Below are positions 1 to 64,000 of a DNA stretch of 64,000 nt, piece by piece. How positions within the stretch are numbered: the stretch's first letter is position 1; the number at the start of each line of letters is the position of its first letter. A model generated the notes under the pieces. That model was not told where the DNA came from, made no database searches, and worked only from the letters and a program-made list of their open reading frames with translations. The position numbers were made by a program, and so were the translations under genes. Source of the DNA: Rhodococcus sp. (in: high G+C Gram-positive bacteria) (GTDB lineage: Bacteria > Actinomycetota > Actinomycetes > Mycobacteriales > Mycobacteriaceae); assembly GCA_023264675.1 (NCBI GenBank), contig JAHFVG010000019.1:6097-70096 (forward strand), given 5' to 3'.

Positions 1-342
1 GGTGATCGCCGTGTGACCGTATTTGCGCACGTGCAGGCATTTCGCCGACAGACCACGGTCGCACCGTTCACACCGGCCGCAGGACGTACCGATCGTCCAC
101 ACCACCCGATCCCCAACGGCTACCGACGCACTCGGGCCTGCGGCGACGACACGCCCGACACTCTCGTGGCCGAGGACGGTAGGCACCGGCGTCGAACGGC
201 GTCCGGATACGGTGTGCAGATCGCTGCCGCACACCGTCGAGAGTTCGACGTCCACCAGCACTTCGCCGTGTTGCAGATCTGGTAGCGGAACTTCCCGAAC
301 GAAGAATTCGGTACCCGACCAGATCGCGGCTTCAGCCCTCAT
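1..342 (-). CDS. Zn-dependent alcohol dehydrogenase, phosphonate-catabolism-associated (TIGR03366/HpnZ-like); 5' part only, runs off the window
   Basis: Manual translation from ATG at 342 gives MRAEAAIWSGTEFFVREVPLPDLQHGEVLVDVELSTVCGSDLHT...LGHESVG...CGRCERCDRGLSAKC. It has the catalytic Zn CGSD/GHE motifs and the 4-Cys structural Zn motif. ATGA overlap with the phnE stop. Not in the ORF track because there is no stop in the window. Confidence 0.9.
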   Translation of the reverse strand, partial: MRAEAAIWSGTEFFVREVPLPDLQHGEVLVDVELSTVCGSDLHTVSGRRSTPVPTVLGHESVGRVVAAGPSASVAVGDRVVWTIGTSCGRCERCDRGLSAKCLHVRKYGHTAIT

Positions 343-1160
343 GCGCCCAGTCGCTTGCGGACTGCGCCGCTGAGCAGATCGACCGCCACGACGAGGACCA
401 GAACCATGAGAATGTAGGTCATCATTTCGTCGAACCGGAACAGTGAGATCGACTGATTGATCAGGAATCCGATGCCGCCCGCACCGACGAGACCGAGGAC
501 GAGCGAGGATCGCACGTTCACGTCGAGGCGGTAGAGCAGCAGACCGACGAATTGTGGAACGACCGTCGGCAGGACCACATGCGCGGCGACCTGAGTGCTG
601 GAGGCACCGGCGACTCGTAGCGCGTCGATCGGGCCCTGATCGATTTCTTCCATGGATTCGGACCACAGTTTCGCCATCACTCCGGTGTTGTGCAGGATGA
701 TCGCGAGAACACCAGCGAACGGTCCGAGCCCGACGGCGGTGACGAAAATGAGCGCGAAGACGATATCGGGTACCGCGCGTAGGAACGACATGATGCCGCG
801 AGAAGCCTGATATACGAACGCGTTTCGGTTGGTGGTTCGTGCGCCGAGGACGGCTAACAGAATCGAGAACGGTATCGAGAACGTCGTGCCGACGAGTCCG
901 ATCGCCAAGGTGACCAGACAGGCCTCGATGCCGGGTAGAACGACTGTCGTCCACGAGAAGTCGGGCGGGAAAGCAGATTCCAGGAACTTGACGATTCCCT
1001 CCCACCCGTTGACGAGGGCGGTGACGGACACGTCGGTCTCTTCGACCGCCCAGACGTGCACGGCGACGAGTCCCAGTATCAGCGCTGCGCCGCCGAGCAG
1101 GGTCATGCGTCGGCGCGGTCGTGGTGGTACCGCAAGGCGTCGAATCGTGAGAGTGGTCAT
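339..1160 (-). CDS. phnE: Phosphonate ABC transporter permease PhnE
   Basis: Multiple TM helices, EAA-like loop (SESMEEIDQGPIDALRVAGAS), RLDVNVRSSLVLGLVGAGGIG. Start moved to ATG 1160 (MTTLTIRR), which overlaps the phnC stop. Confidence 0.92.
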   Translation of the reverse strand: MTTLTIRRLAVPPRPRRRMTLLGGAALILGLVAVHVWAVEETDVSVTALVNGWEGIVKFLESAFPPDFSWTTVVLPGIEACLVTLAIGLVGTTFSIPFSILLAVLGARTTNRNAFVYQASRGIMSFLRAVPDIVFALIFVTAVGLGPFAGVLAIILHNTGVMAKLWSESMEEIDQGPIDALRVAGASSTQVAAHVVLPTVVPQFVGLLLYRLDVNVRSSLVLGLVGAGGIGFLINQSISLFRFDEMMTYILMVLVLVVAVDLLSGAVRKRLGA

Positions 1161-1957
1161 CGGCTTTCCTTCTCGGAAGGTTCGTACAGTGCGGCCACGG
1201 TGTCGTCGTCGAGGTCGTAGGCAGCGCAGGAGAACGAGATTCGTCCCGCATCGAGGCCGACGATCCGGTGGCAGTGGCGTCGAGCGAGATCGGGTTGGTG
1301 CAGTACTGCGGCGACCGCGATTCCGTCGGCTGCCAGTGATTGCAGCAGGCGCATCACTTGCTCGGCCGAGGCCGGGTCCAACGCGGACACAGGTTCGTCG
1401 GCGAGCAGAACCGGCGCACGCTGGCACAGTGCACGGGCGATGGCGACGCGCTGCTGCTGACCGCCGGACAGTCGGTCGGCGCGGTCGTGGGCGCGATCGG
1501 CGAGTCCGACACGGTCGAGGCAACCCATGGCTTCCTCACGCAGTTCGCGCCCGAACGCGAGTGTTGACCAGGATCGCCGGAGGGACAATCTGCCCAGGGC
1601 TCCCGCGCAGACGTTGTCGAGAACCGATCGACGACCGACCAGATGGATCTGCTGGAACACCATCGCGGCGTTGTGCGCCGTGGACCGGCCGAGGGTCGAT
1701 TCTCCCGCAACCTCGATGGTTCCGCCGTCCACGGATGTCAGACCCACGACGCAGCGAAGCATCGTCGACTTGCCGGATCCGTTGGCGCCGAGAATGCCGA
1801 CGAGTTCTCCCGCGTGTACGTCGAGATCGACCCCGTGCAGGACAGTTCGGTCACCGAAGGAGGTGCGCAACTGACGGATCGACAGGGCCGGCAGATCACC
1901 GTGCACTTCGGACCGAGGTACTACTTCGGTCGGTTCGGAAACGACCTCGGTGGTCAT
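1157..1957 (-). CDS. phnC: Phosphonate ABC transporter ATP-binding protein PhnC
   Basis: Walker A GANGSGKS, signature LSGGQQQRVAIARAL, Walker B LLADEP, VLHQ. Start at ATG 1957 overlaps the phnD stop. Confidence 0.92.
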   Translation of the reverse strand: MTTEVVSEPTEVVPRSEVHGDLPALSIRQLRTSFGDRTVLHGVDLDVHAGELVGILGANGSGKSTMLRCVVGLTSVDGGTIEVAGESTLGRSTAHNAAMVFQQIHLVGRRSVLDNVCAGALGRLSLRRSWSTLAFGRELREEAMGCLDRVGLADRAHDRADRLSGGQQQRVAIARALCQRAPVLLADEPVSALDPASAEQVMRLLQSLAADGIAVAAVLHQPDLARRHCHRIVGLDAGRISFSCAAYDLDDDTVAALYEPSEKESR

Positions 1958-2862
1958 CCCGCGTCCTTCGAGGTGAGGCCGAGTGTGTCGGCCAGGTCGA
2001 ACAAGGGTTGGTAGGTGCTCTTGTCGACCGGGAGGAGTTGTCCGGCAGGATCGACGTCGAGCAGAGCGCCTGCCTCGGCGACAGCCTCGGGGGAAAGATT
2101 CACGAGTGCGTCGGCTACGGCTTTCTGGAACTCTTCGCTGGTGCCGCCGGCCACGGTGATGGGGTCGTTGGGGATGGGATTCGAAGTCCACACCTGACGG
2201 AACTGCGACTGATCGAACTGCCCCTCGCCGGTGGAGGTCGCCACTTGCTGCGAGTTGATCTCGGCAGCATCGACTTTGCCGTTGGTCAGGGCCAGGAGTG
2301 CTTCGGGATGGCCGCCGGCGTAGGTGATCTTCACGTCGGAGTCCTGCATGTTGCTGTCACGCAGAGCCATTCGTGGCAACGCATCTCCGGAGGTCGAACC
2401 GGGCTCCGAGAGTGCGAGGGTGCGGCCGCGGAGGTCCTCGATCGACTCGATGTCGGAGTCCTTGGGTACCCAGACTCCCGCGGTGTAGCTGGACAACGTT
2501 CCCTCGGCGGTCCCGAACGACGCGAGGGCGCGCGCATCAGCCTCCTGGCTGGCGAAGACATAACCGAGGGGCCCGAAAACGCCCAGCTCGAGCTGGCCGT
2601 TGCGCATGGCCAGAACCTCGGCTGCATAGTTGTCGACGACGGTCACCTCGACCGGGCAGTTCAGCTTCTCGGACAGTGCATCGCCGACAACCTGGAACGC
2701 GGGCGTGAGTTTGGCGGGGTCCTCGAAAGGCTCGACGCCGAACCTGATCTGGCCACCGGGGCAGGTGGGAGATTCGGCGGCTGTGTCGGAATTGCTACCG
2801 CACGAGGTCAAGGCGAGGGTGAGGGCGGCGAGCGCTACGGCCGCGTGACGGGACTTGATCAT
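1954..2862 (-). CDS. phnD: Phosphonate ABC transporter substrate-binding lipoprotein PhnD
   Basis: Lipobox LTSC, PhnD-like STSG motif, GGHPEALLAL, position in the phnCE operon. Confidence 0.9.
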   Translation of the reverse strand: MIKSRHAAVALAALTLALTSCGSNSDTAAESPTCPGGQIRFGVEPFEDPAKLTPAFQVVGDALSEKLNCPVEVTVVDNYAAEVLAMRNGQLELGVFGPLGYVFASQEADARALASFGTAEGTLSSYTAGVWVPKDSDIESIEDLRGRTLALSEPGSTSGDALPRMALRDSNMQDSDVKITYAGGHPEALLALTNGKVDAAEINSQQVATSTGEGQFDQSQFRQVWTSNPIPNDPITVAGGTSEEFQKAVADALVNLSPEAVAEAGALLDVDPAGQLLPVDKSTYQPLFDLADTLGLTSKDAG

Positions 2863-2886
2863 GGAGGTCTCCTGGTGGGGTGAGGG

Positions 2887-4002
2887 TCAGAACGAGTCGA
2901 GAACGGAGGTGGAAAGGCCGAAGGCGGTTGTCATGCCGATGCCGGAGGTGACCGACACCACCCTGACGCGTGTTGATGGTGCGGCAGTGAGGAAGTCGGT
3001 GTGCGGACTGGTGGCATATACCCCGCGCCACCGACGCAGGACGGTCAATGGAGTACCGAACAACCGTGCACCTTCGCGCAGGAGGAGTTCGGCATTGGAT
3101 TCGTCGTCGAAGGGAGTATGGGTGCGTGCGTTGTGGTGAGTGTCGCCGAGGACCACCGCACCGTCGGGGCGTTGTGTGAGCATGAGATTCATTGCAACGT
3201 CGATCAATTCGGGAGTGTCGGCTTCGATTCGACTACGCACAGCCTGCGCCGAGGGCATGGCGGCGAGTCCGTCGTAGCGAAGCATCGACAGTCCGGTCAG
3301 GATCGCCGAGTCCAGGACGATTCCTCCGGGTGGTGCGACTTCGAGCATCTGCAGGCGGCATCGCTCGACGCTCCACTCCGCCGCGATATTCGGAAACAGT
3401 CGGTCGACATCGTGACCGACAGCGTGGACGACGTGAGCTCCGCGCACCGCTCCTCGTGACGTGCGGACGACGGGGTCCTCGTCTCCGAGAATCTCGATCA
3501 CCGATGTATCCCAGAAGAATTGGACTCCCTCAGCGGCAAGCCATGCGGCGAGAGCAGGTGCCGCTTCGCGAGGATCGACCCGAAGATCCATCGGTAGGTG
3601 CGCGGCGCCCAGTACGTCGGCGCCGCCGATGGGGCTCGATGCTCGCATCCGAACCTGCTCGGATCCGCGCTCGGCGGCGAATTCCTCGAGCACGGCCACT
3701 TCGTCGGCAGCACGGGCGACGACGAGCGTGCCGCACTCTCGTACGTCGAACCCTGCCTTTCTGCCGAGAGCCAGCCAACGCTCACGGGCGGCCAAAGCAT
3801 AGGTCAGTGCTCGGCCTGACTGCGCCGTCGTGCAGATGTGTCCGAAGTTCCGGATCGAGGCGCCGACGGCGCGATCGTTTCGTTCGATGACGGCGACGGA
3901 CATGCCGCGCTGCACCGCCTCGGCGGCATGCGCGAGTCCGACGATGCCTGCGCCGACGACGACGAGGTCGAACGAGTGCTTGGGGGAGTGGTCGGTCTTC
4001 AC
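2887..4002 (-). CDS. FAD-dependent oxidoreductase, DAO family (TIGR03364/HpnW-like, putative aminophosphonate oxidase)
   Basis: GAGIVGLAHA dinucleotide-binding motif, GASIRNFG, VTSGIGMT. Syntenic with phnCDE and a PhnX-like HAD. Start is uncertain (GTG 4002 or the ORF-track start 4038). Confidence 0.85.
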   Translation of the reverse strand: MKTDHSPKHSFDLVVVGAGIVGLAHAAEAVQRGMSVAVIERNDRAVGASIRNFGHICTTAQSGRALTYALAARERWLALGRKAGFDVRECGTLVVARAADEVAVLEEFAAERGSEQVRMRASSPIGGADVLGAAHLPMDLRVDPREAAPALAAWLAAEGVQFFWDTSVIEILGDEDPVVRTSRGAVRGAHVVHAVGHDVDRLFPNIAAEWSVERCRLQMLEVAPPGGIVLDSAILTGLSMLRYDGLAAMPSAQAVRSRIEADTPELIDVAMNLMLTQRPDGAVVLGDTHHNARTHTPFDDESNAELLLREGARLFGTPLTVLRRWRGVYATSPHTDFLTAAPSTRVRVVSVTSGIGMTTAFGLSTSVLDSF

Positions 4003-4050
4003 GAGGACAACAGTCCACTTCCCGGGACGGAGGGTCAATGGAAAACTGAC

Positions 4051-4066
4051 ACTTGTTCGAACAAGT
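4051..4066. promoter_or_regulatory. Perfect 16-bp palindrome ACTTGTTCGAACAAGT, candidate operator of the adjacent GntR/HutC-family regulator
   Basis: Perfect palindrome in the divergent intergenic region; resembles HutC-subfamily TTGT-N4-ACAA operators. Confidence 0.65.
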
Positions 4067-4086
4067 TCACCGACCGTTCATGCAGC
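4065..4086 (+). promoter_or_regulatory. PHO-box-like 11-nt direct repeats GTTCACCGACC/GTTCATGCAGC
   Basis: Two GTTCA units exactly 11 nt apart, matching the actinobacterial PhoP GTTCA direct-repeat pattern, upstream of a phosphonate uptake operon. Confidence 0.55.
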
Positions 4087-4169
4087 ACGAGCTGGATTGT
4101 TTGCTTCGGTTACGACATGATTGGTCTTGTTCGGTTGGAGTTGTTCAGTCAGGTTGGAGGCTATCCGCG

Positions 4170-4913
4170 GTGTCACTTCCGCTGCATTCCCGCGTTGCCG
4201 ATAGTTTGCGTGCGCAGATCGCCGACGGCACCCTGGCAGTCGGTGCTCCGCTGCCCTCGGAAGCGACTCTGTGTGCGACGCATCATGCGTCGCGCGGCAC
4301 GGTTCGGGCCGCGTTGGCTGCGTTGCGTAACGAGGGATTGATTGCGGGCGGACGTGGTCGCCCGCCCGTCGTGTGCGACACCGCGGTCGGGCAGCCGTTC
4401 GAGACCTTCATGTCGTTCACCGCTTGGGCGGATTCCATCGGTCGAACGCCAGGGCAGCGCACGTTGGAGGTTGCTCGACGCTCGGCCACGTCGGTGGCTG
4501 CGGCGGCGCTCGATCTCGAGCCGGGCACCGCCGTCGTGGATGTGTTGAGGTTGCGTACGCTCGACGGCGCACCGGCGATGCTGGAGAGATCGAGTTTCGT
4601 CGAATCGGTCGGCCGGAAGCTGTTCGATTTCGATCCCGACTCGGGCTCGATCTACGCCTACCTGACCGGTGAGGGCGTCGATCTGCACGAAGGCAGGCAC
4701 ACCATCGATGCGGTTGCGGCCACCGACATCGACGCGGCACACCTCGACATAGATCCCGGGGCGCCGCTTCTGCGCGAAAGACGCAGAGCTGTAGACCTTT
4801 CCGGTACACCACTCGAATACGCGGACGATCGGTACCGGCCCGATCGAATCGCTTTCACCATCGACAACACACGAACCGCGCACGATTTGCGCATCGTCAA
4901 GGAGATCTCGTGA
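4170..4913 (+). CDS. GntR/HutC-family transcriptional regulator with UTRA domain (PhnF-like)
   Basis: wHTH (LPSEATLCATHHASRGTVRAAL) and UTRA (YRPDRIAF). GTG 4170 is preceded by GGAGG at 4156-4160. Confidence 0.88.
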   Translation: MSLPLHSRVADSLRAQIADGTLAVGAPLPSEATLCATHHASRGTVRAALAALRNEGLIAGGRGRPPVVCDTAVGQPFETFMSFTAWADSIGRTPGQRTLEVARRSATSVAAAALDLEPGTAVVDVLRLRTLDGAPAMLERSSFVESVGRKLFDFDPDSGSIYAYLTGEGVDLHEGRHTIDAVAATDIDAAHLDIDPGAPLLRERRRAVDLSGTPLEYADDRYRPDRIAFTIDNTRTAHDLRIVKEIS

Positions 4914-5605
4914 CACCGACACGCTCGTTCGACCTTGCCAGCCTCGACATGGCGGGCACCACCGTGGATGAGGGGGGCCTCGTGTACGAGGTGCTCTCGA
5001 GCACCGTCGTCGAGGCTGCCGGAACCCCGCTGCCCCCCGAACTCCTCGCTACGTGGAAGGGCACCAGCAAGCTCGAGGCAATAGCCGGCCTGCTCGATGG
5101 CTTGGGTGTTCCGGCCGACTCGATCTCGGTGGATGCCGTGTTCGAAACGTTCCGGGCGAACCTCATCGACGCATATCGGCAGACGCCGCCGAAACCGGTT
5201 GCCGGGGTTCCCGAAGCGCTGCGTTCATTGCGGGATCGGGGTGTGAAAGTCGCGTTGCAGACCGGCTATTCGGCAGATATTGCCGACGCGATTCTGGCGG
5301 GAATGGGCTGGACCGTCGGTACCGGTAAAGGCAACACTGTCGACGCATTGATCACGTCGGATCTGGTTCCGGCAAGCAGGCCTGCGCCCTATCTGATCTT
5401 TCGCAGCATGGAGGCCACCGGAGTGACGGATGTCCGACGAGTCCTCGTTGCGGGTGATACGCCGAACGACGTTCTTGCCGGTTGGAACGCGGGTGCTGGT
5501 TTCGTCGTTGGTGTTCTCAGCGGATCGTTCGACGAGGATGCACTGCAGCAAACACCCGCTACTCACGTTCTGGGAAGCCTGGCGACCGTCGGCACCCTGC
5601 TGTAG
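4910..5605 (+). CDS. Phosphonatase-like HAD hydrolase (TIGR03351/PhnX-like)
   Basis: Motif I DMAGT, cap WKGTSK, SRPAPYLI, AGDTPND. GTGA overlap with the regulator. Confidence 0.87.
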   Translation: MTPTRSFDLASLDMAGTTVDEGGLVYEVLSSTVVEAAGTPLPPELLATWKGTSKLEAIAGLLDGLGVPADSISVDAVFETFRANLIDAYRQTPPKPVAGVPEALRSLRDRGVKVALQTGYSADIADAILAGMGWTVGTGKGNTVDALITSDLVPASRPAPYLIFRSMEATGVTDVRRVLVAGDTPNDVLAGWNAGAGFVVGVLSGSFDEDALQQTPATHVLGSLATVGTLL

Positions 5606-5860
5606 CGGTCTGAAACGTCAACCATGAACGTCTGAGAAATGGTCGCCGCGCCCCAGATGCGCGTCACTGCTTCCGACAACCGCGCTCAGCGATCCTGGCG
5701 TAGTGTGATGTTCGCTGCACAGCGCCCAGTGGCGGAAACTTCGTCGACCTGGCCCGACATGGTGAAACGCTGAGACCTTGAACGATCGCGACTGAATGCG
5801 AGTCAAGAAACTTCCGAATGCTTACTTGTCAATCGTTCTGCAAGCGATCATTGTTGCGCG

Positions 5861-6079
5861 ATGACCTCTGCACACTCGCCCGTCGTCGACGAGGAGCGTC
5901 GCGCACTGAACGATGTTCGCGACCGGCTTCGTCTCCAGTTTTCGACCGTTGCTCCCGATGAAGTGGACACGGCTGTAGCTCACGCACACCGAAAGTTCGA
6001 CGGGGGCAAGATCCGCGATTTCGTACCGCTGTTCGTTGAAAGAGCAGCGCGCGAACACCTTGCAGGCGTGCCTCGCTGA
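5861..6079 (+). CDS. Small three-helix-bundle dimerization domain protein (DUF3562-like)
   Basis: 72 aa; the C-terminal KIRDFVPLFVERAARE pattern is typical of this actinobacterial family. Confidence 0.7.
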   Translation: MTSAHSPVVDEERRALNDVRDRLRLQFSTVAPDEVDTAVAHAHRKFDGGKIRDFVPLFVERAAREHLAGVPR

Positions 6080-6489
6080 CGCCGTCGTCGGACGGCCCGT
6101 AGGCGCTTGCCCGAATCGTCAGGGACTTGGTCGTGACCAAGCAACACGAGCAGTCCGGTCACGCGACATATCGTTCATCTGAATTGATCGGCAGCCTCTG
6201 GATGCATGTCGTTTTCAATGCACGCAAGGTAACAACGTCTGTCGTCGACAGGCCTCCAGAAGCATGCGCGATGCCGGTGATTCGTTCGAGTGCGTCAGCG
6301 GTGTGGTGAGACTGTTGACCGGCGCCACGGCATTGCCATGCTTCAACCGCAATGGGAACGACAGGCGGTAAGTCGGCAGTGGTAATGCGCCTACCGGCCT
6401 TGCGCACGCTCTTGCGAGGATCGGCCGCGCGGATGCCGCAATTTACCCTTGTCCTGGCCAGTATCCATTACCCAGCCACAGACCGGTAT

Positions 6490-6504
6490 ATCGGTTATTT
6501 CGAT
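6490..6504. promoter_or_regulatory. LysR-type recognition site ATC-N9-GAT (T-N11-A)
   Basis: ATCGGTTATTTCGAT is an interrupted palindrome just upstream of a TTGACG hexamer (6515-6520), ahead of the dctA-lysR-phnA operon. Confidence 0.5.
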
Positions 6505-6639
6505 GGGCAGGATTTTGACGTGGGTCAGTTTGGTTGCGGAGTTCACCTTCTCGTCATGACGCGTTAGCAGACACGCTCGGTCTTCTTCGGACGATGTTGT
6601 TGCACGGCGATACTGGATCGCTCTCGTGAAGGACGACTC

Positions 6640-8067
6640 ATGACCCACATCTCCACCGCACCACGCGACCGCATCGTCCCGTCGCGACGAACTCCATGGT
6701 TTCGTCACCTGTATGTCTGGGTGTTGATCGCGATGGTTCTCGGCTCATCGGTCGGTCTGCTGTGGCCGGGCGTCGGAACAGCTCTGAAACCGCTCGGCGA
6801 CGCATTTGTCAGTCTCCTGACCATGACTCTGGCGCCCCTTGTGCTGTGCATGGTTGTCGCCGGGATCGGTGCAGTGGCCAATCTCGGCTCGGTCGGCAAG
6901 GTAGCTTTGCGTTCGATCATCTATTTCGAGGCCGTGACGACGATCGCGCTTGCGCTCGGCCTACTGGCCGTCAATGTCGTACGGCCCGGCGACGGTCTGC
7001 ACGTGGACGCGGACTCACTCGAAATGACCGAAAATGTGGCCGCCGGGGTGGCCGCCGGCCAGGATCTGGAATGGTACGACTACTTTCTGCAGATCATCCC
7101 ATCGAACATCGTGGGTAGCTTGGCCGACGGCGCCATCTTGCCGATCCTGTTCTTCGCCATCCTGCTGGGAATCAGCCTGCAGATGATGGGGGAACGTGGC
7201 CGCGTTGTAGCTCGCGGCGTCGAACGTCTGGGAGAGGCTCTGTTTCAGGTAGTCCGAATCGTCGTCTGGGCCGCTCCGATAGGAGTCTTCGGTGCTATGT
7301 CCTACACCGTCGGGAACTTCGGGTCGGCGTCGCTGGGAGCGCTCGTCCAACTGATCGCAACGTTCTACGCCACGTCGCTGATGTTCATCGTGTTCGTTCT
7401 GGGAGGCGTTCTGCTGGTCATCGGATTGAGGCCGTGGCGCGTGCTCCTCTACCTGAAAGATGAAGTGCTGCTCGCACTGGGCGCCTCGTCGTCCGAAGTC
7501 GCACTGCCCGGCATCGTACGGAAGCTGGAGAGTGTCGGAGTCTCCAAGGAGACAGCAGGTATCAGTGTCACAGCGGGATACTCGTTCAATCTGGACGGAA
7601 CCTGCATTTACCTCACTCTGACAACGGGGTTCATAGCCCAGGCGCTCGGGATCGATATGTCCCTCGGTCAGCAGATTGTCTTGCTGCTGGTCATGCTGCT
7701 CGCATCCAAGGGCACCGCGGGCGTTACCGGGGGTGGCTTCGTCATGCTGACCACCAGCGTCTCCTCTCTCGGCCTGATCCCTGTATCGGGCGTTATGCTC
7801 GTGTTCGGTATCGATCGCTTCATGTCGGAATGTCGCGCGGTCGTCAATTCGCTGGGCAACGCTGTTGCCGGGCTCGTGGTGGCCCGCTGGCAAGGTGAGA
7901 TCGATCCCGGTCAGGTGCATTCCATCATGGCCGGACATTCGCCCGCATTCGACTCCGGCAGAGCCGAACTGGAGTCCGTCGAACAGCGCGACGAACAGTT
8001 CTTTCCCGACCCGGCCGAACGACCTACACCCGCGTCGGCGAGACACACGTCGGCAGCAACGCTGTGA
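6640..8067 (+). CDS. dctA: Dicarboxylate/amino acid:cation symporter (DctA family)
   Basis: ASSSEVALP, GYSFNLDGT, SKGTAGVTGGGF and DRFMSECRA motifs of the DAACS family. Confidence 0.88.
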   Translation: MTHISTAPRDRIVPSRRTPWFRHLYVWVLIAMVLGSSVGLLWPGVGTALKPLGDAFVSLLTMTLAPLVLCMVVAGIGAVANLGSVGKVALRSIIYFEAVTTIALALGLLAVNVVRPGDGLHVDADSLEMTENVAAGVAAGQDLEWYDYFLQIIPSNIVGSLADGAILPILFFAILLGISLQMMGERGRVVARGVERLGEALFQVVRIVVWAAPIGVFGAMSYTVGNFGSASLGALVQLIATFYATSLMFIVFVLGGVLLVIGLRPWRVLLYLKDEVLLALGASSSEVALPGIVRKLESVGVSKETAGISVTAGYSFNLDGTCIYLTLTTGFIAQALGIDMSLGQQIVLLLVMLLASKGTAGVTGGGFVMLTTSVSSLGLIPVSGVMLVFGIDRFMSECRAVVNSLGNAVAGLVVARWQGEIDPGQVHSIMAGHSPAFDSGRAELESVEQRDEQFFPDPAERPTPASARHTSAATL

Positions 8068-8972
8068 CGCTGCCCAGTCTTCATCGATTACGGGTCTTCG
8101 TCGCAATCGTCGATGCCGGGAGTGTGTCGTCCGGAGCCCGCCATCTCGGCATCGGTCAGTCCACTGCGTCGACTCACCTTCGCCAACTGGAGGTCGAGGT
8201 CGGAACTTCGTTGATCGACAGAACCCGTGGGCATTTCGGCCCTACCGAGGCAGGCATGATCTTGGTCGGGCACGCTCGCCGCCTGATGAATATTGCCGAC
8301 GAAGCTGTCGACGACTTGGCGCGAATCAGTCTGCGCCCGCTTACCGGATCGCTTGCCGTAGGTGCCACGACGACGACAACGGAGGGTTGCTTCCTGCCGA
8401 TCGCGTTGCAACGCTTCGCTTCCCAGTACCCCGACGTGGCTTTGAATCTGCAGGTGGACAACTCGTCGACGTTGCTGCGTCGAGTGCGCGACGGGGACGT
8501 CGGTGTCGCGGTCATCGCCACGGAAATCGACGATCCCGCCCTCACGACGATAGCTTTGTCACCCGAAGACCAGACCGTCATAGTGTCCAGCGAGCATCCG
8601 CTGGCAGGCTCGTCTGTCGACCCACACCTTCTCCGTAGTTCCGTGGTGCTGTTGCGCGAAGAGGGCTCGGCTACGAGGCAATATCAGGAATCATTGCTGT
8701 CGCAGTGGAGGATTCCCGGTGCGCATACGTGGACCCTGACCAGCACCAGCGCCATCGTCGCTGCGACCGCAGCAGGTTTGGGAATCTCCTGTCTGCCAGT
8801 GGTGGTCTGCCGAGATGCGCTGGCCCTGGGCAAGATTGCCGAAATACACCTCGAGCCGGCACCGCCGCCGCGGCCGGTGTCTCTCGTTCGGCGCAGCGAC
8901 CATCACCTCACCCGAGCAGAAGAGCATTTCGTGGTGCTGGTCCAGGACGCCCTCGACTCTCTCACCCGATAA
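8064..8972 (+). CDS. LysR-family transcriptional regulator
   Basis: N-terminal HTH (GSVSSGARHLGIGQSTASTHLRQLE) and LysR substrate domain (LLREEGSATR). GTGA overlap with the dctA stop. Confidence 0.92.
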   Translation: MTLPSLHRLRVFVAIVDAGSVSSGARHLGIGQSTASTHLRQLEVEVGTSLIDRTRGHFGPTEAGMILVGHARRLMNIADEAVDDLARISLRPLTGSLAVGATTTTTEGCFLPIALQRFASQYPDVALNLQVDNSSTLLRRVRDGDVGVAVIATEIDDPALTTIALSPEDQTVIVSSEHPLAGSSVDPHLLRSSVVLLREEGSATRQYQESLLSQWRIPGAHTWTLTSTSAIVAATAAGLGISCLPVVVCRDALALGKIAEIHLEPAPPPRPVSLVRRSDHHLTRAEEHFVVLVQDALDSLTR

Positions 8973-9017
8973 GCACTACGGTCCCACATCTTCTCGACAC
9001 GATCACGAAAGCAGGAA

Positions 9018-10382
9018 TTGAAATTGCACAAGCGCCAGTTCGATGTCAACGGCCGGACCTACACCGTCCCTGAGTCGCCAGTGGTAGTGATCTGCATCGA
9101 CGGTAGTGAACCCGACTACCACATCGAGGCAATCGAAGCTGGGCGTATGCCATGGCTCAGCCGGCTGCTGGATGGTGAATCGAGTTCATGGCCGGCGCAT
9201 TGTGCTATGCCTGCTCTCACCAATCCCAACAATATGTCGATTGCCACCGGGTGCACGTCCGACGTGCACGGCATCAGCGGCAACTACATCTTCGACACCG
9301 TCACCGGCGAAGAGGTTCTCATGAACGATTCGCGTTTTCTACGGGCTCCCACCATTTTCGGCGCAGCCAACGAAGCGGGCCTCGACGTCGTCGTGGTCAC
9401 CGCGAAGGACAAGCTGCGTCGTCTACTCGGTGCAGGTCTCGTCGAAGACGGCCCTGCACTCCAGGGCGGCAGTACATTCGTCCCGCCCTCGCGCACCGGC
9501 ATCTGCTTCTCGGCCGAGCGGGCCGACGAGGCGACACTACCGAACAACGGCATCGACAAGGTGTTGGAGTTGGTGGGTAAGCCGCTTCCGCAGGTGTACT
9601 CGGCAGACCTGTCCGAGTTCGTACTCGCTGCCGGAGTGGCGATTCTGGAGTCCGAGAACGTCGATCTGATGTACCTGTCGCTGACCGACTACATACAGCA
9701 CAAACATGCCCCCGGTACCGATACGGCGAACGCGTTCTACGAGATGATCGACTCGTACGCTGCCCGACTCGACGCTCTGGGTGCCGTCGTTGTGCTGACC
9801 GCTGATCACGGAATGAGCGCCAAGACCGATGACGGGGGGACAGTGCGGGTGATCTATGTCGAGGACGAAGTCCGCCGTATCCTCGGAGCCTCGGCAGCCG
9901 GTTCGAACAACGAAGGCGCCGATGGAATCAGAGTAATTCTTCCCATCACGGACCCTTACACGGTGCATCACGGAGCACTCGGATCGTTCGCGAGTGTTTA
10001 CCTTCCCGCCGGTGCCGATCGGACCGCGGTGATGACACAGCTGCGTGCACTCGACGGTGTGCAGGCCGTCCACAGTCGCGAGCACGCCGCCGAAACCTAT
10101 GGATTGCCCGCGGATCGAATCGGCGATGTCGTTCTGATGGCGGACGCAGACACGGCAGTGGGTAGGTTCGCGGAGTGGCACGACCTGAGCGGCCTCGACG
10201 TACCGCTTCGCTCGCACGGCGCACTCGGCGAACTACAGATTCCATTCATTCTCAATCGCGCTCTGCCCCGGCCGGAGTTACTCGACGAGCCGTACGGTCA
10301 ACCCGCCTACGTCCACAACTACGATGCGTTCTGGATAGCCACCACACTGGTCAGCCGCCATCAGAACACGTCTGTGGCGTAA
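9018..10382 (+). CDS. phnA: Phosphonoacetate hydrolase PhnA (alkaline phosphatase superfamily)
   Basis: VNGRTY..P..PVVVICIDGSEPDY, nucleophile region TNPNNMSIATG, YLSLTDYIQHK, ADHGM, RSHG. TTG start. Confidence 0.92.
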   Translation: MKLHKRQFDVNGRTYTVPESPVVVICIDGSEPDYHIEAIEAGRMPWLSRLLDGESSSWPAHCAMPALTNPNNMSIATGCTSDVHGISGNYIFDTVTGEEVLMNDSRFLRAPTIFGAANEAGLDVVVVTAKDKLRRLLGAGLVEDGPALQGGSTFVPPSRTGICFSAERADEATLPNNGIDKVLELVGKPLPQVYSADLSEFVLAAGVAILESENVDLMYLSLTDYIQHKHAPGTDTANAFYEMIDSYAARLDALGAVVVLTADHGMSAKTDDGGTVRVIYVEDEVRRILGASAAGSNNEGADGIRVILPITDPYTVHHGALGSFASVYLPAGADRTAVMTQLRALDGVQAVHSREHAAETYGLPADRIGDVVLMADADTAVGRFAEWHDLSGLDVPLRSHGALGELQIPFILNRALPRPELLDEPYGQPAYVHNYDAFWIATTLVSRHQNTSVA

Positions 10383-10393
10383 GCCGACGAGAA

Positions 10394-10424
10394 GTGGCGG
10401 ACGGGGCAGAACCTCGTCCGCCAC
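10394..10424. terminator. GC-rich hairpin between convergent phnA and the ABM gene
   Basis: GTGGCGGACG / CGTCCGCCAC perfect 10-bp stem just after the phnA stop; no U-tract, which is common in actinobacteria. Confidence 0.55.
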
Positions 10425-10463
10425 GCAACGAGACCAAGCGCAGCCGGGCCGATCTTCGTCCCG

Positions 10464-10781
10464 TCAGCTCGACGAGACGATGTGGACGTCGACCCGCATC
10501 GACGCATCGATCCCCGGGTCATCGGCGAGCAAATCGAGTACACGCTGGTGAGGTTCGTCGAACACCGGATTCGCGTAGTGCCTCGTGAACGATTCGTCGT
10601 CCCGGTAGAACTCGAAAGCCCACATGACGTCGGGGTTGCCGTTGTCGCGGCTCAGTACCCAGTCCACCGGACCGTCGGGATCGCCGGTGTGGTGCAAGTC
10701 GGTGCACAGATCGAACAGCTCTTTGCCCTTTCCTGGCTTGGCTTGAAATCGCAGGACTACACCGGGTTGATTGTTGTGCAT
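10464..10781 (-). CDS. ABM-domain (antibiotic biosynthesis monooxygenase / putative quinol monooxygenase) protein
   Basis: VVLRFQAKPGKG...FEFYRDDESF.RH pattern; start at ATG 10781 after GAAGG. Confidence 0.8.
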   Translation of the reverse strand: MHNNQPGVVLRFQAKPGKGKELFDLCTDLHHTGDPDGPVDWVLSRDNGNPDVMWAFEFYRDDESFTRHYANPVFDEPHQRVLDLLADDPGIDASMRVDVHIVSSS

Positions 10782-10813
10782 CGTTGTCGCCTTCATTGTT
10801 GTCGCAATTAATT

Positions 10814-10850
10814 GTTGGAACCATGTTCCATGGTGGAACATGGTTCCAAC
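10814..10850. promoter_or_regulatory. Tandem TetR operators TGGAAC-N3-GTTCCA forming a perfect 17-bp inverted repeat
   Basis: GTTGGAACCATGTTCCA-TGG-TGGAACATGGTTCCAAC lies between the divergent ABM and tetR genes. Confidence 0.75.
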
Positions 10851-10867
10851 TGTGTCAAGATTGTGTT

Positions 10868-11521
10868 GTGCGAACAGATGACGAGCGTTCCCCTCGGCGA
10901 CAGGATGCGCTCTCGGCGCACGTCATCGTCGCCGAGGCGGTTGCTGTACTCGATGACAGTGGGATTGGTGGCCTCACGTTTCGCGCTCTCTCCAAGCGCT
11001 TACGGACCGGGCCGGGGGCGATTTACCATCACGTTGCCAACAAGGAAGAACTACTCGCGGCGGCAGCCTTGAAGTTGGCCAACGATCTCGCCAGTGCTCA
11101 TCCCGACAACGTTCGGGAATTCATGCTCGCCATTCACGATCTGATCGAGGGCCATCGTTGGCTCGGCGCGCAGTTGTCAAGCGCGCCATGGCAGGACGCG
11201 GTGATGATGCTGTTCGAAAGCATCGGCGATCGTCTTGCTCGGCAGGGGCTGGAAGCGGTCAGGCTGTTCGATGTCGCGTCAGCGCTGGTGAACTACCTGC
11301 TCGGATCTGCCGGGCAGTATGCGGCAGGCGCACGAGTTCCGGGCGACATCGGGCGGGATGAGTTTCTCGTGGAAGTCACCACAAGCTGGACTTCCCGAAC
11401 CGACCCAGAACAATTTCCGTTCATACACTCAATAGCGGAGCAACTCGCCCATCATGACGACCGGCGGCAATTCGCAGCAGGCGTTGACCTCATCCTCTCC
11501 GGCGCATCCGCACCGAACTGA
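10868..11521 (+). CDS. TetR/AcrR-family regulator (TetR_C-like)
   Basis: HTH GLTFRALSKRLRTGPGAIYHHVANKEELL; start estimated at GTG 10868. Confidence 0.88.
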   Translation: MRTDDERSPRRQDALSAHVIVAEAVAVLDDSGIGGLTFRALSKRLRTGPGAIYHHVANKEELLAAAALKLANDLASAHPDNVREFMLAIHDLIEGHRWLGAQLSSAPWQDAVMMLFESIGDRLARQGLEAVRLFDVASALVNYLLGSAGQYAAGARVPGDIGRDEFLVEVTTSWTSRTDPEQFPFIHSIAEQLAHHDDRRQFAAGVDLILSGASAPN

Positions 11522-11668
11522 GTCAGAACTTCTCGGATTATCGGACCGAGGGACTGGATTCATCCCTTTCACTACGAGTCAGCGCGTGCCGTTGGGGGAG
11601 TCCGCCGGATGCGTCGCGAGCGATGAGCGTCGAAACGAGCTTGCACGGCAGGAGCATCGTCCCTAAAC

Positions 11669-11703
11669 TGACAGCGCGTCAATTATTATCGACAATACGT
11701 CAA
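11669..11703. promoter_or_regulatory. Candidate TetR operators TGAC-N5-GTCA and a degenerate second copy
   Basis: TGACAGCGCGTCA (11669-11681) and CGACAATACGTCA (11690-11702) lie upstream of the SDR-tetR pair. Confidence 0.45.
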
Positions 11704-11742
11704 ACAATGAGGCTGTCGACCTACCTGCGTTCGGAGAAGACG

Positions 11743-12594
11743 ATGAAGAGAATCATGATTACCGGTGTGGGCAGCGGTTTGGGTCGTGCCTTTGCAGCCA
11801 AAGCGCTGGAGGTCGGTCACGAGGTGGTGGGCACGGTGCGCACATCCGAGGACGCCGCTGCCTTCGAGTCGCTCGCGCCAGGACGTGCTCACGCCCGCTT
11901 GCTGGACGTGACCGATGACGCTGCCGTGGCGGCCACTGTCCGCGAGGTCGAGACTGCCGTGGGGCCCGTCGACGTAGTGATCGCGAATGCCGGCTACGGG
12001 CTGGAGGGCATCTTCGAGGAGACGTCGTTGGCGGACGTGCGAGCTCAGTTCGCAACGAACGTGTTCGGCGTGGCCGCTACGCTGCAGGCTGTCCTGCCCT
12101 ACATGCGCGAGCGTCGGGCAGGACACTTGCTCGCGGTAACGTCGATGGGCGGGCTGATGGCGGTCCCCGGAATGTCGGCATACTGTGCGAGCAAGTTCGC
12201 CGTGGAAGGCATGCTGGAGAGCATCGGCAAGGAGGTGGCGTCCTTCGGCATTCACGTGACGGCGATCGAGCCGGGTTCGTTCCGCACCGACTGGGCAGGC
12301 AGATCGATGACGCGCGCAGATCGCACCATTTCCGATTACGACGAGTTGTTCGATCCCATCCGAACTGCTCGTCAAAAGGCCAGCGGTAATCAGCTCGGCA
12401 ACCCGGTGAAGGGCGCCGAAGCGGTGTTGTCAATCCTCGACGAGGCCGAGCCGCCCGCGCATCTGGTGCTGGGGTCCGATGCTCTCAGGTTGGTCGGCGC
12501 GGCGAGGACTGCGGTCGACGAGGATATCCGTCAGTGGGAAACGCTCTCGCGGAGTACTGATTTCGCCGATGGCGCGCAGTTGGCCGCGAAGTAG
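11743..12594 (+). CDS. Short-chain dehydrogenase/reductase
   Basis: TGVGSGLG, NAG, YCASK. Start at ATG 11743 after GGAGA. Confidence 0.92.
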   Translation: MKRIMITGVGSGLGRAFAAKALEVGHEVVGTVRTSEDAAAFESLAPGRAHARLLDVTDDAAVAATVREVETAVGPVDVVIANAGYGLEGIFEETSLADVRAQFATNVFGVAATLQAVLPYMRERRAGHLLAVTSMGGLMAVPGMSAYCASKFAVEGMLESIGKEVASFGIHVTAIEPGSFRTDWAGRSMTRADRTISDYDELFDPIRTARQKASGNQLGNPVKGAEAVLSILDEAEPPAHLVLGSDALRLVGAARTAVDEDIRQWETLSRSTDFADGAQLAAK

Positions 12595-12619
12595 TGCCCA
12601 CGAAACGGGGGGTGACGTC

Positions 12620-13237
12620 GTGACCAAGTCCTGGCCGTCGCGAAGGTCGGAGTCGGCCGTCCGCAAGGGAGACCTTCGTCAACGGCTGATTCTCGACGTC
12701 GCCGAGGACTTGCTCGCTACACGCGGGTACGCGGAGACGACCGTCGCCGATATCGCCGAGGCCGCCGGGATCACTCGACCGGCACTGTACTTCTACTTCG
12801 CGTCGAAGCAGGAGGTGCTGATTGCCTTGGTGGCGAGGACAGTACAGGCCTTGCAGGAGAAATCCGGTGCAGCGCTCACCGCCACCGCGCCTGTCGGAGA
12901 CATCATCGCCACCGCCCTGGAACGCACAGTTCAACTCTGGCGCGAGCACGGGCCCGTGATGCGCGCGGCCACCGATCTTGGTTCTGCTATCCCTGAGATC
13001 AACGAAATGTGGACGGAAACAGCCGATGTCTTCGCCGGAGCCATCACCGAAACCCTCATCCGGAGCGGCGTTCAGGCGGGCGACGGCCCTGCCGAGGCGA
13101 CCGCGCTGGGGCGCGCAGTGTGCTGGATGATCGAACGCAGCTTCTATCAGGCGTCCAGGATCTCGCCTGAGGATCTCGACAACGCCAAACAGACCTGCGA
13201 AGCGGTGTGGCTGCAATTGGCAAATAAGCGAGGGTAA
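12620..13237 (+). CDS. TetR-family regulator (EthR-like)
   Basis: HTH TTVADIAEAAGITRPALYFYFASKQEVL; start estimated at GTG 12620. Confidence 0.88.
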   Translation: MTKSWPSRRSESAVRKGDLRQRLILDVAEDLLATRGYAETTVADIAEAAGITRPALYFYFASKQEVLIALVARTVQALQEKSGAALTATAPVGDIIATALERTVQLWREHGPVMRAATDLGSAIPEINEMWTETADVFAGAITETLIRSGVQAGDGPAEATALGRAVCWMIERSFYQASRISPEDLDNAKQTCEAVWLQLANKRG

Positions 13238-13298
13238 CCCACAGACGTAGAGTCCACCCCTTCACCGCATCACTCCTCGATATCGACAGGAGACACAG

Positions 13299-13655
13299 AT
13301 GGCCAAGCCGGAACTCGAATTTCACACACCACCCGCAGAATGGCTACGGCCCGACGGCGCAGCCCCTGGAATCTGGGAGCAAGAATTATCCCGCGATCCC
13401 AGTACCGGTGACTCGACCGTATTGCAGCGTTATGACCCCGGTACCCACTCCTCGCCAGGTGTGATCACCCATCGGTTCTGGGAGGAAGTGATTCTGCTCG
13501 AAGGCGATCTCCACGACGTCACCGCAAATCTGACCTTCACCGCAGGCATGTATGCATGCCGACCACCGGGCATGCCGCACGGCCCGTACCTCAGCACCAC
13601 CGGTTGCGTGATGTATGTAACCACCCGACACACGCAACCCGGTCCATCGACGTAG
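13299..13655 (+). CDS. Cupin-domain protein (ChrR-like cupin)
   Basis: H.FWEEVILLEGDL and YACRPPGMPHGP cupin motifs; RBS AGGAG. Confidence 0.82.
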   Translation: MAKPELEFHTPPAEWLRPDGAAPGIWEQELSRDPSTGDSTVLQRYDPGTHSSPGVITHRFWEEVILLEGDLHDVTANLTFTAGMYACRPPGMPHGPYLSTTGCVMYVTTRHTQPGPST

Positions 13656-13707
13656 CCGGGAGACTCGAGGCCGATGACCGCGTCGGGACGACGTCAGCTC
13701 ACACCTC

Positions 13708-14622
13708 CTACGTAAGTGTCGATTCGACGCTGGCGGGAACCGAATCGAGATGTGTTTTCCCGGAGGGGAAATGAGGGCGCAGAGCGGCGGCGAAGGCACG
13801 GTCGAGGACCCGGTCGGGTAGGAATTTCACGAACCGCAACAAGCCCGCTTCACGGCCGACGGTGTAGCGGGTGCGCGGTGTTCGTGCCGTGACTGCTTTG
13901 GCGATGACCGTGGCGACGGCGTCGGCCGGCGCGCCCGAGTCGGTATGCGCTGCAGTCTGTGCTGCGATGGCCTGCACCAGCGTGCCGTATCGCTGTTGTT
14001 GGTCGGGCGTCATGGTGGACGCGAGCTTTTTCGTCGAGGCGATCACGCGGCCGGGCATCTCCGTCACGACCCCGCCCGGTTCGACCACCACCACGTGAAC
14101 ACCCGTGGAGGCGAGTTCGCGCCGCAGGGAGTCGCTGACCGCTTCGAGCGCGAATTTCGTTGCGGCGTAGGGACCGTACGTGGCCATGGCGACCTTGCCG
14201 CCGACGGAGCTGATGTTGATCACCCGTCCCTTACTGCGAACCAGGTCGGGGAGTAGGGCTTGCGTGACGGCGACATGACCGAAGAGATTGACCTCGAACA
14301 AGCGTCGCCACTCCGCAATGGGGTAGACCTCGATCGGCACATTGACGCCGATGCCTGCGTTGTTCACCAGAGCTCGCACACCCCTGCCCTGCGGGTCTTC
14401 GCGCACTCGCGTCGCCAACGCTTCGACGTGGTCGGCATTGGTGATGTCGAGTATCACCGGCTCGATGCCAGGCCCTCGGATGGCGTCGGCATCGTGGTCG
14501 CGTCGCACGCCCGCGAGGACGTGAAACCCCCGCCGGGCCAGGTCGCGGGCTGTTGCGGCGCCGATACCGGTCGATGCCCCAGTGACGATGACCAGCTCTT
14601 GATTTTCAGTTGACGATGTCAT
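13708..14622 (-). CDS. Short-chain dehydrogenase/reductase
   Basis: TGASTGIG, NNAG, YAATK. Start moved to ATG 14622. Confidence 0.9.
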   Translation of the reverse strand: MTSSTENQELVIVTGASTGIGAATARDLARRGFHVLAGVRRDHDADAIRGPGIEPVILDITNADHVEALATRVREDPQGRGVRALVNNAGIGVNVPIEVYPIAEWRRLFEVNLFGHVAVTQALLPDLVRSKGRVINISSVGGKVAMATYGPYAATKFALEAVSDSLRRELASTGVHVVVVEPGGVVTEMPGRVIASTKKLASTMTPDQQQRYGTLVQAIAAQTAAHTDSGAPADAVATVIAKAVTARTPRTRYTVGREAGLLRFVKFLPDRVLDRAFAAALRPHFPSGKTHLDSVPASVESTLT

Positions 14623-14658
14623 CTTTATGACTTTACCGGGTGAGGTGACAATGTCAAC
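14609..14658. promoter_or_regulatory. Two TGAC-N3-GTCA TetR operator copies
   Basis: GTTGACGATGTCAT (14609-14622, covering the SDR start codon) and GTGACAATGTCAAC (14645-14658). Confidence 0.6.
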
Positions 14659-14687
14659 TAGAATGGGCGAATGACGAAGATGCAGAC

Positions 14688-15296
14688 ATGGTGAGCCGCG
14701 CGGAGTCGGCAGCCGCGACACGTCGCGCATTGCTGGACGATGCCGCCGAATTGCTCGACAGCGGCGGGCCCGGTGCTGTGACTTTGCGCGAGGTGGGTGC
14801 TCGTGCCGGGGTTTCTCGGGGTGCGCCATACCGCCACTTCGTCGACAAGGAGAGCTTGTTGACGGCGGTGGCCGCCGAGGCCTGGGAACACCTCGGAGAT
14901 CGCATGCAGGCGCTGCGCGGCGACAACGCGACGGTTCCGGCCGAGGCGCTGCGCGGCGACAACGCGACGGTTCCGGCCGTGGCGCTGAGGGCCGCACTCG
15001 CCGAGGTCATTGCCATCAGCCGCAGACAGCCGTATTTGTACGACCTGATGTTCCGCACTCCGACAGCGGATCCGGCCGCGGTTGTCCGTGCCGCTCAACG
15101 CATGTGCGACGAGTTCGCCGCCATCGTCACCACCGTCGTCGGCGAGCAGGACGCCGAGCGCTGCGCCTCGGTCCTTCTTACCGGTGCTCACGGAGCTGCC
15201 GGTCTCGAATCGAGCGGACTCCTCACCACCGACAAATGGCAGACGAATGCAGACGACCTCATCGATACGCTCATCGCTGCGGTCACGCAGCGGTGA
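14688..15296 (+). CDS. TetR-family regulator (WHG-type C-terminus) with an internal 12-aa duplication
   Basis: HTH VTLREVGARAGVSRGAPYRHFVDKESLL; divergent from the SDR. Confidence 0.88.
   Translation: MVSRAESAAATRRALLDDAAELLDSGGPGAVTLREVGARAGVSRGAPYRHFVDKESLLTAVAAEAWEHLGDRMQALRGDNATVPAEALRGDNATVPAVALRAALAEVIAISRRQPYLYDLMFRTPTADPAAVVRAAQRMCDEFAAIVTTVVGEQDAERCASVLLTGAHGAAGLESSGLLTTDKWQTNADDLIDTLIAAVTQR
14908..14979 (+). repeat. Perfect 36-bp in-frame tandem duplication
   Basis: AGGCGCTGCGCGGCGACAACGCGACGGTTCCGGCCG occurs twice (14908-14943, 14944-14979). Confidence 0.95.
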
Positions 15297-15421
15297 AGCC
15301 GAGTGATATGTCACCGGCGGTTTCGATGAGTTTCCGAATCCCCGGGAGTCGATACCGCCGAGGACAACATACTGCGTTGCCGATGACGGCAACTTTCCGC
15401 GGTAGGACAGATGGAGGCACG

Positions 15422-16711
15422 ATGAGCATCGACGACTCGAAGCACCGGAGCAGGATCGAAACAGGCGAGCAAGGGAGCCGTACGGACGGTCCGCGGGTGT
15501 TGGTGGCGGGTGCGAGCGTCGCGGGACCTGCGGTGGCGCATTGGCTTCGGCGATGGGGCGCCGAGGTGACCGTGGTGGAGCGGGCTCCTGACCTGCGTCC
15601 GGGCGGTCAGGCCGTGGACGCCCGTGGGGTGGCCAGGGACGTCATCGAGCGAATGGGGGTGGGCGACGCGGTGCGCGCGGCGTGCACCGACACCGCAGGC
15701 GCCCACACCGTGGACGCGAACGGGGAAGTGCTGCAAACATTTCGCGCCGACGACGAGGGTGGCGACGGCTTCATCGCGGACATCGAGATCCTGCGCGGGG
15801 ACCTAGCGAAGGTGCTCTACGACGACACGAGCGGCGGCGTCGAGTACATCTTCGGTGATCGAATCGCTGAGCTCGCGCAGGACACGGATGGGGTCGACGT
15901 GGTCTTCGCGAGCGGCACCGAGCGGCGCTTCGAGCTGGTGGTGGGGGCCGACGGTCTGCACTCGGCCTTGCGCGCACTGGTTTTCGGGTCGCACGATCGA
16001 TTCCTCCGCCACCTGGGGCACGTGCTGGCCTTCTACAGTGTGCCCAACGATTTCGGATTGGACCGTTGGCTGCTCGAGTATCAGGACCAGGAGTCCGGGC
16101 GATCGACGATGCTGCGACCTTTCCACGAGGGTTCCAGGGCCATGGCCATGTTCTACTTCGGTTCGTCCGAGTTCGGTGTCGACTACCGCGACATCGCAGC
16201 GCAGAAAGCCCTGCTCCGGGCCCGGATGACGGGAATGGGCTGGTTGACACCGAACATCCTCGAGCACCTCGACGACACACCGGACTTCTACCTCGATCAG
16301 GTCGCACAGGTGGTGATGGAGCGGTGGTCGACCGGCCGGGTGGTTCTGCTGGGAGATGCAGCATTCAGTTCGTCGCCGATGTCGGGACAGGGGACCGGGC
16401 TGGCGTTGGTCGGCGCCTACGTGTTGGCCGGCGAACTCGCCGCGGCCGACTGGGACCCCGAAGTCGGGTTTGCTCGCTACGAAGAACGTATGCGCTCGTA
16501 CGTCGAGGCCAACCAGGAGATTGGGCGGTTGAACGCACGCACTCGCGATGTTCCCGGGCCTGACACGGAGCCGATGCCCGACTTCGCCGGAGAGTGGTTC
16601 ACAGAACTGCTCGGGCGCGCGATCAACGGCGTCGAGCTGCCCGACTACACGGGAGTGTCGGGTTCCCGTTCACCTTCGGGGTCGCAGATCGCCCCTTCGT
16701 CAACGCCATGA
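15422..16711 (+). CDS. FAD-dependent monooxygenase (class A; similar to the tetracycline destructase/MabTetX group)
   Basis: GASVAGP, RPGGQAVDARG, EILRGDL, GADGLHS, GDAAFSSSPMSGQGTGLALVGAYVLAGEL. ATG 15422 follows GGAGG. Confidence 0.85.
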   Translation: MSIDDSKHRSRIETGEQGSRTDGPRVLVAGASVAGPAVAHWLRRWGAEVTVVERAPDLRPGGQAVDARGVARDVIERMGVGDAVRAACTDTAGAHTVDANGEVLQTFRADDEGGDGFIADIEILRGDLAKVLYDDTSGGVEYIFGDRIAELAQDTDGVDVVFASGTERRFELVVGADGLHSALRALVFGSHDRFLRHLGHVLAFYSVPNDFGLDRWLLEYQDQESGRSTMLRPFHEGSRAMAMFYFGSSEFGVDYRDIAAQKALLRARMTGMGWLTPNILEHLDDTPDFYLDQVAQVVMERWSTGRVVLLGDAAFSSSPMSGQGTGLALVGAYVLAGELAAADWDPEVGFARYEERMRSYVEANQEIGRLNARTRDVPGPDTEPMPDFAGEWFTELLGRAINGVELPDYTGVSGSRSPSGSQIAPSSTP

Positions 16712-16807
16712 CAATGATGTCCGGAAAGGCCGGCACCAGCCACCATCGGCATCGGGCTACGGGCGCGGGGAGCGGATCCGCATTCGGGGCTTCATACTTG
16801 TCGCAAG

Positions 16808-18343
16808 ATGAGACTCACTTGCGCACTCTTCGTCCTCACCGGCGCCTTGCTTCTGTCTGCCACACCTGCCTCGGCGGTCCCCGGTGAAGCCGACTTCTAC
16901 GATGCCGCCGTCGTAGAGCTCGAGACCTACGCGCCCGGGTCCATCATGCGCCGGGAACCTGTGCCGCAGCTCGACGTTCTGGGATCGCACACCGAGCGAA
17001 TTCTGTACCGATCGGCGGATCCCCGTGATCGCGCGGTGGCGGTGTCCGGGCTTCTGATCACGCCGACCAGTGGGTGGAATGGTCCCGGACCCCGGCCCGT
17101 GATCGCTTACGCGCCAGGTAGTTACGGGATCGCCGACCGCTGCTCGGGCTCGTCCGACCTGGGACTGGCAACGACGATCCCCGCCCTGTTGCCTCTCCTG
17201 GCTGCGGGGTACCAAGTCGTCACGACGGACTATCAGGGATTGGGAACGCCCGGCGAGTACGAGTTCCTCGGGCGAGTCGCAAGCGCACGCGCTCTAGTGG
17301 ACTCGGCTCGCGCTGCGGCACGCGAGACCGACGCGCCCGTCGTGTTCTACGGGTACTCGGCGGGCGGTGTGGCGTCCGCCGCCGCGGTCGAAGTCGCCCC
17401 CACGTACGCACCCGAGGTGTCGGTGGTCGGCGCCTTCGTCGGCGCCGCACCGACCGATCCCGTGCTGCGGGTCGAGTCTCTGGACGGCACCGGGTCAGCG
17501 GCAACGATGCTGTACACGATCGTCGGGCTGATCGGCGCGCATCCTGATCGAGCGGGTGAGATCCGTGCCCTCTTCAACGACCGTGGGCGCGCCGCTCTTC
17601 ATGCGGCGCAGGACTTCTGCACTATCGACGCGCTGACTTATGGAACACTGCGGTCCGAGGACTTGACTGCTGACGGCACGTCCCTGACCGTGCTCATGAC
17701 GGGGCCTGTTCTGGGTCCGCTGACGGCGGAGAACACCGTTGGGTTCACCGCGCCCATCGCACCCGTGATGATCGCGCACGGCATCCACGATCGTTCGGTC
17801 GGTATCGAGCACAGCCGTCGTCTGGCCGACCGCTGGCGCGCCCGTGGCTCGACCGACCTCACCGTCCGCGAGTTGGACTTCTGCACCGATCGCTTTCCCG
17901 CATTCGACCATCCGGGAGCGAACGCTGTCGTCTATCCCGAGGTGATCGGATGGATCGACCAGCTTGTCGGGCGGTCTTGGAGACCGCGACCGGAGCCGTA
18001 CCCGACGAGACGCCGTCGATGGATCACGGCAACGAAAGCGAGGAAAGCGATCGGATCAGCTCGTGTTCGTCGACGCGGGTGCTCCGACCATCGCGGATCA
18101 CGGCTTCACCGTCCACCCAGACCGTGTCCACAACCTGTCGCGTTCCGGTGGTCAACAACGACGCACCCGGGTCGCGCACCGGTAGGCAGGCGAAGTCCCG
18201 CTCGAACCGGACCATCGTCAGATCGGCGACGTCGCCGACCGAAACTCCACCCGCACAGGGCGCAAGCCCCAAGGCCGCATTCGCGCCGCCCGAGGCGATA
18301 TCCAGCATCGCGTCGAAACCGAACAGGTCGGCCTTCTTGTTGA
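16808..18343 (+). CDS. Secreted lipase (LIP family); the catalytic core ends near 17965 and the frame runs on into the convergent gene
   Basis: Signal peptide, TDYQGLGTPG, GYSAGG nucleophile, HGIHD, DHPG. The last ~125 codons look non-homologous, and about 107 of them overlap the amidohydrolase antisense. Confidence 0.78.
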   Translation: MRLTCALFVLTGALLLSATPASAVPGEADFYDAAVVELETYAPGSIMRREPVPQLDVLGSHTERILYRSADPRDRAVAVSGLLITPTSGWNGPGPRPVIAYAPGSYGIADRCSGSSDLGLATTIPALLPLLAAGYQVVTTDYQGLGTPGEYEFLGRVASARALVDSARAAARETDAPVVFYGYSAGGVASAAAVEVAPTYAPEVSVVGAFVGAAPTDPVLRVESLDGTGSAATMLYTIVGLIGAHPDRAGEIRALFNDRGRAALHAAQDFCTIDALTYGTLRSEDLTADGTSLTVLMTGPVLGPLTAENTVGFTAPIAPVMIAHGIHDRSVGIEHSRRLADRWRARGSTDLTVRELDFCTDRFPAFDHPGANAVVYPEVIGWIDQLVGRSWRPRPEPYPTRRRRWITATKARKAIGSARVRRRGCSDHRGSRLHRPPRPCPQPVAFRWSTTTHPGRAPVGRRSPARTGPSSDRRRRRPKLHPHRAQAPRPHSRRPRRYPASRRNRTGRPSC

Positions 18344-19337
18344 CCGCGCGCTGGACATAGGCGCCGATACGCAGAGTTTCCAACATGTCCTGGGTGTCGT
18401 TGCTGGCAGCGCCGTCCACCCCCAACCCGACGCGCAGTCCGGCGGCGAGCATGTCCGGGACCGCGGCAACACCCGATCCCAGACGCATGTTGCTCAGGGG
18501 GTTGTACGAGATTCCGACTCCGCGTTCTGCCAGGACCGAGCGCCCGTGTGCGTCCAACTCGACACAGTGGACAGCCAGCACTCGGTCCCAGAGGAACCCG
18601 TGCCGATCGAGGTAGTCGACGGCCCCGAGACCGACGTGTTCGCGGCACATCACGTCGTCCGTCGGGGTCTCGAGCAGATGGATCATGACGGTCATGTCCC
18701 GCGAGCGGGTGAACTCTCGGACCGCCGCCATGCCGTCGGAAGTCAGGGAACGAGGGTTGGGGACCGCCACTGCAATCGAGATCCGTGTCCCGGCAACGTT
18801 GTCGGCGAGGTGCTCGACGTGATCGAGGACCTCGTGCAGTGGTTGCATCAACCGCGGGTCGAATCCCCACCGCCGGCTCGAGTCGGCCCGGTCGGCGGTA
18901 CCGCGTCCGAGCACGGCACGAATTCCGGTGTCGTTCAGCCCCTTGACAACAGCCTCGTGCACATCGGTGGACGGATGCGGCCACATGTGCTCGACGAGTG
19001 TGGTCGTACCACTACGAAGCGCCTCCAGCGATGCGGCGACGGTCGCGGTGTAGGCGCGCTCGGGTGTGATCGCCACTGAATCCTCCGCGACCGCCAACAG
19101 CCACTCGAGCAGCGGAATGCCCTCTGCGATACCGCGCATCAGCGACTGCTGCATATGCGTGTGCGTGTTGACGAAACCCGGAATCAGATACGCGCCAGTA
19201 CCGTCGACACCGGTGGATCCCGATGATCCCGCGTGGAGGATGTCGGTTACCACGCCGGCACCGACCACGACGTCGCGATGAGGCAACCACTGCCCGCCCG
19301 AGTAAACCGTGACGTCGTGAATCAGAGTGTTGTGCAT
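18024..19337 (-). CDS. Metal-dependent amidohydrolase/deaminase (TRZ/ATZ, MtaD/8-oxoguanine deaminase-like)
   Basis: NTHTH, IHLLET, VHCV, DGAASND. Start moved to ATG 19337. Confidence 0.87.
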   Translation of the reverse strand: MHNTLIHDVTVYSGGQWLPHRDVVVGAGVVTDILHAGSSGSTGVDGTGAYLIPGFVNTHTHMQQSLMRGIAEGIPLLEWLLAVAEDSVAITPERAYTATVAASLEALRSGTTTLVEHMWPHPSTDVHEAVVKGLNDTGIRAVLGRGTADRADSSRRWGFDPRLMQPLHEVLDHVEHLADNVAGTRISIAVAVPNPRSLTSDGMAAVREFTRSRDMTVMIHLLETPTDDVMCREHVGLGAVDYLDRHGFLWDRVLAVHCVELDAHGRSVLAERGVGISYNPLSNMRLGSGVAAVPDMLAAGLRVGLGVDGAASNDTQDMLETLRIGAYVQRAVNKKADLFGFDAMLDIASGGANAALGLAPCAGGVSVGDVADLTMVRFERDFACLPVRDPGASLLTTGTRQVVDTVWVDGEAVIRDGRSTRVDEHELIRSLSSLSLP

Positions 19338-19371
19338 GGGCGTTGTCCCTTCGTGTCCGCTTCGGCGGAAG

Positions 19372-20340
19372 TCAGCGAGCGAAGTTGGCGTTGATCCGCT
19401 GGTACAGATAATCCTCGGCGGTGATGGAGGGGTACTTGCCTGTCGGACCTTCGATGACGGCATCACGGTTGGCCTGCGCGAAGAATGCAAGGCTGTAGCG
19501 AGCACCCTGATACTCGTCCGCAGCGGGGTTCTTCACACGGTGAAAGTTGGACGGTAGGACGTCATCGCTCCACCGCATCAGCATGTCGCCGATGTTGCAG
19601 GTGATGGCGTCGTCCGACGGTTCGATCGGCGTCCACTCCTGGGCGTCCATCTCCCGTCCCGGGCACACCTGTAGCCCACCCTGACCGCTTCGCTGAAAGA
19701 GCAAAGTGAGGCAATCGAAGTCGGTATGTGCTCCGGCGCGCCACGTGTCGGCTTCATCTCCCATCGCGAAGTAATGCAACATCCGGAGTGTGCTCTGGTA
19801 GCTCCGCGACGACGGGTCATGAGCCCGGGTGAAGAACTCCTGATCGAATCCGAGTTTGACGGCAAAGCACGACAGCAACGTCATCGCGAGTTCCCAGCAC
19901 TTCGTCTCGAAGGAAAGTATGGTCTCGCTGAAACCGGCGAGTTCGGACTCCGACGGCCACAGCGTGTCCATATGTGGGCGCGTGACCTGGTACGACTCCT
20001 TCTGATCGGGTGTCCCGATCGATGGCCGCACCTGAGATTTGTACTCCCAACCAGAGTTCAGACCCTTCTTCAGGGGGTACTGGGACTTGACGGTCTCCGG
20101 CAATGCGAAGAACGCCTCTGCCGCAGCGAAGGCGCGGCGCACCTCGTTCAGATCGATTCCATGCTCGACCACCTGGAAGAAGCCGATGTCCGTTGCCGCG
20201 GACCACAGTGCCTCGGTGATCTCATCTCGGCGGGTGTCGAAGTCGGAGAGGTCGATTCGTCTGATCTCGCGGGCGGTCGTCTCGGTTCCGAGTCCACCCA
20301 TACGGCTTTCACGGTTCAGTTCGGTCAGGTCGTAGTTCAT
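19372..20340 (-). CDS. 2-oxoglutarate/Fe(II) oxygenase, IPNS/DIOX family
   Basis: GFFQVVEHGI, HTDFD, HRV, RYS. Start at ATG 20340 after AGGAG. Confidence 0.9.
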   Translation of the reverse strand: MNYDLTELNRESRMGGLGTETTAREIRRIDLSDFDTRRDEITEALWSAATDIGFFQVVEHGIDLNEVRRAFAAAEAFFALPETVKSQYPLKKGLNSGWEYKSQVRPSIGTPDQKESYQVTRPHMDTLWPSESELAGFSETILSFETKCWELAMTLLSCFAVKLGFDQEFFTRAHDPSSRSYQSTLRMLHYFAMGDEADTWRAGAHTDFDCLTLLFQRSGQGGLQVCPGREMDAQEWTPIEPSDDAITCNIGDMLMRWSDDVLPSNFHRVKNPAADEYQGARYSLAFFAQANRDAVIEGPTGKYPSITAEDYLYQRINANFAR

Positions 20341-20384
20341 TACTGTCCATTCTCCTACGAGTCGGGGGTTTCTTCTCTGGTGGT

Positions 20385-21551
20385 TCAACCGATCCCGATG
20401 GACGGGTCGGTGAAGCGGTTGGTGAACAGTTGGTCTGCGGTCACGTCCGCCGGTAGGCGTGCGCCGTCGGCGGCAAGGACCGGCCCGAGTTCTTCGAGGT
20501 TTCGCTGTGTGCGCGAGGGGTCGTACGTCCCGACCGAACCATCGGCTTCGTCCGCGATCAGTCCCTCGTCTCTCAGCAGCGTCGAGCTGAACGCGGCCTC
20601 ACCCTCGGTGTACGGAGTGAACGAGGTGTCCTGCGACACGATGTCGACGATGGTGGAATCGGTGTCTTCCGGCGAGGAGATGTAGTCGGCGGTGGCCTGT
20701 TGAACGATCGGAACCAATTTCTCCAAGCACGGTGAGAGGGACTCCAGCCTGTCCGCTCGTACGGAAACGTTGGACGCGTAGATGTCGAAGCCGGTGTCCT
20801 TGACCAACTGGTACGAGACGGGCTTGGACCATGCAGGCGTGTCCGACTCGTAGGTGTACGGCTCTGAATTGGCGAATCCTTGCTGGGCAATCTCCGGATC
20901 GCCGACGAAACGGGCGGGAGCACCGTCGTACCCGGTATCGAGTTGCGAGGCTTTCAGCAGTCCGTTCTCCACCAGCCACTGCGGAAAGATCTGCTCCTTG
21001 GAGACGACGACGGTGGCGTCGGATGCACCGATGTCGGCGATCGAGGTCCAGTCCGGGTGGCTCTCCGGATCCCACATCAGGATTGCGGGGCTGTATTTGA
21101 GCAGGGGAGTCACGCCGACGACAGGTTGATCCGCGGCAGCGGCGATGACCTGGTCACCGTGCACGATGCCGAGATCGATCGAGTCGTCCACATACATCTG
21201 TGACGTCACCGACTGGAAACCGATCGCAGGACCACCCGCACGCAGAGCGATATCCACCCCGGTATCTTTGCCTTGCGCAACGAGCGGGCCGGTGACCGAC
21301 TTTTCGTCGGCGTCGACGGTGTATCCGGGACCGAGCATCCGAAACAGTGCGCCCATGTCGGATTGGGGTTGCCACTGAAGCTGAATCGTCACTGTCGACG
21401 GGCACACACCGGCCAAGCTGTCCTCGGCAGCGACGGGGTCCAGCGACGCCTCGGTTGCGGGGTCGGCGCTGTCCGAGCTGCAGGCACTCGCGCTCAGAGC
21501 GATGGCCAGCATGACCGCTGCGCCGGCGGTTCGAGTTCTCTTCGTGACCAT
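20385..21551 (-). CDS. ABC transporter substrate-binding lipoprotein (NMT1/THI5-like, SsuA/TauA class)
   Basis: Lipobox ASAC, IQLQWQPQSD, GGP; divergent from the NitT/TauT ATPase and permease. Start at ATG 21551. Confidence 0.8.
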   Translation of the reverse strand: MVTKRTRTAGAAVMLAIALSASACSSDSADPATEASLDPVAAEDSLAGVCPSTVTIQLQWQPQSDMGALFRMLGPGYTVDADEKSVTGPLVAQGKDTGVDIALRAGGPAIGFQSVTSQMYVDDSIDLGIVHGDQVIAAAADQPVVGVTPLLKYSPAILMWDPESHPDWTSIADIGASDATVVVSKEQIFPQWLVENGLLKASQLDTGYDGAPARFVGDPEIAQQGFANSEPYTYESDTPAWSKPVSYQLVKDTGFDIYASNVSVRADRLESLSPCLEKLVPIVQQATADYISSPEDTDSTIVDIVSQDTSFTPYTEGEAAFSSTLLRDEGLIADEADGSVGTYDPSRTQRNLEELGPVLAADGARLPADVTADQLFTNRFTDPSIGIG

Positions 21552-21655
21552 GGCGGGCAACTCTCTGATAGTTGGATTCTGGGAGATGTTGTGCGAAGCC
21601 GATATTCGACGACGGATGCGGCGAGCGGCTGACAACAGTGTGCACGTGGCGTGAT

Positions 21656-21820
21656 TGCATGTAAACCCGGAAATCGACTCGGTGTGTGCGGGCAGCGGAT
21701 TCTTCGCAACAAAGCCCAGCTCGTCGTGCATTCACGTGGTGATCTGTCACGTGAAGTTAACGAGGCGCAACTTGTGTGAAATGCATGTAATGCAGTCTTG
21801 CTACATACAAATTACATGCA
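21656..21820. promoter_or_regulatory. Repeated TGCATGTAA motif, candidate GntR(FCD) operators
   Basis: TGCATGTAA at 21656-21664 and 21782-21790; inverted copy TTACATGCA at 21812-21820. Confidence 0.6.
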
Positions 21821-21840
21821 CTTGAACCTTGGAGGCTGCG

Positions 21841-22620
21841 GTGGACCTGATCGATACCATGCAGGATGCCGACGCAACACTGCTGACGAAGAACACTCGG
21901 ATCGTTTTCGACTCGGTGGTGAAACGCTTTCCCACCGGAACGACGGCGCTCGACGGGATCGACCTTGCTATCCGTGACGGCGAGTTCGTTGCGGTGGTGG
22001 GCCCGTCCGGTTGCGGGAAGTCGACACTACTGCGAATGGCGGCGGGCCTGGAGAGTTGCACCGACGGAAATGTCGCTCTCGGAACCGAATCCGTCGGTTT
22101 CATCTTTCAGGAGCCGACCCTCCTGCCGTGGCGGGACGTACGGGGAAACGTGGAATTGTCCGCCGAGCTGGGAAGCGTCGAGAAGCTGACTCGTCGTCGA
22201 CGAGCGGTGGAGGCGATCGAGGCGGTCGGGCTCGACGGATTCGGCGACCAGCTTCCGAGTGCGTTGTCCGGCGGCATGAAGATGAGGGTGTCGCTCGCCC
22301 GCGCGCTCACCTTGTTGCCGGATGTCTTGCTGCTGGACGAGCCGTTCGGCGCGCTCGACGAGATGACCAGATTCGACATGCAGTCGCTCCTTCAGAAGCT
22401 CTGCAACGAAAGGAAATTCACGGCAATGTTCGTCACTCATTCGGTCTCCGAAGCAGTATTCCTTGCCGATCGGGTAGTGGTGATGACGGCGCGGCCAGGC
22501 CGAGTTCACTCGGTCGTCGACATCGAGTTCGACGGGCCTCGCACGGAGAGCCTTCGTTTCGACCGCAGGTTCACCGACTATGTTGCGCGCATCTCGTCCG
22601 GTCTGCGAGGAATCGCCTGA
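21841..22620 (+). CDS. ABC transporter ATP-binding protein (NitT/TauT family)
   Basis: GPSGCGKS, FQEPTLLPW, LSGGMKMR, LLDEPFGALD. GTG 21841 follows GGAGG. Confidence 0.92.
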   Translation: MDLIDTMQDADATLLTKNTRIVFDSVVKRFPTGTTALDGIDLAIRDGEFVAVVGPSGCGKSTLLRMAAGLESCTDGNVALGTESVGFIFQEPTLLPWRDVRGNVELSAELGSVEKLTRRRRAVEAIEAVGLDGFGDQLPSALSGGMKMRVSLARALTLLPDVLLLDEPFGALDEMTRFDMQSLLQKLCNERKFTAMFVTHSVSEAVFLADRVVVMTARPGRVHSVVDIEFDGPRTESLRFDRRFTDYVARISSGLRGIA

Positions 22621-23489
22621 TGACGCAGTCTCTCACCGTCCGAATGCCCCGCGTTCGTATTGCCCGCGAGAACGTGAGAAGTTCGGCGCCTGCCAAGAAA
22701 TCCGCACGCGCTGCGGTGTCGATCGGTGTCCCCGTGGCGTCGTTCGTCGTTGCGATCCTGGCGTGGTACGCGGTCACCTACTTGATTCTCGCGCCGGAGC
22801 GGCGCTTTCTGCTGCCGGCGCCACACCGTGTGCTGACGCAGTCCCTTGCCGATTGGTCCCATCTTGGGCCCATGCTGGAGGCCCTCGCTGTCACGGCGCG
22901 GGTGACTGCCTTCGGATTCGTGATCGCGGTGCTGTTCGGTCTCGCCGTAGGGATCCTGATGAATCAAGCTCGATGGATCGAGCGAGCAGTATATCCGTAC
23001 GCTGTTGTGCTGCAGGTTATTCCGATTCTCGCGATCGTTCCGTTGATCGGTCTGTGGTTCGGCTACGGGATGGTCGCCCGTATTATCGTCTGCGTGATGA
23101 TCGCGGCGTTCCCGATCATCACCAACACTCACTTCGGACTCCAATCCGTCGATCGTGGGTTACACGAACTGTTCACGCTCGGACGCGCGTCGAAGGTGCA
23201 GCGCCTCGTCAAACTCGAAATGCGCGCGGCACTCCCGGCGATCATGGCCGGAATCCGCACCGCGGCAGGGCTGGTGGTCGTAGGCGCGATCATCGGCGAC
23301 ATGTTCTTCGCCAAGGGGCAGCCGGGTATCGGGACACTGCTCGATGTCTATCGGAGCCGTCTGCAATCCGAGGACCTCATCGCAGCGATCGCAATCGCCT
23401 CGGCGTTCGGCATCGCGGTCTTCTCGCTCTTCGGCATCCTCTCGCGGGCCCTGGTCGGTAACTGGCACGCATCGGGGGCCCGATCATGA
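22620..23489 (+). CDS. ABC transporter permease (NitT/TauT family)
   Basis: TM helices and EAA-like loop (GRASKVQRLVKLEMRAALP). Start at ATG 22620 overlaps the ATPase stop. Confidence 0.9.
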   Translation: MTQSLTVRMPRVRIARENVRSSAPAKKSARAAVSIGVPVASFVVAILAWYAVTYLILAPERRFLLPAPHRVLTQSLADWSHLGPMLEALAVTARVTAFGFVIAVLFGLAVGILMNQARWIERAVYPYAVVLQVIPILAIVPLIGLWFGYGMVARIIVCVMIAAFPIITNTHFGLQSVDRGLHELFTLGRASKVQRLVKLEMRAALPAIMAGIRTAAGLVVVGAIIGDMFFAKGQPGIGTLLDVYRSRLQSEDLIAAIAIASAFGIAVFSLFGILSRALVGNWHASGARS

Positions 23490-24556
23490 CACTTCGTACA
23501 GACCGGAAAGGCTCAGCCACCGTGGTATTCGACATTCCCACCATCGATATCGGCCCATTCGTCGACGACGCGCGAATCAGCGAACGCGACACCGTTGCAC
23601 GTGAGCTGGATCGCGCATGCACCGAGGTCGGATTCGTGCAGATCGTCGGCCACGGCATAGCCGACGAGGTCATCGACGGCCTCGCCCGTGGCCTCGACCA
23701 GTTCTTCGCGCTACCGCTGAGCATCAAGAAGCAGTACCGCCGGCCGCCCGAGCAGAATCGAGGTTACTCGCCGCCGAAATCCGAATCGCTGAGCATGAGC
23801 CTCGGCGTCCCGTCGGCGAACAACATGAACGACTTCTACGAGTCGATCGTGGTGGGCACCGAGGTATCGGACTACCCCGAACTCGATCTACCCGAGTCCA
23901 GCTACGCAAGCAATGCGTGGCCGAAGGAGTCGGCCGAGTTCATGCCCGCGGTTCAGAACTACTTCCGACACGCGCAATCGCTGTCGCGAGTACTGCTGCG
24001 CGCGTTCACCGCCGCGCTGCGCTTGAACGACGGTTACTTCGACCGGATGGTGGACCATTCGATCGACGCGTTCAAGATGAACAACTATGCGCTGCCCGAG
24101 GGGGAAACGAGCTTCGATGTAGGTGCGACAGGCATGGGTGCTCACACCGACTTCGGGATCCTGACGATCCTGTGGGCCGACCAGGTTCCCGGCTTACAGG
24201 TGTTGGGGTCGGACGGCCTGTGGCACGACGTCCAACCGGCCGACGGAGCCCTGCTCGTCAACCTCGGTGATGCGATGGCGCGATGGACGAACGATCGGTG
24301 GATGTCCACGGTTCACCGAGTCGACCCACCGATCGTCGACGGTCAGATCATCCGTCGTCGCTCGGCGGCCTTCTTCTTCGACGGAAACCACGATGCGGTC
24401 ATCGAGACGCTTCCCGGGTGTGAAAGCAATGGTGAGGCCACGTATTCACCGATCACTGTCGCCGAGAACATTGCTGCAAAAGTCGCGGGACTGCGCACCG
24501 GTATCGCACCGAACGGTGAGTTGCGCGAAGCTGCACGGGTGATGGCGGCGAAGTAG
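23486..24556 (+). CDS. 2-oxoglutarate/Fe(II) oxygenase, IPNS/DIOX family
   Basis: IPTIDI, GFVQIVGHGI, HTDFG, HRV, RRS. ATGA overlap with the permease. Confidence 0.9.
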   Translation: MTLRTDRKGSATVVFDIPTIDIGPFVDDARISERDTVARELDRACTEVGFVQIVGHGIADEVIDGLARGLDQFFALPLSIKKQYRRPPEQNRGYSPPKSESLSMSLGVPSANNMNDFYESIVVGTEVSDYPELDLPESSYASNAWPKESAEFMPAVQNYFRHAQSLSRVLLRAFTAALRLNDGYFDRMVDHSIDAFKMNNYALPEGETSFDVGATGMGAHTDFGILTILWADQVPGLQVLGSDGLWHDVQPADGALLVNLGDAMARWTNDRWMSTVHRVDPPIVDGQIIRRRSAAFFFDGNHDAVIETLPGCESNGEATYSPITVAENIAAKVAGLRTGIAPNGELREAARVMAAK

Positions 24557-24603
24557 GCGAGAATGATGGTCGGCACGGTAACTGACATGCATGGACGGGA
24601 CAC

Positions 24604-25248
24604 ATGACCACAACGGATCGGGAACTACTCACGGAGTCGGTACACGCGATACTGCGTGAGCAGATCTTCTCCGGCGAGCTGCCTCCCGGCACGGCATTGA
24701 GCGTTCCAGCGTTGGCCGCCAAGCTCGAGGTCAGCCGAACGCCGGTGCGTGAGGCAGTGCAACAGTTGATCTACGAGGGAATCGCTGTCCACACCCGCAA
24801 TGCGGGGGCCAAGGTCGATTCGCTCGACGCGAACACCATTCGCTCGGTATTCGAAGTCCGGGAACTACTCGACGGTTTGGCGGCCCATCGAGCGACACTC
24901 AATGCCACGCACGACGTCATTGCGGAACTCCGGCTCATGGTCAGCGAGCAGCGGGACTTGCTCGGTGGCCATGCCGATGCCAAACGCGATGCGTTGTTGG
25001 ATCTTCGCTTTCACACGCGTATCCGTGACGTGGCGCAGAATCGGCCCTTGAGCGATGCACTGCTGCGGCTCGACAGCCAGGCTCATCTCTATCGGTCCGA
25101 CATGTGGTCGAGCGACACCGGGCGTCGACTGGCAGTCCAGGAGCACGAACGAATCGTCGACGCCATCGAGACCGGCGATGCCGAGGCCGCCAGAACGGCC
25201 GCGTCCGCGCACGTGGCGGGATTGCTGGTGCGGATCACGCGAAAGTAG
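24604..25248 (+). CDS. GntR-family regulator, FCD domain
   Basis: LAAKLEVSRTPVREA HTH, FH, EHERI. Confidence 0.92.
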   Translation: MTTTDRELLTESVHAILREQIFSGELPPGTALSVPALAAKLEVSRTPVREAVQQLIYEGIAVHTRNAGAKVDSLDANTIRSVFEVRELLDGLAAHRATLNATHDVIAELRLMVSEQRDLLGGHADAKRDALLDLRFHTRIRDVAQNRPLSDALLRLDSQAHLYRSDMWSSDTGRRLAVQEHERIVDAIETGDAEAARTAASAHVAGLLVRITRK

Positions 25249-25466
25249 TCCACGGCCGTACTCCTTTCATCGTGCGTAGATCGATCGAGGGGGTACCGCT
25301 GGTACCCGGATGAACAGACACTCCCCAGAGCGACTCGGTCTGCCTAGATTGGATGTCATGGATGTTCATGCTGTGACTTCGTACACCGGCGTCGACATCC
25401 CGGCGCTCGAGTACGACGTATTCGGCCGCGACATCCCGGAAGCCTGACCAGAAAGAGTCCTCGACC

Positions 25467-25877
25467 ATGAATATCGAACCTGTTGTTGCGACATCGAAGA
25501 ACCCGCCGGAGCAGTTCGCCGGCGACGTCTGGCTCGATCCGATCGCAGTGCCTCACGAACCCGATCAGCACATGGTGGTTGCAACAGTGCGGTTTGCGCC
25601 GGGTGCGCGTACAGCCTGGCACTCGCACGTGCACGGGCAGTATCTGCGCGTGACGCACGGCGTCGCACGGTTCGGGGGGCGTGACGGAACGATCATCGAA
25701 GTGCGTGCCGGTCAGACCCTGTACACGCCTCCCGGCGAGGAGCATTGGCACGCGGCCACCGAGGACACCTTCATGGAACACATCGCGATGCTCGAGAACG
25801 GCGAGGACCCGGCAACTACCACCACCTGGCTCGAACACATCACGGACGACGAATATGCGGGCCGTCGTATTCTCTGA
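25467..25877 (+). CDS. Cupin-domain protein (QdoI/mandelonitrile lyase-like)
   Basis: FAPGARTAWHSH..GQ and EEHWHAA motifs. Confidence 0.87.
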   Translation: MNIEPVVATSKNPPEQFAGDVWLDPIAVPHEPDQHMVVATVRFAPGARTAWHSHVHGQYLRVTHGVARFGGRDGTIIEVRAGQTLYTPPGEEHWHAATEDTFMEHIAMLENGEDPATTTTWLEHITDDEYAGRRIL

Positions 25878-25905
25878 AAACCTCTGTGTGGCTGCGGGTT
25901 CGGTG

Positions 25906-26655
25906 TCAGTAGTTGTTGCCGAGCATGGCGTACTGCGCCCAGAGCGGCCGGGTGAGCAACGCGGCCCGATCGATGAATGTTGTTGTCGCCCAGATGTCGG
26001 CCCAGACCAGTTCGGGTCCCACTACCGTCGTCGAACCGATGCGCTGCACCGCTGATCCGGTCCGCGGATCGATGATGTGTGCACCGCGTGCCGAGGTACC
26101 CGACGTGGCTACGGCGCCGTCGGTGATCGCGACGACGTGGGTGATGGTGGATGGGCATTGCGGGTCCTCGACGCCGACGCGCCACGGCCGCGCGAGTTCC
26201 GGCGAGTCGACGCCGAGGCCGCAGACGATGTCGCCTCCCGCGTTGATCGAGAACGCGACGTGGTGTGTGTCGCGCAGGTGCTGGGCGGCGTCGCCGACTG
26301 CCCAGCCTTTGACGAGTCCAGTGGGGTCCCATCCTCGGGAGCCGTCCGGTCCGATGAGGTCGGTGGTGAACAGCCCGCCGGTTTCGGCAGCGGCCCGCTC
26401 GCACAGTTGCTGTACCTCCCTGATCCAAGGGTGCGCGTCGTCGATGGTGAGTTCTCCTCGGCGCAGGCGCATCACGTCGCTGTCGGGCCGCCACGTGCTG
26501 AACACGTCGTCGACGAGGCGTAGATGGGCGAAGGCCCGGTCGACGGCGTCGCCGACGTCGGGGCGGTTCCGCTCGGCGGCGCGTACGTGTATCGAGATCG
26601 GCATTCCCATGATCTGCTCGACCCAGGCTCGGGTGGACACGTTTTCGGGACTCAT
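25906..26655 (-). CDS. apbE: FAD:protein FMN transferase (ApbE family)
   Basis: MGMPISI, DPTGLVKGWA, INAGGD, VATSG, HIIDPRTG, ADIWAT. ATG 26655 overlaps the stop of the FMN-binding gene. Confidence 0.87.
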   Translation of the reverse strand: MSPENVSTRAWVEQIMGMPISIHVRAAERNRPDVGDAVDRAFAHLRLVDDVFSTWRPDSDVMRLRRGELTIDDAHPWIREVQQLCERAAAETGGLFTTDLIGPDGSRGWDPTGLVKGWAVGDAAQHLRDTHHVAFSINAGGDIVCGLGVDSPELARPWRVGVEDPQCPSTITHVVAITDGAVATSGTSARGAHIIDPRTGSAVQRIGSTTVVGPELVWADIWATTTFIDRAALLTRPLWAQYAMLGNNY

Positions 26656-27149
26656 GACAGGTGCGCCTGGTCGATCGCGGACTGCAGACTCTCGACGTAT
26701 CCCTCGGAGGTGTAGGTGGCGCCGGAGACCATGTCGATGTCGGCCGATCCCGCCTCGATTGTTTCCTCCTCGAGAACGGGGACTGCTCGGGCATTGATCT
26801 GTTGGTCTCGTCCATTGCTCGTGGGGTAGTCGATCGCGGCGGCATCGGTGATGGTCCCGTCGGTGATCGTGATCTGCACTCGAACAGGTCCGAATCGGGT
26901 ACTGACCGACGTTCCGGTCACCGTCTGGGGCGTCGCCGCGGTGGTGGTCGTGTCGCTGGGGGGAGGGGTTCCCGCGGACGCCGACGGCGAGGGATCCGAC
27001 TCCGTCGAAACATTGGATGTTGTTGCAGGTGCCGTCGATTCGGAGGAGAGGATCACTGTCGGTGTCGGTCCGCTGGTCGAAGTGTGGTAGCTGAACAACA
27101 GCACCAGCGCGGACAGCGTGGTCAGAACCCAGGTGGTGATTTTTCGCAT
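26652..27149 (-). CDS. Membrane-anchored extracytosolic FMN-binding protein
   Basis: N-terminal TM/signal, S/T/P linker, FGPVRVQITI, flavinylation motif SGAT (DMVSGATYTS). Confidence 0.88.
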   Translation of the reverse strand: MRKITTWVLTTLSALVLLFSYHTSTSGPTPTVILSSESTAPATTSNVSTESDPSPSASAGTPPPSDTTTTAATPQTVTGTSVSTRFGPVRVQITITDGTITDAAAIDYPTSNGRDQQINARAVPVLEEETIEAGSADIDMVSGATYTSEGYVESLQSAIDQAHLS

Positions 27150-27158
27150 GATCGGCTC

Positions 27159-28577
27159 TCAGAGATGAAAGGATTCGGAGTGGATTCGCTCGGCAGGCGT
27201 GCCCGCTTGGCGGGCGGCTCGTCGCACGGCTTCGGTCCACGGGTCGGGGCCGCAGATGAAGATGTCTCGCTCTGCGGCGTCGGGGCACATGTAAAGCAGT
27301 GCCGCGGTGTCGTCCCAGTTATTGGCGTGCACTGGTAGCCAACTGTCGCGGTCGGGAATGCGACGGCCTTCGACGACGCGGTAGTCAGCGCCTCGCTCGC
27401 GGGCGAGATCGTGGATCTCGTGGCTCAGGACGGCCTCGTCGACACTGCGGACGCGATGAACAACCATCACCTCGCCCGGCTGTTGGGGTAGCGATTCGAG
27501 GAGGGAGCGTATGGGGGTGATGCCGATTCCGGCGCCGATCAACAGTGTTTTGCTACGTGTTCGGGTGCCCGCGTGCATTCGGCCATACGGTCCCTCGACG
27601 AGAACGCGTGTACCTGGCTGCAGCGTGGTCAGTTCAGCGGTGCCGTCGCCGAGGACAGCGGCAGTGAATCTCAATGTCGTGGCGTCGGGAGCGGCCGACA
27701 ACGAATACGGGTGGGCGCGGGTCCAGCCGGGTCCGGTGAGAAAACGCCACTGGAAGTACTGCCCGCCCTGGGCCCGTAAGTGTTCGACGCCGGGGCCGGC
27801 CACGGTGACGGTCACGGCATTACCGGGCTCGCATCGAACGTGCACGACTCGAATGTTCGCGCGCGCCGATGCCCACAATGGAAGCGCGATCCGCCACAGC
27901 AGAACCGATCCGGCGCACCCGATGTACAGCGTCCACCAGAAGATCGTGGCTGCAGTGGATTTCAGAAAGTCTTCACCGCTCCACAGCTGATGGGGGAGTG
28001 CAAGGCCTGCGCCGAGGTAGGCGTAAAGGTGGATCAGATGCCACGATTCGTATCGCAGCCGGCGCCGAGCAGCTCGCGCCGAGGTGATCACCACCAGGAT
28101 CAATGCAAGGGTGCCGGCCACCGCGAGCAGAACACCGGGATAATCGATGGTGAGGTCGACGATCGTGTCCCACACCTTGGTCGGGTCCGCGGCGGCGTAG
28201 CCCAGAACGATCAGACCGATGTGGGCGAGCATGAGCGTGAACGAAGTGAACCCGACAAGCCGGTGCACCCGCGTCAATTCGTCCTGCCCCCACGCGCGTT
28301 CGATCCAGGGCACACGCGCCATGAGGAACACCTGAAGTAGAAGCGAGGCCGAGGCGAGGAGGCCGGTGAGTCGACCCACGGAGGTCAGCGCATCGCTGGT
28401 ACCGGTCCACAAGTTCTGGATCCCGCCGTCGCTTGTCCACAACGCAGCTACGAACAGCAGCACTGCCCACGCGGCGATCGCCGATGCGTATCGCCACCAC
28501 CGCGGCACGAGACGGGGCTCGGTGCGCTGCGACGCCTCAGCGATGGTGCGTGGTTCTCCGTGCAACAAGCTGCTCAT
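27159..28577 (-). CDS. Ferric reductase-like transmembrane protein fused to an FNR-type FAD/NAD domain
   Basis: Heme His in HRLVG, LAHIG, WHLIH, LPHQ; HPYSLS, EGPYG, GAGIGITP, CGP. Confidence 0.88.
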   Translation of the reverse strand: MSSLLHGEPRTIAEASQRTEPRLVPRWWRYASAIAAWAVLLFVAALWTSDGGIQNLWTGTSDALTSVGRLTGLLASASLLLQVFLMARVPWIERAWGQDELTRVHRLVGFTSFTLMLAHIGLIVLGYAAADPTKVWDTIVDLTIDYPGVLLAVAGTLALILVVITSARAARRRLRYESWHLIHLYAYLGAGLALPHQLWSGEDFLKSTAATIFWWTLYIGCAGSVLLWRIALPLWASARANIRVVHVRCEPGNAVTVTVAGPGVEHLRAQGGQYFQWRFLTGPGWTRAHPYSLSAAPDATTLRFTAAVLGDGTAELTTLQPGTRVLVEGPYGRMHAGTRTRSKTLLIGAGIGITPIRSLLESLPQQPGEVMVVHRVRSVDEAVLSHEIHDLARERGADYRVVEGRRIPDRDSWLPVHANNWDDTAALLYMCPDAAERDIFICGPDPWTEAVRRAARQAGTPAERIHSESFHL

Positions 28578-28731
28578 GAACGATGATCCTCGTTGCGCTC
28601 CATGCGGGGAGCCTGGGATCCAGCTGCATGATCGCTGTGAATCGTTGTCCCGGCGTGCGACTGTTCCGCCGGGTGGTTGAATCTACAATCGACGGGGCAG
28701 GCCGATCTGCCTCGATTGGAAAGGTCGAACA

Positions 28732-29766
28732 ATGCATCTGGGCGTGGACAGCTTCGTCTCCTCCGTGACGGACCCGACGGACGAGCGAGTGATCGGTCCG
28801 GCAGAGCGGATGGGGCACCTGCTGGAGGAGATTGCGCTTGCCGACCAGGTCGGGCTCTACTCGTTCGGCATCGGCGAGCATCATCGCAGCGAGTACTACG
28901 ACTCGGCGCCGTCGATCATTCTTGCCGCCGCGGCCGCTCGCACCGAACGGATCAGACTCGGCAGCGCCGTGAAGGTGCTCAGCGCCGATGACCCGGTTCG
29001 TGTATTCCAGGAGTTCGCTACCCTCGATCTGATCTCGAAGGGACGCATCGACCTCGTTGTCGGCCGCGGGTCGTTCACCGAGTCGTTCCCGTTGTTCGGG
29101 TTGGACCTGCACGACTACGATTCCCTCTTCGCGGAGAAGCTGGAGCTTCTCTTGCAGATTCGCGACAACGTCGAGGTCACGTGGTCCGGTCGGCACCGGC
29201 CTGCACTGGACCGACAGAGCATTTTTCCGCGCCCGGTGCAGGATCCCCTGCCCATCTGGGTCGGTGTCGGCGGAACCCCGGAGTCCTTCGTCCGCGCGGG
29301 GTTGCTGGGACTACCGCTGATGATCGCCATCATCGGCGGAGAACCACGCCAATTCGCTCCGTTGGTGGATCTGTACCGCCGGGCGGGAGCGGAAGCAGGA
29401 CACGCTCCCGAGAAGCTGCAGGTCGGTCTGCACGTGTTCGGCTTCGTGGCCGAGTCGACGCAGGTTGCAGCCGACACCATCTATCCAGGCTGGCACGAGA
29501 TGTTCACCAAGGTTTCGCGCGAGCGCGGGTTCGCCCGTCCCACCCGCCAGCAGTTCGACGCCACCTCCGGTCCGAACGGTGCATTCTTCATGGGCGACCC
29601 GCAGACTGTCGCCGACAAGATCTTGCGGGTCGGCGAACAGCTGGGCGGAGTGGACCGACTGTCGCTTCAGATGACTAATCCGCGGTTGGCACACGGGGAC
29701 TTGCTGCGCGGGATCGAACTTCTGGGTACCGAGGTTGCCCCGCTGGTAAGCGCCCACTCACACTGA
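28732..29766 (+). CDS. LLM-class flavin-dependent oxidoreductase
   Basis: GIGEHHR, DPVRVFQEFATLDLIS.GR, GRGSF. Confidence 0.9.
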   Translation: MHLGVDSFVSSVTDPTDERVIGPAERMGHLLEEIALADQVGLYSFGIGEHHRSEYYDSAPSIILAAAAARTERIRLGSAVKVLSADDPVRVFQEFATLDLISKGRIDLVVGRGSFTESFPLFGLDLHDYDSLFAEKLELLLQIRDNVEVTWSGRHRPALDRQSIFPRPVQDPLPIWVGVGGTPESFVRAGLLGLPLMIAIIGGEPRQFAPLVDLYRRAGAEAGHAPEKLQVGLHVFGFVAESTQVAADTIYPGWHEMFTKVSRERGFARPTRQQFDATSGPNGAFFMGDPQTVADKILRVGEQLGGVDRLSLQMTNPRLAHGDLLRGIELLGTEVAPLVSAHSH

Positions 29767-29786
29767 CCCCGTGAGGGCCGCGCTCG

Positions 29787-30527
29787 TCATACTCCGGCAA
29801 CACCGAGCAACTGTCCGATTCCGTAGGTCACGATCATCGCGAGAGCACCGCCGATCACGATGCGTGCCGTCGCCCGGCCAGGCTCGGAACCGCCGAGCCG
29901 CGCACTGATCTGGCCGGTGAGTGCGAGGGCGAGCAGCACGGCAACGAAGGTGACGGGAATACGGGCTGTCGTCGGCGGCGCCAGTATCGCCAGGAGCGGC
30001 AACGAAGCACCGATGGTGAAGGACAGCGCCGACGACAGCGCTGCTTGAATCGGACTGGTCAGGTCGTCTGGATCCAGGCGCAACTCGGCGTCGACGTGGG
30101 CGGCGAACGCGTCGTGGGCGGTGAGTTCACGCGCCACGGTGAGCGCGGTCGCCTTGCTGAGTCCTTTCTCTTCGTAGATCGAGGCCAGTTCCTCGAGTTC
30201 GGCCTCCGGGTCGTCTCGCAGCTCGGCTTCTTCCTTGGCCAACAGCGACTTTTCGGTGTCTCGCTGCGTGCTGACCGAGACGTACTCGCCGAGCGCCATC
30301 GATACCGCTCCCGCCACCAGACCTGCAGCGCCCGCCGTCAAGATCGGTCCGCGTTCGGCGGTGACGGCCGCGACGCCGACGACGAGACCTGCGGTGGAGA
30401 CGATTCCGTCGTTGGCTCCCAGCACACCCGCCCGCAACCAGTTCAATCGCGATGCGACGGAGCCGCCGTGGGGCTCGCCGGGATGGTTCGTGGTCGCGTC
30501 GGGAACTGCGCCGTCCGAGTCGTTCAT
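29787..30527 (-). CDS. VIT1/CCC1-family Fe/Mn transporter
   Basis: LRAGVLGANDGIVS, SMALGEYVSVS and a Glu-rich metal-binding loop. Confidence 0.93.
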   Translation of the reverse strand: MNDSDGAVPDATTNHPGEPHGGSVASRLNWLRAGVLGANDGIVSTAGLVVGVAAVTAERGPILTAGAAGLVAGAVSMALGEYVSVSTQRDTEKSLLAKEEAELRDDPEAELEELASIYEEKGLSKATALTVARELTAHDAFAAHVDAELRLDPDDLTSPIQAALSSALSFTIGASLPLLAILAPPTTARIPVTFVAVLLALALTGQISARLGGSEPGRATARIVIGGALAMIVTYGIGQLLGVAGV

Positions 30528-30644
30528 GCCGACAAAGTTACGGTCAGGGGCACTGTGTCGCCAGCAATGCGAGGCTGTCCAACCTCGACGATTCGGTATT
30601 ACCGGCGGTGGGCCAGCGGCGAACCAGATGTCGACAGCACAGCG

Positions 30645-31973
30645 CTACTTTTTGCCGTTGCCGTTGCCGTTGCCGTTGTTGCCGTTGGAGTTGCCGTTGC
30701 CGTTGCCGTTGTTGCCGTTGGAGTTGCCATTGCCATTGCCGTTGTTCCCCGTCTCGACCGAGGGGGCGGACGGAACCGGAGCGGCCGGCTCCGAAACGGC
30801 GCCTACCGCTGGCGCCTCGACCTGTGGGGCAACGGGACTCGGTACGGCGGTGGTTGTCGGTACGGCGGTGGTTGTCGGTACGTCAGTGGTTGTCGGTACC
30901 TGCGGGCTCGTGGGAACGGGAGGCGCGGTTGTGGCCTCGACCGGAGGACCGGCCTGATCGGGCAATGACAGGATTCCCCACAGGACCACCGCAGCAACGA
31001 GGATCGCGCCCACAACGCCCAAGATCAGCCCCCGCCGCGACGCCGGACGGGCGAGCGTCACCGTGTCGGCTTCATCGAGTTCGGCCGTCTGCGGAGTGGC
31101 TGCCAGGATCGCCGTTCCGATCGGGGATGTTTCGGCATCGGGAAGGGTGCGCAGCGATTCCGAGACCTCGGCTGCCGATGGACGATGTTCCGGCCGCCGG
31201 GCAGTCATCTTGGTCAGCAGTGACACCCAGCCTTCGCCGAGCTCGGTAGGCACCTCGGGATCCCGGTGCAGTCGCGCTAGGGCCGCAGCAGTCGAGTTTC
31301 CCTCGAACACCATTCTTCCGGTGAGACATTCGATCAGGACCAGACCCAGTGAGTAGACGTCCGATTCAGGTCCGGCGTTGGCGCCGGTTGCCTGCTCGGG
31401 ACTGAGATAGTGTGCTGTCCCCACTGCCGAGCCGTGTGCTGTCAGGCGGTCGGCGTCGACGACGCGGGCGATACCGAAGTCGGTGAGTTTGGTTCGGCTG
31501 ATCGCGCCGTCGCCGATCAGAACGTTGGCGGGTTTTATGTCTCGATGAACGACGCCGGCGCTGTGGATGTACGACAACGATTCCGCGAGTTCGCGACCGA
31601 TGCGGGCGACAATGTCCGGTGGCAGTTGCCGGTGGTCGCGGAATGCACCGAGCGTCGGGCCCTCGATCAACTCCATCACCAGATATCGCACATCGACTCC
31701 GGAACCGTCGCGTGTGACGCCTGCATCGAACAGAGTCACCAAGCCCGGATACGACAGCGAGGCCAAGGTCCGCATCTCGGCGTCGATGCGGTGTTCGTCG
31801 TGCGGGGCGTGATCGGAGTGACGGAAGACCTTCACGGCCACTTGGCGCCCGAGAAGCCGATCCTCGGCACCGAAGACGTCGGCTGCACCCCCGCGGCCGA
31901 GCACACGGCCCAACTCGTACCGGCCCGCGAAAAGGCTGTCGGAGCTGATCGGCGGGCGGTCCTGACCAGCCAT
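30645..31973 (-). CDS. Transmembrane Hanks-type Ser/Thr protein kinase with a low-complexity extracellular tail
   Basis: GRGG, VAVK, HRDIKPAN, DFG, YLSPEQ; a single TM helix followed by Pro/Thr and Gly/Asn repeats. Start at ATG 31973. Confidence 0.9.
   Translation of the reverse strand: MAGQDRPPISSDSLFAGRYELGRVLGRGGAADVFGAEDRLLGRQVAVKVFRHSDHAPHDEHRIDAEMRTLASLSYPGLVTLFDAGVTRDGSGVDVRYLVMELIEGPTLGAFRDHRQLPPDIVARIGRELAESLSYIHSAGVVHRDIKPANVLIGDGAISRTKLTDFGIARVVDADRLTAHGSAVGTAHYLSPEQATGANAGPESDVYSLGLVLIECLTGRMVFEGNSTAAALARLHRDPEVPTELGEGWVSLLTKMTARRPEHRPSAAEVSESLRTLPDAETSPIGTAILAATPQTAELDEADTVTLARPASRRGLILGVVGAILVAAVVLWGILSLPDQAGPPVEATTAPPVPTSPQVPTTTDVPTTTAVPTTTAVPSPVAPQVEAPAVGAVSEPAAPVPSAPSVETGNNGNGNGNSNGNNGNGNGNSNGNNGNGNGNGKK
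30652..30745 (-). repeat. Gly-Asn coding repeat (two exact 33-bp units plus partial copies)
   Basis: TTGCCGTTGCCGTTGCCGTTGTTGCCGTTGGAG at 30658-30690 and 30691-30723. Confidence 0.9.
30841..30899 (-). repeat. 18-bp tandem repeat encoding VPTTT(A/D)
   Basis: GGTACGGCGGTGGTTGTC twice plus one variant copy. Confidence 0.9.
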
Positions 31974-32128
31974 CGTCGTCACTCCGTCCTTGCTGTCGTC
32001 CCTCTGCGGTCCGACTCTATCGCCGCACCGAGCGCGCGTTGGCACGGAGTCGGTGTACCTCGCGCGGTTCGTGCAGGCAAGATGGGTCCGGGTGGGGATC
32101 GGACGCGTCGACGAACGAAAGGCGGGCT

Positions 32129-33364
32129 GTGACCCAACCTGTCCCTGGCCTCGGTGGGTTCGGACCGATCGAATCCGCATATCAACCCGTCATAGACCTG
32201 GACTCAGGAGCGCTCGTAGGTTTCGAGGCGCTGGTCAGGCCAGGATCGGGAAGCCCATGGACCTCGCCGGACGAGATGTTCGCCGAGGCTGCTCGATGCG
32301 GTACGACGATTGCCTTCGACTGGCAGTGCCGAGTGTCGGCGCTGGAGGGTGCACTCGGTGCCGATCTACCCCGTGAGCTCGCCCTGTTCGTCAATGCAGA
32401 ACCTCTGGCGCTCGATGCGCCTCCGCCGCCGTACGCTCGATCGATTCTGGCCGAGGCGTCCAACTTGTCGATCGTCGTCGAGATCACGGAACGCAATCTC
32501 ATGAACGACCCCGCCGGGCTGCTGCGTGCTGCCGCGCACGCCCGGGACATGGGATGGCGAATCGCTGTCGACGATGTGGGAGCCGACTCCTCCAGCCTCG
32601 CCCTCCTCGCGCTGTTGCGTCCCGACGTGATCAAGTTGGACATGCGTCTGGTCCATCAGCGCACAAGTTCGGAGACCGCGGCAATTCTCTCGGCCGTCGC
32701 CGTCGAGTCCGAACGTACCGGCGCGGTTGTCGTCGCCGAGGGCATCGAGAACCAGATCCATGAACGCCGCGCGCGGTCCTTCGGTGCCCGATGGGGCCAG
32801 GGCTGGTTCTACGGTTCTCCGGCCCCGTTGCCGAGATTCGAGGCCGTCGACAGTCAACCGGACCTGCTGTTCGTCGCGCCGGCGGTGACGGTCCGAGCCC
32901 CGTCCGCCGTGACGCCGTTCGGGCTCGATCGCGGTGGCCGCGACCCGAAGAACATCGACGAATCACTTCTCGAATCGCTCGAGAACACTCTGCTCGAACG
33001 AGCCTCGGCGATGGGGTCGACCGCCGTTGTTCTCGTCACGCTTCCGGTCACGACGGCGTTGTCGGCGTCACGTCACGCGTTGCTCAGCGAACTTGGCAGC
33101 GGCAGCGCGCTCACGGTGATGTTCGGGCGATCGGTGGATGTCGGGGGTCGATATCGCACGGTCGACGTCGATGCGCACGAGCCCCTTGCCCGCGAGCGAT
33201 CGGTCATCGTGGTCGACCCGTTGTTCGACGCTGCGCTGATCGCTCTCGATGTGGGGGAGGCTCCCGACGGGTCGCGCGTGTACGACTACAGCCTTACTTT
33301 CGATCGCGATCAGGTTCTGGATGCCGCCACATTGCTCATGCACAGGATTCCCTCACGTCGATGA
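32129..33364 (+). CDS. EAL-domain c-di-GMP phosphodiesterase with a C-terminal DICT-like sensory domain
   Basis: YQP, FEALVR, FVN, EITE, DDVG, IKLD, AEGIE, QGW motifs are all present. Start estimated at GTG 32129. Confidence 0.85.
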   Translation: MTQPVPGLGGFGPIESAYQPVIDLDSGALVGFEALVRPGSGSPWTSPDEMFAEAARCGTTIAFDWQCRVSALEGALGADLPRELALFVNAEPLALDAPPPPYARSILAEASNLSIVVEITERNLMNDPAGLLRAAAHARDMGWRIAVDDVGADSSSLALLALLRPDVIKLDMRLVHQRTSSETAAILSAVAVESERTGAVVVAEGIENQIHERRARSFGARWGQGWFYGSPAPLPRFEAVDSQPDLLFVAPAVTVRAPSAVTPFGLDRGGRDPKNIDESLLESLENTLLERASAMGSTAVVLVTLPVTTALSASRHALLSELGSGSALTVMFGRSVDVGGRYRTVDVDAHEPLARERSVIVVDPLFDAALIALDVGEAPDGSRVYDYSLTFDRDQVLDAATLLMHRIPSRR

Positions 33365-33402
33365 CGGGTGGTAACTCGGCGGCCGCTGGATCAGGCCGGT
33401 AC

Positions 33403-34833
33403 TCACATGGCGTCGGTGATTCTCCGGAATGCTTGTGCAGCTTCGAGTTCGAAAGCCAATTCGAGGAGCCGCCCCTCGGCTCCATGATCGGCCGATAGCT
33501 GAACTCCGATCGGAAGTCCCTCCGGCGACTGCGCGAGCGGCAACGAGAGTGCGGGCCCGCCGCTGGCATTGTTGAGCGGGGTGAAGGCGACGTAGGCGAG
33601 GAGCCGGGGAAACAAGACGTCGAAACCGTTGGCCGGGGACAGATGTCCGAGTCGAGGAGTCGTGTGCGCCACCACCGGAGACACCATGACGTCGACGTCT
33701 GCGAAAGACCGGTGGTAGATGGCCTCCGATTGTCGGAGGCGGCGAATCACCTGAGGGGTACGCCAGAACGCTCGGAGAAACATCGCCGAGAGCCCACGAG
33801 TGAGGGCATCGATTGCAGACGCATCGAAACTGGGGTCCATGACCCTTTTTCCGAATCGGTGCACCGCAAATGCCAGCAACCCCCAGTAGTGCTTGAAATC
33901 CTCCTGGAATGCTTCGAGTTCCTTCTCCGGCAGCGGAAGACCCAGTTCGGTGACATCGTGCCCGAGCGCACTGAGCAACTGTGCCGTGTCCGAGACGGCT
34001 TTCCTCGTCGGATCGTCGACGTCGATCCCGGGCAGCGAGCTGCTGATCACGCCAATCCGCAGACGTCTGCTCGACGGCCCCTCGACCAGACCGACAGGGG
34101 CGAGACGTGGCGCCGCGCGATACCGCTCGATCTGAGCTACGAACGTGGCGGTATCGCGGACCGTCCGAGTGAGAACCCCGTTGGACACGATGTTCACCGG
34201 CATGCCCGCGGAATGAGCGTCCGCGAGTTCTCGGCCACGAGTGAGTTTGAGTCCGACCAGTCCACAGGCTGCGGCGGGAATACGGATGGAACCGCCGCCG
34301 TCGTTCGCGTGGGCGAGTGGCACCACTCCCGCAGCCACCAGGGCAGCCGAACCGCCGGAGGACGCCCCGCTGGAGTACTCCGTATTCCACGGATTTCGGG
34401 TCGGCGGCAGAGTTTCGTACTCGGTGCTGGCGTTGAATCCGAACTCGGGCAGAGTCGACTTGCCGAGACTGATGAGCCCGGTGGACAGCAATTGATCGGT
34501 GAATGGCGCATTGCGGGTCGCGGGGGCGGCGTCGACACCGAGCGATCCGTGGTTGCTCGCCAGCCCGGCAACGTCGGTGTTGTCTTTGACGAAAGTGGGC
34601 ACCCCCGCGAACACACCCGAGCCCGGACGTCGTGCGTGTTCGCGAGCGCGGTCGAAATCCGAGCTCTGGATTGCGTTGAGTCTGCTGTCGACGGCGTCGG
34701 CGCGCGCAATTGCCGCGTCGACGGCCTCGGCGGCGCTGATGTCACCGGATGCGATGGCCGCGGCGATCCCCGTCGCGTCTAGTCGGCCCAGCGCATCGTC
34801 ACCGAACGAGTGGACCCGGGTGGACAGTGACAA
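33403..34833 (-). CDS. Amidase (amidase signature family)
   Basis: FVKD, GASSGGS, DGGGSIRIPA (Ser-cisSer-Lys triad). Confidence 0.92.
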   Translation of the reverse strand: MSLSTRVHSFGDDALGRLDATGIAAAIASGDISAAEAVDAAIARADAVDSRLNAIQSSDFDRAREHARRPGSGVFAGVPTFVKDNTDVAGLASNHGSLGVDAAPATRNAPFTDQLLSTGLISLGKSTLPEFGFNASTEYETLPPTRNPWNTEYSSGASSGGSAALVAAGVVPLAHANDGGGSIRIPAAACGLVGLKLTRGRELADAHSAGMPVNIVSNGVLTRTVRDTATFVAQIERYRAAPRLAPVGLVEGPSSRRLRIGVISSSLPGIDVDDPTRKAVSDTAQLLSALGHDVTELGLPLPEKELEAFQEDFKHYWGLLAFAVHRFGKRVMDPSFDASAIDALTRGLSAMFLRAFWRTPQVIRRLRQSEAIYHRSFADVDVMVSPVVAHTTPRLGHLSPANGFDVLFPRLLAYVAFTPLNNASGGPALSLPLAQSPEGLPIGVQLSADHGAEGRLLELAFELEAAQAFRRITDAM

Positions 34834-34889
34834 CAGCAGACCCCCTGTGTGAAGTTACGAGCCGAGTGTCCGAGCGTAGCGCCGACTTC

Positions 34890-35666
34890 CTAGATGGAGT
34901 GTCGGGTTCCGCCCAGATGGCGTGCGAGGAAGCGCGCCGAGCTGTCCTGCTCGTGTTCGGGGACTTGAAAGTGGCTGCCCGGGTGGGCGTGCAAGGTCTT
35001 GTCCTTCGAGGCGAAGGCGTCGAACAACGCAAGACCGGAGGTGCGATCGATGTGGTCGTCGTCCCATGGAATCCGATACTCGAGTGGGACCGTTATCTTT
35101 CGCGCGGACTCGATCAGAGCGTCCGCGACGAATACTCCGCCGAAACTCAGCGCTGCGATCCGAGATTCGACCGAGGCCAACATGAGCCCTGTTGCGACGC
35201 CGAGCGTCACTCCGCCGTATCCGATGGGAGCTTCGGCGCCGATGTCGGGCAGAGCCTGTAGGGCGTCGAGGGTTCTCTGCCATTCCGGCACAGCGCGATC
35301 GGCCAGCGACATGTTGTAGTCGACGACTGCCGAGGCGATGGAACGACCACCCGCTCGGGCACTCTGGATATCGTCGACCCACTGCTGATCCTGACGATTG
35401 CGTGGGCGGTCGCCGTGCCCGGGTGCGTCGATCGCGGCGACGAGAAAGCCATAGGTTTCGACGCAGTGAAGTGCGTTCGCCACCAAACCCGGCGCCTTCT
35501 TGTGCATACCGCCGCTGTGGCCCGACAAGAGCAACGGCGAGCCTGGGGCCGTCGAGCCGGAGGTGGGTGACCAGAGAACGCCGGTGATCTCGCCGAGCGT
35601 GAACTCTCGTTCGACGAGGCCGTGTGCCGATGTGCCCGAGACGAGTGTGTGAGAGATGAAGTCCAT
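34890..35666 (-). CDS. Alpha/beta-fold hydrolase (dienelactone hydrolase-like) with an atypical nucleophile elbow
   Basis: LLLSGHSGG, IDAPGHGDR, elbow GVTLG, WDD, HPGSH. ATG 35666 follows GAAAGG. Confidence 0.82.
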   Translation of the reverse strand: MDFISHTLVSGTSAHGLVEREFTLGEITGVLWSPTSGSTAPGSPLLLSGHSGGMHKKAPGLVANALHCVETYGFLVAAIDAPGHGDRPRNRQDQQWVDDIQSARAGGRSIASAVVDYNMSLADRAVPEWQRTLDALQALPDIGAEAPIGYGGVTLGVATGLMLASVESRIAALSFGGVFVADALIESARKITVPLEYRIPWDDDHIDRTSGLALFDAFASKDKTLHAHPGSHFQVPEHEQDSSARFLARHLGGTRHSI

Positions 35667-35754
35667 GGTGTGGCCTTTCGGGAATGCCTTGTCGAGGAGG
35701 CGCTCCCGGCGACACCTAGATAGTTCGCCCGGCCGTGAATCCGAGGGGAGCACC
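35667..35754 (-). promoter_or_regulatory. Alternative RNA hairpins (translational attenuator) sequestering the hydrolase RBS
   Basis: One fold pairs GGUGUCGCC:GGCCACACC and GGGAGCGCCU:AGGCAUUCCC around GAAAGG. A competing fold pairs GGUGCUCCC:GGGAGCGCC and GGCGA:UCGCC. Confidence 0.65.
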
Positions 35755-35775
35755 CAATGGGGATACAGCGTTCAT
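35716..35775 (-). CDS. Leader peptide (uORF) MNAVSPLGAPLGFTAGRTI
   Basis: Full consensus SD AAGGAGGTGA (35781-35790) 5 nt before the ATG; the stop is 49 nt upstream of the hydrolase start. Confidence 0.7.
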   Translation of the reverse strand: MNAVSPLGAPLGFTAGRTI

Positions 35776-35811
35776 GGGTCTCACCTCCTTGCGTGCGATC
35801 ACGGTCACCGG

Positions 35812-35848
35812 ACGGTATCAACCCGAAAGGCACACGTCCACCGATTTG
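35812..35848 (-). promoter_or_regulatory. Housekeeping-sigma-type promoter TGGACG-N17-TACCGT with an upstream CAAATC element
   Basis: -35 at 35835-35840, -10 at 35812-35817, and an A-rich element at 35843-35848 just upstream of the -35. Confidence 0.45.
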
Positions 35849-35881
35849 ATTTTGGGCACCCTGGCCTGTGGTCGAGCCAGC

Positions 35882-36298
35882 TCAGGTTGCGTCAGGGGCG
35901 AGCGGTCCCAACTCGGTGACGAGTACCTCTTGAACAACGCGCATTGCTGCGAGCGCAGCGGGCGCCCCGCAGTAGCCGGCAGTGTGAATCACGGTTTCGA
36001 CGATCTCCTCGCGCGTCAGCCCGTTGCGCAGTGCGCCGCGCACGTGACCCGCGAGTTCTTCGTGCGCTCGCAACGAAATGAGGATTCCCAGGTTCAGCAG
36101 GCTGCGACTGCGCCTGTCCAGACCGGGCCGCGTCCACACCGCTCCCCACACCGACTCGGTCACGAACGACTGCAAGGCGGCCGAGTCGGTGCCGTCGGCT
36201 TTCGCGAAGGCGCGTTCGACGAAGTCGGCGCCCATCACTTCTCGGCGGACCTTCAATCCTTGTTCGAACTTCTCGTGTGGAGCTGAATCCTGCGTCAT
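35882..36298 (-). CDS. Carboxymuconolactone decarboxylase (CMD/AhpD-like) family protein
   Basis: VWGAVWTRPGLDRRSRSL, ELAGHVRGALRNG, YCGAP. Confidence 0.88.
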   Translation of the reverse strand: MTQDSAPHEKFEQGLKVRREVMGADFVERAFAKADGTDSAALQSFVTESVWGAVWTRPGLDRRSRSLLNLGILISLRAHEELAGHVRGALRNGLTREEIVETVIHTAGYCGAPAALAAMRVVQEVLVTELGPLAPDAT

Positions 36299-36504
36299 GG
36301 TCTCGGTCTCCGTGTGTTCGATGGGTACAGGGGTTTCTCGACCACCCTCGGCGGTGCTTCACACCGTGCAGGTGGTCGAGGTGAGTACAACGTGACCGTC
36401 AGATCATCGTTGCGAAACCCTAACGCGTCGAGCGGCGGGCAAGGTCGTGGCTCGTACGGAACGTACGAATCTGCAACCAGGTTCACGGAGCGGAAGGTCT
36501 TGTC

Positions 36505-37707
36505 ATGACGGTGGACTCCGCCGATGTTCGGACCGCGACCGAGATGCTGTCGCTGACCGAGGCGCGGGCTGTGATCGGACTCGCGGTGTCGCCGTTGCCT
36601 GCCCGCCTTGCGGCAGTCACCGACAGTCTCGGTGCAGGGTTGGCGTCGCCGATACTGGCCGAGGCACCGCTTCCCGCAGTCGATCTGTCGGCGATGGACG
36701 GTTATGCCGTTGCAGGCCCCGGGCCCTGGCGGGTGCGAGACGACGTTCGGACGGCAGGCGGGCCGTCGGTCCCTGCTCTCGTGCCGGGTACAGCCGTGCG
36801 GATCGCCACCGGCGCTCGGCTGCCGCAGGGTGCGGATACCGTCGTCCGCGACGAACATCTGGTGTCCTCGGTTCCGGATGGTCTGATTGCGCGGAAGATG
36901 GGATTCCCGGTCCGTGACGATGTCCGTCGGCGAGGCGAATGCTGGGGCAGTGGGCGCGAGCTGGTTGCAGCCGGAACCCGGGTGTCGACGGCAGTGATCT
37001 CGTCAGCACTGTCAGCGGGGGTGAACGAGGTGTGGGTACGAGGGAAGGTACGCGCACACGTGCTGCTCACCGGTGACGAGATCAGCCGTTCGGACGTTCT
37101 CGACCCCGGCCAGACCCGCGACACCCTCGGTCCGATTCTGCCGACGGTGCTCACCGGCCTCGATATGGCCTGCTCGTTCGTCTCACACGTACGAGACGAC
37201 GAGGGGGCGATGCTTCGCGAGATTCGCGCCGTGGACGAAGTCGACGTTGTCTTTGTCGTCGGGTCGACCGGACGGGGTGCGGCCGACCATCTACGCACCG
37301 GCCTGGGTGCACTCGGGGCGACCACGATCATCGACGGGATCGATATTCGCCCAGGCGGTTCGCTGCTCACCGCAGTGCTCCCTTGCGGTCGCATCGTGAT
37401 CGGATTGCCGGGAAATCCACTGGCCGCTGTCGCATCTCTGTTGGCAATCGGTCCCGCTCTGGTCGTCGCGTTGACCGGCCGCAGGCCGACAGCTCCCGTG
37501 CTGGGCATACTGTCCGGGTACGTGTGCGACGGCTCCGATCGAACCAGGGTGGTGCCGGCGAGTCGGCACATCGACGGGCGGTGGAAGGTCCATCCGTCCG
37601 GATCCACCGCCCACCTTGCGGCTCTCGTCGGTGTCGATGCCTTGGCGATCATCCCGCGAAACCATTGTGACGCAACACCGATAGAGCTGTTGCCCGTCGT
37701 AGTGTGA
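36505..37707 (+). CDS. moeA: Molybdopterin molybdotransferase MoeA
   Basis: SAMDGYAV, IATGARLPQGAD, LTGDE, RPG, GLPGNP. Confidence 0.9.
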   Translation: MTVDSADVRTATEMLSLTEARAVIGLAVSPLPARLAAVTDSLGAGLASPILAEAPLPAVDLSAMDGYAVAGPGPWRVRDDVRTAGGPSVPALVPGTAVRIATGARLPQGADTVVRDEHLVSSVPDGLIARKMGFPVRDDVRRRGECWGSGRELVAAGTRVSTAVISSALSAGVNEVWVRGKVRAHVLLTGDEISRSDVLDPGQTRDTLGPILPTVLTGLDMACSFVSHVRDDEGAMLREIRAVDEVDVVFVVGSTGRGAADHLRTGLGALGATTIIDGIDIRPGGSLLTAVLPCGRIVIGLPGNPLAAVASLLAIGPALVVALTGRRPTAPVLGILSGYVCDGSDRTRVVPASRHIDGRWKVHPSGSTAHLAALVGVDALAIIPRNHCDATPIELLPVVV

Positions 37708-37711
37708 TCGT

Positions 37712-38080
37712 ATGACCGACATGACACCACCGGACGGGGGAGCACTGCTGTTCTCCTATGGAACTTTGCAGCAGCGCGAGGTTCAGATCGCCAACTTCGG
37801 CGGTGTATTGCCGGGTGAGGCCGACGTTCTTCCCGGGCATGCACTGACGGTGTTGCTGATCACCGATCCCGACGTCGTCGCGCTCAGCGGAACCGATCGT
37901 CACCCGATCGTGGCGCCGAGCGACGATCCCGATGCCCGGGTCGACGGGACGGTCTTTGCACTCACCGCCGAGCAACTTGCTGCAGCCGACACCTACGAAG
38001 TTGCCGACTATGCCCGGTTCGAGGTCACCCTCGGCTCCGGTCGGCGCGCGTGGGTTTACCTTGCCGCCGCGCCCCACTGA
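37712..38080 (+). CDS. Gamma-glutamylcyclotransferase family protein
   Basis: LFSYGTL, ADTYE, AWVY. Confidence 0.87.
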   Translation: MTDMTPPDGGALLFSYGTLQQREVQIANFGGVLPGEADVLPGHALTVLLITDPDVVALSGTDRHPIVAPSDDPDARVDGTVFALTAEQLAAADTYEVADYARFEVTLGSGRRAWVYLAAAPH

Positions 38081-38190
38081 TCTCTCGGCGAGCACCGTCG
38101 GCCATCCGTCGATCCTTTCGCAGCGAAGTACTCATAGCGATGTACAACGAGGACGAGGATGAGCACCGTGACGAAATCAGGTGGAGCAGA

Positions 38191-39477
38191 GTGGCACAGG
38201 AGCCGCTGATGCCTGAGCGTCCGCAGGGTTTCGAGCGTCTCGGGCGTTTCCGAAGTCCCTTGCGGGGGCCGTGGTTGACGTCGTTCTTCGGTTCGCTGTT
38301 GTTGTTGGGCCTGCCGATCATCATCCTGACCGGCTTGCTGTCCTATATCGCGTACGGTCCACAATTCGGGCAATCACGGCCGAGCGACGTCGGCTGGTTG
38401 AAACTGCCGACGTTCGACTGGCCGACCGACCCGGCTTGGTTGTATCAACTGACCCAGGGTGTGCACGTCGGACTCGGTCTGGTGATCATTCCTCTCATCC
38501 TCGCAAAGCTCTGGTCGGTGATGCCCAAGCTGACTCAGTGGCCCCCGGTCCGATCGGTAGCGCAACTGCTCGAACGGATTTCGCTTCTCGCTCTGGTCGG
38601 CGGCCTTCTGTTCGAGATCATCACCGGCGTTCTGAACATCCATTACGACTACATCTTCGGTTTCGACTTCTATGCCGCGCACTACTTCGGGGCGTGGGTG
38701 TTCATCGCAGGCTTCGTCGTCCATGTCGTACTCAAAGTTCCGCTGATGTGGCGAACACTGCGTTCGCGCTCACTCATGGAAGTACTGCGGACACGGACCG
38801 AGGACACCGAACCGGAAGAACTCGACGAGGGTGGCCTCGTCTCGCGTGATCCCGCCGCCGTCACCATCGCCCGTCGCGGTGCACTCGGTCTCGTTGCCGC
38901 GGGGACGGCATTCATTGCGGTTCTGACCGTCGGGCAGACGGTGGGCGGGCCGTTGCGCAAAGCTGCCCTCCTGCTCCCACGCGGGCGATCGTACGGTAAC
39001 GGGCCCAACGACTTTCAGATCAACCGGACAGCGCAGGCGGCAGGGATAACCGACGGCGTCACCGGTGCGGAGTGGCAACTCACCCTCTCCAGCACCGATG
39101 ACGACACCTCGGACGTGGTACTGACCCGCGGCCGATTACTGTCGATGCCCCAGCACACTGCCGTACTACCGATCGCCTGCGTCGAAGGGTGGTCGAGTAC
39201 ACAAACCTGGACAGGTGTGCGGCTCGCCGATCTGGCGGTGCTCGCAGGCGTGTCCGATCCGCGGTCCGCGGTCGTGACATCGCTCGAGCAGAGCGGTGCG
39301 TTCAATCGGGCTGTCCTGCAGGGCAATCAGGTGACCCACGCCGACGGACTGCTGGCGTTGAGGGTCAACGGCGACGAGCTTTCACTCGACCACGGTTACC
39401 CCGCTCGGATCATCGTTCCGGCTCTCCCCGGAGTGCACAACACCAAGTGGGTCGCGGCTATCGAGTTCCGAGTCTGA
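38191..39477 (+). CDS. Membrane-bound molybdopterin-dependent oxidoreductase (sulfite oxidase/YedY family) with an N-terminal cytochrome-b-like domain
   Basis: Four TM helices with His, internal RRGALG + TM, IACVEGWS (Mo-Cys), LDHGYPARII.P, KWV. Start is 38191 or 38209. Confidence 0.85.
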   Translation: MAQEPLMPERPQGFERLGRFRSPLRGPWLTSFFGSLLLLGLPIIILTGLLSYIAYGPQFGQSRPSDVGWLKLPTFDWPTDPAWLYQLTQGVHVGLGLVIIPLILAKLWSVMPKLTQWPPVRSVAQLLERISLLALVGGLLFEIITGVLNIHYDYIFGFDFYAAHYFGAWVFIAGFVVHVVLKVPLMWRTLRSRSLMEVLRTRTEDTEPEELDEGGLVSRDPAAVTIARRGALGLVAAGTAFIAVLTVGQTVGGPLRKAALLLPRGRSYGNGPNDFQINRTAQAAGITDGVTGAEWQLTLSSTDDDTSDVVLTRGRLLSMPQHTAVLPIACVEGWSSTQTWTGVRLADLAVLAGVSDPRSAVVTSLEQSGAFNRAVLQGNQVTHADGLLALRVNGDELSLDHGYPARIIVPALPGVHNTKWVAAIEFRV

Positions 39478-39550
39478 TGCTCGGAGACGCGGATGATCTG
39501 CCGACGATCCGACTACCTGCATCCCGGCGTCGGGATCGGCGAACAGTTCT

Positions 39551-40447
39551 TCAGACCCGGAAGTACGAACCGCTTGCCAGATCGTCCAGCAGTGTCGGTC
39601 CCGTCGGTGTCCAGTCGAGGAGATTCCGTGTGATGACGCTCGACGACGACAGGTCCATCGCGAAGAACTGCCCGATGAAGCCGAAATGATCGACTGCTCT
39701 GTCGGCGGCGACGGACGTGACGGGCAGATCGAGTCCGCGACCGATGGCCTCGGCTATCTCCCGGGACGGAACACCTTCTTCGGCGACAGCGTGTAGTCGC
39801 GCACCGGACGGCGCGTGTTCGAGCCCGAGTCGTATCATGGCGGCGGCATCGGTTCGATGGACAGCGGCCCAGCGGGTCGATCCGTCGCCGACGTAGGCCG
39901 ACACACCCTTGGCGCGGGCAACGCCGACGAGGTAGGAGATGAAGCCGTGGTCGCCGTCTCCGTGAACCGTCGGAGAGAAACGTAGTGCGATCGCCTTCAC
40001 CCCCTTCTCCGCGTAGTCGAAGGCAAGGTTCTCAGTGCCACCGCGAGGTGAATCCGGGCCGATAGCGGGGGAGACGTCGTTTTCGGTGGACGGGCGGCCC
40101 ATGGCGAGGCCTGCCACACCGGCGGCGACGAGAAACGGACGGTCCGACCCGGCGAGTACGTCGCACATCGTCTCGACGGCCGCACGTTCGGCACGATTCG
40201 ATTCGGCCGGGTTGGCCCAATCATGCTTGTTGGCAAGATGAATCACGGCGTCCGCGTTCGTTGCTCCCGAGCGAAGACTGTCGAGATCGTCGAGATCGCC
40301 GCGCAAGGCGCCAGCTCCCACGGCGCCCAGTGTCTCGGCGGCTCGGTCGGTGCGGACCAATCCGGTGACCTGGTGACCGGACGCTCGCAAGTGTTCGACT
40401 GTCGCAGAACCGATCCAGCCGGATGCTCCGGTGACGAATACATGCAT
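39551..40447 (-). CDS. Extended/atypical SDR (NAD-dependent epimerase/dehydratase family)
   Basis: TGASGWIG, VIHLAN, WAAVHR.DAA. Confidence 0.88.
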   Translation of the reverse strand: MHVFVTGASGWIGSATVEHLRASGHQVTGLVRTDRAAETLGAVGAGALRGDLDDLDSLRSGATNADAVIHLANKHDWANPAESNRAERAAVETMCDVLAGSDRPFLVAAGVAGLAMGRPSTENDVSPAIGPDSPRGGTENLAFDYAEKGVKAIALRFSPTVHGDGDHGFISYLVGVARAKGVSAYVGDGSTRWAAVHRTDAAAMIRLGLEHAPSGARLHAVAEEGVPSREIAEAIGRGLDLPVTSVAADRAVDHFGFIGQFFAMDLSSSSVITRNLLDWTPTGPTLLDDLASGSYFRV

Positions 40448-40466
40448 CGAATTAGTCTCCTTTGGT

Positions 40467-40514
40467 GATGTCAGCCCCTGACGTCAGCGTACGCCGAACG
40501 TCAGCCGCTGTCAT
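40467..40514. promoter_or_regulatory. Tandem GTCAG-N3-CTG(A/T)C TetR operators
   Basis: GATGTCAGCCCCTGACGTC (40467-40485) and ACGTCAGCCGCTGTCAT lie in the divergent intergenic region. Confidence 0.6.
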
Positions 40515-40521
40515 CACTAGG

Positions 40522-41109
40522 ATGAGTGCCATGGCCAGATGGGAGCCCGGTTCACGGGAGAGATTGAGGGTTGCGGCGCTCGAGCTCTATGTCGCGCGTG
40601 GATTCGAACAGACGACTACCGCCGATATCGCACGCTCGGTCGGTCTCACGGAGCGCACCTTCTTCCGGTATTTCACCGACAAGCGTGAGGTTCTGTTCGG
40701 AGGTCAAGAACAGTTGGAGAAGATCTTCGTCGACGGCATCGCGTCGGCACCGGAGGGTTCCTCGCCTGTCGACGCCGTTGCGCATGCTCTGGAAGCCGCG
40801 GCGGAGTTCTTTCCCGAGGATCACCGCTCGGACGCGCGACAACGTCAGAACGTCATCCTCGCCAACGAAGGCCTGCGTGAACGTGAGCTGCTCAAGATGG
40901 CGCGGCTGTCTCAGTCCATCGCATCGGCACTCCGCGATCGCGGGACGCCCGAGCCTCAGTCGACGCTCGCGGCGGAGGCCGGCGTGACGGTATTCGGTGT
41001 CGCGTTCCGGTTGTGGGTCGAGGCAGGCGAGAAGCGGTCGTTCGCCCAGTTGGAACGAGATGTTCTCGGCGAACTGCAGGGAGTGATCACGCCCGGCCGG
41101 TCGAGCTGA
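40522..41109 (+). CDS. TetR-family regulator
   Basis: RWEPGSRERL, GFEQTTTADIARSVGLTERTFFRYFTDKREVLF. Start is 40522 or 40531. Confidence 0.9.
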   Translation: MSAMARWEPGSRERLRVAALELYVARGFEQTTTADIARSVGLTERTFFRYFTDKREVLFGGQEQLEKIFVDGIASAPEGSSPVDAVAHALEAAAEFFPEDHRSDARQRQNVILANEGLRERELLKMARLSQSIASALRDRGTPEPQSTLAAEAGVTVFGVAFRLWVEAGEKRSFAQLERDVLGELQGVITPGRSS

Positions 41110-41151
41110 GCCGGGCAGGTGTGATCATTGCGTGCCGCCGCGCTGCCCGCG

Positions 41152-41514
41152 TCACCGTTCGAGTCGTTCACGGACCTCGGCAAGGCGTTGCTGTAGTTCG
41201 GCTTCGTCGATGACTCCGTGCGACACGAGTGAATGCGCCAGTGCCACAAGCTGATTCTCAGGATAGGGGAGGGCGGAGTACGTCGACGACGTCAGTGCAT
41301 CCTCCTCGTCGCGCCGAGTCTTGAAGTCGAGGACGTCAGTGCCGCATTCCGAACGATCCAGAACGTCGCACAGAGCATCCAAGCTGGACTTCCACGGCGG
41401 CAGTGGATTGCTCACGCCGTACTTCGTCGCCATTCGGGGCCAGACGTGATCACGGGAAACGATGTCCCGAAGTACGGAGATCTGGGTGGTGAGCTCGGGC
41501 TCGACGTCGGTCAT
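41152..41514 (-). CDS. Thiocyanate hydrolase accessory/activator protein (P15K/NHase-activator-like)
   Basis: Last gene of the scn operon (ATGA overlap); the C-terminal LVSHGVIDEAELQQRLAEVRERLE resembles NHase beta-N/activator helices. Confidence 0.65.
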   Translation of the reverse strand: MTDVEPELTTQISVLRDIVSRDHVWPRMATKYGVSNPLPPWKSSLDALCDVLDRSECGTDVLDFKTRRDEEDALTSSTYSALPYPENQLVALAHSLVSHGVIDEAELQQRLAEVRERLER

Positions 41515-42254
41515 GACTTGTCCTCGGCGCTCGACGCGACCGCGGGGTGTATCGCGGGCCGGGTGGCGGTGATGACGTTCGTGGTCACGCCGGGCTTCGG
41601 GAGTGCTACGCCGATCAGACAGTCTCGGGTGATGATCTCGGACAATTGATCCTCGTTCCAGCCCTCGGTACCGTCAGGCCGCACCGGCATCACCATGAAG
41701 CGGTGCTTCTGATTCGAATCCTGCACTCGAACAGCAATGTCCGCTGGCACGTTCAATCCGAACTCGGACAGGACCTGACGGGGCCAGCGGACCAGTCGCC
41801 GCCGATAATTCGGTGTCCGATACCACTCGGGTGAATTTCCGAGGATCGGTCGTGGATAGCAGGAGCACAGCGCGCAGACGATCACGTTGTGAAGGTCCGG
41901 GGTGTCTTCCAGGATCTCGAACGCCGTGAAGTCACTGGGAGTGCCGAAACCCGTCGGTTCGAGCCAATCGACGCCGACCGCTTTGCTCGCCTCCATCGCG
42001 TCGCTGAGCGCGAGTTGCTTGAACGACTCGTCGAGCCACGCTCTGGCCACCAACCGGGCAGCGGGGGTCGGGCCTATCTGCTCGGCGAATTCCGTGAAAT
42101 GTCGATGCTCCTCGGCGGTGAAAAGCCCTTTCTCGATGCATAATTCGCGAAGGGCGATTTCGAGCACTTCGAAGTCGGTGACTTCGTCGACCATGGGCGC
42201 CACCGTCCGAGCGTGGTCATGGTCATGGTCATGGTCGTGGTGATCATCGGACAT
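41511..42254 (-). CDS. scnC: Thiocyanate hydrolase gamma subunit (Co-binding, NHase alpha homolog)
   Basis: HD-rich N-terminus, VCALCSCYPRPILG.SPEWYR.PNYRRRLVRWPRQVL, closely matching ScnC as I recall it. ATG 42254 follows AGGAGG. Confidence 0.9.
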   Translation of the reverse strand: MSDDHHDHDHDHDHARTVAPMVDEVTDFEVLEIALRELCIEKGLFTAEEHRHFTEFAEQIGPTPAARLVARAWLDESFKQLALSDAMEASKAVGVDWLEPTGFGTPSDFTAFEILEDTPDLHNVIVCALCSCYPRPILGNSPEWYRTPNYRRRLVRWPRQVLSEFGLNVPADIAVRVQDSNQKHRFMVMPVRPDGTEGWNEDQLSEIITRDCLIGVALPKPGVTTNVITATRPAIHPAVASSAEDKS

Positions 42255-43125
42255 GTGCGTCCTCCTGATGAGGGGACTTGGCGCTCTGGGGAACTGCGCG
42301 AAGCCAACGTTCGGGAATCTCGGTCTGGAGGGTGTCGATCGTCGGTCCGGTGTATCCGTGCCACAACGTGGACAGTGAGAATCTGACGACGTAGAACCAC
42401 TCGGCCACGGCGCCGGGCCGATCCCATGTCTCGTCCTCCGGGGCTGGACTCTCGTAGGCCACCGCTGCAATCTCGCCGACGGCACCGCGCACGTATTCCG
42501 GTGTGCGGGTGTAGAAGACGACCGGCAATTCGCGAACCTGCACTGAATCGCCGACTCCGAACCGGGGAATCCCTGCCGTGCCGGCGAACACTTGTGGGTC
42601 GCCTTTTCCGAGGGCGTGAAGATGGTGAGTGTTGCGCTCGACCTGTGAACCGTCGCCGGCGAACTTGGGTTGAGCTTCCGGCAGTGCACCGCCGAGCCCC
42701 CCTGCGAAGCGCTCGGTCACTTCGGCGATTCGGTCGCTGAGCTCGCCGGAGCTCACGTGATGTTTCTCGACGAGAATCCGGGCCACCGCCAGCAGCCATC
42801 GCCCGTAGTACGGAATCCCCAGATATACCGCACGACCCACATCGACGTTACCGATTCGGCGGCGCTCCTCGGACACCCAGATGCCGCGCCAGGCCAGTAC
42901 CTCGCAGATGACGTAGGTCAGGTGTTCCCAGTTCTCGTATTCCTTGTTCTCGTACGTCATCGGAGCATCGGGTTCGCCGCCGACATCGTGAGAGGGCTTC
43001 ATGTACGCCGAAAATCTGGCGTGATCCAGCAGATCCGGAGTCGGGGCATCGGGGAGTTCGGGGTACGCAGACTTCAGTCGCGCCACCAGGTCGAGTTGCT
43101 CTGCACGTTCAGCCGAGTTGGTCAT
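42244..43125 (-). CDS. scnB: Fused thiocyanate hydrolase beta+alpha subunit (NHase-beta-like, SH3-like C-terminus)
   Basis: ScnB-like half: HDVGGE, LAWRGIW..EERRR, YLG.PYYGRWLL. ScnA-like half: GDPQ.F.G, YTRT..Y.RGA.G, YESPA.EDE, EWFY, TEIPERWL. One continuous frame. Confidence 0.87.
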   Translation of the reverse strand: MTNSAERAEQLDLVARLKSAYPELPDAPTPDLLDHARFSAYMKPSHDVGGEPDAPMTYENKEYENWEHLTYVICEVLAWRGIWVSEERRRIGNVDVGRAVYLGIPYYGRWLLAVARILVEKHHVSSGELSDRIAEVTERFAGGLGGALPEAQPKFAGDGSQVERNTHHLHALGKGDPQVFAGTAGIPRFGVGDSVQVRELPVVFYTRTPEYVRGAVGEIAAVAYESPAPEDETWDRPGAVAEWFYVVRFSLSTLWHGYTGPTIDTLQTEIPERWLRAVPQSAKSPHQEDAHVR

Positions 43126-43431
43126 GACAAGACGCTCTCGTGTTCGGGACGATCCAGCTGTCAGTCCTTCAACCGTGGTCGCCGGTCCACCGGGGGATCC
43201 AGCGGACACTCGACCTGGCCGGGCCGTGAAGTACCCGGTCACCTCGATCGTTTCGTCCAATTTCTCATATCGGACGGTCGTGTGCCGCCGAAATGGAAAT
43301 TGCACGTCCCGTCCCGGCTCCCGTTCGCCGCTCAGCCTTGCGCTTGTTCGTCTCTTTCAGCATTGTCGACGGTGACGAGTTCGTCGGACCACATCTGGTC
43401 CGATCGGGGTGATCGAGGGAGATGGTCGAAG

Positions 43432-45096
43432 ATGGACGCGGACGTGATCGTTGTCGGAGCAGGCCTGGCAGGTTTGGTGGCTACCGCCGAACTGGCAGAC
43501 GCAGGCAAACGCGTCGTGCTTCTCGATCAGGAACCCGAGCAGAACCTCGGCGGCCAGGCATTCTGGTCGCTGGGCGGGATGTTCATGATCGATACTCCCG
43601 AGCAGCGCCGGATGGGCGTCAAGGACTCTCCCGAACTGGCCTGGCAGGACTGGCTCGGGACGGCAACCTTCGACCGCGGTATCGACGATCCCGCGGGTGA
43701 GGACTACTGGGGCTATCGCTGGGCGCGTGCGTATCTCGACTTCGCGGCAGGGGAGAAGCGGTCCTGGCTGCACGCGCAGGGTGTCCGGTGGGTGCCCATC
43801 GTGGGGTGGGCCGAACGCGGCGGATACCTTGCCGACGGCCACGGCAACTCGGTTCCTCGATTCCATCTCACGTGGGGCACCGGGCCCGGTGTCGTCGCGC
43901 CGTTCGAACGCCGCGTTCGTGAGGCGGCGGCACAAGGGCTGGTGCGGTTCGCCTTTCGTCATCGAGTGGACGAGTTGACCATCACCGACGGTGTGGTCGA
44001 CGGCGTCCGCGGGGCGGTTCTCGAGCCCAGTTCTGCCGAACGCGGGTCCGGTAGTACCCGAACCGAGGTCGAGGAATTCGAACTTCACGCAAGCGCCGTC
44101 CTCGTCACCGCCGGTGGAATCGGGGGCAATCACGATCTGGTTCGCGCGAACTGGCCTGCCAGGCTGGGGGCCGCTCCGAAGTCCATGATCTCCGGCGTGC
44201 CCGAACACGTGGATGGACGCATGATCGGCATCACCGAGCGCGCAGGCGGCCGACTGGTGAACAAGGATCGGATGTGGCACTACACCGAGGGCATCAGGAA
44301 CTGGAATTCGATCTGGGCCAATCACGGCATTCGCATCATTCCTGGGCCGTCGTCGATGTGGTTCGACGCGCGGGGCCGCCGATTCCCTGCCCCGAACTTC
44401 CCCGGTTTCGACACCCTCGGCACCCTTCAGGCGATCCAGGACACCGGATACGACTACTCGTGGTTCGTACTCACCCAGAAGATCATCGAGAAGGAGTTCG
44501 CGCTGTCCGGGTCGGAGCAGAACCCCGACATCACCGGAAGGAACCTCAAACTTGTTCTCGGACGGGTATTGCCGGGCGCGAGCGAACCGATCGAAGCGTT
44601 CAAGAAGCACGGCGAGGACTTCGTGGTGGCCGACAACATCGACGACCTCGTGGCCGGCATGAACAAGATCACCGACGAACCGCTGATCGATCGGGACGAT
44701 CTGCATCGCCAGATCGTCGCCCGTGACCGGGAGACCGACAATGCGTTCACCAAGGATCTGCAGATCTCCGCCATTCACAACTCCCGTCGCTCACGCGGAG
44801 AGCGGATCGCCAGGACGGCGTCTCCTCACAAGATCCTCGATCCGAAATCGGGACCGCTGATCGCTGTCCGGCTCAACATCGTCACCCGCAAGACGCTCGG
44901 CGGCATTCAAACCGACCTGGCGGGACGCGTGCAGAGCGATGATGGCGCGGCCGTTCCCGGTCTGTGGGCTGCCGGCGAGATCGCCGGGTTCGGTGGCGGC
45001 GGGGTGCACGGATACCGATCTCTGGAAGGAACCTTTCTCGGCGGGTGCATCTTCAGCGGTCGACAGGCCGGTCGGGCGCTGGCCGCGGAGGTCTAG
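43432..45096 (+). CDS. FAD-binding dehydrogenase (FAD_binding_2; KsdD-like/Rv0785 family)
   Basis: GAGLAGL, GGQAFWSLGG, HGNSVPRFH.TWGTGPG, RKTLGG, EGTFLGGC. Start at ATG 43432. Confidence 0.88.
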   Translation: MDADVIVVGAGLAGLVATAELADAGKRVVLLDQEPEQNLGGQAFWSLGGMFMIDTPEQRRMGVKDSPELAWQDWLGTATFDRGIDDPAGEDYWGYRWARAYLDFAAGEKRSWLHAQGVRWVPIVGWAERGGYLADGHGNSVPRFHLTWGTGPGVVAPFERRVREAAAQGLVRFAFRHRVDELTITDGVVDGVRGAVLEPSSAERGSGSTRTEVEEFELHASAVLVTAGGIGGNHDLVRANWPARLGAAPKSMISGVPEHVDGRMIGITERAGGRLVNKDRMWHYTEGIRNWNSIWANHGIRIIPGPSSMWFDARGRRFPAPNFPGFDTLGTLQAIQDTGYDYSWFVLTQKIIEKEFALSGSEQNPDITGRNLKLVLGRVLPGASEPIEAFKKHGEDFVVADNIDDLVAGMNKITDEPLIDRDDLHRQIVARDRETDNAFTKDLQISAIHNSRRSRGERIARTASPHKILDPKSGPLIAVRLNIVTRKTLGGIQTDLAGRVQSDDGAAVPGLWAAGEIAGFGGGGVHGYRSLEGTFLGGCIFSGRQAGRALAAEV

Positions 45097-45157
45097 CCGG
45101 GCGCAGGACGCCTGTCTCGGTGCCCTCGGCGGCTCGCCGAAAACTCGGAGCGCCCTC

Positions 45158-45187
45158 TTGACGCGGATCTCATCGAGCCTTTATGGT
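45158..45187 (+). promoter_or_regulatory. Sigma-A-type promoter of the rha operon (TTGACG-N18-TATGGT)
   Basis: -35 at 45158-45163 and -10 at 45182-45187. Confidence 0.55.
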
Positions 45188-45203
45188 GAGGCAGCCCACT
45201 GAA

Positions 45204-45215
45204 TGAAACGTTTCA
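45204..45215. promoter_or_regulatory. LacI-family operator TGAAACGTTTCA
   Basis: Perfect 12-bp palindrome with the LacI AAnCGnTT core, just downstream of the predicted -10. Confidence 0.7.
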
Positions 45216-45254
45216 ATCGACTGGGTTCCTGCTCCTTCTCCCTATCGAGGCTCG

Positions 45255-45608
45255 ATGAATCCGCTCGCAACCGAAGCACCTGCACCCGCGCTCCAGCGTG
45301 TGTGCTTTCTCCTGGCCCTGCGCCCGGATCGAGTCGATGACTACCTCGCGGCTCACGAGTACGTGTGGCCGGAGATGCTCGACGCTCTGCGCACCGCCGG
45401 TTGGCGAAACTACTCGCTGTTTCTCCGCCGGGAAGACGGCCTCGTCGTCGGCTACGTCGAATCCGAGGACCCGGCTGCGATGACGGCCGCGATCAGCGCG
45501 ACGGACGTCGACGCTCGGTGGCAGGCGACCATGGCCGAGTACTTCGAACCGTCCGCTCGTCCGGACGAGCCGCTCGAATTTCTCACGCACTACTTTCACC
45601 TCCCCTGA
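45255..45608 (+). CDS. rhaM: L-rhamnose mutarotase
   Basis: Y..AHEYVWPEM...L...GWRNYSLFL; rha operon context. Confidence 0.9.
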   Translation: MNPLATEAPAPALQRVCFLLALRPDRVDDYLAAHEYVWPEMLDALRTAGWRNYSLFLRREDGLVVGYVESEDPAAMTAAISATDVDARWQATMAEYFEPSARPDEPLEFLTHYFHLP

Positions 45609-45651
45609 TCTCGGGTCGCGAGACGCGGCCCCCACACCTTCCGGAGCCCTC

Positions 45652-47025
45652 ATGAAGATCGGCGCCAAATCCACCACCGGGTGGAAGGCAACCATTTCGG
45701 TTGCCATGAGCAATTACATCGAAGCAGGATCGATCATTGCGATCGCAACCTCGCTCACGTTGTGGCAGAACGAGTTCGGCATCAGCAACCTCGCCGTCGG
45801 TCTGCTGGCAGCCTTCAGTGCCAACGCCTTCGGTGCTGCGATCGGCGCAGGTATCGGTGGGCCCCTGTGTGATCGTTACGGACGTAAAGCGATCTACACC
45901 TACGACCTCATGGTGTACATGGTCGGAGTATTGATCGCGGCGTTCGCCGTCAACTTCACCATGCTGTTGGCCGCATTCGTCATCACCGGTGTCGCGGTCG
46001 GCGCCGGCGTGCCTGCCTCGTGGACCTACATCGCCGAACAGGCACCCTCACGTGAACGCGCCCGGCACGTCGGCACCGCCCAACTTGCCTGGTCGGTAGG
46101 ACCGTTCGTGGGATTCGCGCTGGCGGCTGCCCTCTCGCCGCTCGACCTACTCGGATCGCGCATCATCTTCCTGCATCTCTTCGTCGTGGCTGCTGTCGTC
46201 TGGTGGATCCGTCAGGGACTGCCGGAATCGGTCATCTGGAAAGACGAAGCCAAGAACACCGCCGCTGCCGCCGCTCGCGCCGTCACCTTCGGAGCCCAGG
46301 GACTGAAGGGGCTGTTCACCAAGCGCGTCAACATCACAGCGCTGCTCGTGCTCATCGGTATCTACGGGTTCTGGAACACAGTCGCAGGCCAGGCAGGGAT
46401 CTTCATGCCCCGCGTCTACGAGAGCGCGGGCGTCGAGAGCGCCGTCCAGCAGAACCTCCTGCAGGTGCTGGTGTGGGGATGCACCGTTGCGGCGACGTAC
46501 TTCGGGTTCATGCGCTACGCCGACCGTGTGTCGCAGCGAGCCCTCTACTGCGTCGGAGCCGTCCTCGGCATCGCGGCCTGGGCGATCCTCGTGTTCTTCA
46601 CCGACGCGGGCATGCCGACGCTGCTGATCTTCGCGGTGACGTGGGGAGCCGCGGCCGGTATCGGAGCTCAGGCCTTCTACAGCCTGTGGGCCAGCGAGCT
46701 GTTCGCCACCCCGTACCGCGCCAGTGCGCAAGGCTTCATGTTCTTCGTCGTGCGCACCGCGACCGGTCTGCTCAGCTACTTCTTCCCGACGCTGCTTGCG
46801 GCCACCGGCCTCACCACGGTCGGCCTGCTCCTCATCGGCCTTCTCACCGTCGCCCTCGCGATCGGAGCCGTATTCGCCCCGAATACGCGCGGAAAGTCGT
46901 TGCAGGAGATCGAAACCGAACGATACGGCGACGTCGTGTCCGCCGACCTGACCGACTCCGTCGGTGAAACCGACTTCCCAGACCACGCCGGCGACGCCGG
47001 CCGTACCCCGGAGCGTGCACTGTGA
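45652..47025 (+). CDS. MFS sugar transporter (probable L-rhamnose importer)
   Basis: About 12 TM helices, DRYGRK, YIAE, ELF, PNTRGKSL; inside the rha operon. Confidence 0.87.
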   Translation: MKIGAKSTTGWKATISVAMSNYIEAGSIIAIATSLTLWQNEFGISNLAVGLLAAFSANAFGAAIGAGIGGPLCDRYGRKAIYTYDLMVYMVGVLIAAFAVNFTMLLAAFVITGVAVGAGVPASWTYIAEQAPSRERARHVGTAQLAWSVGPFVGFALAAALSPLDLLGSRIIFLHLFVVAAVVWWIRQGLPESVIWKDEAKNTAAAAARAVTFGAQGLKGLFTKRVNITALLVLIGIYGFWNTVAGQAGIFMPRVYESAGVESAVQQNLLQVLVWGCTVAATYFGFMRYADRVSQRALYCVGAVLGIAAWAILVFFTDAGMPTLLIFAVTWGAAAGIGAQAFYSLWASELFATPYRASAQGFMFFVVRTATGLLSYFFPTLLAATGLTTVGLLLIGLLTVALAIGAVFAPNTRGKSLQEIETERYGDVVSADLTDSVGETDFPDHAGDAGRTPERAL

Positions 47026-48185
47026 TTGCCCCCGACCCGACTGCTGTCCTCGACGCCCTCGCCATCGAGCTTCCCTCATGGGCTTTCGGTAACTCGGGAA
47101 CTCGTTTCAAGGTCTTCGGGACTCCGGGCACACCGCGAACGATCGAGGAGAAGATCGCGGACGCGGCCACCGTTCATCGACTCACCGGGCTTGCTCCATC
47201 GGTCGCACTGCACATCCCGTGGGACCTCGTGGACGATTTCGGTGCCTTGACCCGCTATGCGCAGGATCAGGGCGTGAGGCTGGGAACGGTCAATTCGAAC
47301 ACGTTCCAGGACGACGACTACAAGTTCGGAAGTCTCACCCACACTGACAAGACGGTGCGGCAGAAGGCGATCGATCACCACATTCGCTGCCTCGACATCA
47401 TGTCGGAGATCGGCTCGCAGGATCTGAAGGTGTGGTTGGCGGACGGAACGAACTATCCGGGTCAAGGCGATATCCGCGGGCGGCAGGACCGACTCGCAGA
47501 GTCGCTGGCAGCGATCTATCAGCATGTCGGCGAACATCAGCGGTTGGTGCTCGAGTACAAGTTCTTCGAGCCCGCGTTCTATGTCACCGACGTCCCCGAC
47601 TGGGGTACCTCGTATGCGCACACCGTCGCATTGGGGGAGCGGGCAGCAGTGTGCCTCGACACCGGTCATCACGCGCCCGGTACGAACATCGAATTCATCG
47701 TTGCTCAACTGCTCAGACTCGGAAAGCTCGGTTCGTTCGACTTCAACTCGCGCTTCTACGCCGACGACGATCTGATCGTCGGTGCGGCGGATCCGTTCCA
47801 GCTCTTCAGGATTCTGTTCGAGGTGATCCGCGGCGGCGGACTCGCGCCGGGTTCGGATCTCGCACTCATGCTCGACCAGTGCCACAACGTCGAGGCGAAG
47901 ATTCCCGGGCAGATCCGATCGGTGCTCAACGTGCAGGAAATGACGTTGCGGGCGGCACTCGTCGACACCGGTGCGTTGACCACTGCCCAGGAAGCAGGAG
48001 ATGTGCTCGGCGCCAACGAGATCTTCATGGACGCCTTCTACACCGACGTCCGGCCGCGGCTCGAGACCTGGCGTCAGGAGCGCGGCCTACCGGCCGCACC
48101 CATGCGGGCGTATGCCGAATCCGGCTACCAGGAGCGCATCGACACCGAGCGCGTAGGCGGCACTCAGACATCCTGGGGCGCCTGA
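47022..48185 (+). CDS. rhaI: L-rhamnose isomerase (RhaI, xylose-isomerase-like)
   Basis: IELPSWAFGNSGTRF, HIPWD, EYKFFEP, DTGHH, FNSRFYADDD, DQCHN. Confidence 0.93.
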   Translation: MIAPDPTAVLDALAIELPSWAFGNSGTRFKVFGTPGTPRTIEEKIADAATVHRLTGLAPSVALHIPWDLVDDFGALTRYAQDQGVRLGTVNSNTFQDDDYKFGSLTHTDKTVRQKAIDHHIRCLDIMSEIGSQDLKVWLADGTNYPGQGDIRGRQDRLAESLAAIYQHVGEHQRLVLEYKFFEPAFYVTDVPDWGTSYAHTVALGERAAVCLDTGHHAPGTNIEFIVAQLLRLGKLGSFDFNSRFYADDDLIVGAADPFQLFRILFEVIRGGGLAPGSDLALMLDQCHNVEAKIPGQIRSVLNVQEMTLRAALVDTGALTTAQEAGDVLGANEIFMDAFYTDVRPRLETWRQERGLPAAPMRAYAESGYQERIDTERVGGTQTSWGA

Positions 48186-48224
48186 GACATGACAACCGAC
48201 CCAGCTCCCACAAGGAAGACGATC

Positions 48225-50258
48225 ATGAACAAGTCTGTCGCCGCACTGCTGGCGCGATCGAATCGCCTCGGCTCGGACCCCACCAACACCAACTACGCGG
48301 GGGGCAACACCTCCGCGAAGGGCACCGATATCGACCCGGTGACCGGAGACGACGTCGACCTGATGTGGGTCAAGGGGTCGGGTGGCGACCTCGGTACCCT
48401 CACCGAAAGCGGTCTTGCGGTGCTTCGCCTCGATCGGTTGCGTTCACTCGTCGACGTCTACCCGGGAGTCGACCGCGAAGACGAGATGGTTGCCGCCTTC
48501 GACTACACGCTGCACGGGCGGGGCGGTGCTGCACCGTCCATCGACACCGCCATGCACGGTCTGGTCGACGCGCCGCACGTGGACCATTTGCATCCCGATT
48601 CGGGAATTGCGATCGCCACGTCCGCGGACGGCGAAGAGTTGACTCGCGCCATCTACGGTGACCGCGTGGTGTGGGTTCCGTGGCGCCGACCGGGGTTCCA
48701 ACTGGGACTGGATATTTCGGCGATAAAGTCCGAGAATCCGCAGGCGATCGGCTGCATCCTCGGCGGGCACGGAATCACTGCCTGGGGAGACACGAGCGAC
48801 GAGGCCGAGGCTCACTCTCTCGAGATCATTCAGGCAGCACAGGCGTACCTCGACGAGAACGGCAAAGCCGATCCCTTCGGCACACCTCTCGACGGTTACG
48901 GAGCACTGCCGGAGGAACAGCGACGCGCCAAGGCCGCAGCACTGGCGCCGCACATCCGCGGTCTCGCCTCCACCGACGAACCCAAGGTCGGCCACTTCAC
49001 CGACTCCGCCGCCGTCCTCGACTTTCTGGCCGCGACCGAGCACCCGCGTCTCGCCGCACTCGGGACGAGCTGCCCCGATCACTTCCTGCGAACCAAGGTG
49101 ACGCCACTCGTTCTCGACCTTCCGGCGGACGCATCGCTTCAGCAGTGCATCGAGCGGCTCTCGACGTTGCACGAGCAGTACCGCAAGGACTACCAGGCGT
49201 ACTACGACAGGTTCGCGACCGAGGAATCTCCGGCAATCCGCGGGGCCGACCCGGCCGTGGTGCTGATCCCCGGCGTCGGAATGTTCACCTACGGCAAGGA
49301 CAAGCAGACCGCCCGCGTGGCCGGTGAGTTCTACGTCAACGCCATCAATGTCATGCGCGGAGCGGAGTCGGTCTCGCAGTACAGTCCGATCGACGAATCG
49401 GAGAAGTTCAAGATCGAGTACTGGGCACTCGAAGAAGCCAAGCTCGCGCGTATGCCGAAGCCGAAGCCGCTCGCGACCCGTATCGCATTGGTCACCGGCG
49501 CGGCGTCGGGAATCGGCAAGGCGATCGCCACCAGGCTCGCTGCCGAAGGAGCCTGCGTCGTCATCGCCGACCTGGACGAGCAGAAGGCAGTCGACGTCGC
49601 AGCCGAGATCGGCAACACCGACGTCGCGATCGGTGTCCGCGCCGATGTCACCGACGAAGCCGCCGTTCAGGCCGCAGTCGATGCGACGGTCCTCGCCTTC
49701 GGCGGAATCGACCTCGTGGTCAACAACGCTGGGTTGTCGCTGTCCAAGCCTTTGCTGGACACGACCGTCGCGGACTGGGACCTGCAGCACGACGTGATGG
49801 CACGCGGATCTTTCCTGGTCTCACGTTCGGCTGCGTCGGCACTCATCGCTCAGAAGATGGGCGGAGACATCTTGTACATCTCGTCGAAGAATTCCGTCTT
49901 CGCCGGCCCCAACAACATCGCCTACTCCGCAACCAAGGCCGACCAGGCACACCAGGTGCGCTTGCTGGCAGCAGAACTGGGCGAACACGGAGTGAAGGTC
50001 AACGGAATCAACCCCGACGGGGTGGTTCAGGGCTCGGGAATCTTCGCAGGCGGATGGGGTGCATCGCGTGCCGCGGTGTACGGCGTGGACGAATCCGATC
50101 TCGGCAAGTTCTACGCCCAGCGGACACTACTGAAGCGCGAGGTACTGCCCGAGAACATCGCCAACGCTGCGTTCGTGATGTGCACGTCCGACTTTTCGCA
50201 CACCACCGGGCTGCACGTGCCCGTCGACGCGGGTGTTGCCGCTGCGTTCCTGCGATGA
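48225..50258 (+). CDS. rhaD: Bifunctional rhamnulose-1-phosphate aldolase / short-chain (lactaldehyde) dehydrogenase
   Basis: GGNTSAK, KGSG.DL, PSIDT.MH, HLHPD, SCPDHFLRTK and a C-terminal SDR (TGAASGIG, YSATK). Start 48225 follows AAGGAAG. Confidence 0.93.
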   Translation: MNKSVAALLARSNRLGSDPTNTNYAGGNTSAKGTDIDPVTGDDVDLMWVKGSGGDLGTLTESGLAVLRLDRLRSLVDVYPGVDREDEMVAAFDYTLHGRGGAAPSIDTAMHGLVDAPHVDHLHPDSGIAIATSADGEELTRAIYGDRVVWVPWRRPGFQLGLDISAIKSENPQAIGCILGGHGITAWGDTSDEAEAHSLEIIQAAQAYLDENGKADPFGTPLDGYGALPEEQRRAKAAALAPHIRGLASTDEPKVGHFTDSAAVLDFLAATEHPRLAALGTSCPDHFLRTKVTPLVLDLPADASLQQCIERLSTLHEQYRKDYQAYYDRFATEESPAIRGADPAVVLIPGVGMFTYGKDKQTARVAGEFYVNAINVMRGAESVSQYSPIDESEKFKIEYWALEEAKLARMPKPKPLATRIALVTGAASGIGKAIATRLAAEGACVVIADLDEQKAVDVAAEIGNTDVAIGVRADVTDEAAVQAAVDATVLAFGGIDLVVNNAGLSLSKPLLDTTVADWDLQHDVMARGSFLVSRSAASALIAQKMGGDILYISSKNSVFAGPNNIAYSATKADQAHQVRLLAAELGEHGVKVNGINPDGVVQGSGIFAGGWGASRAAVYGVDESDLGKFYAQRTLLKREVLPENIANAAFVMCTSDFSHTTGLHVPVDAGVAAAFLR

Positions 50259-51715
50259 CGATCGGGCAGGTCGCAGCGATCGATCTCGGTGCCACGAGCG
50301 GGCGGGTGGTCCTCGCGAACGTCGGAACGGACACGGCGGGCAAGGACGTACTCGAACTCGAGGTGGCGGTGCGGTTTCCAAACGAGCCGCTGCGCCTGTG
50401 GAACGGCTCGCGGGCGGCGCTGCACACGGACGTTCCAGCGCTCTTCGGGCACGTCTCACGCGGCCTGGCAGACCTCTCGCGCCGGTCGACCGACCTGGTG
50501 AGCATCGCGGTCGACTCGTGGGCAGTGGACTATGGCCTGCTGAGGGATGGACGCTTGCTCGGCCTTCCCCATCATTACCGCGACGAGCGGGCAGCACGCG
50601 GCGTCACGCTGGTCGAGTCCGTGGTCGATCGGGCAGAGTTGTTCGCCCGCAACGGTTTGCAGTTCCTTCCGTTCACCACCCTCTACCAGCTGGCGGTGGA
50701 CCGAGCCGACGGCGTATTGGACCTCGCGGACCGCGCGCTGCTGATTCCCGATCTGATCGGGTACTGGCTGACCGGCATCGAGGCGACCGAACACACGAAT
50801 GCGTCGACGACCGGACTGTTCGGCACCGACGGCACCCGCGACACGGCATTGTTCGACAGACTCGGTCTCGCGTCGTCGTTGTTCGCGGACGTGATCGAGC
50901 CAGGGTCGGTTCTCGGCCGCGTACTTCCCGGCGTCGTCGACGGTTGTCAGGACGTGGCGGTGTCCGTCGTCGGATCTCACGACACCGCTTCCGCGGTCGC
51001 TGCCGTCCCCATGGATCCCGATACTTCCGCCTATATCTCCTGCGGGACGTGGGGGCTGGTGGGCGTCGAAACGCGTGCACCCCTCGTCCACGAGCGCACT
51101 CGCGCAGCCGGATTCACCAACGAGGCCGGTGTGGACGGCCGAACCAGGCTGTTGCACAACGTCATGGGTCTGTGGTTGCTCTCCGAATCCGTTCGCGAAT
51201 GGTCGGTGCAGGACGGCGAAGCAGTCGACCTGCCGGAATTGCTTGCTGCGGCAGCGCAGTGCCCGTCGTCGTCGCTCGTCTTCGACGCCGACGACGACAC
51301 CTTTCTTCCACGAGGTGACATGCCCGCTCGTATCGGCCGCTGGTATCGCGAACGCGGTCTCGAAGTTCCGGCATCACGGGTGGAAACCGTCCGCGCCATC
51401 ATCGACTCGCTCGCCGCGGCGTTCGCGCGTTCGGTGCGCGACGCCGCAGCAGTGTCCGGCATCGACGTTCGACGGGTGCACGTGGTCGGTGGTGGCGCTC
51501 AGAACGCGCTGCTGTGTCGTGCGATTGCCGATCAGCTCGGACTGCCGGTGTTTGCAGGCCCCGTGGAAGCGACAGCCATCGGTAACGTGTTGATACAGGG
51601 ACGGACACACGGATTGATCGGCGGTGACCTCGAACGACTCCGCGATACCGTCGCGTCGGCGTTCCCACCCCAACGTTACGACCCCTCGCCCCGCCACGGT
51701 TCACGCACCGCGTGA
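50255..51715 (+). CDS. rhaB: Rhamnulokinase (FGGY family)
   Basis: [51 protein letters not shown] overlap. Confidence 0.92.
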
Positions 51716-51734
51716 TCACCGGAAAGGAACATCG

Positions 51735-52970
51735 ATGATCAAGAGGCAGTTTCCCAAGGTGCGCGATCTAGCGCCCCTCATGCAGTTCAAGAAGCCCGAG
51801 TTGAACGCGAAGAAGCGTCGGCTCGACGGGGCGTTGACGATCGAAGATCTGCGTGCGATCGCCAAACGCCGCACGCCGACCGCCGCGTTCGACTACACCG
51901 ACGGTTCCGCCGAAGCCGAGTTGTCGATCGGTCGCGCGCGGCAAGCATTTCAGGACATCGAATTTCACCCGGCGATTCTGCGTGACGTCTCCAAGGTCTC
52001 GACCGGGTGGGACGTACTGGGCGCGCCGGTCTCGCTTCCCTTCGGAATCGCGCCGACCGGATTCACCCGAATGATGCAGACCGAAGGCGAGATTGCCGGA
52101 GCGCATGCAGCAGCGCGGGCAGGGATTCCGTTCTCGCTGTCCACGATGGGCACGACCTCGATCGAGGACGTTCGTGACGCGAATCCACGGGGACGCAACT
52201 GGTTCCAGTTGTACATGTGGAAGGACCGCGAGCGCTCGATGGCTCTCGTCGACCGGGCCGCGGAGGCAGGCTTCGACACCCTTCTCGTCACCGTCGACGT
52301 ACCCGTGGCAGGCGCCAGGCTGCGCGACAAGAGAAACGGTATGACCATCCCTCCTGCCCTGACGCCGGGCACGGTGATCGACGCGCTGCCGCGCCCCAAG
52401 TGGTGGATCGACTTCCTCACCACCGAGCCGTTGTCGTTCGCATCGATCGATCGGTGGTCCGGTACCGTCGCGGAATTGCTGGACACGATGTTCGATCCGA
52501 CCGTCACGTTCGAGGACCTCGCCTGGATCAAGGCGCAGTGGCCAGGCAAACTCGTGGTCAAAGGCATCCAGACGCTGGAGGACGCACACGCCGTCACCGA
52601 GCTCGGTGCGGACGGCATCATTCTGTCCAATCACGGCGGCCGACAACTCGATCGCGCGCCGATCCCGTTCCATCTGCTTCCCTCGGTCGCTCGCGAAGTA
52701 GGCAAGGACACCGAGGTCATGATCGACACCGGCATCATGTCGGGCGCCGACATCGTTGCGTCGATCGCCCTCGGCGCGCGGTTCACGCTCGTCGGGCGCG
52801 CATATCTCTACGGACTCATGGCCGGGGGAGAGGCCGGTGTGAACCGAGCCGTGGACATTCTCTCCGAGCAGGTGGAACGCACGATGCGACTGCTCGGGGT
52901 GACTGCGCTCGAGGAGCTGGTTCCCTCTCATGTCACTCAACTGGAGCGTCTGATTCCGCGCGCTCGCTGA
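51735..52970 (+). CDS. lldD: FMN-dependent alpha-hydroxy acid dehydrogenase (L-lactate dehydrogenase)
   Basis: [37 protein letters not shown]; located after the rha genes. Confidence 0.88.
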
Positions 52971-53067
52971 TCCTGCGTGCGGGTGGGTTCGCTTTGCTCG
53001 TCTACCATCCTGTGCGACCCTCGAACCCCTCGGAGTTCGAAAACCCTGGACGGAAGGCGTCGCACGC

Positions 53068-53946
53068 GTGATCACCGGAAGCATCGTCGCAATAGTCACT
53101 CCGATGACCGAGAGCGGCGACGTCGACCACGTCTCGTTCGGTGAACTCGTCGAACGACAGGTCACCTCGGGTACCTCTGCCATCGTTGCAGTAGGTACCA
53201 CGGGGGAGTCCTCGACACTGTCCGTCGCCGAGCACACGGAGATCATCCGGCGCACCATCGACGTGGTCGCCGGCCGGGTGCCGGTGATCGCAGGCACCGG
53301 CGCCAATTCCACCTCCGAGGCGATCCACCTGACCCGGGCAGCACTTGCCGCCGGAGCAGACGGCGCGTTGCTGGTCACGCCGTACTACAACAAGCCTCCG
53401 CAGGAAGGTCTGTACCGGCACTTCCGGGCCATCGCCGAAGCCGTCGACATCCCTCAATACCTGTACAACGTTCCCGGACGGACCGGGTGTGACATGCTCC
53501 CGTCCACGGTTGCCAGGCTTGCCGAGATCCCGAACATCGTCGGCCTCAAGGAGGCCGCAGGCGATCTGGATCGGGTCCGTGAACTTGTCGCACTCGAGCT
53601 ACCCGATTTCGCGCTGTACTCCGGAGACGACAGCACGGCGCGGGCGAGCATGCTGGCCGGGTTCCACGGCAACATCTCCGTCACGGCTAACGTTGCCCCC
53701 GAAGCGATGGCACGGATGTGCGCGGCGGCGTTGGCGGGCGACGCCGAGGCGGCGTCGGAGATCGACGCCAACCTGGTCGGGCTGCACAGCGCTCTGTTCG
53801 CCGAGCCGAACCCGATCCCGGTGAAGTGGGCTCTTGCCGAAATGGGGCTGATGCCCGGCGGGATCAGGCTGCCACTCGTCGAACTCGACGAGTGGCATCA
53901 CGAGGACGTTCGCGCGGCGTTGCGCAGCGCATCACTGTTGGACTGA
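53068..53946 (+). CDS. dapA: 4-hydroxy-tetrahydrodipicolinate synthase (proteobacterial-type DapA)
   Basis: GTTGES, VTPYYNKP, YNVPGRT, Schiff-base GLKEA, SGDD, NPIPVK. Confidence 0.9.
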   Translation: MITGSIVAIVTPMTESGDVDHVSFGELVERQVTSGTSAIVAVGTTGESSTLSVAEHTEIIRRTIDVVAGRVPVIAGTGANSTSEAIHLTRAALAAGADGALLVTPYYNKPPQEGLYRHFRAIAEAVDIPQYLYNVPGRTGCDMLPSTVARLAEIPNIVGLKEAAGDLDRVRELVALELPDFALYSGDDSTARASMLAGFHGNISVTANVAPEAMARMCAAALAGDAEAASEIDANLVGLHSALFAEPNPIPVKWALAEMGLMPGGIRLPLVELDEWHHEDVRAALRSASLLD

Positions 53947-53954
53947 TCGCTCGA

Positions 53955-54974
53955 TCAGCGCCAGCCGAGGGCCGGAGCGACTTCGGTGAGCAGCGCGTCC
54001 ATCACGTGGGCGCAGTAGTCGACGCCGAGCTGATTCGGGACCGTCAGCAGCACCGTGTCGGCGGCAGCGATGGCCTCGTCGGCGGCGAGCTCCTCGATCA
54101 GTCGGTCCGGTTCGCCCGCGTACGACTTCCCGAAGCGGGCGATCCCTCCGTCGATGTAACCGACCTGATCGTCCCCGTCGGCTTGTCGGCCGAAGTAGGC
54201 GCGATCGATATCGTCGACGATCGGGAAGATGCTGCGACTCACCGACACGCGAGGCTCGAAGGCGTGACCCGAATCGGCCCACGTCTTCCGGAACCGCTCG
54301 ATCTGCTCGGCCTGGAGCTGATGGAACGGTATACCCGTGTCCTCGGTCAACAGTGTCGAGCTCATCAAATTCATACCCTGCTCGGCAGCCCACTCCGCAG
54401 TCTGGCGGTTACCTGCACCCCACCAGATTCTCGACCGCAGTCCCTCCGAGTGCGGTTCGAGACGGAGCAAACCCGGTGGATTGGGAAACATCGGGCGCGG
54501 ATTCGGCTGCGCGAAACCCTGTCCGTTCAGCAGATCGAGGAACGTCCGCGTGTGTTCCCGCGCCATCTCCGCGTGATCGGTTCCGTCGGCCGGCGCATGG
54601 CCGAAGTAGCGGTATCCCTCGATGACCTGCTCGGGCGATCCCCGGCTGATTCCGAGTTGTAGTCTGCCGCCCGAGATCAGATCCGCGGAGCTTGCGTCCT
54701 CGATCATGTAGTACGGGTTCTCGTAGCGCATGTCGATCACGCCGGTCCCGATCTCGATTTTCGACGTCTTCGCACCGATTGCCGCGAGCAGCGGAAACGG
54801 CGAGGACAGCTGATTGGCGAAGTGGTGGACACGGTAGTAAGCGCCGTCGGCGCCCAACTCCTCGGCTGCCACGGCGAGGTCTATCGACTGGAGGAGGACG
54901 TCGGAGGCCGAGCGCGTCTGCGACTGCGGGGACGGCGTCCAGTGACCGAAGGACAGAAACCCGATCTTCTTCAT
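53955..54974 (-). CDS. LLM-class flavin-dependent oxidoreductase
   Basis: MKKIGFLSFGHW, YRVHHF, ISRGSPE, WWGAG. Confidence 0.9.
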   Translation of the reverse strand: MKKIGFLSFGHWTPSPQSQTRSASDVLLQSIDLAVAAEELGADGAYYRVHHFANQLSSPFPLLAAIGAKTSKIEIGTGVIDMRYENPYYMIEDASSADLISGGRLQLGISRGSPEQVIEGYRYFGHAPADGTDHAEMAREHTRTFLDLLNGQGFAQPNPRPMFPNPPGLLRLEPHSEGLRSRIWWGAGNRQTAEWAAEQGMNLMSSTLLTEDTGIPFHQLQAEQIERFRKTWADSGHAFEPRVSVSRSIFPIVDDIDRAYFGRQADGDDQVGYIDGGIARFGKSYAGEPDRLIEELAADEAIAAADTVLLTVPNQLGVDYCAHVMDALLTEVAPALGWR

Positions 54975-55074
54975 TGACGTTTCAACATAGTTATCGCGGT
55001 GCAGTATTCCCTGTCGGGTCGGCTATCGAAGAGATGGCCTCGGGTGCCGGACGGCCGGGTGAGATAATGCACCG

Positions 55075-55875
55075 GTGGATGCACGAACAAAGAACAACGT
55101 CACGGTCGTCGGGGCCACGGACGGCCCGACGGTGATGCTGGCCCACGGGTTCGGCTGCGATCAGAACCTGTGGCGCGCAGTCACCGAGCTGTTGACCCCG
55201 TCATGCCGCGTCGTATTGTTCGACCACGTAGGAGCCGGTCGATCCGACCTGTCCGCGTGGAACGAGGACGAGTACTCGACGCTCGATGCGTATGCCTCCG
55301 ACGTCGTCGACATCGTTCGCGACCTCGACCTGCACGACGTCGTGTTCGTCGGGCACTCGGTGGCGTCGATGATCGGTGTGCTGGCGGCCGCGAACCACCC
55401 CGAACTCTTCTCGCGACTCGTGCTGCTGACGCCGTCCCCCCGATACATCGACGATGGTGACTACCGCGGTGGGTTCAGCCGAGGTGATATCGACGAGCTG
55501 CTCGAATCTCTCGACAGCAACTATCTCGGTTGGTCACGGGCGATGGCGCCGTCGATCATGGGAAATCCGGACCGCCCCGAACTGGGTGAGCAGCTGACCG
55601 ACAGCTTCTGCAGAACAGATCCGTCGGCTGCGCGTGCGTTCGCACGAGCGACGTTCCTCTCGGACAACCGCGAAGATCTCGGCCGCGTGTCGACGCCGAC
55701 ACTGGTCATCGAATGCGCCGAGGATTCGTTGGCCCCTCGTTCGGTCGGTCGCTATGTGCGTGATCACATCGACGGCGCCGAGATGGTCACCCTCGACGCC
55801 AGCGGACACTGCCCTCACGTCAGCGATCCCGAGGCAACGGCAGCGGCAATTCTGTCGTTCGTTCACTCCCGATGA
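55075..55875 (+). CDS. RsbQ-like alpha/beta hydrolase (D14/KAI2-related)
   Basis: NNVTVVG, LAHGFGCDQNLW, GHSV, SPRY, GHCPH; coupled to a PAS-PP2C gene. Confidence 0.87.
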   Translation: MDARTKNNVTVVGATDGPTVMLAHGFGCDQNLWRAVTELLTPSCRVVLFDHVGAGRSDLSAWNEDEYSTLDAYASDVVDIVRDLDLHDVVFVGHSVASMIGVLAAANHPELFSRLVLLTPSPRYIDDGDYRGGFSRGDIDELLESLDSNYLGWSRAMAPSIMGNPDRPELGEQLTDSFCRTDPSAARAFARATFLSDNREDLGRVSTPTLVIECAEDSLAPRSVGRYVRDHIDGAEMVTLDASGHCPHVSDPEATAAAILSFVHSR

Positions 55876-57071
55876 ACGAGGACGATCCCGTGCTGCACGA
55901 CACCGCGGAGGATCTCTACGAGAACGCTCCGTGCGGCTATCTGTCGACGTGGCCCGACGGCCGAATCGCGCGAGCCAATGCGACCATCCTCGGCTGGCTC
56001 GGCTTCGACGGCGACCGCGTCGTCGGTCGCCGATTCGTGGATCTTCTGACTGTCGGTGGCCGCATTCACTTCGAAACGCACTTTGCGCCGGTTCTACGGC
56101 TGAACGGCGAATTGGACAGCGTAGCACTGGATCTCGTGGACTCGGCCGGGGTTCGGCTGCCGATGTTCATCACTGCCAATGTCAAAGTCAGCGCCGATGG
56201 CACTCCGATGTCCATTCGAATCACCGCGATCGATGCCCGAGACCGGCGTTCCTACGAGCGTGAGTTGCTCGAGGAGCGGCGTCTGGCCGAACTGGAGCGG
56301 GAGCGAACTCAGTTGCTCGCGAAGACACTTCAGCGATCGCTTCTGCCGCCGACACTGTCACCGCCGCCTGGACTCGACGCTGCCGCGTATTACCATTTCG
56401 CGTCACGATACGACGTCGGTGGCGACTTCTACGACCTGTTCCCGCTGGCAGACGACCGGTGGGGTTTCTTTCTGGGTGATGTCTGTGGGAAAGGGCCCGA
56501 TGCGGCCGTCGTGACATCCTCGACGCGCTACACCCTGCGTGCGGCCGCAGTCTACGACCGCGACCCGGTTGCCGTGCTGCACAATCTCAATTCGGTGCTG
56601 TATCAGGAATTCGGGCACGACGATGCACGATTCTGCACCGTGGTCTTCGGAGTTCTCACCTCGTGCGACGGTGGATTCGACGTCGAGCTCGCCAGCGGTG
56701 GGCATCCGCCTGCCCTGGTGCTGCGATCGGACGGATCGGCCAGGTACATCGACACGCCCGGTGGACAACTCGTCGGAATTCTTCCCGACGCCCGCTTCAC
56801 TTCGGCGCGGATTCTGCTCGCGCCAGGCGATACGTTGGTGCTCTACACCGACGGGCTCACCGAAGCCAGAACCGGCCGCGGCCGGGAGCGATACGACGAG
56901 AACGACACACTGCTGGACTTTGCGCGTTCGACTGCTCCATCGAACGCCCACGACACTGTCGCCGCGCTGCGCGAGATTCTGGACGGCTTCGGCGAGGGGC
57001 TGGAAGACGACGCCGCCATCCTGGCTTTCGGTGTTCCGCCGCACTACGACCCGGCAGGCGCCACGTCCTGA
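55872..57071 (+). CDS. RsbP-like PAS domain + PP2C/SpoIIE phosphatase
   Basis: N-terminal PAS (LYENAPCGY), LQRSLLP, GGDFYD, GDVCGKG, LYTDGL, DD. ATGA overlap. Confidence 0.9.
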   Translation: MNEDDPVLHDTAEDLYENAPCGYLSTWPDGRIARANATILGWLGFDGDRVVGRRFVDLLTVGGRIHFETHFAPVLRLNGELDSVALDLVDSAGVRLPMFITANVKVSADGTPMSIRITAIDARDRRSYERELLEERRLAELERERTQLLAKTLQRSLLPPTLSPPPGLDAAAYYHFASRYDVGGDFYDLFPLADDRWGFFLGDVCGKGPDAAVVTSSTRYTLRAAAVYDRDPVAVLHNLNSVLYQEFGHDDARFCTVVFGVLTSCDGGFDVELASGGHPPALVLRSDGSARYIDTPGGQLVGILPDARFTSARILLAPGDTLVLYTDGLTEARTGRGRERYDENDTLLDFARSTAPSNAHDTVAALREILDGFGEGLEDDAAILAFGVPPHYDPAGATS

Positions 57072-58156
57072 CGGGAGATCAGCTTCGCCAGAAGGCTGGG
57101 AAGCGTCACCGACAGATCGTGCTCGGCAGCGACGCGAGCGCGCGCGGCATCGGCGATGGTGCGTCGCAGCTCGGCGTCGGCGAGAACCGACCGTAGAGCC
57201 TCGGCCAAGGCGCCGACGTTGCCCGGCTCCACCAAGATTCCTGCGCCGGCGGCGAGAAACTCGCTGGTCCCTCCGTGATCGGTCCCGACCACCGGAAGTC
57301 CATGAGACATGGCTTCGAGCACCGAGAGTGGTCCCGCTTCAGGGGACGTGCTTGCCGAGACCACGACATCCCAACGCTGCAATGCGGTGTCGGGATCGAC
57401 GTGGCCGAGGAACGCGACGCGGTCGGCGAGATCCGGTCGCCGAGCCCGTGCGGAGAGTTCTGCAACGTAGTCTGCATCGCCCGGAAAGCTGCTGCCCGCC
57501 AACTCGACACGAATTCCGGGAACCATCGCCGCCGCGTCCAGCAAGACTCGGTGTCCCTTCCACTCGGTGAGGAGAGCCAGCATTCCGACGACCGGCGGAT
57601 CGTGTAGTTCGCCGCCGAAGCGAGAGACGGGCCAGCGGACGCCGTTGTGCGAGACGATCACGGGGACGTCGGCGATGCGCAGCGGGACCGCAGTGGCGTC
57701 GGACACCGACACCGCGAGGCGAATTGCCGGTTTGCTGATCGCCACCACTGCGCGTTGCTTGCTGCTCGTCATGGTGTCGTGCACCAACCACGACGCCCCG
57801 CGCGTGGGCCGTGCCACACGCGCAACCGGCAAGGCGAACAGCGAGTTCACCACGGTCGCGGTGTCCTCGGCTCGCGCGAGCGGGCGAAGCTTTCGTCCGG
57901 CGGCGATCCACCGGTACACCAGACGTACAGCGGCAAGTCCGCGCGCCACACCTCGTTCGCCGCCGAGGCCGAGCTGGTCGATCTCCACGTGTCGGACACC
58001 GCTGGGAAGTGACTCGGCAAGCCGACCCGACGGACACGCGACGATGACGTCGAGCCCATCACGGCGTGCCTCACCGATCAGGTCGAGCAATACCTTCTCC
58101 GCTCCGGAGACCTGACCCGTGTGAGCAAGAAACAGGACCTTCGATGTACCGATCAT
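57044..58156 (-). CDS. Glycosyltransferase family 4
   Basis: SGAE, KGH, EAG..SVLEAMSHG.PVV. Start moved to ATG 58156. Confidence 0.88.
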   Translation of the reverse strand: MIGTSKVLFLAHTGQVSGAEKVLLDLIGEARRDGLDVIVACPSGRLAESLPSGVRHVEIDQLGLGGERGVARGLAAVRLVYRWIAAGRKLRPLARAEDTATVVNSLFALPVARVARPTRGASWLVHDTMTSSKQRAVVAISKPAIRLAVSVSDATAVPLRIADVPVIVSHNGVRWPVSRFGGELHDPPVVGMLALLTEWKGHRVLLDAAAMVPGIRVELAGSSFPGDADYVAELSARARRPDLADRVAFLGHVDPDTALQRWDVVVSASTSPEAGPLSVLEAMSHGLPVVGTDHGGTSEFLAAGAGILVEPGNVGALAEALRSVLADAELRRTIADAARARVAAEHDLSVTLPSLLAKLISRQDVAPAGS

Positions 58157-58220
58157 CGGCAACACCCCTTCGTTCGGCGACGACATCTGTCGATTCGATC
58201 GGCCACTGCCCGCCCGAGCA

Positions 58221-59459
58221 CTACCGATCACACGTAGTGGGGGCAGGGATTCCCGCCAGGCGTCCGTCGACCCAATCCACCACGGCTCGGCCGACATTCA
58301 ATATTCCGTGGCCCTGCCCCGGCGCGACGACGAGATCGATGGTGTCGCCCATCGCGCAACCCTCGCGGACGGCATTCTCGGTCCACGGGGGCAATATCAG
58401 TTCGTCCTGGTCGCCGTAGGCGACCAACATGGGGCGGGGAGACGGTCCGCTGGGTTCGGAGTAGTCTGCCAGAGCCGCGCGCAGCCGCTCGGCGGCACCG
58501 ACATTCGCCGGGAGGTAGTTCTCCGGAGTCACTTCCTCGGCGATCTTCGCCTGCAATCCTGCTTTTTCGTCGACGCAGGCCGTGAACACATCGCTCCGCT
58601 CGGCCAGGACTCCATGAAGATAGTCCTCGGGCTCGACGTCGGGGTGGGTGAGCCTGATCCCGTCGAGAAGTGCCGGCAGCACGGTGATCTGCTCGTCCGT
58701 CAGCGTTCCGTTCTGCATGGAGTCGACGAGCGGAGTCAGGTCCGTGGCCGGGGAGACGCTGATCGAGCCGAGAAGATTCAGTCCCTGCCCGTAGTCGCCG
58801 GACAACTCGTTCGCGGACCAGACCGCCTGTCCGCCTTGGGAAACACCGTACCCAAGCCAGTCCATCGAGGTACCGGGCACTGCTTCGCGGGCGGCGCGTA
58901 CGGCATCGATGATGTTGTACCCCGCGCTTGTCGGCTCGAGGTACGGATGCGGCCCCGGTGTGCCGAGACCCTGGTAGTCGGTCATGACGACGACATACCC
59001 GTTGGCGAGAAAGGGAATGACGGTCGGAAGATTGCCGAGCAGTCCGATGTTCGCCGACGGAGCGCATCGACTGGCAGAACCCGAGGTCGAATGTCCGATG
59101 GACACCACTCGCCATCCACCGGGTGGAGGATCGCCCTTGGGAACGAACAGAACTCCCGACACTTCGGTCGGCGAACCGTCGATGCCGGAGGTCGATCGAT
59201 AGCGGATGGTGTTCGAGGTCTGCGTCAGGGATTCCAGCGCCGCGTATCCCTGGAAAGGGGACGGAGCGCCGATCAGTTCGCCGGGGGACGCATTCGCCAC
59301 TTCGTCGCTGACCGAGGGCTCGGCTCCGCCGGTACCGGAGCATGCCACACCCGCGACAACGAGCATCAACGCTCCGAGCGCCATCGAGAATCGCCTCGGG
59401 CGAAAATGCCGTCCGAAGCTGCGTGATCCGGCCGTGCTGCGGGGTTCAGGCCCGGACAT
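58221..59459 (-). CDS. Secreted/lipoprotein lipase-esterase (LIP family)
   Basis: Hydrophobic signal ending in VAC, TDYQGLGTPG.HPY, GVSQGG, YGDQD, GHG. Start is approximate. Confidence 0.82.
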   Translation of the reverse strand: MSGPEPRSTAGSRSFGRHFRPRRFSMALGALMLVVAGVACSGTGGAEPSVSDEVANASPGELIGAPSPFQGYAALESLTQTSNTIRYRSTSGIDGSPTEVSGVLFVPKGDPPPGGWRVVSIGHSTSGSASRCAPSANIGLLGNLPTVIPFLANGYVVVMTDYQGLGTPGPHPYLEPTSAGYNIIDAVRAAREAVPGTSMDWLGYGVSQGGQAVWSANELSGDYGQGLNLLGSISVSPATDLTPLVDSMQNGTLTDEQITVLPALLDGIRLTHPDVEPEDYLHGVLAERSDVFTACVDEKAGLQAKIAEEVTPENYLPANVGAAERLRAALADYSEPSGPSPRPMLVAYGDQDELILPPWTENAVREGCAMGDTIDLVVAPGQGHGILNVGRAVVDWVDGRLAGIPAPTTCDR

Positions 59460-60711
59460 CCTGAAGCAGCCCAACCGGATCGGTGCACGCGCGTACGAGT
59501 GCAGACTCGATGATCTCATCGTCGACGAACTTGTTGCAGTACGACGCGGTGTAGGTGCGGCCGCCACCGACCTCGGTGATGAGCATGGTGACTCCGTCGG
59601 GCCCATCCGGTTCCAACGATGCCGCGACCTGCGGAGGGCGTCCGTCCTCGGCCCACTTCAGATGGCCGAACATCGGCAGCTTTCCGAGATCGCTCACGGC
59701 GAGCCTCAGTGCGTTCGGTACCTCGACCACCTGGGTGTTCGACGCTCCGCCTGCGGTGCGCGGCCTGATGGCATCCTTGAGTTCGGACATACCGAGAATC
59801 GCGATCGGCCAACCGGAGTCGATGACATCGCGCATCGTCGATGCGATGTCCGCGGGAGTCGAGTTCTCGGGCAGATGTAGCGGAATCCCGACGGCGAAGT
59901 TCCCGTGTGCACCGAGGAATTCGGGAGCGAGATAGCGCCGCGAATTGAACAGAATCATGATGTGCTCGTCGACCGTGACGTTCTCGGCGCGTAATGCTGC
60001 CGCCCACAACGCAACCGAGATGGATGCCGAAGTAGCACCCTCGGCATGCGACGAAGACCATTTCTTCAACTGTGCGACCTGGGCCGGTGCCATGTAACCG
60101 GATTTGCTGACCTTCGCGCTCGTCCAGTCCTCGATCTTCTGGGTGGGCAGAGAATCCTGCGTCGGCGGTCGCTTGTGGGCGCCTCGAAGTCGCCAGAAGT
60201 CGCGCAGGGCACGAGGATGCGCGCCGTAGTGGCGCCGCAGGGCGGTCCATGTCGCGCGGGCGGGCAAGCTTTCGGCAAGTCCGGCGGCACGGGAACCGTC
60301 GGGATCGCTTGCCAACGCCGCCATCGCCATCAGACCCATTTGTCCGTCGCCGATTCCATGGGAGAAGTCGACGGCGAGATAGTCTCCCCAGATCAACACC
60401 TCGAGTGGGCTACGTCGCCCCGGGCGGTTTCTGATGTCCGTCAACAATTTTCCGAGGTCGGCGGTATCGGCGTCGGGGGAGTGGTGTACATCGTTGTCGG
60501 CGAACGAGGTTCGATAGTTCCATTCGCGCGAGGCCGAATCCGGGGCGAGCGCTATCCTGGCGGCGGCGGACGCGCGTTCGGCCTCGGTGAGGGTTGCGCG
60601 CGTGCCTGCAGGATCCAGATCGAGGAGCGGGCCGATGACCGCGATGATGCGGCCGTCGGCGAACACTCGGTCCATCGCAGTCGGGCGATAGGTGCGCTCA
60701 GAGGGCGGCAT
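59446..60711 (-). CDS. CoA-dependent acyltransferase (condensation/CAT-like fold, HxxxDG)
   Basis: AVDFSHGIGDG active-site-like motif; N.R...GNF segment and SDLG motif typical of condensation/PapA-like proteins. Start is 60711 or 60675. Confidence 0.6.
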   Translation of the reverse strand: MPPSERTYRPTAMDRVFADGRIIAVIGPLLDLDPAGTRATLTEAERASAAARIALAPDSASREWNYRTSFADNDVHHSPDADTADLGKLLTDIRNRPGRRSPLEVLIWGDYLAVDFSHGIGDGQMGLMAMAALASDPDGSRAAGLAESLPARATWTALRRHYGAHPRALRDFWRLRGAHKRPPTQDSLPTQKIEDWTSAKVSKSGYMAPAQVAQLKKWSSSHAEGATSASISVALWAAALRAENVTVDEHIMILFNSRRYLAPEFLGAHGNFAVGIPLHLPENSTPADIASTMRDVIDSGWPIAILGMSELKDAIRPRTAGGASNTQVVEVPNALRLAVSDLGKLPMFGHLKWAEDGRPPQVAASLEPDGPDGVTMLITEVGGGRTYTASYCNKFVDDEIIESALVRACTDPVGLLQDVRA

Positions 60712-61807
60712 CGACGACCTCGGCCATCCTGTCGCGGAAGTGGCTGCGGGAGAAGCCTTCGGACCAGGTTCTGATTTCTGCGCGGTCGAAGTCGCCCGGA
60801 GAGAACGACCGCATCGCGGCCGCGAAGCCGTCGATGACTTCTTCGTCCGTCCCCGGTGCAACGTGCAGACCCGTCTTACCCGGTACGACGGTGTCGATCG
60901 CACCGCCTTCGCCGAGAGCGATCACCGGCGTTCCGGTAGCCATCGACTCGACGGGAACGATTCCGAAATCCTCGATGCCCGGCATCAGCAGTGCGCGTGT
61001 CGTGCGGTGGAGTTCGAGCAACTGCTCGTGCGAGACCCGGCCCAGAAATGTCGTCTTGGGGCCTGCCATCTCTCGGCAGGCATCCATCGCCCTGCCGTCT
61101 CCTGCCACCACCAACGGCACGTCGGCCAGTGCCGCTGCTCGCACGGCGATATCCGGTCGCTTGTAGGGAACCAGTCGTCCCGCCAGCAGGAAGAAGTCCG
61201 CGCGTTCGACGGATGGATCGGGGGTGAATCCCTCCGTATCGACCGGTGGATGCACGACGAGTGCGTCGTCGCGGCCCCACCAGTCTGCGATCCGTTGCGC
61301 TACCGCCGTCGAATTCGCAACCACCGTCGTCAGTTTCGGTGCCGCGGAAGTTTCGCATCGCCTAGCCACGGCCGACAGCGCGGTGAGAACGGCCGCTCCC
61401 GCCTTGCCTCCGCCTTCTCCCGCTCGAAGCTCCGGATCCCACGCCCATCGCGCCGGGCTGTGGACATAGGCGATCACCGGTGCGTCGGTGGCGAAAACAG
61501 CCTGGGTGGCGAACGCGTGATGACTCACCACCACTGCCTCGTAGTCCTGTAGCTTCATCCGGCGGAAGGCGAGCGGGACCATGGGCAGCACCGGTGCGTA
61601 CGAGCGTTGACCGATGGCGTTGTACACCCCGTTCAGCCACGTCGTGGTGGGCGGTGTCGTCAGGCCTGCGGGTATGCCTTCTTCTCGTGCGATCGGAGCG
61701 AAGACGTCTGCGTTCGGCCAATGTATGGCCAACTGCTCCATCACGTGTTCGGAACCGGCGATCTCGGTGAATCGCTCGTGTACCAACGCGAGCCTGTTAT
61801 CCGGCAT
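60698..61807 (-). CDS. Glycosyltransferase family 4 (WbaZ-like)
   Basis: HE...GSE, YVHSPARW, RLVPYKR, EDFGIVPVESMA.G.PV. Confidence 0.9.
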   Translation of the reverse strand: MPDNRLALVHERFTEIAGSEHVMEQLAIHWPNADVFAPIAREEGIPAGLTTPPTTTWLNGVYNAIGQRSYAPVLPMVPLAFRRMKLQDYEAVVVSHHAFATQAVFATDAPVIAYVHSPARWAWDPELRAGEGGGKAGAAVLTALSAVARRCETSAAPKLTTVVANSTAVAQRIADWWGRDDALVVHPPVDTEGFTPDPSVERADFFLLAGRLVPYKRPDIAVRAAALADVPLVVAGDGRAMDACREMAGPKTTFLGRVSHEQLLELHRTTRALLMPGIEDFGIVPVESMATGTPVIALGEGGAIDTVVPGKTGLHVAPGTDEEVIDGFAAAMRSFSPGDFDRAEIRTWSEGFSRSHFRDRMAEVVDAAL

Positions 61808-63065
61808 TGCTCTCGACCTCCGCGCTCTTCGGTGACGTCGGCTGCGATGCGGGGCGCTTGCGGCTCTTCGGCTGCAACAGCAGATAAGCGGGACGCTCGA
61901 ACTCCGAGATTCGTTTCAGCGTGCGCGCTGCTTCCTTGCGATCATGTCCGCCCTTGGACAGCAGAACCACCACGGTATCGACGTCCTCGACATCCACTGC
62001 ACGCCACCATTCGTCGGTCAGGCCCATGGTGACTACCGCGGATCGCTGCGGGCGGTCAGCCGATGCATAGGTGGGCGGTGGTACGTATGCGGCGTCGTCG
62101 CCGACAAGCACGACGATCACCGAATCGCGTGTGTGAGCGGAGTGTCTTGCATTGGTGGCGGTATCGACGCTGTCACGTTGTAGTGCGTCGATCTTCGCCA
62201 CCAACACCGGGGGCAGAGTGTCCGACGCCCCGGTGTCGAACCGAGCTCCGTTCTTCTTCGCCGCGCGTCGTGCCCACGATCGATTCGGCCTCGATCCGAA
62301 TCTGCCGCGCAGCAGCACGATCAATTCGGCGGCGACGATCAGAGCGGCGAGAGCGGCAACCAATGCCTCGGACAACGGCTTCGGGGCCACGGGGGTTGTG
62401 CTCTGCTCCGGACTGGCCAATACCACGAGTTGGTCGCCGCCACTGCTCTGGAGAGTGGACAGCTGAGTTTGAAGATTGGTCAGTTCCGTTGCCGCTGTCG
62501 TTCGTGTCGGATCGTCGGCGGCAAGGCCCGAAACCTTGGCTTCCGCGGCAGCGATGGCCGCCTGCGCCTGCTCGACCTGCCCCTGCGTGTCGCGGGCGTA
62601 GTTGGCTTGCGATGCCTGCGCAACGGTGGAGACGAGTGATTGCGCAAGTTCGAGTGCAAGTTCGGGCGAATCCGCGGTGACGGTGAACGTCAGAAGGGCG
62701 GGGGAGGTGCCAGGGGTCAAGGTCACACTGCTCGCGAGTTCGGAGGCATCCAGATCGGTATCGACCTGACCCAGAACCTGCTGCAGCACGTCGGTATCGG
62801 TGGCGAGTTGGATGAATGGCCCTCGCATCTGTTCGATGAACGCGTCACCGGGGACCAGAGTCTGGGTCGGCTTCACTTCGGTGACGACCGATGCCGAATA
62901 CTCCTTGTCGGTCAACTCGCTTCGAACATAGAACACAGCGGCTCCGACGATCAACGCGACAACCAACGCGGGCAGCAATGCGCGACCGAGTTCACGCATG
63001 TGTCCAGCCAGGTCTATCGAAGGAGGGACATCGCTGCGGTGGGTGGCGTTCTCTACGTGCACCAA
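61797..63065 (-). CDS. Polysaccharide co-polymerase/chain-length regulator (Wzz/CpsC-like)
   Basis: N-terminal TM, Y.AS, coiled coil, P..P.P + second TM; degenerate cytoplasmic tail. Confidence 0.7.
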   Translation of the reverse strand: MVHVENATHRSDVPPSIDLAGHMRELGRALLPALVVALIVGAAVFYVRSELTDKEYSASVVTEVKPTQTLVPGDAFIEQMRGPFIQLATDTDVLQQVLGQVDTDLDASELASSVTLTPGTSPALLTFTVTADSPELALELAQSLVSTVAQASQANYARDTQGQVEQAQAAIAAAEAKVSGLAADDPTRTTAATELTNLQTQLSTLQSSGGDQLVVLASPEQSTTPVAPKPLSEALVAALAALIVAAELIVLLRGRFGSRPNRSWARRAAKKNGARFDTGASDTLPPVLVAKIDALQRDSVDTATNARHSAHTRDSVIVVLVGDDAAYVPPPTYASADRPQRSAVVTMGLTDEWWRAVDVEDVDTVVVLLSKGGHDRKEAARTLKRISEFERPAYLLLQPKSRKRPASQPTSPKSAEVESNAG

Positions 63066-63305
63066 CCGAATCTCCTTACGTCGTCTTTTCGATGATAACC
63101 GAGCAGTAGCACGGTTCGTTGCCTTCGGTCTGGCCTGTCGGTCTCGGGTGTGCGTCGCTGCTGGTCAACATCATCGATGAGGGTGAAATATGCAGGAGTG
63201 CAGAAAAACTCGTTGAAACGGGGTGTGGTCTTGTTTCGAGTGCGAAATCGAACGGCTGATGCTGAAACGGTGTTCGCGGCAGACCGGGTACCGCGGACGG
63301 CCCGG

Positions 63306-64000
63306 TCACGAATCCTCCTTCTTTCCGCGTGGCAGAGGCGATTCCATGACACCGACAGCAACCAAACCGATCACGGAGCCGCCCACGAGTGCCGCCGCGA
63401 GCACCGATACCGGAAACCAGAACGCGGAAAATGTGTGAACGGCAGCATATCCCGCTCCGGTCCACACCGCCGTGATCACCACGAGCGCCACGATCGACCG
63501 AACCGGCAACAAGCCGGACATCGGCATACTCCGAGCGATGACGATCCACAGCAGTACGACGGTCGTGCCGATCGTTGCCACAGTGGATATCGCTGCCCCG
63601 TTGTAGGACATGCGTGGAATGAGAATCACATTGAGCCCGACATTCAAGGCGAGCCCGAGCAGAGCGACCACCGGGTAGTGCCGTTGCATGCCTGCCGAGG
63701 CGAGCATGAAGATTCCGAGAAGCACCAGCGACATCAACGCCGCCCCGAGGACGAGCAGTCGAGCCGCGTTCGCGCCCTCCACGAAACGTTCGCCGTAGAG
63801 CAACCGAATCAATGGCTCGGCGGACGGCCAGAACGCCGCGACTGCCATGGCGCCGAACACGGCGAACAGTGTCGCTGCCGAACGGGATCGGGACCGGAAC
63901 GTCTCGAGATCGTGCGGCCACGATGCAATCAGCAGCGTGCTCACCGGCGCCACGGCGGCAAGAGCGAACGTATCCATCATGTCCGAGAACTTGTAGCCGA
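63306..64000 (-). CDS. Polysaccharide flippase (Wzx); 3' part only, starts beyond the window
   Basis: The frame is open to the window edge (GYKFSDMM...); multiple TM helices, LLYGERF, LNVILIP..SYNGAAIST. Confidence 0.82.
   Translation of the reverse strand, partial: GYKFSDMMDTFALAAVAPVSTLLIASWPHDLETFRSRSRSAATLFAVFGAMAVAAFWPSAEPLIRLLYGERFVEGANAARLLVLGAALMSLVLLGIFMLASAGMQRHYPVVALLGLALNVGLNVILIPRMSYNGAAISTVATIGTTVVLLWIVIARSMPMSGLLPVRSIVALVVITAVWTGAGYAAVHTFSAFWFPVSVLAAALVGGSVIGLVAVGVMESPLPRGKKEDS

Follow-up and report, generated by a model that had tools for sequence, protein, structure and literature searches.

The gene for a 258-aa hydrolase-like protein in Rhodococcus sp. raises the question of what the DNA directly in front of its start codon is for. 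Within the window (the whole 64,000-nucleotide stretch of DNA analysed here) this gene occupies 34890..35666 on the minus strand, as do all features described below, and its ATG at 35666 is the start of the database protein P0001 (258 aa) and of its homologs. The first-pass annotation had proposed that a full Shine-Dalgarno sequence (SD), a 19-codon upstream open reading frame (uORF) and a 49-nt spacer precede this ATG and form a ribosome-sensing translational attenuator. We find each of these elements in its proposed place: the SD AAGGAGGTGA at 35781..35790, which is conserved in 130 leaders; the putative uORF at 35716..35775, running from an ATG at 35775 to a TAG at 35718-35716, encoding MNAVSPLGAPLGFTAGRTI and contained in a mechanically called ORF (35716..35808); and the spacer at 35715-35667. 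The ribosome-binding site (RBS) of the hydrolase, GAAAGG, is located at 35674..35679, is at least 90% conserved as CGAAAGG, and its GG pairs with CC in the 5' arm of a hairpin. As described below, this arrangement is conserved as a cassette that precedes four enzyme families in Actinomycetota, one of them the rifampicin-destroying rifampin monooxygenase Rox, and it is therefore probably an undescribed antibiotic-linked translational switch.

Conservation of the uORF and stems, which the first-pass annotation had named as the check on its proposal, is extensive. We find the cassette at 77 of the 80 orthologous loci of the hydrolase, in genomes that range from Rhodococcus to Streptomyces, Kribbella and Microbacteriaceae, so that uORF, SD and stems are kept across several orders. 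Its shared parts are a -35/extended -10 promoter, an ACCGUGA box, the SD, a uORF of 13-19 codons, GGGUGCUCCC, GGCGA and the hairpin; the conserved leader amounts to about 150 nt and reaches up to the cargo AUG. With a covariance model we find a single copy in the window (140.9 bits), no second copies in the window or in 200 loci, and a leader before rox in the complete S. canus genome (163 bits); the leader is also found on actinobacterial replicons. A metagenome scan by the RNA motif alone returned 105 loci, chosen by exact box sequences and hence biased with respect to conservation, in which the leader precedes the hydrolase (49), a GNAT-like protein (25), Rox (20) or a patatin-like protein (7). 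The leader is independent of its cargo. No conserved gene neighborhood was found around it, and the CMD/PcaC-like and amidase neighbors seen in the window are not conserved. A search of Rfam 15, another check suggested at the outset, gave no match in the leader at E-values up to 10, and searches of the literature gave nothing relevant on the box sequence or on a uORF combined with the rifamycin-associated element discussed below (RAE).

The promoter was recognised only through comparison between loci; a promoter and terminator consensus scan of the region found neither, nor did it find an antisense promoter. A -35-like hexamer preceded by an A-rich stretch (GTGGAC at 35836..35841 in the window, TTGGAC in the family consensus) is conserved in position upstream of both orthologous and non-orthologous loci, and presumably functions as a promoter element. 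It is followed by the extended -10-like sequence TGaTACCGT at 35812..35820, for which the family pattern is TGnTAnnnT with near-invariant T, G, T, A and T (A2 columns 9-17). By homology, transcription is predicted to start at about 35806 +/- 3, shortly ahead of the ACCGUGA box. In RNA-seq from a related R. opacus-like strain, as opposed to the window's own organism, sense coverage starts 5-14 nt past the equivalent -10 box and is zero upstream of it; the leader and the ORF are covered as a single transcript, and leader reads are not in excess. The lack of a terminator together with this read-through fits translational rather than transcriptional control.

It is extremely improbable that the region is simply protein-coding, either as an N-terminal extension of the hydrolase from a GTG at 35753 or as a functional small uORF protein. 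The GTG is in frame with the hydrolase, and three database homologs have been called with the extension VSPGAPEQGIPKGNT; however, the homologs start at the ATG, and the distance from the uORF stop to the cargo ATG (27-58 nt) takes all three phases. Moreover, the reading frame of these nucleotides differs from genome to genome, and the same leader stands before unrelated proteins. A hydrolase start at GTG 35753 and a shadow ORF at 34855..35715 were each considered as gene models and are contradicted by the homolog N-termini and the three-phase spacers.

Several features of the sequence suggest that the uORF is translated. An open reading frame of 13-19 codons is found at the uORF position in 78 of 78 leaders (the window and 77 loci). 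An automated parse recovered a uORF in 125 of 130 leaders, and four of the five failures had a uORF in the 78-leader survey; the only true gap is leader L131, which has no start codon. The start is ATG in 103 of the parsed leaders, GTG in 21 and ATT in one, and the changes from ATG to GTG are also compatible with an A-U to G-U change in helix H1 (see below). The SD, AGGAGGUG, is located 6-8 nt upstream of the uORF start; across 130 leaders its GG.G.TG is invariant and the other positions are at least 90% conserved, and this conservation extends well past the four bases that pair in H1. Although unpaired, the G of the uORF AUG is near-invariant. Stops are present in two frames (UGAcgUAG), the ORF persists through frame-shifting indels, and the stop lies 10-19 nt before CGGGAGCGCC in 122 of the 125 parsed leaders, while in L004 the uORF runs into the hairpin. 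Additionally, Flexivirga has no leader, and there the hydrolase is driven directly by a closely similar SD-ATG region (GGAGGTGCGGCCCATG). The encoded peptide is conserved over about five N-terminal residues only; the first codons, M-N-A-V, are best kept, with a varying third base in GCN. The GGGUGCUCCC box is read in frames 1, 0 and 2 in 104, 13 and 8 leaders, respectively, and the third base of uORF codon 4 is more conserved than its first two bases.

The spacer hairpin described in the first-pass annotation is reproduced when 35720-35661 is folded alone (GGUGU:ACACC, GCC:GGC, GGGAG:UUCCC and GCCU:AGGC). The hairpin (35662..35720) includes the uORF stop and the hydrolase AUG; at its base the stop UAG lies opposite this AUG, and the GG of GAAAGG is paired. 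Its 5' arm is GGUGUCGCC-GGGAGCGCC at 35716-35699, and its 3' arm consists of AGGCAUUCCC at 35689-35680, then GAAAGG, then GGCCACACC at 35675-35667. The folding energy is -28.1 kcal/mol as compared with -16.5 +/- 2.8 for 200 dinucleotide shuffles (z -4.07), none of which was as good. The whole 146-nt leader is not more stable than its shuffles (z -0.49); the statistical signal comes from the 3' hairpin and most of all from conservation.

We examined the predicted helices for compensatory changes, and the stem covariation that the first-pass annotation proposed to look for is found in both the sequestering stem and the GGCGA:UCGCC helix that competes with it. Across 130 leaders 88-96% of cells in the sequestering hairpin are paired, with compensatory changes in its lower and apical stems. 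A second, long-range helix (Pa) is formed by the 5'-terminal box ACCGUGA (35799..35805) as its 5' strand and UCACGG (35738-35733), part of the element UCACGG(C) at 35732..35738 within the uORF; Pa carries compensatory changes, for example at A3 pair 8-97, which is CG in 108 sequences and UA in eight. The near-invariant, anti-SD-like GGGUGCUCCC box (35746..35755) has two partners. With the uORF SD and with CCC-AU it forms helix H1 (99.7% and 97.9% paired), and with GGGAGCGCC of the hairpin it is 98.3% paired, with one compensatory change; both helices are almost without covariation because their sequences are so conserved. The alternative helix S4 pairs GGCGA (35725..35729) with UCGCC (35712-35708); it is 94% paired, has compensatory changes in four of its five pairs, and no shuffle out of 500 attains the observed value, whichever measure is used. 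Pairing in the closed set of helices is 92.8%, and 13 of its pairs have compensatory changes; none of 500 shuffles reaches the observed values on four of five measures, and one does on the fifth. Finally, G-U combinations outnumber A-C combinations at paired sites by 174 to 59, an excess that favors RNA pairing on this strand.

These data bear on the possibility that the conserved boxes work as DNA, or as targets of a trans-acting protein or sRNA, with a repressor or activator recognising the promoter-proximal boxes and the hairpins being secondary. The promoter and the initially transcribed region are indeed unusually conserved, and the RAE, the other rifamycin element, is assumed to bind an unknown factor. 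Nonetheless, the conserved sequence continues for 150 nt of the transcript as far as the cargo AUG, three helices carry compensatory changes, G-U is tolerated three times as often as A-C at paired positions, and no regulator gene is conserved beside the cassette. We therefore find such a mechanism distinctly improbable.

The foot of the hairpin (GUGUCGCC:GGCAACAC) and GGCGA:UCGCC are mutually exclusive, and compensatory changes are seen in both. The uORF ends immediately ahead of the hairpin or at its foot. The 5' strand of GGCGA:UCGCC lies in the last uORF codons, and the uORF stop is in the loop of this helix. The two states are nearly iso-energetic in what is a crude thermodynamic model (median difference +2.1 kcal/mol), and the cargo RBS is unpaired with a probability of 0.71 in the GGCGA:UCGCC state versus 0.43 in the other. 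When a ribosome is modelled at the uORF stop, the accessibility of the RBS increases from 0.44 to 0.66, an effect that is partly built into the model because the ribosome covers the 5' arm.

The first-pass annotation offered a stricter erm/cat-type attenuator, in which a ribosome-targeting drug stalls the ribosome early in the uORF, frees GGGUGCUCCC to pair with GGGAGCGCC, and thereby opens the RBS. Its two uORF segments, GGUGCUCCC (35754-35746) and GGCGA (35729-35725), are where it placed them and are complementary to GGGAGCGCC and UCGCC of the hairpin 5' arm, as it claimed. The layout of four segments (SD, box, GGGAGCGCC and UCCC-RBS), the 98% complementarity of the box and GGGAGCGCC, the position of the best-conserved peptide residues at M-N-A-V with a variable GCN third base, and an IF-1 paralog found within the cargo operon of Tsukamurella would all suit such a scheme. 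But the release of the RBS through GGUGCUCCC is not supported: a fold forced to contain GGUGCUCCC:GGGAGCGCC is about 16 kcal/mol less favorable than the minimum free energy structure, and a modelled ribosome at the uORF start codon or in mid-uORF leaves the RBS closed (0.45 and 0.47, respectively, versus 0.44 in free RNA). The peptide is also unconserved past about five residues, and the cargo and neighboring genes suggest rifamycins as opposed to ribosome-targeting drugs. We consider this strict form quite unlikely. As a thermodynamic switch the box:GGGAGCGCC anti-sequester helix is disfavored by that same energy cost, and it is possible only as a kinetic or ribosome-assisted intermediate. 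The box is equally able to sequester the uORF's own SD and AUG, inside the long-range Pa helix.

A ligand-binding riboswitch represents a different kind of explanation, in which conserved unpaired nucleotides form an aptamer for a small molecule, possibly an antibiotic or a stress metabolite, and the uORF is part of the expression platform or incidental. Such an element could account for the very high nucleotide identity over about 150 nt across orders, and for the independence from reading frame seen in the box and in the third base of codon 4. Varied detoxification-type cargo behind one element, as with guanidine-type riboswitches, and a bistable switch would also be in keeping with it. On the other hand, there is no Rfam match, and RNAalifold yields simple helices only, with no multi-stem junction of covarying stems around a conserved core. 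An extended SD, a start at ideal spacing and in-frame stops in two frames are hard to explain without translation. We consider a riboswitch unlikely.

The reading we prefer, to which we give a probability of roughly 55%, is that the cassette is a self-contained promoter-plus-leader unit of Actinomycetota that acts as a uORF-dependent switch controlling translation of the following gene, and that its cargo is of the antibiotic-resistance type. In the resting RNA both ribosome-binding sites, that of the uORF and that of the cargo, would be closed. Small ribosomal subunits (30S) would be captured by the very strong uORF SD, and a ribosome running to the uORF stop would melt the foot of the hairpin. 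This may expose the cargo start directly or allow the RNA to refold into the open state. The direction of the uORF's effect on the cargo is one that we infer; under this scheme cargo synthesis would depend on ribosome traffic over the uORF and not on a particular nascent peptide.

The closest known systems are ermC/ermB, cat-86 and cmlA, which are leader-peptide translational attenuators of antibiotic-resistance genes. The first-pass annotation had assigned the leader to this architecture, and part of that assignment stands: as in those systems, a short ORF (here putative) with its own SD, found in 78 of 78 and 125 of 130 leaders, lies upstream of the regulated gene, a hairpin hides the downstream RBS and AUG and is exclusive with a competing helix that uses leader-ORF sequence (the foot versus GGCGA:UCGCC), and control would be translational, with no terminator. 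The part that falls away is the conserved stalling peptide, as only about five residues are conserved and the box is read in three frames. The design is thus unlike the textbook erm/cat type: the uORF stays open but its peptide drifts, the uORF's own SD is sequestered as well as the cargo RBS, and the loop of the competing helix, at the hairpin foot, contains the uORF stop. Furthermore, the cargo consists of Rox, GNAT-, patatin- and esterase-like proteins instead of rRNA methylases or CAT, and drug-dependent stalling is a feature of erm/cat.

Leaders of whiB7 (wblC) and topAI act mainly via transcription termination or Rho and regulate a transcription factor or a toxin-antitoxin pair, while in the leader described here a terminator is lacking and enzyme genes follow directly. 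What is common to them is a conserved uORF in a long 5' leader that couples ribosome behavior to stress or resistance genes, in mycobacteria and Streptomyces for whiB7 and in E. coli for topAI, whose uORF senses several ribosome-targeting antibiotics (PMC12121999, PMC10274678). The rifampicin alarm of B. subtilis (helD, pps) works through dual convergent promoters and promoter interference; it resembles the leader in that the drug is sensed without a dedicated transcription factor and in its location upstream of hydrolases, transferases and known resistance genes (PMC12802891). It differs in that no antisense promoter was detected in our region, where the conserved part is the transcribed leader.

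We conducted an analysis of the cargo proteins. The hydrolase in the window matches the cold-adapted esterase Est97 (PDB 4ao6), its nearest relative of solved structure, with an E-value of 1.3e-23 as a single sequence and 1.6e-27 as a profile, and matches Pfam Hydrolase_4 only below the cutoff. Like Est97, it belongs to the alpha/beta fold family and has HGG and PGHG(D/E)R motifs, but its catalytic triad is degenerate: the GXSXG motif reads GVTLG in the window, the residue at the Ser site varies (T/S/N/M in 29 homologs), and so does that at the site of the catalytic His (H/Y/R/D within the family), so that a conserved Ser-His-Asp triad is absent. Lacking a conserved nucleophile, this hydrolase-like cargo may not inactivate any drug. 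Rox, an alternative cargo found outside the window, scores 807.6 bits against the NF033145 equivalog model (cutoff 800) and shows full-length similarity to PDB 5vqb (E 3.3e-202) and 5kow (E 1.9e-195). The other non-hydrolase cargos are a two-domain GNAT-like acetyltransferase and a patatin-like hydrolase.

The RAE was reportedly described by Spanogiannopoulos in 2014. This 19-bp palindrome precedes the actinobacterial genes arr, rox, rph, rgt and helR (bioRxiv 10.1101/2021.05.10.443488, PMC10719064, PMC12802891), and its mechanism is unexplained (PMC12802891). An RAE with an Rph, HelR or Rox-like gene adjoins the leader and hydrolase in five loci within 1.08 Mb, whereas the published figure of two RAEs per genome predicts about 0.3-0.4. 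The RAE sequence was taken directly from the rox locus of S. venezuelae (GGGGCTTGCGGCAAGGCCCC, L212 1423-1442). We considered whether the leader is itself an RAE and rejected this: the sequences are unrelated, the palindrome GGGGCTTGCGGCAAG(G/A)CCCC is absent from the leader and from the window, no palindrome above 75% self-complementarity occurs in the leader, and the covariance model finds no match upstream of S. venezuelae rox, which bears an RAE. The leader also differs in its length of about 150 nt and in containing a uORF. Both are phylum-wide cis-elements found in promoters or 5' UTRs of genes for rifamycin resistance, rox among them, both serve as guides to new resistance genes, and they stand side by side in the five loci; the location of the leader upstream of rox is a shared association, not a shared identity. 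Among the 105 leader cargos there was no helicase, arr, rph or rgt.

The proposal that the hydrolase is an antibiotic-response protein is thus favored by association, as the leader precedes rox and RAE-controlled rph and helR adjoin it, but the ribosome-targeting drugs named with that proposal give way to rifamycins, inhibitors of RNA polymerase, to which the antibiotic link points. Given the set of cargos and the neighboring RAE-controlled rph, helR and rox-like genes, the physiological role of the cassette is most likely an antibiotic response; a rifamycin link is suggested, and the response is probably to rifamycins. A ribosome-driven switch has no obvious way of sensing an inhibitor of RNA polymerase. 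One tentative and rather doubtful idea is that the cassette is a second, RAE-independent RNA-based sensor of transcription inhibition by rifamycins, in which a structured, translationally silent stockpile of mRNA would be switched on when RNA polymerase is blocked and the free ribosomes that build up load the very strong uORF SD. If this were true, resistance proteins could be made despite impaired new transcription, and the cargos of the esterase-like, GNAT-like and patatin-like kinds would represent resistance or tolerance proteins for rifamycins that have yet to be described.

The uORF-dependent switch offers a concrete RNA mechanism by which resistance-type enzymes of Actinomycetota, including Rox, may be controlled. 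Just as the RAE led to Rph and HelR, the leader marks three uncharacterised families as candidates for the resistome, probably that of rifamycins: the esterase-like proteins with a degenerate triad, the two-domain GNAT-like proteins and the patatin-like proteins. Among sequencing runs, the window sequence itself was seen in groundwater metagenome DNA only.

On the minus strand of the window, a hydrolase-like gene (35666-34890) is followed by an amidase gene (34833-33403) and separated from a preceding CMD/PcaC-like gene (36298-35882) by an intergenic region of 215 nt. The first-pass annotation had described here a Shine-Dalgarno (SD) sequence, an upstream open reading frame (uORF), a spacer and the hydrolase start codon, and the window sequence contains all of them: the SD AAGGAGGTGA (35790-35781), a uORF running from ATG 35775 to TAG 35716 and encoding MNAVSPLGAPLGFTAGRTI, and a spacer of 49 nt before the hydrolase ATG at 35666. 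The hairpin it proposed also forms as described, in that the spacer, the uORF stop and the hydrolase AUG fold into one structure of -28.1 kcal/mol, compared with -16.5 +/- 2.8 in dinucleotide shuffles (z = -4.07; 0 of 200 shuffles as stable). The stability of the whole-leader fold is unremarkable (z = -0.49 against shuffles). The Rfam scan suggested in the same annotation, run on the leader at E up to 10, matched no family; the element was found in neither Rfam nor the searchable literature. The start at ATG 35666 is consistent with the database protein and its homologs of ~253 aa, and therefore an in-frame GTG at 35753 was ruled out as the hydrolase start. Two shadow ORFs in other frames of the minus strand (34855-35715 and 35207-35833; 286 and 208 aa) overlap the hydrolase gene and the leader and are typical artefacts of high-G+C DNA. 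Automated annotation could mistake the leader for coding sequence, as it did in the database proteins P0085, P0095 and P0112.

The first sign of nucleotide-level conservation was an N-terminal extension, VSPGAPEQGIPKGNT, wrongly called in three homologs, which is the hairpin sequence read as protein in a phase different from that of the window. We fetched 80 orthologous hydrolase loci, one genome per species, from Rhodococcus, Nocardia, Mycobacterium/Mycolicibacterium, Gordonia, Streptomyces, Kribbella, Nocardioides, Actinomadura, Streptosporangium, Microbispora and Microbacteriaceae. The same leader is kept in 77 of the 80, as a single copy per locus scoring 57-170 bits with a covariance model; the uORF and stems, whose conservation the first-pass annotation proposed to test, are thus conserved. 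Conserved blocks comprise, in order, a -35-like TTGGAC with an extended -10 TGnTAnnnT, ACCGTGAC, GAGGAGGTGAGACCC followed by ATG, GGGTGCTCCC, TTCACGGT, GGCGA, TGAcgTAG, GGTGTCGCCGGGAGCGCC, and GGCAATCCCGAAAGGCAACACC followed by ATG. The genes flanking the cassette are not conserved among the loci compared, and therefore the conserved unit is the promoter, leader and gene. The leader is absent from three orthologous genes (loci L063, L064 and L074). In L064, from Flexivirga endophytica (~2960-3010), the hydrolase is directly preceded by GGAGGTGCGGCCCATG, closely resembling the uORF initiation region, and the locus looks like one that has lost the body of the leader.

The window was assembled from groundwater metagenome DNA, and transcript evidence was taken instead from an R. 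opacus-like strain, whose raw RNA-seq reads were mapped on the R. opacus 1CP locus (L006); this strain is ~5% different, and the intergenic sequence upstream is divergent between strain and reference. Sense coverage begins at L006 2853-2862, 5-14 nt past the final T in the conserved -10 box, with no reads upstream of this start and no unmatched overhang on any read. It runs on through the leader into the ORF, and leader depth (22-34) is not above that of the ORF (up to 100). This pattern is consistent with a dedicated promoter and speaks against control by premature termination. No terminator-like site was found in the leader region of the window.

Five helices can be drawn for the leader. Pa pairs the 5'-terminal ACCGUGA with UCACGGU inside the uORF and shows compensatory changes from C-G to U-A and from U-A to C-G. 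H1 pairs the uORF SD (GGAG) and CCC-AU with the GGGUGCUCCC box; it is 98-99% paired, which is uninformative because its sequence is almost invariant. The sequestering hairpin, HP, is 88-96% paired, with compensatory changes in its lower and apical stems. S2 (GGGUGCUCCC with GGGAGCGCC) is 98.3% paired, with one compensatory change, and forcing it costs ~16 kcal/mol relative to the minimum free energy. S4 (GGCGA with UCGCC) is 94% paired with compensatory changes at four of its five pairs, and 0 of 500 shuffles match it on any of five measures. The stem covariation that the first-pass annotation proposed to test was detected in HP and S4, and Pa covaries too. Jointly, Pa, H1 and HP are 92.8% paired in an alignment of 130 leaders, compared with 31-46% in slid controls, and contain 13 compensatory pairs where shuffles give 6.9 +/- 1.4. 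At paired positions G-U outnumbers A-C by 174 to 59 in an unbiased genome set, as would be expected for RNA pairing in the sense of the minus-strand transcript. In leaders of patatin-like genes the 3' arm is rearranged to GGCGACUCCC, immediately 5' of the AUG, and is still complementary to GUCGCC and GGGAGCGCC; this rearrangement amounts to covariation at the level of architecture.

S4 and the foot of HP are mutually exclusive because both use the same UCGCC. When the 3' half was folded with either state forced, the two were close in energy (median difference +2.1 kcal/mol, SD 5.1), S4 being the stabler in 30% of leaders, and the cargo ribosome binding site (RBS) and AUG were 0.71 unpaired in the S4 state versus 0.43 in the HP state.

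An ORF that starts 6-8 nt past GGAGGTG and stops shortly 5' of the hairpin is present in all 78 leaders from the window and the 77 genome loci. Among the 130 aligned leaders it starts with ATG (103), GTG (21) or ATT (1), has 17 or 19 codons in 111 of 125 cases, and ends with TAG (72), TGA (48) or TAA (5), the stop lying 10-19 nt upstream of CGGGAGCGCC in 122 of 125; through the conserved TGAcgTAG, two frames are provided with a stop. The peptide, most frequently MNAVTMWVLPLVFTVGRLT, is not conserved. GGGTGCTCCC is read in three frames, as WVLP, GCSP or LGAP (the last in the window), and frame-shifting indels are tolerated provided that the uORF still terminates 5' of the hairpin. Several comparative signs argue for real translation. 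AGGAGGUG, which is complementary to the 3' end of actinobacterial 16S rRNA, is invariant well past the four bases paired in H1; the G of the uORF AUG is unpaired yet nearly invariant; and leaderless Flexivirga has the closely similar SD-ATG region directly on its hydrolase. Caution against over-reading these signs comes from A-to-G changes at the uORF start, also compatible with A-U to G-U in H1, and from a patatin-type leader (L131 577-717) that has GCG in place of the uORF start codon. No other leader lacks this codon; the hairpin of L131 diverges as well, and the leader may be a decaying copy.

In a crude ribosome model, in which ~30 nt were held single-stranded at varied uORF positions, RBS accessibility was 0.44 for free RNA, 0.45 with the ribosome at the uORF start, 0.47 in mid-uORF and 0.66 at the stop, where it exceeded 0.5 in 91% of leaders. 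On these values, the simplest mechanism fitting the anatomy would be that a ribosome arriving at the uORF stop unmasks the cargo start; S4 would be an open conformation into which the RNA can fall afterwards, and ribosome entry into the uORF would be controlled by H1 and Pa. Regulation could have the opposite sign if ribosomes over GGCGA mainly block S4 formation. The first-pass annotation had interpreted the element as a ribosome-sensing attenuator of the erm/cat kind, and this is partly supported. The leader is conserved, with a uORF and exclusive helices that would act as a switch on the translation of resistance-type genes. It is not a peptide-specific staller, as the peptide drifts, and the antibiotic link points to rifamycins.

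The window cargo is related to the Est97 esterase (PDB 4ao6, E 1e-23 to 1e-27). Unlike canonical GXSXG esterases, its family has lost conservation of the nucleophile (Thr in the window, GVTLG; T/S/N/M across the family) and of the catalytic His (H/Y/R/D), while HGG...HKK (GH.GGMHKKAPG) and DAPGHGDRPR (IDAPGHGDRPR) are invariant. The protein may be a non-canonical enzyme, a pseudo-enzyme or a binding protein.

Scanning metagenome contigs by RNA motif alone (GGGTGCTCCC, 22-45 nt, GTCGCCGGGAGCGCC) returned at least 120 loci, and among the matches listed only 50 of 120 encode the hydrolase. The first gene past the leader, classifiable in 105 of the matches listed, is hydrolase-like as in the window in 49, GNAT-like (~260 aa) in 25, the rifampin monooxygenase Rox in 20 (NF033145, 807.6 bits against a cutoff of 800; PDB 5vqb, E 3e-202), patatin-like (~300 aa) in seven and unclear in four. 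Many rox genes are extended at their 5' end by the first ~40 hydrolase codons, which shows how the cassette was probably transplanted. In metagenome loci including L132, L183 and L184, an in-frame fusion (MHSLQFTAEPSSN..VERDFTVGDVPG..SPASG) precedes the Rox start MFDVIIAG; hydrolase-fused Rox also occurs among NCBI proteins of 513-516 aa (such as P0124, P0138 and P0170), and GNAT-like cargos likewise start MNSAHFTS. It seems that either the 5' hydrolase codons were carried along when the cassette moved or this coding stretch belongs to the regulatory unit.

In the complete Streptomyces canus genome the leader also lies upstream of rox (163 bits), and on large actinobacterial replicons it lies upstream of hydrolase, rox or patatin-like genes. 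A 1.7-Mb linear Streptomyces replicon has three leader-matching places and another replicon has two (NZ_CP108366.1 H4, NZ_CP109481.1 H10), and therefore a genome may carry a small regulon of cassettes. Arthrobacter sp. ERGS1:01 illustrates insertion as a unit, with leader and patatin-like gene (L209 1801-2857) between motB and fliM of a flagellar cluster. In Tsukamurella tyrosinosolvens (NZ_LR134460.1; L205 1801-2609) the leader precedes a truncated GNAT-like ORF of 152 aa, whose stop shares 4 nt with the beginning of an additional infA gene (IF-1 paralog), with glyoxalase and DUF6817 genes next.

According to three sources (bioRxiv 10.1101/2021.05.10.443488, PMC10719064, PMC12802891), rox is among the genes controlled by the rifamycin-associated element (RAE), a 19-bp palindrome whose mechanism is still unknown. 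We rebuilt the S. venezuelae Rox sequence from a PDB alignment, which led to the protein and to its genomic locus. The palindrome GGGGCTTGCGGCAAGGCCCC lies upstream of this rox, and the locus has no leader (best covariance-model score 9.3 bits, within coding sequence); conversely, the leader contains no RAE-type palindrome. Identity of leader and RAE was therefore rejected, and they are different elements serving two rox clades, which are ~67% identical.

Across all collected loci (1.08 Mb), RAEs, of the classic form GGGGCTTGCGGCAAGACCCC and variants, occur near the leader-hydrolase gene in five: L032 4087-4106, then Rph (1546 bits); L034 6076-6095, then HelR (1232 bits); L061 3793-3812 and L065 3854-3873, each then a Rox-related monooxygenase and each RAE starting only ~60-120 nt past the hydrolase stop; and L091 2716-2735, at a contig end ~1.4 kb downstream of the hydrolase. 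At the published density of two per genome, ~0.3-0.4 would be expected (Poisson estimate roughly 1e-4). Both this adjacency and the shared Rox cargo link the cassette of the hydrolase with the rifamycin resistome. Immediately before the palindrome, S. venezuelae (L212 1405-1442), L032, L061 and L065 have (T)TATAGCGC or TATATCGC, and the leader -10 region reads TGATAGCGT (window 35812-35821; columns 8-17 of the leader alignment). Both elements therefore lie just downstream of an ATAGCG-type -10, either by coincidence or because they share a class of promoter.

Follow-up and report, generated by a model that had tools for sequence, protein, structure and literature searches.

To our knowledge, work on thiocyanate hydrolase (SCNase) has been confined almost entirely to Thiobacillus-type sulfur oxidisers and to mining and coke-wastewater reactors. 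The nitrile hydratase (NHase) family, to which the enzyme is related by fold, also contains members with a split beta subunit, among which we take to be the toyocamycin nitrile hydratase ToyJKL and the three-subunit NHase of Streptomyces canus. The closest described system is the SCNase of T. thioparus THI115, which is encoded by scnB-scnA-scnC together with the activator P15K and is represented by several structures (PDB 2DD4, 2DD5, 2DXB, 2DXC, 2ZZD and 3VYG). The Co-type NHases of Pseudonocardia thermophila (1IRE) and Bacillus smithii (1V29) stand further away. They share with the locus described here the fold family, the two-gene beta-alpha layout, a downstream activator and a metal claw directly followed by Tyr, but they carry Trp in place of Arg136 and FDEFR in place of EERRR, and their beta part is devoid of the N-terminal extension.

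Genes of the kind described here have already been encountered in environmental mycobacteria. Indeed, the 'thiocyanate hydrolase' genes MSMEG_6266/6267 of M. smegmatis, MIP3820-22 of M. indicus pranii and the cassette of M. gilvum (locus L107) belong to the same family, in which the ScnB and ScnA parts are fused, M. smegmatis being placed there by annotation. The beta-alpha chains of the mycobacterial family are 73-82% identical to the one under study and occur in the same three-gene cassette. Fused genes are abundant, and genome and transcriptome papers on mycobacteria already refer to them as 'thiocyanate hydrolase'; in these papers the assignment is annotation-based and the fusion goes unremarked. 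The original prediction, which was made from the DNA letters, had known of no established biochemistry for such actinobacterial genes, and in keeping with this a literature search found no published assay of an actinobacterial or fused SCNase and no remark on the fusion.

The window, i.e. the whole 64,000-nucleotide stretch of DNA that was analysed, derives from a groundwater metagenome assembly and harbours three tightly packed genes on the minus strand, scnBA-scnC-accessory (41152-43125), arranged as one operon. By its sequence, this is a real operon of three genes that is predicted to specify a thiocyanate hydrolase. Its features are as follows.

43126..43416, no strand: intergenic region between scnBA and a divergent FAD-binding gene, presumed promoter region
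42244..43125, minus strand: scnBA, fused ScnB-ScnA subunit, 293 aa (open reading frame and translation, Pfam, PDB matches to 2dd4_B and 2dd4_A)
42679..43125, minus strand: ScnB-like half, aa 1-149 (aa 9-149 aligned to ScnB 11-153)
42856..42870, minus strand: EERRR motif, aa 86-90, corresponding to ScnB Glu88-Arg92 in the PDB alignment
42634..42678, minus strand: connector, aa 150-164, EAQPKFAGDGSQVER, colinear with the C-terminal tail of ScnB followed by the N-terminal tail of ScnA
42298..42633, minus strand: ScnA-like half, aa 165-276, SH3-like NHase_beta_C domain (aligned to ScnA 12-124, E 2.3e-29)
41511..42254, minus strand: scnC, gamma subunit, putatively metal-binding and NHase-alpha-like, 247 aa (matches to TIGR03887 and 2dd4_C)
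42213..42248, minus strand: His/Asp-rich N-terminal tract of the gamma subunit, DDHHDHDHDHDH, a tract also found in T. thioparus ScnC
41850..41876, minus strand: predicted metal claw C127-A-L-C130-S-C132-Y-P-R135, corresponding to T. thioparus Cys128/Cys131/Ser132/Cys133 and Arg136 in the PDB alignment
41152..41514, minus strand: accessory (activator-like) gene, 120 aa (weak NHase_beta_N match, 4-nt overlap with scnC)

The layout follows that of T. thioparus, with the beta part, the alpha part, the gamma subunit and the accessory gene in the same order. Since ScnB and ScnA are joined in one chain of 293 aa, the enzyme is encoded by two genes rather than by the three of T. thioparus. The scnBA frame runs from an ATG at 43125 to a TGA at 42244-42246, and its start codon is the same Met at which the aligned homologues start. 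The single chain contains both Pfam domains, NHase_beta_N (aa 42-150) and NHase_beta_C (aa 186-276), and is equivalent to a whole NHase beta subunit. In a phmmer search of all PDB chains, aa 9-149 matched residues 11-153 of the 157 of T. thioparus ScnB (E 1.8e-42) and aa 165-276 matched residues 12-124 of the 126 of ScnA (E 2.3e-29), the best NHase beta match reaching E 1.5e-12 only. In line with this, the chain remains below the NHase beta equivalog TIGR03888 in NCBIfam (82.6 bits vs a cut-off of 152.2 bits).

Ahead of the NHase_beta_N domain, which begins at aa 42, the chain carries the SCNase-specific N-terminal extension of the beta part (aa 1-41). Its EERRR motif aligns to ScnB residues 88-92 and contains the counterparts of beta Arg90 and Arg91. 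Across 26 aligned fused homologues E86, E87, R88 and R89 never vary and R90 hardly does, and the motif was also found in every split SCNase-type locus of a survey of 107 loci. At this site the HMMER output gives FDEFR for NHase beta, so that the last Arg alone is common to SCNase and NHases. The 15-aa connector equals the sum of the four unaligned C-terminal residues of ScnB and the eleven unaligned N-terminal residues of ScnA, and the chain thus looks like a plain end-to-end joining of the two subunits. Within the connector, G157, D158 and R164, together with the adjoining N165, are invariant in the 26 aligned fused proteins, which indicates that it is under constraint. An AlphaFold2 model of the fused chain alone, built with a 26-row alignment, had a mean pLDDT of 56, too poor for a fold search.

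The second gene, scnC, begins 11 nt before the end of scnBA and is preceded by AGGAGGA. Its product contains an NHase_alpha domain according to Pfam. In NCBIfam it scores above the equivalog TIGR03887 for the thiocyanate hydrolase gamma subunit (381.3 vs a cut-off of 291.45 bits) and below the NHase alpha model TIGR01323 (204.3 vs 249.85 bits). Compared with the crystallised T. thioparus ScnC (2dd4_C, E 1.4e-110), it is 67% identical over the aligned length and shares the His/Asp tract, the pattern Cys-x-Leu-Cys-Ser-Cys-Tyr-Pro-Arg and Arg136. Thus, the reading with which this analysis began, of both halves in one 293-aa frame that keeps the SCNase-type EERRR residues and is partnered by an SCNase gamma orthologue, was borne out by the open reading frame, the two Pfam halves, the ScnB and ScnA matches and the two scnC scores.

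The claw itself deserves a closer look. The sequence CALCSC presents Ala where the T. thioparus enzyme and the Co-type NHases carry Thr, and the survey recorded T, A, S or C at this second position within the fused clade. The Co-type Tyr lies directly after Cys-x-Leu-Cys-Ser-Cys, and CSCYPR aligns to the CSCYPR of T. thioparus, retaining gamma Arg136. This position is Arg in all SCNase-type loci and Trp in NHase loci of the survey, and the sole difference between PDB entries 3vyg and 2dd4 is a Trp at Arg136. We take beta Arg90 and gamma Arg136 to be the residues that control selectivity for thiocyanate vs nitriles.

The third gene encodes a protein whose weak NHase_beta_N match is usual for NHase activators. 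Relatives of this gene directly follow scnC in both split and fused loci (41-67% identical). In particular, the protein is homologous to the open reading frame after scnC in T. thioparus-type loci, to which it is 38-50% identical (48% for the one in locus L051), and judged against the open reading frames of those loci the operon includes a downstream activator gene of the P15K type. Three separate alpha, beta and gamma subunits are not present, as alpha and beta lie in one open reading frame, and the fused form would thus be, by homology, the same enzyme with another subunit count.

Taken together, the identity to the characterised enzyme, the sister position in the trees described below, the metal site and selectivity residues and the activator gene make it highly probable that the operon encodes a thiocyanate hydrolase. 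The SCNase activity and the metal of the fused clade are predictions from homology with T. thioparus, from which the locus differs by the Ala-for-Thr exchange in the claw and by a Nocardiaceae-like host in place of a sulfur-oxidising chemolithotroph. A nitrile hydratase, or a merely SCNase-like enzyme whose substrate is a different cyano or thio compound, for example an organic thiocyanate, might account for the Thr-to-Ala change, for the public annotations that often name the fused chain 'nitrile hydratase subunit beta' and for the lack of a linked gene for handling carbonyl sulfide (COS). We consider this improbable, as the presumed selectivity residues are conserved, the gamma subunit is 67% identical to that of the characterised enzyme and belongs to its sister group, and the two proteins score below the cut-offs of the NHase equivalog models TIGR01323 and TIGR03888.

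As a predicted cobalt-type SCNase, the enzyme would work as follows. The gamma subunit would bear the Cys-x-Leu-Cys-Ser-Cys metal site, and the ScnB-ScnA chain would wrap around it as NHase beta does, its arginines keeping both the oxidised cysteines and the anionic substrate in place. Metal insertion and maturation would be aided by the small third protein. The expected reaction is SCN- + 2 H2O -> COS + NH3 + OH-. A non-lithotrophic, Nocardiaceae-like host would likely scavenge nitrogen, and possibly sulfur, by this route rather than gain energy. As a whole, a cobalt-type SCNase operon with a derived one-chain ScnB-ScnA and a nitrogen-scavenging use is in our view the probable explanation of the locus.

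The fusion is not an assembly artefact, a condition under which the original prediction would have fallen. The window was drawn from a metagenome assembly, and the public 'fused' representatives P0131, P0132 and P0139, which had been candidates for divergent fused forms, are plainly translations across a frameshift and were set aside. By the same token, scnBA might be imagined to have lost a frameshift or stop, or to be a decaying pseudogene. Against this, the interval 42370-42736, which takes in the connector (42634-42678), is also present on a contig assembled from a second run of the groundwater study, without a single difference or gap. The single ScnB-ScnA frame recurs in 24 independent loci, and it is also present in isolates and complete genomes. 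In particular, the complete M. gilvum chromosome (L107) carries the same cassette, with a 279-aa protein containing both beta domains, a 238-aa NHase_alpha protein and a small open reading frame. The invariant residues in the connector argue against both artefact and decay, and the codon GC3 signal is coding-like, so that the chance of either is practically negligible.

The fused chain is moreover widespread. A large protein collection returned 769 relatives. The best 120 of these are all fused, with lengths of 267-308 aa, identities of 73-82% and both Pfam halves, and belong to the genera Mycobacterium, Mycolicibacterium, Mycobacteroides, Nocardia, Hoyosella and Gordonia. The expectation that similar genes occur in other actinobacteria is thereby confirmed. 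Homologues of this length number in the hundreds and were also found in Methylocystis. The names attached to them vary from 'SH3-like domain-containing protein' to 'nitrile hydratase subunit beta' and, at JGI, 'thiocyanate hydrolase subunit beta'. The operon in the window is an ordinary member of a widespread, annotated and uncharacterised architectural variant.

The relation between fused and split forms was assessed on loci collected from species genomes (26 loci, patterns DHDHDHD and MV[ED]EV[ST]DF) and from metagenomes (80 loci, gamma core), the split forms being sampled mostly from metagenome contigs. Each locus was scored for the presence of the ScnB-like and ScnA-like parts in one stop-to-stop frame. 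Across 107 loci, the architecture tracks the similarity of the gamma subunit to that of the window. Loci with 71-100% gamma identity have fused beta and alpha parts, with EERRR and CSCYPR. Those with 58-75% are of the T. thioparus kind, with the two parts in two overlapping genes and again EERRR and CSCYPR. In both the trees and the survey, these SCNases are surrounded by a broad split-gene CSCYPR clade without EERRR, whose metal subunit is 43-52% identical to that of the window and whose beta and alpha parts are split where both halves could be scored. The three-subunit enzymes of the ToyJKL kind likewise show that the beta subunit is split in a large part of the NHase family. Ordinary NHases, for which the beta/alpha architecture was not scored, read CSCYPW.

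A few loci depart from these patterns. Among fused loci, L041 reads EERRK and L056 has no scored motif. In the group without EERRR, L084 is the one apparent exception, its 'FUSED' score coming from a contig of 1.5 kb on which the beta match is 23%.

With NHase alpha as root, a maximum-likelihood tree of 78 gamma/alpha sequences places the fused loci in one clade (support 100/97), for which a single state change suffices. This clade and the clade of T. thioparus-type split enzymes are the two branches of a larger clade with 100/100 support, and all successive outgroups with a scored architecture are split. When the split SCNases are grouped to the exclusion of the fused ones, even the best such tree is rejected by the approximately unbiased (AU) test (delta lnL 20.7, p 0.0094), the tested group having been named after the tree was seen. 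A tree of the ScnB and ScnA parts, with the connector excluded, recovers the same nesting and the fused clade (100/99), the sister relation of the latter to the T. thioparus clade being weak there (82/57). Since all fused forms fall in a single derived clade that arises from within the split, three-subunit enzymes, the fusion is best read as a secondary re-joining of scnB and scnA.

The gene junctions fit the same reading. In the sister clade, the scnB stop lies a few codons past the scnA start codon, and the fused connector (...AGGLGGALPEAQPKFAGDGSQVERNTHH...) is colinear with the tails of ScnB (e.g. ...SGQGLGEYLPAKTK) and the heads of ScnA (...HYDRTHH...). In the beta/alpha tree, a Sphingomonas protein of 282 aa with a longer connector falls inside a different split clade (99/95) and represents a second, independent fusion.

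The fused form had been proposed as a plausible evolutionary intermediate, i.e. as the ancestral, NHase-like two-subunit state surviving between nitrile hydratase and the three-subunit SCNase. At first sight a one-chain SCNase beta-alpha does look primitive, as NHase beta is itself a single chain. This proposal was not upheld and is now very unlikely. Indeed, in the trees rooted on NHase alpha all lineages from the root to the fused clade are split, the fused clade takes up a nested position next to the T. thioparus type with 100/100 support, the AU test speaks against a monophyletic split group (p 0.009), the connector matches an ScnB tail plus an ScnA head in length and sequence, unlike the NHase beta linker, and at least two fusions took place. 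The simplest history is that a split ancestor lost the stop/start overlap, and the fused gene is no survivor of the single-chain NHase beta. What is new here is the direction of change, with a fusion that is derived and recurrent and no intermediate.

On the re-joining account, scnB and scnA would have been separate and translationally coupled in an ancestor that lost the stop/start junction once, and the fused cassette would then have spread through the Mycobacteriales and into some Alphaproteobacteria. Methylocystis proteins (P0123 cluster, with which the L029 sequence agrees where compared) lie inside the otherwise actinobacterial fused clade, so that the cassette has also been transferred between phyla. 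The evolutionary point is a modest one, namely that subunit splitting in the nitrile hydratase family was reversed at least twice.

The use of the enzyme by its hosts can be approached from its mycobacterial relatives. In M. smegmatis, MSMEG_6266/6267, annotated as SCNase beta and gamma, are up 3.4-3.7-fold when nitrogen is limiting, and in a PII mutant the rise is about 2.4-fold (PMC4617892, PMC11001197), and the M. indicus pranii genome paper lists the MIP3820-22 cluster as thiocyanate degradation machinery yielding a nitrogen source. A GlnR-type box (GTnAC-n6-GAAAC) was no more frequent than background in the 250-bp upstream regions of 21 fused operons, so that nitrogen control is at most a possibility in the organism of the window. 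Upstream of the operon in the window, neither a canonical GlnR box nor a riboswitch was found. A promoter scan of 40900-43600 found no sigma-70-like promoter, and the same interval gave no Rfam match at a permissive threshold. One terminator-like hairpin lies on the plus strand inside scnBA, within chance expectation.

The open reading frames at 18-58 kb of the window include no linked beta-carbonic anhydrase for COS hydrolysis, no linked cyanase and no linked transporter, nor was any gene for COS hydrolysis, cyanate or sulfur oxidation among the window open reading frames examined. No conserved neighbour beyond the three genes was found in 20 fused loci. COS degraders are known among actinomycetes, including Mycobacterium and Rhodococcus isolates, so that the COS product could go to an unlinked enzyme.

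The distribution of the two-gene form across Mycobacterium, Nocardia, Gordonia and Rhodococcus-like bacteria suggests that heterotrophs use thiocyanate routinely as a nitrogen source and that COS arises from it in soils and groundwater. Tentatively, and with the odds somewhat against so broad a reading, the fused-subunit SCNase of Mycobacteriales may be a functional, nitrogen-regulated thiocyanate scavenger, making common soil and water actinobacteria, along with some methanotrophs that acquired the cassette, an overlooked thiocyanate sink and COS source; the repeated re-fusion of scnB and scnA would then mean that their split is selectively near-neutral and reversible in this enzyme family. 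On the practical side, a naturally fused beta-alpha chain would simplify the construct for expression and engineering.

As for the organism of the window, the heterotrophic actinobacterium of the original prediction is a host that we only infer. The genes around the operon are of an ordinary heterotroph type, among them a cluster for rhamnose catabolism and genes for an amidase, the molybdenum cofactor, a TetR regulator and an SDR, and one neighbouring protein clusters at 90% identity with proteins of the Rhodococcus fascians group.

A protein of 282 aa from Sphingomonas sp. 3-13AW (P0133) also carries ScnB and ScnA in one chain, and the segment that joins them is far longer. The beta/alpha tree nests this protein within another split clade, L064/L065/L072; it is a second ScnB-ScnA fusion, independent of the first. 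Three cluster representatives in the public protein library (P0131, P0132 and P0139) were also considered as divergent fused proteins and rejected as frameshift-riddled translations from low-quality assemblies; one of them is 479 aa long, with gamma seemingly joined on too. The main fused clade is otherwise actinobacterial, and nested in it are fused-cassette copies from Methylocystis (Alphaproteobacteria), namely locus L029 and cluster P0123, whose members are Methylocystis MAGs and whose representative is identical to L029:386-1219 where compared. This nesting implies that the fused cassette moved between phyla.

Among the split relatives, a large clade (L009, L010, L015, L016 and L080-L106) consists of three-gene operons of the NHase family with a split beta subunit. 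Its members carry CSCYPR, with Arg at the SCNase position, lack EERRR, and have a metal subunit sharing 43-52% identity with that of the window; they are probably three-subunit nitrile hydratases. Split forms are also found in Nocardiaceae, since Rhodococcus sp. W8901 has a stand-alone ScnB-like half of 143 aa (P0175/P0300), in which SEMRRR replaces EERRR.

The fused protein of the window has a C-terminal tail (42244-42297) extending approximately 14-17 residues beyond most homologues, because its frame continues into the start of scnC. The second residue of the metal claw (window 41850-41876) is Ala in the window and in most of the crown fused clade; elsewhere among the fused proteins, Thr, Ser and Cys occur at this position. 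The characterised SCNase and Co-type NHases have Thr there.

The upstream neighbourhood spans window 33403-39477:

33403-34833, minus strand, amidase
35882-36298, CMD/AhpD-like protein
36505-37707, MoeA
37712-38080, GGACT-like protein
38050-39477, membrane protein with a molybdopterin oxidoreductase domain at its C-terminus

A catabolic cluster of the L-rhamnose type occupies window 45255-52970 and includes:

rhaM mutarotase
MFS sugar transporter
RhaA-like isomerase
class II aldolase-SDR fusion, 689 aa
FGGY kinase
FMN-dependent dehydrogenase
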